From contig JASANG010000295.1 of assembly GCA_030248215.1 (NCBI GenBank), forward strand, positions 248,001-312,000: 64,000 nucleotides of DNA, written 5' to 3'. The position numbers and the translations under genes were made by a program. Origin of the DNA: Enoplolaimus lenunculus (lineage: Eukaryota). The notes below the pieces were generated by a model. The model ran no database searches, was not told the origin of the DNA, and saw only the letters and a program-made list of their open reading frames with translations. Below, one piece after another: positions 1-64,000 of the stretch (position 1 is its first letter; each line of letters starts with the position of its first letter).

Positions 1-496
1 TATATGAACAGCGTAGAAGACAGTCCCTCCTTTGAATTTTAGGCACAAATTCATTTAGCAAAATGCAGATTAGAAGTGATAACAATCTGTATTAGCTTCA
101 AATTGGATTGTTAACGTAATGCGAGAAATGAGGCATAGTTAATAAAATTTTGTACCATTTTACTAATCATATAAAAGCAAAAAACCAGCACTGAACAAAA
201 TTGTACTACACCAATATAATAATCCACCAGGCATATATGAAAACATGAAACGAAATTGCTGCCTACTGATTAATGAACTGAATAAACAGAATTGAGTAGT
301 AATTTAAATTATCAAACGCTCTTAATTATACTCGCCAAGCGAGCATTTTGCTCCGAAATTTGTGTTTGCGTTTCCCTCTGACAGAAAGTTGTTAACAAAA
401 ACGTTAAGCCAAAACGCGTTTATTCACAAGCAAACATTCGATCAACATTGCACTTCTCGTTATACATGTTTCATTTCAGTCTCTAAAACGGCGATT

Positions 497-3400
497 CTAC
501 GCAATTCCAGAGTCCAAAATCAGCAAAGGTGCAACCGTAGGTCTTCCATGTGCACATTGAAACGGATTGTAGCACCGTGCTAATTTGTGAATCAGTTCTT
601 CACACTGCAAATTCGACAACATGGCACCAAACTTGATGGCACCTTAAACCTTAATGAAAAGTGCAAATCAAAATTGCCGCTAGTGGCATATTATTATAAT
701 ATACCTAATGCAAACTAAAACACGAGTAAAAATACCAGCATTTACGGCGCTTAAATAAAAAACAAGACAGAGGCTTGCTGTGTTTAATAGAATGAGGCAA
801 GCTATCTGTAAATCAATTTTTCAATGCAACACCGCACCATGTGTTAAACAAAACTTAGGAGGGGTAAAAATTGAGAATGAAAGTATGTTTTACCCCAAAT
901 TGAATGTGAAATACAACTTTGACAGCTTGCGCGAACGCTGATTCAAACTTAAGAAACTCTAGGCGAATACTAAAACAAACACAGTCAAATCTAACTCACA
1001 ACGGCAAGCTTTGTAACACAATGTTTCTTGAATAGTATGTGGCAGCGTAGGCATAGACCCGTGACAACCTTGTATCATCTGAAATTTTTAGTTCTCCTCA
1101 ATGTAACGCAAAATATGTTAAGTGAAATTAAACTATTTGACAATATAAAAGGCGAGCAGTGTTGCGGTATCAAGGGCGTTGTCATAAGCTAAGAGGTCAG
1201 TCACCCCTAGTTGTGATTTTTGTCCAGCAGTTGTGATTTTTTATCAAGTAGAAACACAAGAAAATTTGTTCAAAAATTTGGCCCCCACAACATAGATCAG
1301 GGGCGGACCGTTTTTTCTTGGGACTGCAATAGAGTATGTTTACGTTCGACACTAATTTTTTGGCTAGGCTTAGGATAATAGGCTTGCCCTTACGCTTATT
1401 CTTAGACTTAGGAATATGCTTATGCTACTGCTACGACCCTGTTCGATACAATGACCCAAATTTTTATTCAGCATAAGCCTCTCTTCCCAAAACCCGTCTT
1501 CGTCCATGTTATAGTCGCGGCAATTGCAAGCATTACATCCAGCGAACATATGTAGAATATGAATCATTACTTAGTTAATGTTCAATCGCAATTTAAACCA
1601 GCCAATTTAATTTTACAGCAAAACTTACCACCACAATTTCTTGAACTATCCTTTGTGTATCTTTAGTCAGCAAGTCTAAATCACCATTACGCCTTTCATA
1701 CAGACACGTTGGCACTGCGGTCAACTGAATACTGGTTCTACACTTGTTATTAAAACTGAATCCACATCGTTCTAAAAATAAAAATACACAGAAAACTTTA
1801 TTATACAAAAATGCATCAGAAAGTAAAGATTTTGAAATTGATATTATATTCAAGAAATATACCGTTTCAAATGCGAAACTAATACCGACTGTCGGTTGTT
1901 TTTAACGCAATCGCTCCCAAACACGAATTATACTAATCGTGATTTACCATCACCATTATCGCATCTGAAGTCAAGATTGCGTAGTGATAAATCGCGAATG
2001 CAAACGGAATAAACGCAATGGCAATAGCCGTAGTTTAATTTTATGTCCGTACCTGATACGTCATGAAACAAATTTTGAAACATTTGAAGGCGGCAACCAC
2101 TTTTGTACTCAAAAATATAAGCCACGCTTTCAAACGTACCCAGTCTTGGACAAAACAACTCGTACAGCCGGCGTTCATGATCTTTGAGGTAAATCGTTAT
2201 AGGTTTTTTGACAGCTGTGGTTGCCAGTGAATCGAAATTCATGTAGCCTGTGTAAATATTGCGCGTTGGAGTATAGAAATTCCCGATTTAGAAACTTACA
2301 CTGCAAAATATATCCCTCACTTTATAGGGGTGTGTTAAAATCTGAAGTATGCAGTAAAACTGCATTATATTCTGCTTAGCACGCCTCATTTATTTCTTAA
2401 AATTCAAAAAATAAGGAGACCAAACTCCAATAATAAAATCGTTATGGGGTATTGTGTCAAGGCAACCCGCACTGGTACATTTTGTACCACATTGAATTAG
2501 TTAAGTTGCATATACATGTCTACATTCATGATCACCGAAAACCGAGGCAGACGAAATCGTATTAGTTTTGACGGTTGGCCACTGTACACTGGGCAGTCAA
2601 TAAGCGTGGATCAGAAGGATCTAGCAATAAAATTACATTTTCTAACTCACAAAACTTAATTCTTATCATTAAAATACATCAACTTAAAAAAATGTCGGAT
2701 TTTTCACCCACTTCGATCAAGGATTCTTTATTACTCGTTTGCCTATACCTCTCCAAGTTTAACATCCTAACTGCGCTCCTGATTACTTCTCAATTTTATG
2801 CCGAAAAGTGGTACAGTAGAAAATACAAGTACAGCACTAAATCAGACACTTACTACTATAAAAAGTTGCCTGATCTAAGTAAGTTAATATGGATTTTGCA
2901 TTATGAAACAAGTTGCGCATTTTGAAGTTGATAGCTTAAGTAATGTTTTAAATATAACGTACTTTGCTGAGCAGATTCGTACCGAATTCTTTCGTCAGCA
3001 GCATGCTGGTCGACCAATGCAATTAAATCATACCCAGCTGTAAAATACAACTCTTTTCTCACAGTGCGCGATTATAAAAAATTAGCTTCAATAATCTAGT
3101 GAAAGCTTGTATCTTAGAATTCCTCACGTTATCCATTTCTATATAACAAATTCTTCGTAAGTTATCACTAATAAATGTTTCATTAAATTAAATTTTATTT
3201 CAAATGCATATTATAAAACTTCTTCAATATTTCCATTAAAAATAACAGCTCTTACTGAACTAAACTCAGAGAAACACACTCACAATCGTTGTTTTCTGCT
3301 GAGATAATACAAGCAATAAAAGAGCAATCAACCTGTCCAATAATCTGAAACCAACCAAAACCTAGCATTTCAAATATTGCAATACTGCACGGCAAAAGTT

Positions 3401-6400
3401 TTTGAGGCATAATCTACCAAAACATTACATTACGCAGTGACTAAACAAAATAATAATCAAGTAATGTACAAAATGCTAAACGCTGACCAATTACAACTGC
3501 GCTGTTTTGTTTTGTCTAAAATGACTTATATATTTGTATGCATAAAACTTCATTTCCAATAGATTGCGTCTCAACGAAGAGATAAAATGTACCTTTGCGT
3601 CCTGAAAACTTCTTTTATACAGTTTCAGTCGACAACGTTTGTTTTCTTCGAACCTGGTATCTTTCTTTCCAGATTCTACTCCGATGCGCTAAAAACTACA
3701 GATACCAAAATTAGGCATTAATCAAGAAATCAGCGCAACATGCAGAACATAGAAAGTACAGGAATTAATTACGCAAAACAGCCTTCATATGGCTGCAAAA
3801 GTTTTCAGCATGTCGGAACAATTTGGGTTACATGCCCGTGACACAAGTCACAGCCTGAACTGTCTGAAAGGTTTCCAAAGCAAATTATACAGTTTCTCAG
3901 CTTTTAATACTAAATATATTCATTTGTATACAATTCAAAATCCACTAGAACTAAAACATAATCCTCACACTTTGTAAAGTTTTCCATGTTTTGCATAGGT
4001 GCGGCGCAAAATTTACAGCTAATTGTTATACCACATTCCAATAAAATGCTCGCTTGCCCTTACAAAATAACAACAATATAGCTTCTAAGCTTAAACTACC
4101 TTTTTCGCGTGTTCCATACCGATCAAGTCTTCCAGCGCTGAAGATCGCTTTTCAATAAACGTTGCTAAAATTGTTATATAAACACAGTATTATTTTGCAT
4201 TATAACCTCAGTAAAAAGCTAAAGTATGCAATTTACGACGCAAGCATGTCGTCAGAAATCTAAATAAATAAAATATCGTAAAGCATTGTATTAACTAAAA
4301 ATTTTCCTTATGCATCGACATTACCATTAATATAATCGTCAGTTTTTGTACAGCTTTGTTTTGAAAATTGATATCTTTTCTCCGCAGATCTAGGACGGTA
4401 GAAAAACTTTGCGCCGCTGTTTATTAAGTCTAAAAAGTAAAATTATTTTTTACATATTATTTTATTTATATATTGTAACCTGTTTTTGGGTCAATTGAAA
4501 AATATTACATTGCTCTATCTCGTGTTACGCAGCACTCAGTATTCATCTTTTTGCATGATGTAGGGTCCAGTATATTAAATTACAATTAATAACACCTGTT
4601 ACTGCTTAACGATATTTTTGAAAGGAAGATAACCACAACAGCTGCAATAAAATACAGACCCTGCAAATAGGACTCTACATCGAATTTACTTCAAACAGCA
4701 CAAATTTTAAATTACTGATTCCAGCATTTAGCACATTACCTATAAACTATTGAAGATAGCGTTTCATACGTTTATTAACAATATAAGCACAGATTCCCAA
4801 ATGCTTAATAAATCTAACACCAGTTAGAGATAAGTTTTAAAACAGACGAACACATGCAGTTATGCACATGAAAACTTATGCAATTGTATGGCTTGCCAAG
4901 CAATCTAAATGTGAGTAATTTTGATGCTAACCATTCGCTGATTTAAAAAAATACAAGACCTATCACCAACTGATGATAGGTGGTACAAATACAGTCACGG
5001 TCAGAATTAAGGCAGTGTCGCAATCAAACGCATTTTATTGCGTTTGCGATTTCAAAATCGCGATTGGATTTGCTTTCGATGGCGATTACGTTTCAATCGC
5101 AATCGAAAGCAATCGCGTTGGCTCGCGATGCTAGGGTCGCTTTCAAACGCAGTTTAAGATTCGCTTTCAATCGCAATTGAAAAATAGCTTTAATTTCATA
5201 CAGTTGTAATCAGAAGCGCAGGCAGAGGGGCATGCACGGTGCGCTAATCATACTCCCACCGAATAATTAGCATAACTATAACTACAACACGTTAGTTTTT
5301 TTGTTGAGCGCGTTTATCACTTTCGAGCGTTTGCGACTGCGTGCATTTGCGATTTTTCGCGATTGCGTGCGTTTGCGATTGTGAGCGATTGCACGTTTTT
5401 GCGATTGCCTGCGTTTGCTATTTCTTGCGACTGCGTGCAAATGCGATCGCGTTTGCCAGTGATCTCGTGTCACTCTCGATTTGCGTTCGATTGCGATGGC
5501 ATATTAATTCTTACCTTGACTGTATTTGAGAATACGTGCAATAACCTTAGCACTAACAGTGGAGTACCAACAATTTTAATCAGTAAAGTGGCCGACACCA
5601 CAAATACGGCTAAATTATTAACTCCTGAAGAAAAAGTATCGGCAAACAATTAACAGTATTTAATAAGGCAGCGTACTAGCTGACAGTAATAGGTGCTGAT
5701 AGGATTGTTGCGTTGCTAACCTGTACCCCTTGTAAAACACGCCTACGAGCATTGTAATAAACATAGGCTCTACACATTAGAATTTCACCTTCTGCGTTCT
5801 ACACACCTTCAGATTTATTTGCATCGAAATACGGTGACTTTGGTGTAATAGTTGCGCTAGAGTCTTTAACATATTCAGCCGATTGCGAACAGTTTTTGAG
5901 CGACAGTGCAGCGAATTTCGCTGACACATCTGGCGACAACATATTGCTTGTATCCGTCCATGTATGACTTCGGTCAAAGCAGTGACCATTAAACGGCTCG
6001 GCCGAACAGTTACTTGATGATCATGAAAAAGAAAGTTAGAGCACACGTGAATTCAAAGATTTCATAAACATTTGATGATTGTGCTGACTGTAGTTATTTC
6101 TTGTCACCAATGTGCGAATGGTGCATGACAGCACACAGACGTTTGTGAAAATCCAGCGCAGCTCAGAAGGTACAACAGAATATCTTGGTGATAAGTGAGC
6201 GCTACACACAGTGAAAAACGCGGTTTCAGCCGCATTCAGATTGATGTTAGAATTTGGAAACAACTCTATTCCGAATTTAAATTCCAATTTGTGCAGAAAA
6301 CCAGTTATTCAAATCGTTGACATGCAAATGTTAAAATATCACTATGCACAAATTTTGAAAAACTCAAAAAAATGTATACGACAAAACTTGAAACAGTTTC

Positions 6401-9400
6401 AGTTTCATAACATGAAATTGTATTTCTTCCAAACGACACGATCCTACTCCGATACATATCCTCGCTCTTGCTTACCGATTTCTGGCGACATTATGGAATC
6501 CTGACGAACAACTCGCCATTCACGCTGATCTGCTGCTGATTCCATCCAGTTTACGGTTTTCGATTCAAAAATTTCACACATTGTATTTACGCCAGGTGCA
6601 CCGTTACCGTCACTTGAATCTTGTCTCTGTGACAGCACGTCACCATTACTAGCAGGTGAAATAGCAGATCTCATCTGAGAATCAACATCATTTTCAGAAC
6701 ACCCAATTTCAAATGGCTGAGTACACAAAACTGTTTCCACACGCGCACACAAATTAATACAGACATCATCAACCTTGCTTGGGTTACCATTACTACTGTC
6801 CGATACCTTGCCTCGAAACCCTGGCAAACTAAACTTTCCGAATCCAAGGCTGCCTGTGCCAACAAATCCTGCGTCCATATTTTTCTTATAAATCTGGGAT
6901 TTCAAGCTCGAATTGAACTCGTGCTTCGAACCAGTGTCCAAATTCGGTATACTCCGCTGTCTACTGCAATGGAGTTGATCAGCGCAGCTTTTATGTAGCA
7001 CTGGAAACAGTGCCCTCCTAGCGTGGCCCGCAACCGATCTAGCAGTATGAGACAGGGCACTGCTACTTTCCAAAAGATTATCGATAATCATTTGGTCCAG
7101 CGGGATCATTAGACTGCGCCTGACTTTTCTAGGATCTAAAAAAGTAATAACCACATGGTACATTTTCAAAAATAATAACCTGCAGTTCACAACTTGAAAA
7201 TTTGAACCTCTAAATTTAACCGTATAATATTACACCCGAAAATGTGTTTCCGATACAAAAATTTGAATTTTTGACAGCTTGGCCGCGGGAATAACCAAAA
7301 GGGTGAAAAGAGGGTTGCCCTGTATAAACTTTCAAATACATGGATGTCATATTATGCAACTTGGAAAAGTTCTCAAAACGTTTGAACACAAATCGCAAAA
7401 CAGGGCTTGATCTGTAAACCTCTTGCTACGCCCTTGTATAGATAGGAAATTTTTTAGTTTCAACTTCTGCCATTTCGAAAATGCGACTGCGCCCAGGCAA
7501 TTAAGATAGTAAAATCCTGTATATTCTAAAGCCGCAATTCAAAATTTCAAATCAGCAGTTTTAGATTCCTACGGAACATTCACAATGGAAGCAATTTGCT
7601 GAAAAATGACCTTATTTTTGCAGTTCTACAAATATTTATCCACTAACACTTACTTGCAGCATCAAAACAAACTCTGTTCGGAGTAACTTCTCTCAGCCGT
7701 TTTTTTCTTATGGAATTCTTCGCCACCTTAAGTGTTTCGTTTGGAATTAGTGTAACACAACCCACTTGATCCCACTGATTTTCTGTCGAGCTATCTCGTT
7801 TCGCGATTAAATCAGACAAAGAAACATACTGACGCACCTGTTTGTTGTCTAAAGCCACCATATTACTCCTTTCGTTAAAATGAGATTGGTTAACAATCCT
7901 CTTAAAACTGTCGAATTGCGCAAAAGGCAGTTTCTGCAACCCCTTTTCATCAATTTTCGCATTAAACTTTTGCGACTTTAAAGCTTCATCATGTTTGCGA
8001 TCATTTGTCTTAAGATCATCGACATTCAAAGAATCTTCGGATGTGTTCTTTTTCAGTTTCCCTTTAAAATCGTCCGTTAAACGCTTATTAAGTTTGGTGC
8101 AGGTACTGTTAAAATAGCCTTCACTTTTTGCGCACGAGCCATTTAGAATCTTAAATTGGTCTTGCTTTACAATACCCTGCCCATCAAGAAAATGTTCCGA
8201 AGACAAACGCCCACACTGCAAGCCGACACAGCTGCTATATTGGTTAGTTTGATTTGTGGTAACCTCGTCCGATTCAGTTAAGCATTCTGGAAACTTGGGG
8301 GTAATATTTTCAGGCACATCTTCCGATGATAACCCAATCGAATTCTCGTTACGGTTTAAAATATCTTCTCTGCGCACAGGTTTGGACGCAACCATTGCTT
8401 CTGGGAATTTGTTTATGGCCAAGTTTTCCTTAGCTGTGTCGCGAGCAACACCAAGTTCGCTAAAGTCGTCACCTGCAATACAACGAGAAATAATACTAAA
8501 GACAGAAAAATAACTGATACGATGTCAGTCAAAGCGTTGCATTCCAGTACTAGAAATTTTTTTTAAATGAGTTCAATCGTTTGCAAAACTCGGTGTCCCT
8601 AGCGTTTAGAATTAACTAATTTACATATTTAAAGTAATAAAACAGACACTCCATGATGCGCCCGTTGTATTATTTTTCGTTCTGTAACCGTGTCTTGTGT
8701 GCTTATATATCCAATATTGTATAAGAAACCTGATCATGTATAAATAAACTTACGGAAACCAAAATTACTTAAAAATGTGAATATCTCATATTTTTTACCA
8801 AAGTTCTATCCAGAGTAATTTGCTAAAATTACGTATGAGTTTCATTCTTAAAACGTAAGCACTGAAAATGTCACAAACTAATAAAAACGATACAAAAAGT
8901 CATTAAGACTAGGCTTCCAACCGCTTTGTGAAAAATTTTAAAATTCAAATATTCTTTTGACTTACCATCATGGATAAATGAAATTTCAGTTGCTAGCTTC
9001 TTCGCTTGCAACCATGTTTGAATTTTTTCACACAACAGCGCCCTGTGAAACACTGAGCGAACAAACAGACGTAAATAAATTTTTTAAAGCAAAAACCCAA
9101 TACATGTTCTATGCATGCTATCGAGTCTTGAAGTACTACTCTGATATTTTGTAGAGCTCACGATCATTTTGTTAACATTGTGTTAATTTAAAGAATGCAT
9201 GATGTAAAATCTACGTTTTTCAGCATCAAATTAAACTGCACAAACCACTGAACCTCAGGTATACCATAGCGCGCAGACTTTAAATACAGTATATACCTCA
9301 CTGCATTCCAGTGCGCGCATCGAAAGCCTGTTTCGCCATTTAGCCGAGATGAGTTGAGTTCAACCTCAGTAGAAGGACATTCCAATAATAGCACAAACAC

Positions 9401-12400
9401 CGCATGCAGTGACTGGCCGCGGCCAGCTCTAATGATTCCTGCAAAAACAATAGGGCTAACCGACACAAGTAGTATACTAAATAAATTTCAATTTGGGATT
9501 ATGCATAACGTATTACATGATAAGTTTAGCTTCATTATGCCGCTATTTCGGCAGCAAAAATTCATAACAAGCATCAAAAAATATCCCAATCTAAACAATA
9601 CTAGTACGGAATTTGCGTTCCGTACAACAAATAATGACATGACGGCCGATCATAACTGCACACTCACCTAATAAAGATTCTCCTGACTATGTATGTAACG
9701 ACAAACGTAGACAAAAAGCTACAAAAAAATGTACTAACTTGGTTTGACAATGCTGCTATTTTTTAGTTCTGATCGAATAACGTCCTGAAGTCTTGACTGC
9801 AGCATCGGATGTGAATTTAAGTACGCAAACTGCAAATGAGGATACGAAATACCCTGAAATGCAAAAACGCTAGAATCGGTAAATTATAAATGCACAGTTA
9901 AAGTATAACATTAAAATATAATACAATGAACACCTAATTCAGGTACCATGCTCTCATTAGTTCCCCCATCATGAGAGCTGTAGCTGAAGTTTTGCCTACT
10001 TTTTCCGGATCATCCCAGCACAAGTTTCCCGAAGCTACAGATGAGTGAGCAACAAACAGCGCCTGGTCCAGGAGCTACAGTTGCCGGAATGCGGAGGAAA
10101 GTACTGCGAAAGCCCAAGCATTTTAACTGCATGTATTCCAAGTTCAAATTTTATAAACACTTTGACCACGTATTATCAACATACCTTATCTGATATCCAC
10201 AGATTGAACGATGCATACTGATTCTCGCCCGTAACATTATAAATGCATGCATTATTGCACAACACATCAGGGAATAAAGCTAAAAATCTGTCCAGTAGTG
10301 AGTTTGTAGAAAGAGTTTGCAGAACCACTTTTCCTTAAAAAAACGCAAATTAATATTAAAGCAGACTGCAGAAAATAGCTGATACAGTGTAAAATTAACA
10401 GTAAAATTATGAAATTGCAATGGTACTACAAAATGATAAGTTAAGAACTGCCAGTTTTGCTCAGACTGAAGAGATGAAAAAGCTGTTTGCCTTACGCCTT
10501 TTAAAAAGATTCTGAGTTAATAGTGTCAAAATAAAGCAGGTGGTACTAATATTATGCCGATACTTTAACAGCGTGTCAAATGCCGTCACACAACAACTGG
10601 ATTAATGCAATAGAATGAGGCATATACTCAAGCTTAGATTTAGCTTACGCCTAAGCCTATGCCTAAGTTTAGAATTAGGAAAATGCACAATTAAATGGGG
10701 CACACTACTTTTGCTTTCTATCAAATTAACAGTATATAGTGTGAAGGGAAAGTAAACACGAAGCCTCACCCGTATCTTCGTTTCGCAGCGTAAACGATAC
10801 ATTATGATAACGAATTGAATATGCCGTTACAATAGCAATGATACTTTCCCATTCCAATGCCGATTGACAACCTACAACAGCTAAAAATAAGACATTGTTG
10901 AATAGCTTCTGTAAAGAATAACCAGTAAATCTATATTAACAAGAGTGCATGATACCCTTTAACAAGAGTATGCAACTGGGTACATTTTATGTAGAAAAAA
11001 ATGTACCCAGCGCGCGTTGCATTTTTGGCTTACCCCCCCCCCCCCCCGTATTTGGCGGGGGGGGGTCAAAATCTCCATCAATGTTGAAATTCATGTGCTA
11101 TTGTATATACTAAAATGTGGTCCGATTATATTTTCGGTGTTGGCTGGCGGATACACGTGTAAAATGAACGTAAAATTGACCCCCCACCAAAATGAGGGGG
11201 GTTGGCCAAAAACGCAACACGTGCCGGTACATTCTTTAAAATACAGAATGTACCCAGTTGCACACTCTTGTTAGAGTGATCATCCACTCTTGATATTAAG
11301 AAAGCTAGAAAGCATAAATACGTAACTTGGACAGCATTCCAGCTGTTCTTGACATGTTTTAAAACATCAAGAAGAAAAAATACGCACGCAAAATTCGTAA
11401 AAAATACGTCACAAGTTCAATGCCAACATGGCGCGTGACATTCCTCATTTTCAAAAGCTACCTACTTTTTTGCCTGACTGGCACACGCGAGAATATTCCG
11501 TGCAACTTGACAGTTGTTCCGTCGACATTTCGCGCAACCGTTGCAAATTTAGTCTGAAACAAAAACATTATATATGGCTAAGCTACAAAACTGACTAGAA
11601 GAAATTTGGTGTTAACAATAATAAATACGTTATAATTGACCGTTAAAACAAGCTGTAAAATATTAAAACAGCAGCGTTACAAAAATAAACCAAACGGCCG
11701 ACAGCATTCCGTGAGCCAGCAAACACATATCTTGAGAAATTATCGAGATATAATTGTACTAGCATCGATTACAGAAAGAACATTTTTTCTTTTCAAGCTG
11801 TTGAAAAAATTGCTCACTTGCTGGGGCAACATTATTTTAACAGATGCATCTGTTGCATAACGCGTTTTGGTAATTAATTTCATACTCGAACACAAATATC
11901 GACAACTGACCAGCGATGGCTGACTGTTTGAGCTGTTGCGTCTGAAACCAAAGCAAACCTAGAATTAAGCCCAAATTAAAGTATTCTGAAATTTCCAGTA
12001 TTTGTATAATTAATAAATTCTGGCGCTAAATTCACATCGGTTCAAGGTTCCGATTGGTGTTCACATCAACAGGAAGAATCGCGAACAAATGTATACTGTA
12101 ACTTTAGGTGTATGCAATTACATCAAGTCAACCTATAACGAAATTTCATGAAATTTTTAGCGTAGGAAACCAAAAAACAAAACAATAAAGAAACCTACAT
12201 GTCAAGTATAAATTAAAAATTAAACTTATGGTCCTGAATTAAAAATGACCATAAGAAAATTATTAAATGCAAGAGATGCTTTTTATTTTGAAATTAGTTT
12301 CAAATGTCAATTAGATAAATAAATTTTACGCATTTAGCCCTGTTCCCATATGCAAGTTTTTGCGGGGTGAACTCGCAGCTGCAACTTGTACAAGTTTCTT

Positions 12401-13910
12401 ACAGCTGCAACTTGCACAAGTTCCTTCCAGCTGAAAGTTTTTGTAAGGAAACATCATTTTCATTCTGAATAATTTGCAACCGACTGCGATAAATATCAAG
12501 CATAAGCTAAAAATTATGCATGCAGCAAATGATGATGAATTAATTCGACTTGCAACGCTATTTCATCTTGAATAAATTACCCATGCAAGTTCTTCTAATA
12601 AATTTTTGAAAAAACTTGCAGCTACAAGTTTCACCTGCAAAAAACTTCACGCGTAAAGAACGCTCTGTTCAAAATTTCTTGACTTGATAACGCTTTTATG
12701 CCTATACAATTTCTGTTTAGTGTTTAAAAATAAAAACGATACCCGTCCCAATCGCTGTAGACTTCGAAGTATCAAACAAGTTTGCTATTCGAATTAATTC
12801 AAGCTTCTTGAATAAATCCAAAGGTTTGAATTAATTCAGAAGCACTCAGCGACCCGTCTTCGGATTGGTCAATCAAAATGCAGGTTTAAAAACTTCAAGC
12901 GACTTGCAACTGCGTTCACATGTATGAATTAAATTTAATAGCACGAATTCCAGTGAATAATTTGCAGCTGCAAGAACTTCAAAACTGTGTTGCATATGCA
13001 AGTTTTTTTGCAAAAATTTGCACGTGTCAATAGGGCTAAACCGAGAACTTCTTATATGAGAAAAACATTAGATTATACTAAACAACATATCTTTATCAAT
13101 AGAAACATAAAACCTGTCTCCCGCACTACGCAGCGTTTGCTCGTCCAATCCGGTGCCGTTATCGTACACAGTCAACTGGAATTCAGATAGCTTTAGTCGA
13201 ATCGCAACGCATTTTGCTGACGAGTGAAATAACGAATTTCGAATCAATGCTTCAATTACTAAAAGTTTTCAGTTTTTACTCATCAAATTAAGAGCTAGGT
13301 AAACGTTCCAATTTTTCGCACAAAAGCTAACTTTAACCAGGGTCGTACCTAGAGTTGGTCGGGCCCCCTCCGAAAACTAGCCTTCGGGTCCTCTAGACTA
13401 TAAATAGTTTGTAATCAAACTCTTAAGAAAACGAAAACTTAAATTTTGGAATACTGAAGTTTTTAGGGTGATGGAGAGCTGAGCACGGCCCTGACTATCA
13501 CAGCAACCGAACAACTGCTGAAAGCGTTTTTGCATAATGCAATGTTTGCGTTCATCAGTTCGTTTTGCCAAATTCACTACAACACAAATTTGAATAACAA
13601 TTGTTTCCAAGAAAAATTCCATTTCAAAAATACGATCATATTTTTGCCCTTCATGAGCGCAGCTGACCTGCCAAACCTATGAAATAACAGTTCTACATAA
13701 GTTACTAGTTAAAAATACAAAAACCATACTGAAGCATAATATTATCCTGCTGTATGCAAAGCTAAATTCAAACTGTAAGCCTACCTGATGCTCCCCGTTA
13801 TCTAAATAGTATAAAATTTACATACTTGAGCACACAGACTGAAATTTATTGCTCGCTTCAACCATAATCGAGTCGCTTTGAGACATTTCGCACAGGTTTC
13901 GTGAACTCAT
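497..13910 (-). CDS. MLH3: MutL-family mismatch repair / meiotic crossover endonuclease MLH3 (multi-exon)
   Basis: Hand-spliced GT-AG exons with consistent phases: 13910-13826, 13258-13114, 11941-11818, 11553-11466, 10871(or 10880)-10770, 10333-10185, 9853-9739, 9438-9297, 9042-8966, 8472-7654, 7135-6476, [possible unresolved exon(s) ~6270-5808], 4429-4325, 4164-4100, 3688-3593, 3344-3284, 3037-2963, 2247-2140, 1771-1629, 1078-1000, 642-497 (TAG). The translation has AKCVAIR..YDNGTG, GTTVKLHGIFSRVPVR, GQVDCSFIAC, DQHAADERIRYE, KACRCAIKFG and PFQCAHGRP, collinear with MLH3 as I recall it. AATAAA lies at 424-419. Confidence 0.93.
4987..5527. mobile_element. Foldback-type MITE with GCGATT/AATCGC internal repeats (MLH3 intron)
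   Basis: TIR AAATACAGTCACGGTCAGAATTAA / TTAATTCTTACCTTGACTGTATTT. It explains the spurious ORFs at 4980-5653. Confidence 0.75.
10938..11293. mobile_element. Palindromic MITE with CAAGAGTG repeats
   Basis: AACAAGAGTATGCAACTGGGTACATT ... AATGTACCCAGTTGCACACTCTTGTT. Relatives at about 14640-14990 and 60230-60530. Confidence 0.7.
12335..13038. mobile_element. MITE in MLH3 intron 2
   Basis: Imperfect TIR TAGCCCTGTTCCCATATGCAAGTTTTTGC / GCAAAAATTTGCACGTGTCAATAGGGCTA with internal TGCAAGTT/GCAGCTGC repeats. Confidence 0.65.
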
Positions 13911-26879: not shown

Positions 26880-29585
26880 TCAGAGGCGGGCTACGCGGTG
26901 CAGTGGTACAGCGCGTGCTCGGAATCCTAGGGCCGGTAATTCAATCCCCGCTCTGTAGGCCTGCTTTTCCAGCTGCTTAGTTAAAAGGTCTGAAGTCCGG
27001 TTTATACCTAGACTGACATGGGGGCTACGCAGTGAGCGCAGTTATAAGTACTGCGCTTTGAACACGGTATCCAATCGAAAAAATAAGATGGATGGTCAAG
27101 GGACGACCTTGCTAAAAATTGGGGCCGTAAGCATGTGAGACATGCTTGTCCGTTTTACGCATATGTAATATGTACAGTGCAGCGCACTGTATGTATGCTA
27201 GCTAGCATCATATGGTCAACATATATGTAGTTTGCGAGAAAAGTAGTTGGAGGCGGGCTACGTATGTAGTGCAGTGATAAAACGCTTGCAACGGGATCCA
27301 AACACCGCTAGTTCAATCCTCGCTCTGTAGACTTGCTGTTCTGCTGCTAAGTTAAAAGGTCTGAAGTCCCGGTTCCTATCTGTCGAGTACTGCACGATGG
27401 ATTACCCTACCAATACACAGCGTAGTACACAGGTAAAAACAATACATAATAAATAACACAAATAGTTGAAGAAGCAGTGCCGCGGTAGATCAGTTGGTAA
27501 AAGCTTTGGCCCGGTTAGCCGAAAATTACTGGTTCGAATCCAGCCATGGTCAATTATTTCAACTACTTCACACTAACATAGCAATTACATTGCCCATAAG
27601 ACCGCGCAACCTTAATGACACTGTGTAGAGTGTGAAAATTGGTTGCCAACTTAGTGCACAACTAGAACTTACTTCTGTGGAGTCAGTATATATGCACGGT
27701 AAGTGTATGTGAAACAAAAAGAATGTAATACATGTGCGTGCACATATACCGAAATAAGAAGTTATTGCAATGACCACATGGTGTAGTGGTAGTATGCTTG
27801 GCTGGAGCGCAAGAGGGCTGAAGTTCGATTTCCGGCATGGTCCAAGCGTTGGGCAAAACATCTAACAGGGGTCGTGCAGACCGTGTCATACCAACATGAG
27901 GACCCACCGAAACGTGCACTGCAAACAGCAAGCCCATGGATTCGGGGAATTGGACTCGCGGTCCGGGACGACCGCCTGTAAAAAAGAGATGTAAGAATAT
28001 GTGCACTGTAAGTGTATGTAAAGTGAAAAGTTTGTAATACATGTACATATATACCGTTATGAAGTTGTTGCCACGACCACATGGTGTAGGGGTAACATGT
28101 TTTGCTCGAGCGTGTAAGCATGTGAGACATGCTTGTCCGTTATGTGCACATGCAATATTGTGCAGTGCAGTGTATGTATGCTAGCTGGCAGCATACAGTC
28201 GACACATATAGTCGACGAAAAATGCAGTTGGAGAGGCGGGCTGCGTGGCGCAGTGGTAGAGTGCTCGCTTAAGGATCCGTAGGCTGAGAGTTCAATCCCC
28301 GCTCAAGCATGCTTTTCCAGCTGCTTAGTAAAAGGTTTGATGTCCCAGCTCCTACCTAGAATGACATGGGGGCCACGCCGTGAGCGCAATGGTAAACTGC
28401 CGCGCTATGAACACGGTATCCAGTCGAAAATAGGAGGACGGTCAAGGGACGACCTTGTTGAAAATAAGGGCATGTAAGCATGTGAAATATGCTTGTCCGT
28501 TATGTGCACATGCAATATAGTGCAGTGCACTGTATGTATGCTAGCTGGCAGCATACGGTCGACAAATATAGTCGACGAAAAATGCAGTTGGACAGGCGGG
28601 CTACGTGGCGCAGTGGTAGAGTGCTCGCTTAAGGATCCATAGGCTGAGAGTTCGATCCCCGCTCTAGCCCGCTTTTCCAGCTGCTTGGTAGAAAGGTCTG
28701 ATGTCCCGGTTCCTACCTAGACTGACATAGGGGCCACGCCGTGATCGCAATGGCAAATTGCCGCGCTAAGAGCACGCTATCCAGTCGAAAATAGGATGGA
28801 CGGTCAAGAGACGACCTTGTGGGAAATAAGGGCATGTAAGCATGTGAGACATGCTTGTCCGTTATGTGCACATGCAATATAGTGCAGTGCAGTGTATGTA
28901 TGCTAGCTGGCAGCATACAGTCGACACATATAGTCGACGAAAAATGCAGTTGGAGAGGCGGGCTACGTGGCGCAGTGGTAGAGTGCTCGCTTAAGGATCC
29001 ATAGGCTGAGAGTTCGATCCCCGCTCTAGCCCGCTTTTCCAGCTGCTTGGTAGAAAGGTCTGATGTCCTTGGTTCCTACCTAAATTGACAGAGCGCAAGC
29101 GGGCCGAGGTTCAATTCCCGGTCTGGCCCTTAACTTTGAGCAAAACTTCTGACAAGGGTCGTGCAGAGCATGTTGTACCAACATATGATGCCTCAAAGTT
29201 CAAGAGTGAGATTTAACACTCATCATAAGACAGAAAATTTGCGTGTTACGAATGTGAGCCATGCTTGTCCTGGTGCATATACAATATATGAAATGCACAT
29301 TATATAGTATGCTTGCCGGCTGCTTACGCGACTGACAATCACCAGATATTTCGCGTATTTGATCAGTTATCAATCAACATCATTTGGTGGATGGACCGCT
29401 TTATCAGAACCGTTCCACGTGTCGGTATGTGCGTACGGTAAAGTGTATAAAGCAAAAAGATTGTCAAACATATATGCACATACACCGGAATATGAAGTTG
29501 TTGCAATGACAACGCGGTGCTGTGGTAGCATGCTTGCCTCGACTACAAGATGGCCGAGGTTCGATTCTCGGCGTGGTTCTTAACT
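26880..29585 (+). repeat. Cluster of tRNA-headed (SINE-like) tandem repeats, two interleaved families
   Basis: Family 1 heads GGGCT(A/G)CG.. at 26888, 27255, 28238, 28598, 28960 (spacing 367, 360, 362 nt) with A box TGGCGCAGTGG and B box GTTCGATCC. Family 2 heads GACCACATGGTGTAGTGG.. at about 27773, 28075, 29507, plus a partial at about 29091. Confidence 0.85.
27479..27552 (+). pseudogene. Degenerate tRNA-like sequence
   Basis: D-loop AGTTGGTA, anticodon stem TTGGC/GCCGA, T-arm CTGG-TTCGAAT-CCAG. The D-stem and U33 are non-canonical, so it is probably not a functional tRNA. Confidence 0.6.
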
Positions 29586-29856
29586 TTGGCCAAAGCTTCG
29601 AAGAACCAGTCGCGCTAATCGCTTAAACAGCATAAGTTAACTAGCTATGCCATAAAATTATATAAGCTCCGGTTTTCAAAATCTCTTAATTTACTTTTGG
29701 AAGCTCTTAATAGCATTACTCAATCCTGGGATGATTTAATATACGCATACTTTACCTATGCAAATTTTCATGATAAGCCAATAGCTTAAGCGTACTTGCT
29801 CTCTGCTTAAGTTGAATGGGAATTTTTCTAAAGGCCGTGTAAAAGAGTTTAAAAAT

Positions 29857-31591
29857 ATGCGGGGTTTACGTTACCAATTGTGCGCTTGGTACCTGGTTTG
29901 GCACTATGCCCATAGCGGCACACACTAACTTTGTTGTTACCCATATGGATACCAACAGAAAGTGAAATGTTGCACATAGTTAGGTATTTGAAATATTGAC
30001 CTACCCTTATGGGTAGAGTTAAGTTGTCTGCTTGTAGCCCAGATGCCAACATAATGGACTTTCAAGCTTGTACTTTAAAACGGCTCAGTACAGTGAATTT
30101 TGTTTTAGAAGTCTGTTTAGTCTTTTTTACAATATATCTTTTGAAAAAATCTAAAAAATTACGCTAGCTATAATTATTGTTAAACCAATCGCAAGGTACC
30201 CATATGGGTAACAAACCGAAAACCAATTACTCATGTACCCATATGGGCAGAAGCTAGCAAACAACCTATCCATATAGGTTGTTTTTACCTCCTGCTATGG
30301 GTAGGTTATAAAACAGGTCACAAGCGCACAATCAGTAACGTGAACCTCGCAAAGCGGGGTTCACGTTACTACTTGTGCATTTTGTACCTATTTTTTCACC
30401 TTACCCGTACTTGGTGACAAGTATTTTCACGATACCCATATGGGCAAGTTTAGTACTACATAGCTAGTGATACTTTCGTTCGATCAACCCATATGGATAG
30501 CTCAAAATTTTGATTACATCCGGTATGGATTGTGGATTTGTCCACAAGCTACCCATATGGGTTTTATTTCCGTAGTGGCTACAGAAATTTTTTTAAATGT
30601 TGGTTTCTCGTGTTACTTTGCTTGTCTGGGTTGCTAGCATTTGTTCTTTTAAAATTTGTGTAGGGTGGGTCCACAGTGTGACATGCGGATGCATAGAGGC
30701 AAATAAGAACCTCATGCTGATGCTGTACATCGGTAAAAACACTGCTGCATATGTAGTGCCTTCATATGCAGCAGCAGTAAAACATTGAAGAACCAAGATA
30801 CATGTGTATAATGTTGAGGTTCTTATGAGGCATAAAAACAGAAAAACTCAGCAGTTGATTGTGAGGCGGCGTGGCCCAAAGGATAGCGCGCAGGACTGAA
30901 AATCTGTCGACCCGAGTTCGAAACCAATTGGGAGCGTCCCTCATTTTCAGCTGCTGAGAACTAAAAACTGAAAAACTGTCGTACCCCAGCCTACCCAACT
31001 TATCACACACAGTGCTGGTAGATGCTTTATTTCCATAAATAAATATTAAGCACTCGAGTAAGTCCCAGTGGTTCTTTGTGTTGTTTAAGTTACGACTGCT
31101 TATCGATAACCAGTTGTATAAAAATTTGAAAAATGCCGGAGCCGAAGCTGGGGGTCAACGAAACTTGCCGGAGCCGGAGCAGGAGGTGAGGCGAAATTAG
31201 GTAGTAAATATGATGGTTAATTAGTTAATTTTAGCCAATATCTGCAATGTTATTAATAAGTTGTTTCGGTTAACGCTAATTTTCTGCGAAATTTCGGAAA
31301 TTTTTTCCTGAAAATTGTGACAAAAGTAAAACCAAACGCGCTAAACAGATAAATTTTGCAAAATTATGCAAAATTTTACTACCGAAATTGCCGGAACCCC
31401 CGAGAAAAATTCTACCGGAGCCGGAGGCCGATTTTCTGCAGGAACCGGATCCGGAGGCAGACCTCCAGTTGTACCCTGCCATATGGGTATGTAAAAGCTA
31501 GCTAGCTATACGCATGGATCTATTTATCACGTGCTATGGGTTGGTGAAAATATAGGTACCAAACGCACAAACGGTTACGTGAACCCCGCAT
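29857..31591. mobile_element. Two head-to-tail MITEs rich in CCCATATGGG palindromes, the second with nested insertions
   Basis: Ends ATGCGGGGTTTACGTTACC.. (29857) and ..GGTTACGTGAACCCCGCAT (31591). The junction GTAACGTGAACCTCGCAAAGCGGGGTTCACGTTAC at about 30335-30369 is the end of copy 1 plus the start of copy 2. Confidence 0.7.
30865..30938 (+). pseudogene. Degenerate tRNA-like (Phe GAA-type loop) sequence or SINE head
   Basis: GGCGGCGTGGCCCAAAGGATAGCGCGCAGGACTGAAAATCTG..GAGTTCGAAACC has A and B boxes and a CTGAAAA loop, but the T and acceptor stems are broken. Confidence 0.55.
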
Positions 31592-33422
31592 TAGGTGTTG
31601 CGTTGGTAAATAATATTTGGCTATAATGTACTGAAGAGGTCCATACCTAAATCTGCAGATTACCCGGGAAGAAATTAAGTTCTGCCGATCTGACGCAATC
31701 TTTTTCGCTCGGGATTTTGGGAAATTGGGATTTTGGAAAATTCGTATATTGCCCTGAAAATTGGGATTTTGGTAAATCGGGATTCCGCCGGAAAGTGGGG
31801 TTTACGGCGCAATCTTTTTCGCTCGGGATCTTAGGAAAATGGGTTTTTAGGAAATTGGGATATAACGGGGGAAAATGGGATATTGCCCATGAAACTGGGA
31901 TTTTGAAAAATTCGGATATTATCCGTGAAAATAGGACTTTGGAGAATAAAATTTCGGTACCCCCAAAATTTGCTGGAGGGGTGAAATTGTCCGTTTGTAG
32001 TAATTTAAACTTAAACCGCAGTGTTGTTTTACGTTGCTCATGTTGAGTTTCTTCGTTAAATAATTGGGCTACCCTCCGGATAAAACTTAAACTTCTGAAT
32101 AGCCTAATGTCAGTCACACATTATACGACAGGTGCATGGCGCAAATGCAACATCACTAGTATCCGCAAACAGTTAGATAATATCTAATCGTCCGTGGCCT
32201 TTTTAGCTAGATGCGGACATTTTACAGCTTTGCCAAAATCCTATGCCGACATATGGATTGTTGACAAAACAGTGATTCAGACACATAATTTATTTTCACG
32301 TAGGTAAGCGCATTTCTATAAATCACGGTTAACCCTTTATCACATGAATATTTTCTATTTCATCTGAGACCTACATTTATGCTAGGATTCGAACTCCATT
32401 GACTGGAGTGGGAGGCGTATTTTGCAAACCGAGTTTTTGGACCATTTTTTCATTCTAAACCGTTTCCAACTCAACTGAAGATTACTCATCGCTCAACATG
32501 ACAAAAATTTCTCGCAAACGCTAATATTAATTTTAACTAATATTACTGACAACTTAACCATAAGCTGAAAGAAGCACAATTATATAAAATGTAGATAATC
32601 TATAATTGAAACTGTGATTAATATATATTTTATATATTAGTCACAGCTTCAGTTTATCATAAGGCTCATGCGTGTTGAACTTGCTGCTGCAAGGTACTTT
32701 CGAATGCTGTATGCCCTGAAACGGTCTTTATATAATTGTGCTTTTTTCAGTTCATAACTACGGGTATTTGTAACGCTATTAAAAATTATGAGTACTCAGC
32801 GTAATATAAAATCCGGGGGCGGCAAAATTTTCGCCGGGAAAAATGAAAATTTCGAAAATAAAAAAATGTTATGTTCATATAAATCGCCAAAACTTATAAA
32901 AATTTTCTGTTTAAAGTTGTTTAAATTTGTCCATGAAACGTTTTCTTCAGACTCATTTTTATCGTGTTCACAGGGCTCGCCTCGTTGGTTAGTACTTCAG
33001 GTTCCGCTGGGATACTCACCGGCCAAATCAGGCAAATGAGGTCTTATTACAAATCACATAAAAAATGTGTGCGAAATGGAACCTTCTGTATACTTCCAAA
33101 GTGATATCTCTTTACCACATTAACCGTTCAAAAGCATTGATCGCTAAGTTTAGCAACTTAGCTAGGAAATTTCTATCACTACAAATTGCTAGCGAGGTAA
33201 TAGGATGTTCTAAACAGTGTGTTCCTATAAAAATTACCACCACCTGTATGCAGTGAGTTGCTACCCTTAAGCTTCTGGGTACCGCGCTAAACTCTTGTTT
33301 GCACGTAGCAGCCAAAAATGCTTATACACATGTATATATGTTATAACAAATATTGCAACTATGCATTATGCTAACGGCATAGCCTTTTTTGAAAACTTCA
33401 AACGTTTTATACTGCAAGACAA

Positions 33423-36400
33423 ATGAGCTTAATTTCCGATATCGACGCAAATTGTCCTGGTCAGCGCGTCAAGATGCAGTCATACCCATTACATAAAGCG
33501 GTTTTCGATAATGACGTTAAAGGTTTGGCCCAAGCGCTTAAAACTACCTACGTTGGCGAAACTGACTTACACGGTTAGTCTGTTATCGTGCAAGATTAGC
33601 TGCGATCGAAAATCGTCTCTGGTTTAAAATTAATTGATACGTTTATTTTCCAAGGAACTGTTAGGCTGTAGACATATCGTGTACGCTGTTATTCATTGCA
33701 AATATACATAATATACGTATTTGTTTTTAGGTAACACTGCGCTGCATTTGTCATTAATGCTTGGTCACAAAGGTGAGTAATTGCAAATGCATGTATCCTA
33801 ATAATTGGTAAACTGTCAAGTCTTTCAAAATTAAAGTAGCTTTGCATGCCCAATTATTTTTAGAAGTATTGCATTTTTAAACATGTAGGTATATTATGTG
33901 TTATATGTCAAATAAACGTTAAGCAACAAATTAGGCTCCTGTTATTTTCAAATACGAAATACCTTAATGTCTTTTATACTCTGGAAAAGATGATGTTTCC
34001 ATTCGATTTTTTGAGTTGCATTTGTTTAACAGTGTAAAAAGCTTACTTCAGAATGTACTGCGCTTTTGTTAGCACACCGAGCACCGATTAAAGTGAAAAA
34101 TTTGAATGGCTGGAGTCCATTGGCTGAAGCTGTCAGTTATGGCGACAGACAAATTCGTAAGTTGTTTATCTATATTATTCAGTAGTGGAGCTTGGATCTG
34201 GATATTATCTTTTCAATTATTCACTTGTTCGTTTGAATCAGTGAGGCAAACTTATACATTTAAATTTCGGTCGCAGACATTTTTGATTCTAACAAAAGTT
34301 TCAGGCATTCTTAATATTCGTATCTATGTGGTTTCAATATCATTTTGTTGTACTGCCTTTGTTGCAGATTAATTTTATTTGAACATTTCAGTCATATCAA
34401 TTTTGCGACATTTAAAACTTGAAGCTCGCCAGTCAATTCAAAGTCGCAAGCCGTACCTTATTCAAGCACTAACAAGTCTTGATGACTTTTCAATGGAGCT
34501 CAAATGGGATTTTCACTTCATTGGTACGAACTGAATATATCTTTTTAATAGGGATGTGCCGAATAATCTGCATCTGCACCGTTATCGGCACTTTTCGTGA
34601 GTATAGGCATTCACATCGGCATTGCACTGCAAAACAATTGCCGATTTTTGCCGATTCTTTTTGCACATAATAGTGAGTTGGAATGCTGTCAATTTCGTTT
34701 ATATATCGGGGCGTCTGATCAAGCTAACTGTTATCTCGCTTGCGTTAGTGTTTGAAAAAATTAATTGAAATGAACCGTTCTCATAAAATTATAATTTTTA
34801 TGGTTGTAAGGGATAGGTCTTCGCGTTTGTAATGATGTTCGTACGTACCGTTGTATAATATGATCATATCCGTTCTTCAAGCATCGTGCATAATTATTGG
34901 AATTGGCATCGGCATGTTTTCAAAATAAAAATAGGCAAGGGCAAAAATCGGTATAGCCACTTCCCTATTTTGCAAACAGCACTTGATGTTAACTTATGTA
35001 CGTTACGTTCGTAATATATATGTATGTATATATGGTGTGGTGCACCTTCTTTGTAATATACAGTTCAGACCTGCACTTGCATACTATTCTTCAGAAGATC
35101 ATCCGATCTTCGCATGAGTGAGCAGTAACAGAGAATATTTGATAAAAGTATACAAGCTTACAACAGTTCGAGCATGTGGTTTCTGTCATACTTTCTAGTT
35201 TATGCTTAAGTTAAATGAAAGCAAAAATATAAAAATTTTATATATGTCGGAATTCTGATTGTTAAAATGTAAAAGACGTTTGTTTCTTTAGTTCCGTTTG
35301 TATCCAATATGCTTCCATCTGATGTGTGCAAAATTTACAAGCTTGGTGCATCTCTAAGGTTAGTTGTGTATCGTTTACTTTACAATTTATGCCATAGGTT
35401 GCAAAAAATTAAATGTTGCCACAAAAGCTGACACGAGTTGACACATGAATAATTATTGCTGTTCAAAATGTTGCTCGCAAATTGTGCTTTTATTTTGCGT
35501 TGAAGAACAGTTAATATTTTCAAACTTTGGAAGTATGGAAAAATTCTAAATATAGCAGGCGACCTATATCAAGTATATATAGGGGCTTGACACCACGATA
35601 CATGGGAAAAGTGGGAGTTGGAGACTCGTTAGCCTAAGATTAACCTTATGTTTAAGCTGAGGCTTAGATTTAAGTTTATATGATTAGCAGGTAGGCCGCT
35701 ATAATTTACATGGGCCTAACAAACAAAATACTAATGGATAAAATATTTCAGAATGGACACAACCCTAGTAGATTTCAATGAAAAAGCGTGGGAGCGAGGC
35801 GATATTAGTTTTTTGTTCGATTCTAATGCAAAGGACGGAGAAGCATTAGTTATTCTTGACAATAAAGCAAAAGTTTACCAACGCATACAGTATGAGGTAG
35901 GTAAATAACAAGGGCGCAGCCAGGGGGGGTTCAGTGGTCAACCTTTCACCCGCGAGGGATTTTCATGCAGTGGTTTTTAGAAACTTTTATTTTGCAACAC
36001 CACAATTCCCTTGAAAGTTTTTATAGAACGGAACCTCTTCCAAAGTCCTGGCTACGAATGTGGGCTAACTAGGTAGAATTTTGAATTGATGATGTGTTTG
36101 TAATATTTGCCTACGAATATACTTCAATGGCTTCATATTCGACTTGCAGGAAAGCCCATTCAAACTGAACTTGTATTTGACGTTACTACCCGTTCCTTCT
36201 ATATATCGCTGTTGTTGGACAAAATCCAGACAACTAAACTAGCAGATACAAAGCAGGCGGATATTGGAGTTTATATATTACTGTAACATTGGCGCGCTGC
36301 AGAGTCATTCGCCAAAATCATTCTTGAAGTAGAAGCGTGCTAAAATATAGCATTACACGTATTTATTTTGTGCAGGAAACACGACGGCTGGGTAATTGTT

Positions 36401-39400
36401 GCTGTGATGGAAGAATAGCAAATCAGATTATTCAATTAACAGTTACATTTTTGTGTTGTTATCTATATCATTGAAGCTGGAACGACCACATGGTTTCGGT
36501 TGCGAATATTGCAAACACGTTGACAGGTACATAATTATTGACAAATTTTTCAGGAAAATGAACGTGAAGTCGAAGATGAAGTTGATATATTAATGTCAAG
36601 CGATATAGTTAACGCCCAAATGTCAACGAAACGTGTAAATTTTGTTCGTGATCAAGTCGGATGGTTTTTTAATCGGCACGATCGAAATGTAAGTATGTAT
36701 GTTTCGCAAAGAAATCCGTCAGCGTCAAGTTAAAGTATTTATTGAGCGAAGCTTGGAAATATTTGCTTTTAAATCACCAGTTAATCATTCAGGCTTATAA
36801 AGCACAAACGCATATTTTGACCGACTTACTTTGTAATTAATGTAATATGCAAATTAGTATTAGACAGTTGTAATATGAAATAACTTAAAAAAGTAGTAAT
36901 TTAGATTTAACAAAATAAATTAAACTAATATGTAATTTAGCTATTTGCTGACTATTCAGTTATCTGTTTTGCAGGTTTATAAACAACTTATTCAGATTCC
37001 TCGCACTCAAAAGCCCTTTAGTATTGAAAGTAGGTTGCTTGTAACTAGTAAATTAGTGGAATAATGTAAAAAAGGTCCTAATTCATGCTTAACCATTTTT
37101 GCAAATTAACCTATGGCTAAACTACCGGCTTTAAAATTTTACCGCAGAATAATAAGCTTTGAAATAAAAAATATCAAAATCATTTCAGTGGTTCCTGAGA
37201 TCCACGTCGGACGGACCGACGGAGGGATATCCACCTTTCAATCCCCAAGTACAAAACGTAAAACGCTTCATTTAACTTATAGCTCCGCTCAATATGTTGT
37301 TTATTATTTTTCTAATTTCAACAGTTTTAGGAGTATGTGGGCGATCAGTATGCTGAATTCTATAGAGTGGAAGGCTTGGAACTGGTGTCCCGTAAACGGT
37401 AAGCAAGCACTACAAAAACTATTTCTTTCTATACTCAATTGTTGAATGAGAATAAATTATATTATAACCTTAATAAAATTATTTGGTTGTCATTCAGTTA
37501 GCTACCTAGAAAATGTCTGGCACAAGTAATATTATTCGTTGGAGCCAGCATAAATTTTGGAAATTATCTGTTTTTTTTTCAAAATTCCCCTTGAGTGTGA
37601 ATTTTCAAATTACTTTTTGAATGAAGCGTTGCAAATTTAGGCGTGAACACTTGTCGGCAGATGATGTGGCAAAGAACAAATCCATGCTACAGAGTATTCA
37701 AAATGGAGAGATAATGGTCGGTGACCTCGTAAGTTTTAGCAGTTACCAACACAAGTAATCAATCTATCATCTAGTAATAACTGTTTATGAAACATGTCCG
37801 TATGTCTAGCAGGGTGTAACCGGAATTCGGTTGCCAACCAAGTTTCGGTTCCGATTACGCAATGAATCGGAATCGGAATTTTGAAGTTTTAATTTCTGAT
37901 ACGTTGCATGAAAATTTTTTATCTGTTAAATTGCTTTCGACGAGCTAACATGTCAATAATTGATTGTAGTTTAGCTTTCCAGAACCAAAAATCGGCAGTC
38001 TGTTCATGCGACGTTATTGAAAATGATTGCCAGCCAAGAGATACGCTAAATCAATAGTATATTTTGTTCCTACAAATTGTTCGTACAGTTACAAAAATTA
38101 CTAGTTCCGATTACGATGCTGGTATAATCCAGTTCCGGGTTGCACACTGGTGTCTAGAGTTTAATTAATAAGCTAGTTTTAGCCATTGAATGATAGAAGG
38201 ACAGTTAAATGGTAACCATTGGCGGTTATGCCGCTGCTTCATATTTTGATATATTATCTCAAAATTCTGCAAGTGAGTAGGAATTTGAAATGTTTATCAT
38301 AATTTATGTCTGTGCTAATAATTTTTAAGGTGTCAGCTTTTGTATTGAAATAAAAAACATTTCCAACAATTAGAGAATATAAAATAATATCTCAGTATTA
38401 ACTTTGATACCAATAAAACAATAATCCGATTGAATCACTGGTTTTTTTTTGGGAACTGTGTTTAGACTTCCTACACCATTCCGTACTGTCAATTTATATT
38501 TGAAATCAAATCCGAATTTAAGGTAAAATTCTACACTGGTTTCTTTTTAGAATTCTGGTTAATCATTGCCATTTTAGCTCGCTCGACGCAAATCCATTGC
38601 TCCTCCGCCGAAGAACAAAATTTCTTTTGCCACTTACTTGGATTCGGAACCAGGGGACTGGCCAGACATTGGTCGTAAACAAATAGTCAAACGAAGTGTC
38701 AAAAAGTTTAGTCCTAAAGTTGCTATGGTGAGTGGAGTGCGTGTTCGATTGAGAATGCTTATGCCTGCACCATTGGCGTAGATTGACGGAATCTATTGCC
38801 AAAGTAACTTGCTGGTTGGGTTGACTCAGGCAACTAAGAACTTGAAATGTAACGCAGTAAATAGCGTTCATACCGGTCGAGGCATTCTGTGTAGGAAGTT
38901 TTAACCTTTTCACCAGTATAGTTTTTGCAAAAAACACTTTGAAATAAACCATAACGTACATTGACGAGTTTGCAGCAAGATAACTGTTATCGGTTGAATT
39001 AATTTAGAGTATTAAATTAACATTTCAAAACGTATTTATATTACCGTTTCGTACATTACTTTTTCCAGAGTCAAGAATTTCCCCTTACCGTGTTACAGTA
39101 AGTTTCACAATTTCAATTAATTTGTAACTAACTGGATTCTTAGTGTTTTACGTGAGGTGGTCGTTGTTGGTTGAGCGCGATTACTGGCTCAGACCGGGTA
39201 TCTAAGTATAAATTTGCACCAAGTTTGCCACTTCGCGTTTCGCAAAGTTTTTATAGTATGATTGTATTCTTTTCCGATATATCCTTTTAGTATAACGGGA
39301 GTAGTAAGTACTATCGACCGATAGTGAACATTTTATAAGTAGTGTTAGGCGTAGGCAGTAAGAAAAGCGATATACCAAAACCAATCAAATGGTTTAACCT

Positions 39401-40151
39401 CAAGGTTTTCACAATAAAAATTGCCCTATTTTCTGTCACCACATTACTTAAATTTGATTTTGCTTCTTATGATTTTAGGCTAGTAAACATTTTGGAAATT
39501 ATTGCGCCGTTCAAAAATATCAAGAAACTAAGAGAGTTTTGCGAATGCAAGCTTCCGCCTGGTTTCCCAGTTAAAGTTGGTAAGTACGATACGTATCAAA
39601 CATTTTGGCAGGTAGCAGTGTGTGGTTGCAAAATTATTACTAATATGTACCTACTTGCGTATATCTAGTTTTTGACCTATAAGAGAATATTATTTGCTTC
39701 TATAGAGCAACTAAAGGTTTGCCATATTTTGGTCCTTAAGTTGAAACGAAATCTAAGAGCATAATTTTTCGAATGATTTGCCTGCCGCGTCTACACAATA
39801 TCACTCATAATCGAAATTTCTTTTACAGCAGCACTCACATAACATTATAATATATATGGTCGGAATTGCTTCAGCAATTTTAACAGTCGAAGATTAACGC
39901 ATTGCAGAATTGCAATAATACTGTTGCCTTTTTCGAAAAAATGGAAGTTCAAGAAAGCATATTATGTTACACATTACACATTTCATTTTTCAAAGTGCAC
40001 GCTTGGCATGCTTTCAGAAATCCCGTTGTTTTTAACGATCTCTGCGATAATAACGTTTCAAAACTTCAAAACCTCCCCTGATATCAAACCGAGTTTGTTT
40101 AAAATTCCAAAGAACTACCGCGAAGACAACAAAAGGTTTCCTGATTTATGA
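33423..40151 (+). CDS. ANKRD13C: Ankyrin repeat domain-containing protein 13C (GPCR-chaperone domain), 448 aa
   Basis: 13 exons: 33423-33573, 33731-33772, 34052-34156, 34392-34523, 35292-35358, 35752-35896, 36554-36688, 37331-37398, 37641-37728, 38578-38727, 39069-39097, 39479-39579, 40018-40151 (1347 nt). Motifs YPLHKAVF, GNTALHLSLMLG, GWSPLAEAVSYGDRQ, LPSDVCKIYK, EDEVDILMSSDI, KLPPGFPVK and C-terminal RFPDL*. Confidence 0.95.
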
Positions 40152-40426
40152 CTATCTGGGTAAGTTTAGTCGCCATAGTAAGGTTTTTCGCGCTCAGTAT
40201 ATGTCAGTGGTGCTTTCCCCTTTACTAAACATATTTTGATTGTTTGGTGATTGTACCAAAAAAGACATTGTAAATCAGGTTTCTGTGGAGTTCTAGTTTT
40301 CTTTGAAAAAATTACATCGCCGTTGGTTCTCATCTTGGATTTTGCGCCGGATTTTGACCTTCTTGATATATGTTTTGAAACAGCTAGGTCCAATTTTGTT
40401 TTAGACTCGGTGCGCTTTCGGATTGG

Positions 40427-42313
40427 ATGTCTTCAACTAACATTGTACCATCTACACGGGTTAATGCTTATTCAAAATGTCAACAGTGTGCAACAGGTAA
40501 CAAAAATTCTCACGTAATGTCAAAATATGAACAAAACACAGCATCACAACGCTCTTTTGGTTTACATAAGCGGCATAATTATTTGCACTGTGGTCTTTCG
40601 CACCATTTAAAGCTGAGCAAAAACGGTACAAAGTTGCGAAACTTGCGTGAAGATTCGGGTTCGGACGTAATCGGTGTGCCGGACAATGTTGGTGGCTCAA
40701 TCCCAAAATCATGTTCGCTTTTTAGTTTTTTTTCTAATGGCATGGTAGGATTGCCTGAAAAACGGGTGTTGTCGAAAATCAGGCGTAAAAAGTCTGTTTC
40801 CGAATCCGCGAGTCATACTCAACCTGGAAAAGACAATTTTGCTGATAGTTACTTTGCAACTTGTATGAATGATAGTGAAGTCAATGGTAATATACACTGT
40901 GACGACAGGGGCCAGCAACATTTTTCTGGTCAGGATCGGGAGCAAGTTTCCAATGTATCGAAACTCTGTGATGCCTTAAAAACCTCTGCGCGCACATATG
41001 AAGCATTAGAAACAGCATCTAGCTTGAAATCCAGAGAAAATAATTTTAACAGAAAATATTGTCGAACGAGCTTTGATGATAATATTGCAAATAATTTGCT
41101 ATGCAAATTGTCAAAATCGGGACCAACATCTAGTAATTATAGTACAGTGTCTACTATAAATAATGATCTTGATATCTACTTAACTACTTATGGTTGTAAC
41201 TCCTTATCGATGAATTCTGCTTTGAACCGTTCTTTCCGTTCCGAAGTTGAAGTAGTGTTAATCAGGACTGAGGAAATGTTTCCTGGATCATTGCGCTCTG
41301 GTAGTTTTGGAAAAACTTTGCTAAGCAATGGGTATAGTAAAAATTCGCGAGTGCATATCTTGGAAAAATCTAATCGAATCGATATTTGGTCAAAACGGAT
41401 TCAACATCAAAGTACTGTTCACGATGGAGCCCAAAAGCTTGACTGGGACGCTGCTTTTCATGTTTGTTACCACAGTGCGGCAGCTGAAAATTTTATAGAG
41501 TCAAAGAAAAGTTGGCAGAGCCAAACTGATTGCATTGAACTACCTACTACTGGGAGATTATTGGTAGATAATACGATCGCAATAAGCTGGCTTCTGATTC
41601 CGAGCAGGGTTGAAAGGCCTTTGAAATTATCTGAAATTATTTCATATCGGTCGTTGTTGGATTACTTAGATACTGAAACAAATGTCTTTCGTAGCACATC
41701 CTCGAACGATTATCATACCCCTTTGTTAACTGCGGACTCAGATGTATTTTACATGAGGTTATGGACGAACTCACTGTCACTAAACGCGTTTTCGTTCATT
41801 ATTTTTTCACAGCTATATGCAGAATATTGGAACACAAAAAATGACACTGCTACAAATATTGCGGACCGATGTTTCTCAGGTATTTATGCAATAATGAATC
41901 GTAGTGCTTCCGAACAATATCAAGACCGTGAGGTAAAGCGGCTGCTACCCAGTGCACCAATATTGAGGTCTAACTTTGACGCAAGTACCCGTAAGATAGC
42001 CGATGTGATCAGTTGGATTAAAAGACCTAGCCCATTTTCAAGCGGATTGAGCTCTGATGTTGCTCATTTAACTGATGGTAGCGAAGAGTCACACTGGAGC
42101 CAACTAAATGAAGAGTTACTATTAAATCCGGATGGTGGTAGTTTGTTTGGTACGAAGAATGATAAACTGGTTTCGTCTCAAGACGAAACGGATGATACAG
42201 AGGTTAGATGTCAGTGTGAATGTATTCGAACTGAAAGTATTGTTGTGGTGCTACCGCTGAACGGTGCTGGACCGTATACAACCGCTGACGATGTATGTAT
42301 TGTTTTTGAATGA
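40427..42313 (+). CDS. Uncharacterised intronless 628-aa ORF; possible readthrough extension of ANKRD13C or second cistron
   Basis: A 1887-nt open frame is very unlikely by chance in AT-rich DNA. It is preceded by a strong acceptor (caattttgttttag| 40404). Ser/Asn-rich N-terminal half and a more hydrophobic central part. No family recognised. Confidence 0.7.
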   Translation: MSSTNIVPSTRVNAYSKCQQCATGNKNSHVMSKYEQNTASQRSFGLHKRHNYLHCGLSHHLKLSKNGTKLRNLREDSGSDVIGVPDNVGGSIPKSCSLFSFFSNGMVGLPEKRVLSKIRRKKSVSESASHTQPGKDNFADSYFATCMNDSEVNGNIHCDDRGQQHFSGQDREQVSNVSKLCDALKTSARTYEALETASSLKSRENNFNRKYCRTSFDDNIANNLLCKLSKSGPTSSNYSTVSTINNDLDIYLTTYGCNSLSMNSALNRSFRSEVEVVLIRTEEMFPGSLRSGSFGKTLLSNGYSKNSRVHILEKSNRIDIWSKRIQHQSTVHDGAQKLDWDAAFHVCYHSAAAENFIESKKSWQSQTDCIELPTTGRLLVDNTIAISWLLIPSRVERPLKLSEIISYRSLLDYLDTETNVFRSTSSNDYHTPLLTADSDVFYMRLWTNSLSLNAFSFIIFSQLYAEYWNTKNDTATNIADRCFSGIYAIMNRSASEQYQDREVKRLLPSAPILRSNFDASTRKIADVISWIKRPSPFSSGLSSDVAHLTDGSEESHWSQLNEELLLNPDGGSLFGTKNDKLVSSQDETDDTEVRCQCECIRTESIVVVLPLNGAGPYTTADDVCIVFE

Positions 42314-44180
42314 ATGAAACTTGTGATTAATAAGTTAAATAGTTTATTGATTAAAACTGCGTTAAGTATACGCCTGGCCTGAGTTAATTACGTCCACAAA
42401 CAGAAAGCGTTTTAAAACCTTTGTTGGAGTTTTGGAGCACGGTTTTAAGTTAACTAATTGTAGTATGAGTTAATAGTATCACTAAAACGTTCTCTGCTGT
42501 AGTACTTTTAACATTGTGTTAGAATATGCAAACCTTCGGGGTAGAATGAAAGGTGGAAACAAGAATCAACTTTTTAAGCAATCATTTCTGGCCAGAACTA
42601 TACTGTGTGATTTGCTGTTGTCGATAACCACGTAATACTCCGGTGACTCTATCGCATTAATGATTAACAGTGTGAACTATTAATTCTGATACATTGATGT
42701 AGCAAATATATCACATTGTTTTTCGTATGTATGTATTATAAGCCAGGTGTTATGTTTTTCTTAGAGTATTTGTATTATTTTTGTCAATAATATTGGTATG
42801 CAGTATGTAGATAGCAGTAGAGAATTAAGGACGACAAATTTCGTTTTTAAGATGTAAATCACAACACACCAAATCGCATCTAAACATTCTCCAGATGCCT
42901 CATTTTGATATCTATCAATGTACGCGTCTGTTTAGCGGTCAGTATGCATAACTTTCATATGATACTTGAACATTTTTTAGCTAAAACGTAAAAAAACTTG
43001 AGATCGTTAATAGAAAATGATCAATTTGATATTTGAAATACCTTTGCTCGTTAGATGATAAAACTCTACTATGTCGATTGATATGAGTTTCTGCGAAGAA
43101 AATGGGACACATGTGTGCTTGATTCCCGTACAAACTTAATTTTTGTTTTTCAGTGGTTTTGTTTATGAACTGTCAGGATTGTGACTGTGGTTTAAGGAAC
43201 TTTTAAATATTAACTATATAGGACTGCATTGCAGGATTAAACGGATAGTAAAAATAATGCATATGGAAGCTGATAGCGATCAAAACAACGGAAAGAAAAC
43301 GAATATTGAAGTAAAAAATACATGGATATTCACACAATATAATTGATGTATGCAAATATTCACTGTGTTTATTAAAATTTTATGGAAAAATAGCGGATGC
43401 TCCATATTATTTAAGATTTTGGATGAATTTGTCATTTTTATTTCATATTGAACAATTGAATCATATCTGTATGAGTAATTATGAGCGATTTATACTTAAT
43501 CTAGAAGTAATTTTGAGCATAAAGGGAATTATCTGGTATTTCTGTAAGAAAAACGGACACCCTATTTTTAAAGGATTCGGATATCCTGTTACACCTAGCC
43601 AGCAGGGTGCAACCGGAATTCCGGTTGCAGTAAATTTGTTTCGGAATTAAAAATTTCGGTATTAAAATTTGGTCGGTGGAAATTAACATACTTTGCTATA
43701 AAATGACGATAAAGAGTAATTTCATTAGTATAGTATACAAACCTTGACAATCGCCAAAAATACATCGAAGGTAGAGTTCGCTTCCGTGGATTATGAAATC
43801 TAAATACTGCGGATACAGTGAATACCTATCTCCAACTAGGGTTATTTCACCAATAATATTGCAAAAAAGAAAATTAAAACGATTTTTTCAGTGTTTCAAA
43901 TTTCGGTTCCGGTAAATTGTAATTCCGGTTGCACGCTGTCTGCCAGGGATGGGCGGTCTCGATCAAAAAAGCGAGACCGAGATAAATACTTTCCGAGATT
44001 TTCGGTCTCGGTCGCAGTCAATTTTTAACCGTTATCGAAAATTAATACAAATAAGATTTTTGAAACAAAGTTTAAGTTTTGAATATTTTTATTTGTTCTG
44101 AATTCCCGTTTCAAACAAAGTAATAAATTGCCGCCAAACTATTTTTTACTTTATTTTTAACATGGCTACTGTCCCTATAC

Positions 44181-44512
44181 CCTTCGAACAGGCTCGGAAC
44201 AAAACCCACTGTGTCAAAACACACTCGTTGCAATCCCTAATTCAAAGCTATCGTGTTGTGTTTGATCCAGTGCAAACCGAATAAACTGGAGAGTTTTTTG
44301 ACATAGTGTAGACGTTATAAATGCGGATGACTCAAAATGTTAAACGTGTCCCTATAACCTTCGAACAGGCTCGGAACAAAACCCACTGTCTGAAAACACA
44401 CTCGTTACAATCCCTAATTCAAAGCTATCGTGTTGTGTTTTATCCAAGGCAAACCGAATAAACTGGAGAATTTTTTGACATAGCGTAGACGTTATAAATG
44501 CGGATGACTCAT
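44181..44512. repeat. Tandem duplication, period 177 bp
   Basis: CCTTCGAACAGGCTCGGAACAAAACCCACTGT.. at 44181 and 44358. Confidence 0.9.
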
Positions 44513-47500
44513 ACTTTGTTAATTCCTGCTTTCTATAACGGAAACGAACATTAATCATTACCAGAAAAAACACATCCTGATAGACTGACACAAAGTTTAA
44601 TGATTAAATATCCTTTCTGCACAAACAAAAATATTTCTATTGGCGAGTAAGACTTACTGCCATGTAAAGTTGCGAATATGTTTCATTAATGCAGTCTGCA
44701 AACTGTTGTCAAAATTAAACGCGTTGTAGGTTTAGTTGGTTTGCCTTTAAGACATCTTGAAAATAGGATTCAACCCTAGTTTTATACTTTTACATGTTGA
44801 GATAAAGAAACATATAACTTTACAAGCGACTATTAGGAGCACTTTTTCCACTAGTTTCATCAAGTTTTGCGAAAACGCAACAAAATTTAATTGAAAAAAT
44901 GAACAAACACTCATATCGACGTAACAATTTTTAAAGACACAGTTTTTTATATTTAAATGATTAGGCATAATTTGCTACGAGACCGTAAAAATTTCGGTTC
45001 CTGCATCTTTGAATGCAGGAACAGGAACAGGAATTAAATGTTTGCAGGAATTCCGACCGGAACAAGAATTCCGGTTGAATGGTAGGCATCGGATATTTTT
45101 TCATATCCGGATATCTGGCAATTTTTGCGGGATATTTAATATCCGAGCATCCGAAATGAAATTTTCTATTTTGGATATCCGAAACTCAATTTTGCGTTGT
45201 TTTGTGTTTCTGAACCACAATTTTCGTTTCTGAAAACGAAGTACCCTGACCCACAAGCTGATTGTTATGAGCGTAAGATATACAATTGTAAAAATGGTTA
45301 TTTATTATGCAAGTGCCTCAGTAGTTTTGCGTATTCGATTTAGAAGATTGCTAGTGAGAAATACATACTTGCGTTGGCCACCTGAAATTGAGTTGATATG
45401 GTTTGTCTCCCTCCCTTCGTTATACTCTGCATTGATACTATCCGTTGAAGTAAACGTTTATTTATCTTGTATCAAAACCTTGAGAGATAATGCAAGAAAG
45501 GGTGCAACCGGAGGTAAAAAATCCCGGAGCCTGACAGAGGTCAGCAAACCTTGCTGGTGCCGGAGGTGAGGCGAAATTAGGTAGTTAAAATATTAATTTG
45601 TTACTTTATAGACAATATCCGTAATGTATTGTTAATAAATTGTTTCGATTTTCCGCTTTTATTTTTTGCGAAATCTTCGCAATTTTTTCCTCAAACATGA
45701 GCCAAACTTTAAAGGGAAACGCGCCAAACATAAATTTTGTGAAACAGCAAAATGTCACTACCGAAACTGCCGGAATCTACGGCAATTTTATACGGAGCTG
45801 GGGATCAATTTTCTATCGGAGGCAGACCTCCCGATGTACCGTGATGCCAGATTTAGAATGTACGTTCGAAACTAACTATGCCTTAAAGTTTCGGCCAATG
45901 TAAAGAACAGGGGCGGAGCAGTATTCCTAAGCCTAAGTCTAAACCTAAGCGTAAGAATGAGCACATTCCTAAGCTTAAGCCATAAAAAATTAGTCTAAAG
46001 CTTATTACGCTTTCTCTATCGTAGTCCCACAGAAAAACTCCGTCCCTGATCTTTAAGTACATGGGCCGGCCAACGTTTCGAACTCAACTGTATTTCGTGC
46101 TGGAGTCATTTATGTATGCATTGCAATTTGGGATAATTGACATATTTATCAGGGTGCAACCGGAGGTGTAAAATACCGAAGCCGGAGGTCATCGAAACTT
46201 GCCGGAGTCGAGGTGAGGCGAAGTTAGGTAGTAAGAAATGATGGTTAATTTGGTAGTTTTAGCCAATTCTGCAATATGTTGTTAAGTTGTTTGATTTTAG
46301 GCTAATTTTATTCGAAATTTCGGAAATTCTGAGCCGGAAGTAGACCTCCGGTTGTACCGTGATATTTATGGACTCTTATTTATGGTTTAGAGAGTCTCTT
46401 ATACGGGGTTTTATGCGGGATTCGAACTCCTATTGATTAGGTATCAAAATGGGGATCCCCTCTTACTCGGGTTAATACAGTAGGTTTAAATTTTAGGATA
46501 TTTTTACTTGGGTTAGTGTTGAGGCTTAAACTATAGGAATGTATTTTATTTGTTACATTGCTAAAAGTAATTTTGGCCCCTAGTGATGGTCATCAGATAT
46601 TTTTTCACATCCCAAATATCCAGATATCCGAAGTTAAATTTTCAAGTTCGGTTGTATCCGTTTGGGTTTCCGAACCTCAACTTTCATTTCAAGCGCTTGT
46701 TTTAAGTTGTTGCTCTAAGGGAAGTATATACTTTGACCCACAACCTGCCCACTCTTCGTCTGATTTAAACCACAGCAATGCAGGGTGTTAACAGATAATA
46801 AAAATAACAGAAACGAATAGCGAGCAAAATATTAACAGAAAGAGAAAACGGATATTGAAGTATAAAAGATCATTATATTTCTGTCAGCACAATTAAGGCG
46901 TGTAAAAATTAACCAGGCTTTCCTAGATTTAAAAAATGTCCGATGCATTGAAATGCAGGCCAATATTATTCTAAAGGTCGTCGCCGGCCTATTTTCTAAA
47001 AACTAGTGAATACTTTCGTTGGCAACCGGAAATTGAATTGATTTGGCTTGTCCTCCGCCTGATTTAACCAGCTACTATAGAGTTTCCATCGAATCTCACC
47101 CTTCCCTCAAACTATGTATACATACACGAGTCGTTTTTCGTTCCAAGAAGAATGGACTACATTGAAACATGTTTGCTAAATCGTACAAACATCAGCTCAA
47201 GTTACTTTTAGTGGTGCCCCGCTTTCCGCGGCGGATACATAACGGCCAACATATAGCATGGCCGGACCATTTTCGGCAGGAATTTCGCGTAAGTGCGCAA
47301 CCAGGCCGATATTTTTGAGATGGTCAACAGTAGTTATAAGCATGTTCGCAAGCTTAAGCTTCAACATAAGGATAAGCCTACGAAAAAACTGTCTAAATAT
47401 TAAACTTCATCTCATGGGCCAAAAACCGCGTGGGTTTCGATGACAGACTACAGCAGTAAAAAATCCTGTGCTGCCGTGGCTTCTTTTCGAAGAAAAATTT

Positions 47501-48756
47501 GACAACCCAAAGTTACACAACTGTTCCTGTAATGCAAACAAAATCACGTCAAAAATCAAGCACGGTATACGAACAAACTAACCAGAAGCTGCACGTACAG
47601 TGAACAAACCATATTTAATATTATTCTTATAGTCCCAAAACTAAGTACTTACACAGATCTATAAAAATACAACGAATCATCGGAATACATCCAGATCCGG
47701 TAATGTTCAACCAGATGTCTGTCTCCAGTTGCGAAATAAAATCGAGCATTAATGCTGTATATAATATATGCGCCGGCCAAAAGTCTTGGCAATTTCTTTA
47801 TACTGTAGTAAACAGAATAATAGGGGGACTGATTTAAGAATGTACTTTCAAACTTAAGCATGGTTTAAAGTTTCGAGCTCAACTTTATTTGGTTCTGGAG
47901 TCTGGAGTCATTTATACATTACAGTTAGAGATAATTGACGTTTATGGACCCTGGTTCCAAATTCAGCTCTAAAAATTTGACGAAACCTCACATTTTTGAA
48001 CATCAAATTCTGCATCACAAATAGTTCAAGTTCAGGCTCCGGCACATACTGATGACCACTGGCTACAGTATATATATTCCGCGTACGATTGTTAAACCTT
48101 AGTACAAAATGTTAGCTCTGATCTTTGTTGCGGGGTCGAGGTCGGGGTGGCTCCCTTGGATCCGCCTCTGCAATGGAACTTGGCGGTCGAAACCGAGAAA
48201 TGACTCGAATTTTGTGAAACAATGCATTTGCAATTACTAACTCTTTCAGGAATGGGTTAAACAAACATCTGGTTACATCCATATTGACAAAATACATAAA
48301 TGATTATCAAAGCGGTTCATGGCACATTATTGTCGAATATAACATGCAAATCATGTTTTAGTCATATGTATATGCTGTCATGCTGGCTGGGTTTGTGAAA
48401 TCTTACTTAAGTATTTACTTAAGTTGTTTTTATTAAGTAATTATTTAAGTTGTTTATTTAAGTAAATACTTAACTTTTCGAACAAAAAAACAGATAAATG
48501 CCAAACGTAAGCCACTGTCACAACAAAATAGCAATAGTTCTGCTTTATATTGAAGAAGCAGCATGTGTCTACAAGTTCAGTTAGAGCAAGATCAGCATGC
48601 CTTAGCTGCTAATCTGTAATATGTCAAATTTTGCCAGCAACTTAAGTATTTACTTAACTTAAGTAAGCTTTTAGCAACGACAATGGTTAAGTAATTACTT
48701 TGTTTTGAGTTTATTTTGTTTCTCGCACATGTATAAATTTAGCACATGATGGTGCG

Positions 48757-48968
48757 TGTTCGATGCAAAGACTTGGCTGGGTTAACTTTAAGATGAACTT
48801 AAAAATATGAAGTTGTTATTCTGCTAATAAATGTCTCGCTAATACGAAGTTTTTTGAATATTGTTCGATGCAAAGACTTGGCTGGGTTAACTTTAAGATG
48901 AACTTAAAAATATGAAGTTGTTATTCTGCTAATAAATGTCTCGCTAATCCGAAGTTTTTTGAATATTG
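48757..48968. repeat. Near-perfect tandem duplication, period 105 bp
   Basis: TGTTCGATGCAAAGACTTGGCTGGG.. at 48757 and 48862. Confidence 0.9.
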
Positions 48969-50277
48969 ATATGTTTCAGTTAAGAAATCAAGATTTTAAA
49001 TCATCATGGAACAATTATACAAGAATGTGGTTTAATATTCTAGCTGAGGTTTGGAAACAGAATTTCTTTCGTAACTCCAGCTACTTTGGTGGTGAAATCA
49101 TGCAAATAATTCCAAAAAAAATTTAAACAATAGCATTTCGGATATCCGGCGGATATCCGGATATCCGGATACACGTTTCCGGATACACGTTTCTTTTCGG
49201 ATACATATCCGGATATTTTTCATATCCGGATATCCGGTGCCCATCTGTACTGGAGCAGTGGGACAGCGGGACATTTTGGACAATGGACAAGTTGGGACAG
49301 CAGGACATTTGGGACAGATGGGACAGCGGGCAGTCGTTCTACGTTCCAAGAAGAAACAACCACACTGAATTATACTTTGCTAAATTGTAAAAACATCAGC
49401 CCATGTTACTAATGCCCCGCTTTCTGCGGCGGATCCAGAAATTTTGGACGGGGGCAGACTGTCAAATGTTGCCAAACGCAATTGTTCGCCAAAAAATAAT
49501 CTGGGGGAAATTGTAAGGTAAAACTAGGGACTTTATCATTTTTTTACAAAAAAGTTTCGGGTAGGGAAAATTGTGAGGTACTTATGGATCTTATAAATTT
49601 ATCACAAAAAAATTTCTGAGGGCAATTGTACCTTGCCGTTTTGTCATAAAAATTTCTGATTTGGTGCGTACGTCCGTCCGCCCCATTCTGGATCTGCTAG
49701 TGTCCGCTTTCTCACTAGACCGCAATAGATTAGGCTTAAATTTTAGCCTATTTTTTGCTTGGACTTAAGTTCAGCTTTGTTTTAGACGTGTGTTTATTAC
49801 TTTGAGGAGGCTTAAACTTAGGAATTCACTGTTATAAATTTTGATTTTGATGAAAAAACAAAGACTATTAATAAAGCTTTTTTTTCATCAAATTAATGAA
49901 GCTGCTTATTTTGTAAACGGAACAACTATAACGCACCAATGCGCTCGCCAATGTCAAAAAATGTCCCACCATTTCAATACCTAGCTAATTTACGAACACT
50001 CTCTAAAAATAATTTCCAAAATTTTAGCTAGCTATACAAATGACCAACAAAATAAAAGCGAAGGGCAGCAGAAATCTTGCTTATGCTACGCTTGCTCATG
50101 TTACTTCTAAGAGCTAGAGCTTTAGACAGTTTTTTGTTTTGTTTTTGACATCCTTATGCCAAAACTTTAAATTGAATTGGAAGGTCTTACTTTATGAAAT
50201 AGAATACTTATGGTCTGTTTGCCGTGGACATTTTTTTTTGCAAATCACACGTTTAGCTTATAGATATCTGAGCTTTT

Positions 50278-53200
50278 TCATCTGAACGGTGACAACTGAT
50301 TGGGAAGCGATTTATGAATAGGTGTTGAATCAGGACTAGAAACAGGTTGTGTATTGTCTGCTGAGCAAATACATGGAGACGCGTTACTTGACGGAACAAT
50401 AAGTTCGTCCCAGCGTTCAAGATTTGCCTTGAGTTGATGAAGCGGACATCCTGGTTCAGTTATTTTTGGAGCTAATTCAGCGAGGCATTGGAACAGTTCC
50501 ATCACGAACATAACAATGAACGCTTGCTAGAATAGTAAGTATATAAAAATTGGACCAGTGTATAGAACATTGCCGTAACAGAAGTATAAGCTTTATTCCT
50601 AATAGTAAGTGTAGGTTTTCCATTTCAGTTTTGTTTAGTTATTTTAATCACTACTGTAGTGACCCGAATAAGAGGGGGCAATAAAATGGGTCCCCATTGT
50701 GGATTTCAATCAGCAGTCTGTATCCCTAATAAGAGTCCGTAATTGAATAGAGTCCCTAAACCATAATTAGAGTCCATAAATGTCAATTTATCTCTAATAT
50801 AGTGCATAAATAACTCCAGGACCAAAAAAGTTGAGTTCGAAACTTTAAAGCAAACTTAGGTTTTGAAATTTTACATTCCTAAATATAAGGTTGCATTATC
50901 GCTCAAGCTTTTGATGCAGGACAAATAAACGTTTAATTCAACGGGTAGTTGCAATACCGAATATATACCAGTAACGAAGGGTGGCGAAGGGCGGGTTAAA
51001 ATAAATAACAGTCCGTAACCAAATAATACGAGGGTACCCTTTGCAGAGGGCAAATCAGTCTTCCACCCTCTCATTCGAGCCCATACAGTAAGCCTATACC
51101 TAAGCCTAAACAAAAAATAAAAATAATTAGTAGAAAGCCTAATTTTACTTTATTGCGGTGCTGCAAAAAGCGGCCTGCTCTTAATTGTATACATGGGCCA
51201 AAATGGTGCTACGGTGCATTCAACGTCTGTGATACGTTGTTTAATTTCAGTTTTCCAATTCGATGGTGCCAGAACATTAAAAATATTAAAGAATTTTAAT
51301 TAGAAAATTCTGACATGCATTTGATGTATCAGGGTGCAACCGGAGGATAAAATTACCAGAGCCGGAGGTCAACGCAGTTTGCCGGAGCAGGCAGCGATGA
51401 TGAACTACAAAATTCTGACACCTGGAATCATGTGATAATCAATTATTATTCTCAGAATTTGTTTTGAGTTTTATTTTTCAGAAATTTCGGCAATAACAGC
51501 AAATTTAGCACAAACAAAGCAATTGAACAACACAACTTTCATAAAATTACGAAAAAATTTTGTTACCAAAATTACCCGAACCTCCAGAAAAATTCTGCAG
51601 GAATCGGAGGTTGCTGTTCTACCAAGATCAATAAACAGACCTTCCATTGTACCATGGTTTATCATGGAATTTGAACAGAATTTAGCGTTCATTTGACGTA
51701 GCCGTAAGGTAAAACCTATGTTTCTACAAGAATTTAACAGTGCTAACTCAAACCTGCACAGTCCAAAATTTTTGCACCTGAGTTTCCGGTTTGTTGCACT
51801 TTCCTCGTTGAAATTTAATCAGCGAAATTGGAAGTTGTAACTTTTCCTCTTCTTCTGTTTGACCGGCGTATTCTTCAATGATACGATCCGCCCATATCTA
51901 AATAGTTTACCGTAACATTATATGCTTGGAAAACATATCTCACAAATTTCTAAACTTGCAATAAACGGTCGCTGCTTTTAGCATACAAAGTATTTAAAAA
52001 CTCTGTATCGAATGTTTAGCTGAAGCAGATGTCTTGAACGATATTATTTTAATACACACGCTTGTCATAATATTGAAAATAGCGGTACCATTTAAAAATT
52101 AGGGCAATAATTTTAAGCGTATCTTTTTGCAACCCATGTATAGAACAGGGCCGGAACAGTAGTATAGGCATATTCCTAAGCCTAAGCGTATGGATGAGCC
52201 TATTTCTAAGCCTAAGCCTAAACCTAAGCCTAAGCAAAAAAAATTAGTCTAAAGCTTAAATTGACTCTATTATAGCCCCTCCAGAAAACGATCCGGCCCT
52301 GTTCTATACATTGGCCCTTTTTGCTTACATTGCATTTATCCCAAGGTCTTGCCGGATTGCTAATATCCGCCGCTTTCACCAGTATTCGCAAAAGCATATC
52401 AACTGCGTTGATTTCTTGGCTGTTTTGAGATCGAAAACGACCTGATTGTAAACTGGGAAAGACTTGTTTAAATAGTTGCACATTCTAAAACGAAATTTCC
52501 CAAATATATTTTCAAATAGTGATTGTTTCCAGTACTTGGCATGCTGTGTTTAAAGTTGTAGGAGATACATTTTACAATCACAAAATGGCAAACAATACAT
52601 TGAAAAGAATACAATGAATCAATATTTGAAAAGTGAATTTGTTAAGCGTTCTTGAAAAGTTAGTGATAATCAGCACGTTTAATTTAACGCATTGTTGGGT
52701 GTTGGAGGTATGGTCAAACAGCTATTGAAATATTTTTGATATACCTACGAAATATTTCAAAATAAAAATTTCGTGTAAAAGAAGTTTGAATAGTTACAGG
52801 GTATAATTACGTTTCTGACAGGGTTGTGGTAGCGCAAACCTTACCTGAAAATGTTGCGACATGTCCGTTGCAATTACCATACTAATGATAAGCTTGCGTA
52901 TACGATTAAAATCACTGCGTGATAAATGCGCAAAGATATTACAATTTGAATTTTGAACTGTCAGTCTCCACGATATTGAGGCGTGATGATTTTCGAGAAC
53001 TGAAAACAAAATTCAAAAATATCGAAAGAATGAACAGACGTCTGAAAAATATGGGAGAAAAAGACTGTCCGCCTAACATCCTGATCGCATGAGAAACGAG
53101 TTATTCTGGAGAGGAGACGGGATCAAAGTAAAAGGTTTTTTGAAGCTTTCTAGATAAGTCGTCCAACCATATTTCGAACCATCGCTGCAGGTACATGATT

Positions 53201-56200
53201 TAAAACCTAAATATAAATACGACAGTTATTGGCTTTCCATAATTAAGATGCCTTTGCCAAAGAACGTTTATATATCGTTCATTAATTTTCGATTGCTTAA
53301 ATGTTAGTAACTCATTTCCTCTCTCTCTTTCTCTCTCAGTGTTATATTTAGAGTATCAAGATACGAAGCAGATCGTAAACGGCGAAACCATTACTGCTAC
53401 AAAGATGTAAACTAGTTATCACCGTCCTGTTAAAACTGAAAGTTTAACTTCTTTTCAACCCTCTAGGTGACTGTGCTACTCTTAAACCATATTTCAATCT
53501 AAAAACTAAAACAACTACAATCATTTCCCAAACCACGCCTTTAAGTGAGTCCCTGGCTCCACGTAGTCTCTCTTATAACTTAAGTTAGAGTTAGGCGTGG
53601 CGTTAAGGCGTAAAAGTATAGAATCGGGTTATGGCGGCTGTGTCCGCAATGTCGAACTTGCCTAGGCCCTGCGTGGCCATTGAATAATATTTTGTTGTAA
53701 TGTTGGCCGTATTTGCGATTAACGAAATAGCTAGGCTATGTCAGCACCCTATTTGTGTCTTATTGTTGTTATTGTTGAAACGAGCAGTAGTGTGTCTGGA
53801 TCTAGTATGTGTAGGCTGACGGACTCACACAACTTAATTTTGGATTCATAGAGTTGGTTGCTATTTTCAAAAACTGTTTTATTATTGGTTTTATGGAATG
53901 CAGTGGGATTTGTGCGTTTTTCGTGGTTCTTATTTTTGAGACGGCCTGGAGGCCGTCTCTATTAAAAGCAGTTGATGTTTCGGGGTGTAAATTTTACCAA
54001 ATTTGTAAAATGGAAAAAATACTAATTCCCACTTTTTAATAAAGTTTCGGTTTTCTAGGGTAAATAAAACCTGTATAAATTATGCTTTGCAACAATATGA
54101 AAAAGAACTGAATTTTTTCGAGGGATCGTTCACAAGTGACCCCCTTAAATTTGCCCTATTTGCCCCCCTGATATCGAAAAACCTATTTTTGATCCTAATG
54201 TGTAAAACTTCTTAAATATAATTTGCATATATACTCTATGCGTAACACAACACGTGTTACGTATTAATTTGTATAGTGTGATTAATTCGGTGTATACGGA
54301 TTATAGTATAATTTATAAATAGATCACCACCATTTTCGCACTGTGTCGCCGAGTGGATAAGGCGCTGGCCTGTCAAGCCGAACGTCATGGGGTCGTAGTT
54401 TTCGAATGGCGATTGTCATATTTTTGCATACTTTGGTTTTTGATTTTTTTATATCAGATGCATTCAAGTTGGTCTTAATTCAAGCCCGTGGCCAGCTTAA
54501 CATTCCGTTTTCGTAGAGGGTTCAAAAAATTTGGAAGGCCACAGAGGACTTCCCATGACTTTATACGACCGGTGTTTAATTTTTTTTGCTACGGGTACAG
54601 TTTTCAAACTCCTCTCTGACTGCGGGCTAAAGTGAACATTTTATACAAATCACGCATTTTAACTGGCAGAAGAAGTGTAAATTTAAATTTTGCAATCGTT
54701 GCCTCACAAGAATAACAGACCTACAAAAGAGTCGCAAAAACCAATTTAAAACGCTTAATTTATATAAGCACAATATTGATTATTAATGCTGCAGGATCAA
54801 AAGTCATGGTTCGAATAAAAAATTATCGCTTACAGGAACCGTGTTGTGGAATATAATTAAACGACAACAACTTCATAGTAAAAAAGTTTCAGATGGAGAA
54901 ACGTCATTTAGGTGCATTCTAGCTGACTTCCATCTTCAGTGACATAAATGGAGAATCGCTAAATGCTTATTGCTTAATGGTTTGTGCGAACTGCGCAATT
55001 TTTAGTAGGTAATTGTTGATGCTAATTCCAATAGATTTTTAATAAAAGTATGGAATAGATTAAAGAATTGAAGTTTTATGTGTTTACCCCGTCTCCATTG
55101 CCACTTTTAGAGGCTGCTTGTTAAAATTATAACTAGCTTATACCTGAAGTATCGTTGTACAACAACGCCAACGGATGTTGTGTATTGATTAAAAATTGTG
55201 AATTACGTCCAGGATGGTCACAGTCGTGAATTGCAGCTGCAATTAGCGCTGCCGCGCCGTCCAACCCGCTAAGTAAGCTGCTTACTTTGGGTAATTTCAA
55301 CAGATATGCCATTGCCTTAAAATTAAAAAATAAAACTTTGTTAATTCTATTGAATTTTGTTGGGACGTCCCAAACGGCAATTGCTGTTCGTGGCAAAACA
55401 GAATTATCAATGCATAACATTGTATTCGATTAAACATTACAGCACACGCTCACACATCTTCGTTTGTATACTATATAAACATTGTTTAAAATTTAAACTT
55501 TGCAAATATGATTAAGCCAAATAATTATTGCGCAAGATAGTTTTCTCGAACGTAGTCAAGCCTGAACAACCAATCAAAACAAGTTTGTATTCCAGCAGTT
55601 GTTTGGGCTGCTCAGAAAAGCAATTATCGTTTGGGACGTCCCACTTGTAACTGGGGCAAATAGCTGTTTGGGGCACGACATACGCACCTAACTGTAATTG
55701 AAGTGATATCTGTTAATCAAAACGAAAACAATAAACAAGAATGCGACAGCTCTGTAAATTTGATAGTTAGATAACTTTTCAAAATTCTGTTCACTTTTAA
55801 TAACTCCATTGTATACACAGGAATTTGCTTTGAAATGAATAAGGAAATGGAATGTTTTCAGATACACACAGAATCAACTAACTAAAACTGATTGTGATAT
55901 TTGCAACGCCAACATTTCAGTCCTAATGCAATTTATGTACTAGTATCTTCACAACAGTTTGGGTGGCGCTATACCAGTGCGGCTCGGTTAGTCGCCGAAC
56001 GGCATGAACGGCGGCGTATGTCAAAAAGATTTTGCTAGCAATTTGATATGCTGTGCCATGCTGCAGTGGTGTCAGAGAGCACAGGACGGTACGCATATCA
56101 ACGGACGGTGACGGACGGCGTCGGACGTTATCTAAAGTATAGCGCCACCCTTTGTCTTTTCATTTATTTGCTTGCAATTCTACGCACAAAAATAATGGCT

Positions 56201-59200
56201 TGAATGACTCACAAATTCTATTCACACTGTAGACTTTTTAATTGTATTAATATAGCTTGGTTTTACGCATGGTCCAGGCTCTTACAATTAACAATTAAAC
56301 ATTACGGCTGTGAATAGAAAATAGACAACTTACTTGCATCACATCGGCAGAATGTGTACTGGTATGATATGAATTTTCATGGTTATGATAGTTATCTTCG
56401 ATCACCGAACACCAGTTAAACCAAAGCTCGTCAGCGTTTTGAGGTGGTATTTGTAAAATTTCACTCAACTTAAATCGACGAGCAATTTCGACTCCGACTA
56501 CGCGCAGCACACGTCCTTTGCTCATCGCTCGTTCAATAGCAAAAATATCAAATGTCCACTCGCAAATTTGACTCAATTTTGCCTCAATTTGGTCACTTGT
56601 TAAAATATCACTGCCCGCTGGGCTGGGCACGGCTTGAACGCTCCGCTTGTTAGACGTCGCTGGCAATTGGTTGGCTCCATCGGCGCATTGAGAATCAAGC
56701 AATTCTTGAAACGACGGCGAGCGAGTTCGAATTAGAGTATTTGCTTTTTTTGAATGGATGCGTCCCGAGACTGGATCAATTTCAAGTCTATTCGCATCAC
56801 CTCCGCTACTTGGCGATATAGCACAACGTTCGACTAAATCTGGATTTGCTATTCGTGACGATAATTCTGGACTGTGTACCGTTGAATACGGACTCGCCGA
56901 CCCGTGTTGGACGTAAAATCGGAAAATGTCTTTCGACGTTTCACTTTCGCGTTCTGGAAGGCGTGGGAGTGTCTGCAAACGAAAACCATATATACATATA
57001 ATGTGTTCTGAAACATCTATATCTGGCTTCTCCACAGCTTGAAAATTTCCGCCGGGGGGCGTTTCCTGGGCCCCTCAGGAGTTTCCTGGTGGGCAGCTAA
57101 TTTTGCTGGGGGCAGTTTTCCTGGTGGGGGCAGATGATCTGGGGGGTCCTGGGGGGCAGGCTTAAAATTTTGCAAGCCGAGTTTTTGGACCATTTTTTTC
57201 TTCTAGATCGTGTTTCCAACAACTCATCGCTCAACATGACAAAAATTCCCCGCAAACGCTAATAACAATAATTTTAACTAATATTACTGACAATTTTACC
57301 AGAAGTTGAAAGAAGCACAATTATATAAAATATAGATAATCTATAATTGAAACTGTGATTAACATATATTTTATATATTAGTCACAGCTTCAGTTTATCA
57401 TAAGGCTCAGGCGGGTTGAACTTGTTGCTGCAAGGTACTTTCGTATGCTGTATGCCCTGAAACGGTCTTTATATAATTGTGCTTTTTTCAGTTCATTATT
57501 GAATTGTACTAGTTACTACCGGTATTTGTAACGCTGTTAAAAAATTATGAGTACTCAGCGTAATATAAAATCACATTTTGCCGAAGGCAAAAATAGTCCA
57601 GGTCTTTATATTTTAACATTGAAAATTTTTGGCTTAGAAAAGTCCTGGGGGCCCCCAGCAAAAAAATTTGCTGGGGGGCGGCCGAAAATTCGCCGGGGGG
57701 CCTTTACGGGGGGCGGCAAAATTTTCGCCGGGGGGAATGAAACTTTCGAAAAGTGCTGGGGGGACCCCCCGCTGTGGAGAAGCCAGTATATTTCCCAGTT
57801 GCCTTCTGGATTGTAATTACCGCCACTGCTCCGAGGCTAGCATCTGCCCGCCCTCTAGGAACGTCTTCCTGAAATCTGCCCTTCTAACCCTTCAGATGCT
57901 ATAAGTATTGAATATATAATACTAGTTGAAAGTTAATGTTTGACAGGATATATATGATTGGACTATTTGTGCCGAAAACAAGACCTCTGTGGCCGACATT
58001 GGGGCCTTACTGAATAAAAAAGGCTCCACTGGACCAGGTGGTACGTCAGTGACTCATTCGAAGCGTCCATTAAATCTTACAACAAATATAGAAACATGTA
58101 AAAATAAAACATGTTGTTTGTTGCAACAGTATTATAGCTTGACACTTTATTGTGTAATGCTGGTAGTTTTATAGAGTGTCCTGCACTATAATTGATATTT
58201 AGACAGTCCACTTGCCAAATGTGACAAATAGTTGCTTATGATACCACAGGTCGCTAAACATAATAGTGTTCAAAATTTCCTTGCGATAACTTTCATAAAT
58301 AGTCTAATTTACAATGGGCCATTTCTGAGCTAATGGTAGTGTAAATATCAATCTCCCTGAGTTGATTTAATCCGGCATTGCAATTTAGAGTGAGTTAGTT
58401 GACTTTTTGTCGATTTTTGCCAGAAACATGGGAAACTTAGGTTGAAAAAAACGGTCCATGCAAAGATCACGGGCGGAACGTTTTTCTGAATGACTGCAAT
58501 AGAGTAAGCTTAAGCTTTAGACTAAATTTCTTCCTTGGCTTCGGCTTAGGTTTACGCTTAGGCTTAGGAATATGCTCATTCTTACGCATAGGCTTAGGCT
58601 TAGGCTTTGGAATATGCATATAGTACTGTTCCGCCACTGTTATTTACATTGGCCAAAAAACGCATACTTAAAATATTTTAAAGCCAAAACTTTGGTACCT
58701 TATACAAGTCCATAGAAGTTAGCATTTTAATAACTTCATCGAGTACTGAAGTTGCAATTGAATTTGAGGCGCATTCGTTTTGAACAATGTGTAGCAAATC
58801 TAACACACGTTGTATTGGCGGTTCCATTCGACGTAACAAAGGGTGTAACGCTTTTCGCGTTTCTGAATGACCGGACGATGACGATGCCATAGCTACAAAA
58901 ATTGATTTTTAGACCGATGCGTCAAAGGTCCTTAGCACATTTTGGTCCGTGTACTTTTAGGATCGGACCGTTGTTCCGCAAAACTGCAATGGAGTAAGCT
59001 TATTAAGCTTTAGACTAATTTCTTTGGTTAAGCTTAGACTTACGAACATGTTTATACTCTTGTTATATCCATAATCTACATATGAGCCCAGATTTCCTAC
59101 GAAATTACTTGTGTTTCTGTTCTGAATTACAATTTTGTTTAATTTAATTGTATCTATACTTTTGATATTTCTATGGTCAGGGTGGTAATTTTTTGCTATT

Positions 59201-62200
59201 TGGCAGATTGGGTGCAGTGTTCGCCGCCTATCACCGCCCTTTCAAGTTGTACTTGCAGCAGAGTGCATAGAGCTCAAGGCACAGGTCTCGTAAACATTAC
59301 GGCCCATATCTTAATTAGCTGTGATTTTATTTCTATATATTGTTCAGATTTGGTTAGTACTACTTTTGTATCAACGTGTGCGCTACACAGAAATGGGCAA
59401 AAAGCTAGTTTAAAGTGACACATAGATCAACAGTGCACTGAACGCCTAAAACCTACAATTTCATTTTTTTCCAATCGTTTGTTTCAAGAGGTGCGCACGA
59501 CTGGCAGGCGTGCCACATAAACCGGGTTTTTCTTAAATAGCGCAATGCACAAACTTGTCGGAGTGACTTACAAAATCTATGAGTTTGGGGCGAATTGTAG
59601 AATTAAGTTGAGCAGATTAGGTCCTTAAAGGTTGAAAAACCCTGAACCAAGAGTTTGCTTACATGCTGTTGAGCGTGAATATTTAGCACCAGATTTTGTT
59701 GCAGTGATCGGTGACCGGACGTGGACCAGCTGTGATACACTTGAGTCTTCATATGGTTGAGCAACTGGCAGTAGCTTCCACGCGACAAATTCTTCGTGCG
59801 ATCGATATTTGCGCAGATTTGCTGTTGACCGCGATACTAGTGATGTGCTTTGAGTTCCGCGAAGGTTGGACCCTACACAAAAGTAGCAAACATGTTGTAT
59901 ACTAGCTACCCAGTGAATCCATCATTCTTAGACTAAGCAAATGCGATTACATATCTAATTAATTGGGTAAACATCCATAACAAGGCCCATATTCTCAAAT
60001 GTGCCTATAGCAACTATCACCAATTAGCGATAGTTTTTCAAACTGAACAAACTGCTGCAACTGTGGATGGCAAGATTGGTATAAAAATATAGGACAAGTC
60101 AAATGCAAAAAATGTGCTGAATTTCGAACCTCACCATTCACTAGTTCGAAAGTTACAAAACCGAGCATCAGCTGGTAATAGGTTCTATACGCCTGTGAGA
60201 CAGGCCCAGAGCGTAGATAATGTATACTTCAACAAGAATACTCAATTTGGAACATTATGTGTGCAAAAGAATGTACACGGCACTCGTTGTGTTTTTGGCC
60301 TACCCCCTCCTCTATTTGGACGTGGAACAACCTGTGCGAACCATGACTCTTTATGTACCCGGCATCAAACTTGCTCCGCTTAATTTAATTTAAGGTTATT
60401 GCATAAGACAGCGGCCCCCTTTGAAAAAAGGGAATCGGCTAAAAACGAAACGTCCGCTGGTACATTTTGTACCACGCGGAACTCCAAGTGTTGCACATTC
60501 TTGTATCATGCACTTTTGGTGTTATATACTGGTAATCAAAAAATCAGTGGACTTACTACTTTGACAGTCGTATTCGCCTTCGTTTCTGTGCGGTTGATGG
60601 TCCAAATGACTATGGTTTGAACGTGTGTATGTTGATACCCGCGAAAGATAGCTTGGATCAGAAGCTTTGCCCAATAACTGAAAAACAAAATGTAGTTATG
60701 CCTCAATAATACGATTTGTGCTCACCGGATACGTTCTCTAGCTCAGATAGCTGCTTCACTCACCTCGGAACAAACTGAAACACACAACGCTATTTCGGCA
60801 ATATATGACAACATGTAAAAAACAAACCAATCTTCCATTATATATGTTTATATATATATATCAGAGTGCAACCGGAGGTCTGCGTTGGCTCCAGCAAAAA
60901 ATTTACTTCCGGCTCCTATAGAATTTATGCCGGAGGTTTCGGCGATTTCGGTAGTAAAATTTTGCAAAGTTTTACAACATTTATTTGTTTGGCGCGTTTC
61001 CTTTCAACTTTTGGCACAATTCTGAGAGAAAATTGCCGAAGTTTCGAAAAAAAATAAGCGTAATGCCATACGATTTACGGATACATACTGTTGTGACCCA
61101 AATAAGAGGTGGGACTGAAATTTATTTGGCCTCTCCAGATGGTACCCCCCCCTTCGTATTCGGTTACGGACTGTTATTTATTTTCAACCCACGCTCCGCC
61201 GCTCTTCGTTACAGATATATATCTGGTACTGCAATTATCCATTGAATTAAACGTTTATTTGTCTTGTGTCAATAGCTTGAGCGATAATACAAGGTTATAC
61301 TTAGGAATGTACTTTCAAAATTTAAGTACGCTTTAAAGTTTCGAACTCAAATTATTTGGTCATGGAGTTATTTAGGCGCTACAATTTCGGGTTAATTGAC
61401 ATTTATGGACTCTAATTAAGGTTTAGGGACTGTATCCGCTCACGGACTCTTATTAGGGATGCAGACTCCTATTGGTTCGGACTCAAAATGGAGACTTCCC
61501 CCCTCTCATTACCCTCCTCTTATTCCGGTCAATACAGTAGTAGATTATTTGTTAAAATTAACAAATTAAACATTACTTGAAGTACCTAATTTCGCGTCAC
61601 CCGAGCTTCACATCCGTCACCGACTCCGGCAAGTTTTGTTAACTTCCGGCTCCGGCGCCGGTACTTTTCACCTCCGGTTGCACTCTGATGTATATATAAT
61701 ATTTTTAAGCAATAGTGATATTTGAGTAAAATCTTTCAAGCCACTTTTATTTTACAAAAAAGTTTACAGGCTTGTTTTGGTGTAATCGAAACAAAAGCAA
61801 AATTGTGATATATGAAATAATTGTGAGCAAATCTTCTTTATTAGCAAAATATTATATTTTAATTTGGAAAAATGTCTTATTAATCTGATATTGTAACGTC
61901 AAAACTAAAGTAAGGCCAAATTATTACCGAATACTTCGTAAACATAGGCTTGACTACTTTAGATGGTGAAAACCACTTATGATGCATACAAAAGCAATAA
62001 TACCTTACTTCGTTACGGTGTCTTCCCGATACTCGTTCATATGCACGATTAACAAATTGGATTTGCCGATTGCCGTCTGTAATTTCGATGGCTTGCCGGC
62101 AATGAGCATCCAATGCTGCCAATGGACCTTTACAACCGCGGAGTTTTAAATTTAAACAAATTTCACTCGCTTCAATAGAGTCAATATCTACGAGCAAATC

Positions 62201-63871
62201 CGCAGTGGTTTCATAACGTTTCGCAATCAAAATACGATTAAAACCAGCTGACAGCAATCGAGCAATCGGTGAACACGTGGCGACACTAGGTTGGAAAGAA
62301 TCTGACCAGGATTTGAGTTGATTTGAAGAAATAACCGCAGCCAGTGTAACAAATTCACCTTCAGGACGAGATCGAATTTTATTGGCTAACTGCACACAAC
62401 GATCGACCGATGATAACGGTTTTGCTGTCGCCGAGTCTTCATTTTCATTGGCCAGCTCGCATTGCGGCATTGGAATTAGTGGATTTGCAGCTGTTGCGTT
62501 ACAGTCGACAAATATTAGACTTGCTGATTGCTTTTTCAGATTACACAAAAGCTCTGAGTCAGTATGAGCACGATGTAAGCTCCAGTGTTGGCGTTGGCTA
62601 AATGCTTGAGCTAGTAATGTTGAAAATCGGCTTGGTAATGCACAGTTCTTAACGCTGGTATGGGACGAAGCCGATTTGACAGGAGCTAAACTTCCCAGCG
62701 ACCCAGTTTCGCACGAGGCTGTTGTTGAATTTATTTTTTCGGTTCCATGAAATGCTGGACTGTAATGCCCGCTGCCAAAACGTGAAGTTTTCTGCGTGTC
62801 AGCAATAGTAATCACCAAAGCACGGTGATGTTTTGGTCGTTGGAGCAATAGCGGTCCGTAGCGCATTTGAGACTTTGACGTTGTTACCGTAGGTGCTGTC
62901 ACACATTGATGATGATAATGGGAATGTCGGTGAGAAGTACTAGAGCATGGTTCACTGTGTCTGTTGGTGCATATAGTTGGCGATTTGTGTGGCGTACATT
63001 GCTGTCCGGCCGTTCGACATCTTGCGGACCCCATTGGGGTTTTGGGGGAACCTACTGAAGGGGATCCAGACGTCGAAGGACTATTGGTATCGTAAGCGAG
63101 GCGCCCGTGATATTCGGCAAGATGGCACGAGCGCGTTGGCAAGCGCTCGCTAAGGGAGCTCGTCATAAGGTGGTGCTTGCTACCGCTAGGTGCAGGACTT
63201 GGAAATTGCTTGCTTTGCTGCAGTTTATCTCGTTGGTTAGATCCATATGATGATAAGGTGGTGGTTGTACATTTAGCCAGATTCGTTGTGGCTTTTAGCA
63301 ATTTTGGCAATTGGCTTGACAAATTTTTAGGGCTGGCATTTTGTTTTTGTTGGGACTTCGGAGGGCACTTTTGGCCGCGATCAAGGCCAATATAAGCTGA
63401 TGTCACAGGTCCACGTTGAGTTCGGTTTGCTCTAGTTGGTGCGTCTTGAGCAGTTTGACTTGTGCGGTCCGGGTTTGTTGATCGGACGGCGCGTGCTCCA
63501 GTGGACCCGAACTGCTGATTAACACTGTCTTTATTAATTTTGCGGCAAATTTTTAGTCGTTGTTCAATACTCGATGACGAAGTTTCTTCTGTTGCCCTAG
63601 TCTCAGCAGAATTCTGACCCGTTTTAGGTGAATTGATTTGCCGAGAAGTACCACTACACGCTAATGTTTCACGTTGCTGAATGACGGTTTCTGGGCTGGA
63701 ATTTCGCTTCCTTTGCGGTGGCGGGTTTGGTGAGCGTAACAATGAGAAAAACGGTATCCGGCAGATGTTAATACTTCGCGCAGTTGAACGATTGCTTGAG
63801 GTAGGTATTAATTGTTGATTATGCTGTGTTAATGAGTTAGATGCAGTGTGTTTAGTTCGCGCTTGGCGCAT
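50278..63871 (-). CDS. PDE8: Class I cyclic nucleotide phosphodiesterase of the PDE8 type (REC-like, PAS, catalytic)
   Basis: Exons 63871-62009, 60677-60557, 59872-59663, 58892-58699, 56972-56334, 55315-55144, 52999-52845, 52484-52329, 51897-51778, 50526-50278. REC-like LLSAGFNR; PAS AIEITD..IQFVNRAYERVSG..ELLGK; MEPPIQRVLDLL; catalytic YHTSTHSADV, IHDCDHPGRN, LYNDTSVLENHH, ATDMSQHF, KAADISNPAR and the invariant Gln in PETQ. The ATG is directly preceded by AG, so upstream exons may exist beyond the window. Confidence 0.92.
50652..51090. mobile_element. MITE with TACTGT...ACAGTA ends (free copy of the element nested at 61086-61539)
   Basis: Termini TACTGTAGTGACCCGAATAAGAGG / CTCTCATTCGAGCCCATACAGTA; the internal sequence matches 61086-61539 in opposite orientation. 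Confidence 0.75.
52137..52310. mobile_element. MITE with internal (CCTAAG)n repeats (representative copy)
   Basis: 19-bp TIR TGTATAGAACAGGGCCGGA / TCCGGCCCTGTTCTATACA. Related copies at about 1291-1453, 10610-10680, 20690-20870, 45896-46063, 58457-58652 and others. Confidence 0.8.
54338..54418 (+). pseudogene. Degenerate tRNA-like fragment in a PDE8 intron
   Basis: GCCGAGTGGATAAGGCG D-arm, TGGC-CTGTCAA-GCCG anticodon-like hairpin and a decayed TTCGAAT. Confidence 0.45.
55961..56150. mobile_element. Short MITE (PIF/Harbinger-like termini)
   Basis: Perfect 14-bp TIR GGGTGGCGCTATAC / GTATAGCGCCACCC with TTT on both sides and internal GACGG repeats. Confidence 0.7.
57023..57786. mobile_element. 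Non-autonomous DNA transposon with G-rich subtermini
   Basis: Perfect 16-bp TIR CTGGCTTCTCCACAGC / GCTGTGGAGAAGCCAG with TATAT on both sides. About 400 bp of the interior recurs nearly identically at about 32419-32840. Confidence 0.8.
60862..61687. mobile_element. CAG(G/A)GTGCAACCGG-TIR MITE carrying a nested second MITE (61086-61539)
   Basis: TIR CAGAGTGCAACCGGAGG / CCTCCGGTTGCACTCTG in TA-rich flanks. Relatives at about 37810-38150, 43602-43938, 45498-45843, 46150-46361, 51330-51655. Confidence 0.8.
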
Positions 63872-64000
63872 CTAATTTCAAACTCTTGAACGATTTGCTT
63901 CATATGCGTAGAACAGATCCTAAGCACTAAGTGTGAGTCTATGTCTAAGCCTCACTCTAAGATGATATACGCTTAACCGAAGACATCAGGCCTGGAACTT

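Follow-up and report, generated by a model that had tools for sequence, protein, structure and literature searches.

The window, the whole 64,000-nt stretch of Enoplolaimus lenunculus DNA analysed here, carries on its plus strand a 13-exon gene whose 448-aa product aligns end to end with proteins named ANKRD13C, at 47-57% identity. The model, with the start codon taken at ATG 33423 (the next in-frame ATG being the alternative choice), contains no internal stop. Its product has the N-terminal ankyrin repeats and the ANKRD13_C domain ending in RFPDL that mark an ANKRD13C orthologue, with a weak Pfam match to PF11904 on the last exon (E 0.0026). The nearest ANKRD13C found in protein searches is about 56% identical, there being no close orthologue, and in a tree the window protein was placed near nematode proteins on a long branch (UFBoot 94). 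Past the ANKRD13C stop lie a predicted intron and a long open frame on the same strand (Table 1).

Table 1. Features of the ANKRD13C locus and the downstream frame, in window coordinates.
Feature	Position	Strand	Basis
ANKRD13C coding region, 13 exons, 448 aa	33423..40151	+	Open model, all introns GT-AG
ANKRD13C exons 1-5	33423-33573, 33731-33772, 34052-34156, 34392-34523, 35292-35358	+	GT-AG model
ANKRD13C exons 6-10	35752-35896, 36554-36688, 37331-37398, 37641-37728, 38578-38727	+	GT-AG model
ANKRD13C exons 11-13	39069-39097, 39479-39579, 40018-40151	+	GT-AG model
Weak alternative donor AAG/GTTTCC ahead of the stop, sharing the phase of the 40160 donor; its use would bypass the stop	40133..40141	+	Scores -2.6 bits
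First stop in leaky context, TGA-CTA	40149..40154	+	Sequence; TGA-C in 12/13 extension-bearing orthologue groups
Eight exonic nt after the stop, CTA TCT GG (L-S-first two nt of G)	40152..40159	+	Sequence and model
Predicted 245-nt phase-2 intron, GTAAGT...TTTTAG	40160..40404	+	Splice-site scores; T-rich like the 12 other introns
Last exon: 22-nt linker and 628-aa ORF from ATG 40427; Ser/Asn-rich; 638-aa extension in total	40405..42313	+	Open frame
Last ~22 residues, similar to the end motif conserved in ANKRD13C extensions; P-to-terminal-F spacing equal to that of the L001-type motif	42245..42310	+	End-anchored tests, weakly significant
Candidate poly(A) signal ATTAAA, lying 37 nt past the second stop	42350..42355	+	Motif match only

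As the preliminary description had reported, the TGA at 40149-51 is followed by CTA TCT GG, a GTAAGT donor at 40160-65 and an acceptor AG at 40403-04. The TGA-CTA supplies the leaky UGA-C context typical of readthrough. With 40159 spliced to 40405, the frame runs to 1087 aa with a sole internal stop at codon 449, and the frame of unspliced RNA closes four codons past the TGA (GGG TAA). We scored splice sites with matrices built from the 12 introns of ANKRD13C itself (T-rich, 157-849 nt), the true donors being scored leave-one-out. The 40160 donor reached 7.7 bits (true donors 1.2-11.0), the top GT site in 40018-40404, and the 40404 acceptor, correctly singled out earlier as the best, reached 6.7 bits (true acceptors -1.8 to 8.3), the top site in 40170-40700. 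Sites matching the donor score occur 7 times per 13,601 nt of downstream DNA; the chance of a donor this good is roughly 0.6% within 12 nt of the stop and roughly 12% within the 253-nt gap. Among the 13 AG dinucleotides in 40170-40520, only 40404 opens onto a long frame, of 638 aa, the runner-up giving 86. A 40159/40405 splice is thereby predicted in this genome. A 3´ stimulatory RNA structure, an optional feature of readthrough, was not seen: over 60-120 nt of spliced sequence the z-scores lay between -0.07 and +1.18, and in 12 extension-bearing relatives post-stop z-scores ranged from -1.5 to +1.7, with no 3´ stem-loop.

An open frame of 638 codons has a chance of about 5e-20 from base composition, and the other two frames across the same stretch contain 36 and 70 stops. 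The ORF shows a weak codon-position bias, unevenly spread along its length (0.035 bits per codon for its own frame; -0.004 and -0.179 for the other two). No Pfam family was detected in the ORF, and no homologue was found among 5718 candidates at E<=0.001 (candidate lengths 345-1099 only) or among 1.84 billion representative proteins; the exact sequence was absent from a 15-billion collection. A last-exon search for longer ANKRD13C forms yielded 0/5 candidates. The Atlas contains the exact 628-aa product from ATG 40427, which shows only that some caller predicted it; its structure model there has a pLDDT of 0.27, and Atlas matches to the ORF were below usable level. Canonical-type poly(A) signals number none before 40405 and one after the ORF (ATTAAA), an arrangement that we counted for readthrough.

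ANKRD13C genes of other animals provide a context for this frame. A metagenome pattern scan returned 44 loci; 25 were confirmed as ANKRD13C by tblastn, and 19 unconfirmed loci were set aside as non-ANKRD13. Collapsing near-copies left 22 groups (21 by protein, L037 repeating the extension of L001), 13 of which carry an in-frame post-stop extension with the end motif D/E-h-P-h-x-(F)-N-F/L-G. These extensions span 47-323 aa where uninterrupted, with the first and last ~15-25 residues conserved and a middle that is very variable in length and sometimes intron-split. All 13 motif-bearing groups end ANKRD13C with TGA, 12 of them with TGA-C, compared with 4/9 and 2/9, respectively, for groups without the motif (Fisher p 0.0015 for motif and TGA-C, kinship between groups ignored); conversely, 12 of the 14 groups with TGA-C carry the extension. 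Pfam searches of six extensions gave nothing at threshold, and an AlphaFold2 model of the L003 readthrough form (25-row alignment) was uninformative (mean pLDDT 51, extension below 30). One locus with TCA replacing the stop (L023) was considered as a sense-codon fusion and rejected, given a stop 7 codons on and no motif.

In the L016/L035 pair, 17 synonymous vs 2 nonsynonymous changes were counted across 47 post-stop codons, and nucleotide identity was 121/141 in the extension vs 50/90 past the second stop. Synonymous exceeded nonsynonymous codon changes in 8/8 motif-pair comparisons. As read from these codon changes, the post-TGA extension in relatives is under protein-level purifying selection. 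The coding sequence, TGA and extension form one continuous frame in the intron-free loci L003, L042/L037 and L036, and the L016 extension is not separable as a gene of its own, since the only Met of its 47 residues sits 5 residues from the end. In L032, a 60-nt GT-AG intron with an in-frame TAA starts 12 nt past the TGA, much like the predicted intron of the window, where the distance is 8 nt; its removal restores the uninterrupted peptide of L001. ANKRD13C readthrough at the level of the gene family thus is strongly supported by sequence comparison, and it looks old and widespread. In the tree, the loci with the motif fall into two distinct clusters (UFBoot 83 and 78), and none of them groups with the window ANKRD13C protein.

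The same loci bear on two other ways of explaining the long frame. Splicing might bypass the stop, giving a long protein without readthrough, either from the weak phase-2 donor at 40135 or by a skip from exon 11 (phase 2) to 40405. Both joins are in frame with 40405, and the ANKRD13C of Hymenoptera uses alternative last exons from the corresponding Arg codon. However, the 40135 donor scores below all 12 true donors, conservation in relatives starts at the codon directly after the TGA with no shared acceptor seen after the stop, and the intron-free loci keep the TGA in frame, making a bypass improbable in our view. We give still less credence to decoding of the UGA as selenocysteine or to the ORF being a decaying untranslated relic, although every extension-bearing locus has TGA as its stop and the codon-position bias of the ORF is weak. 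No SECIS family matched 10 relative loci at gathering score or window positions 39900-44500 at E<=5 (Rfam models only, not SECISearch), the preference for C at +4 is a readthrough trait, and 638 open codons argue against decay.

Does the ORF belong to this family of extensions? The resemblance of its end to the motif was first spotted by eye and tested afterwards. Scored against the motif set, the ORF end reached 17.9, a value attained by 5/2000 shuffles and 2/1364 six-frame ORF ends (itself included), and with a PSSM of the end motif 3/1500 shuffles and 12/1228 ORF ends were as good. With a composition-corrected background, it ranked first of 639 end positions in the ORF; its PSSM score is similar to that of cross-cluster true members, and it ranked second of 183 plus-strand ORF ends downstream. 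The last ~22 residues therefore resemble the C-terminal motif at p about 0.002-0.01 in end-anchored tests only: with a BLOSUM background two internal stretches score above the end, the ORF was missing from the matches of a local HMM of the motif to 95,566 residues of six-frame translation (E<=10), and hhalign of the ORF against the motif gave nothing (83/100 shuffled ORFs score as high). The linker X-LSGLGALSDW does not match the post-stop N-terminal motif of the family (1009/2000 shuffles as good; by acceptor choice, 40404 ranks 130 of 167), and at 638 aa the extension is twice as long as the longest in a relative (323 aa). As to coding-type evolution between the stops, the ORF thus offers a weak end-motif match, no linker match and no close orthologue. 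Conservation among orthologues, which the preliminary description had put forward as a check, extends to the stop, kept as TGA in all 13 motif-bearing groups (all distant relatives), and not to the linker. That description had also fused an orphan ORF to ANKRD13C. The frame and the splice-site matches hold, while we prefer to regard the ORF as a family extension grown to very great length, and not as an orphan gene that has no relation to the family and became joined to it.

A 1003-aa protein from a named nematode (P0045), considered as a natural long form, has a tail unlike the ORF (best E 0.58) and without the motif; the model runs into an unrelated neighbour, apparently through the merging of two genes, and was set aside. 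An origin of the end motif as a duplicate of the last hairpin of ANKRD13C itself found no support: the best hhalign match covered 5 columns, 2/60 shuffles scored as high and the best sites were inconsistent.

Alternatively, the ORF might be a rapidly evolving gene in its own right, with ATG 40427 as its start. It would then be the downstream member of an operon, with trans-splicing at 40404, or else the second cistron on a dicistronic mRNA that is spliced in cis; the TGA-C would be an ancestral leftover and the frame match a 1-in-3 chance. Read so, 40160..40404 would be 3´ UTR plus intercistronic region. The 253 nt from stop to acceptor, with the ATG 22 nt later, fit nematode operon spacing, given as 50-200 bp between cistrons plus a short UTR (PMC7668243), and the short gap is combined with a T-rich TTTTAG acceptor near the ATG, as expected of an operon. 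An operon-like trio of DUF5522, uL14 and DUF1232 (RNF170-like) genes also runs head to tail on the minus strand of the window, with a T7CCTAG acceptor 92 nt past the stop of the first gene. The position of the window protein near nematodes (on a long branch), the 628-aa Atlas entry (only a caller's prediction) and the linker unlike the family motif all fit a separate gene as well. However, the top-scoring donor 8 nt past the stop would be expected to capture the acceptor in cis, as reported from C. elegans outron experiments; the pair used for comparison lacks a donor of this kind behind its stop. The stop-to-acceptor gap lacks AATAAA and ATTAAA (one ACTAAA lies at 40224), and no Ur motif TAYYTT is present in 40300-40404, though both signals are degenerate and their absence is weak evidence. 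The context of ATG 40427 is weak (TGG-ATG-T), the ORF ends in something like the family motif, and most TGA-C orthologue groups carry an extension. On balance, we regard a separate gene as somewhat unlikely.

We consider it probable that this ANKRD13C is read through into a spliced extension, producing a 1087-aa isoform beside the 448-aa protein. The predicted 245-nt intron, starting 8 nt past the TGA, likely would be spliced out, and ribosomes passing the TGA would then make the longer form. The TGA presumably would be read by a near-cognate tRNA; at UGA, such tRNAs insert Trp, Arg or Cys. The ORF would descend from the family extension, its middle having grown to about 600 mostly disordered residues and its N-terminal motif having been lost. 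Such an extension would likely serve as a long flexible linker through which some ANKRD13C molecules carry a short, conserved binding segment at the C-terminus. The earlier claim that one mRNA yields both isoforms finds support for the gene family in the TGA-C, the coding-type changes, the terminal motifs, the L032 intron and the fly gene CG5742, and we infer it for this genome. It had also been held that an intron under 50 nt past a stop normally does not set off nonsense-mediated decay; this 50-nt rule is mammalian and may not apply to this animal. A broader proposal, which we rate as evenly balanced, is that ANKRD13C is one of the oldest animal programmed readthrough events, with UGA-C and the end segments spread across arthropod-like and non-arthropod lineages and splicing gating the product in several, the extension here being 638 residues on its own exon and passing for an orphan gene.

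Published surveys describe abundant readthrough in insects and crustaceans, "ancient" denoting cases shared by fly and mosquito. If the present reading is true, tail motifs common to animals much further apart would move a single readthrough event far back in time, and the conserved end motif would be a short testable functional element, present in tails whose lengths run from 47 to 638 residues. ANKRD13C is reported to act like a chaperone in the export and degradation of GPCRs (PMC3677937), and a regulated long isoform could thus alter receptor quality control. With an intron just past the stop, such cases would be missed by genome-only readthrough screens that continue the second ORF unspliced, which is how the Anopheles screen treated unannotated UTRs. 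If the broader proposal holds, some of the orphan genes annotated after UGA-C stops would be readthrough tails.

UGA-C readthrough in insects and crustaceans was reportedly described by Jungreis and colleagues in 2011, with headcase and kelch as long cases. We take Drosophila melanogaster CG5742 (FBgn0034304) to be the fly ANKRD13C orthologue; it probably is the same gene, and the Anopheles partner, where an intron lies 16 nt upstream of the last base of the stop, lends this indirect support. CG5742 encodes an ankyrin-repeat protein (PMC1929063). Annotation lists it among readthrough candidates, with a TGA-C stop and an extension of 42 codons (isoform PC; FlyBase File S5, PMC4528330; Data S1, PMC5100048). 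It shares with the window the TGA-C stop and an in-frame extension, but its 42 codons lie on one exon whereas the 638 codons of the window lie behind an intron. In Anopheles, the orthologue AGAP009954 is classed as non-readthrough (PMC5100048); an intron-split second ORF was considered there and rejected, as the 90-nt prologue places the intron before the stop. Nematode SL2-type operons (PMC7668243) resemble the window in having a same-strand pair with a few hundred bases from a stop to a T-rich AG acceptor near an ATG; the window differs in its strong 5´ splice site after the upstream stop, in frames that are continuous when spliced and in a gap free of Ur and canonical poly(A) signals. Programmed UGA-C readthrough in insects and crustaceans (Jungreis 2016) is like the window in its UGA-C, lack of SECIS and long low-complexity extension with conserved islands, and FlyBase readthrough extensions range from 4 to over 1000 aa (PMC4528330). 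In contrast to those cases, the window extension needs a splice 8 nt past the stop, and the source animal appears to belong to the non-pancrustaceans, among which surveys found readthrough rare. With extension motifs in two distant animal clusters, ANKRD13C readthrough would reach deeper than the fly-mosquito "ancient" class.

Reconstruction of the upstream gene gave 13 exons starting at ATG 33423, with every intron GT-AG, and a 448-aa product that aligns end to end with proteins named ANKRD13C at 47-57% identity and, as the preliminary description had it, terminates in RFPDL followed by TGA (40149-51). CTA TCT GG and then GTAAGT lie directly 3´ of this TGA, and re-reading of the window sequence confirmed the positions previously assigned to the stop, donor and acceptor. 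The stretch 40170-40520 contains 13 AG sites, and the one at 40404 is alone in leading into a long frame, which runs for 638 codons to a stop at 42313. The predicted splice would give a 1087-aa product with a single internal stop, as proposed earlier for an in-frame fusion to the 628-aa ORF beginning at ATG 40427. With scoring matrices built from the 12 introns of the ANKRD13C gene itself, the candidate donor scored 7.7 bits and the acceptor 6.7 bits, values that the true sites also cover, and each was the highest in its region, in keeping with the naming of 40404 as the best downstream acceptor. The feature described is real at the sequence level, with the splice predicted. A splice that skips the stop could produce the long protein with no readthrough, and one from 40135 would keep the frame, but this donor scores below every true donor and we consider that route improbable.

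To characterize the family, metagenome contigs were scanned for a pattern that describes the final 14 ANKRD13C codons and leaves the stop optional. Of 44 pattern loci, 25 were ANKRD13C by tblastn (19 were left out), and these formed 22 groups, the extension of locus L037 duplicating that of L001. In 13 of the 22 groups the stop is followed by an in-frame peptide that starts with a related 12-15-residue segment and ends with a related ~22-residue motif (D/E-h-P-h-x-(F)-N-F/L-G ... h-x-h-F), with 0 to ~290 residues between them; uninterrupted extensions are 47, 47, 50, 78, 84, 151, 164, 272 and 323 aa long, and several genomic loci have introns within the extension. All 13 motif-bearing groups have TGA and 12 have TGA-C, against 4/9 and 2/9, respectively, for motif-free groups, which include L010 with just 99 nt of flank (Fisher p = 0.0015, kinship ignored). 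The 47-codon extensions of L016 and L035 show 17 synonymous and 2 nonsynonymous codon differences, with nucleotide identity of 121/141 in the extension versus 50/90 past the second stop, and synonymous changes outnumbered nonsynonymous changes in 8/8 end-motif pairs and 3/4 start-motif pairs. Since coding sequence, stop and extension are all free of introns in L003, L042/L037 and L036, and the L016 extension has no usable ATG, a second gene is ruled out for those loci. Motif-bearing loci fell into two clusters (UFBoot 83 and 78) in a tree with poorly supported deep branches; a second tree placed L036 outside the supported set of insects, L003 and L042. Readthrough of ANKRD13C has very probably been conserved in many invertebrates. 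Structure tests found no 3´ stem-loop after the stop. Selenocysteine decoding of the UGA or decay of the ORF would be another explanation; Rfam scans of 10 relative loci and of 39900-44500 in the window found no SECIS, and we regard either as highly improbable.

Other C-terminal arrangements were observed. At L023 (stop position 2993, minus strand), TCA replaces the ANKRD13C stop, and a stop comes 7 codons later, without the extension motif; at L021 (stop position 947, minus strand), the ANKRD13C end is vertebrate-like, the stop is TGA-C and the in-frame tail after it has 10 codons and lacks the motif. In hymenopteran ANKRD13C isoforms (P0005, P0008-P0010, P0023, P0031, P0034, P0038), a conserved alternative last exon of ~19 aa takes the place of RFPDL, and this exon is a second route to ANKRD13C C-terminal variation. 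P0002, the nearest relative among unnamed sequences, is a 448-aa ANKRD13C on a 4155-nt contig, with ~2.8 kb left over as room for an extension.

An open frame of 638 codons has a chance probability of ~5e-20, on which the ORF cannot be a chance frame. It is Ser/Asn-rich (88 S and 45 N in 628 residues), and its codon bias is weak and patchy. No Pfam family matched, and no homologues were found among 5718 candidates (345-1099 aa) or among 1.84 billion representatives. The 628-aa sequence is present letter for letter in the ESM Atlas (model pLDDT 0.27), which shows only that some caller predicted it. Four Ser/Thr/Asn-rich frames elsewhere in the window also had no Pfam match, the end of the 259-aa frame presumably resembling a cyclic-nucleotide phosphodiesterase exon; large low-complexity exons seem common in the E. 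lenunculus genome.

Other features of the window
Feature	Position	Strand	Remark
DUF5522 gene (C1orf53-like)	within 23748-18379, stop 23341-43	minus	head-to-tail run
uL14 gene, mitochondrial-type	within 23748-18379, stop ~22474	minus	head-to-tail run
DUF1232/RING gene (RNF170-like)	within 23748-18379	minus	head-to-tail run
Ser/Thr/Asn-rich frame	61883-63871	minus	663 aa
Ser/Thr/Asn-rich frame	56298-57074	minus	259 aa
Ser/Thr/Asn-rich frame	7646-8524	minus	293 aa
Ser/Thr/Asn-rich frame	6447-7229	minus	261 aa
~180-nt unit	44150-44510		two tandem copies, 3´ of ORF
Clustered repeat units with tRNA-like segments	27100-29600		SINE-like or degenerate tRNA array
Near-identical ~370-nt copies	28080-29070		three, within the tRNA-like cluster

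The end of the ORF, VLPLNGAGPYTTADDVCIVFE, has a P-to-F spacing identical to that of the L001-type motif, a likeness first spotted by eye, with statistics run afterwards. Its end-anchored score was reached by 5/2000 shuffles and 2/1364 six-frame ORF ends, its own among them, and ranked second among 611 windows of the same ORF. With an end-anchored position-specific profile, 3/1500 shuffles and 12/1228 ORF ends scored as high; the ORF end ranked 1/639 with a composition-corrected background and behind two internal sites with a BLOSUM background, its score being -1.5 where true members under the other cluster's profile scored -2.8 to 8.0. Of the 183 ORF ends that lie beyond the stop on the plus strand, only one scored higher. 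The end-anchored tests were positive, at a modest level. A local HMM of the end motif did not list the ORF at E<=10, hhalign with the ORF was no better than with shuffles (83/100 as high), and the linker LSGLGALSDWM did not match the start motif (1009/2000 shuffles as good, rank 130/167). Given the modest anchored positives, the negative unanchored tests and the linker mismatch, homology of the ORF to the ANKRD13C extension is no more than suggested. The window ANKRD13C is long-branched and falls close to named proteins of nematodes (UFBoot 94 in one tree), with no motif-bearing loci near it in the trees. Of the conservation put forward earlier as a check, TGA-C and coding-type substitutions were seen in the relatives, and the window linker did not match their start motif.

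The ORF might instead be a separate gene, trans-spliced or dicistronic. The acceptor lies 253 nt from the stop and the ATG another 22 nt on, a spacing with which nematode intercistronic distances reported in PMC7668243 agree, and the window contains an operon-like minus-strand run of DUF5522, uL14 and DUF1232 genes, with a T7CCTAG acceptor at operon-like spacing, 92 nt beyond the DUF5522 stop. However, the top-scoring donor sits right behind the ANKRD13C stop, with none in the minus-strand comparator pair; the stop-acceptor gap lacks both a canonical poly(A) signal and an Ur motif, while ATTAAA occurs 37 nt past the ORF; the ATG context is weak; and 12 of the 14 relative groups having TGA-C carry the extension. 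We view a separate gene as rather unlikely, and the window probably holds an extreme, splice-dependent version of ANKRD13C readthrough. The readthrough originally proposed is strongly supported in the gene family; in the window it would depend on a predicted splice, and the linker there does not match.

ANKRD13C readthrough is already on record as a fly candidate through CG5742, which we take to be ANKRD13C. FlyBase File S5 includes CG5742-PC, with a UGA extension of 42 aa (PMC4528330), and Data S1 of Jungreis 2016 gives CG5742 as TGA-C and its Anopheles orthologue as non-readthrough (PMC5100048). From the Anopheles interval in those data an intron can be deduced 16 nt ahead of the stop's end, the position also implied by the ends of insect ANKRD13C isoforms, which indirectly supports the equation of CG5742 with ANKRD13C. 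PMC1929063 terms CG5742 an ankyrin-repeat protein, nothing more specific, and a chaperone-like role for the GPCR DP1 is described for ANKRD13C (PMC3677937). Among the matches listed, which covered few subscription papers, no title or abstract concerned ANKRD13C readthrough or the extension motifs. Within the family, L032 has a 60-nt GT-AG intron that begins 12 nt past the TGA and contains an in-frame TAA, and its removal leaves the peptide that is uninterrupted in L001; an intron shortly after the TGA is the same layout as that predicted in the window.
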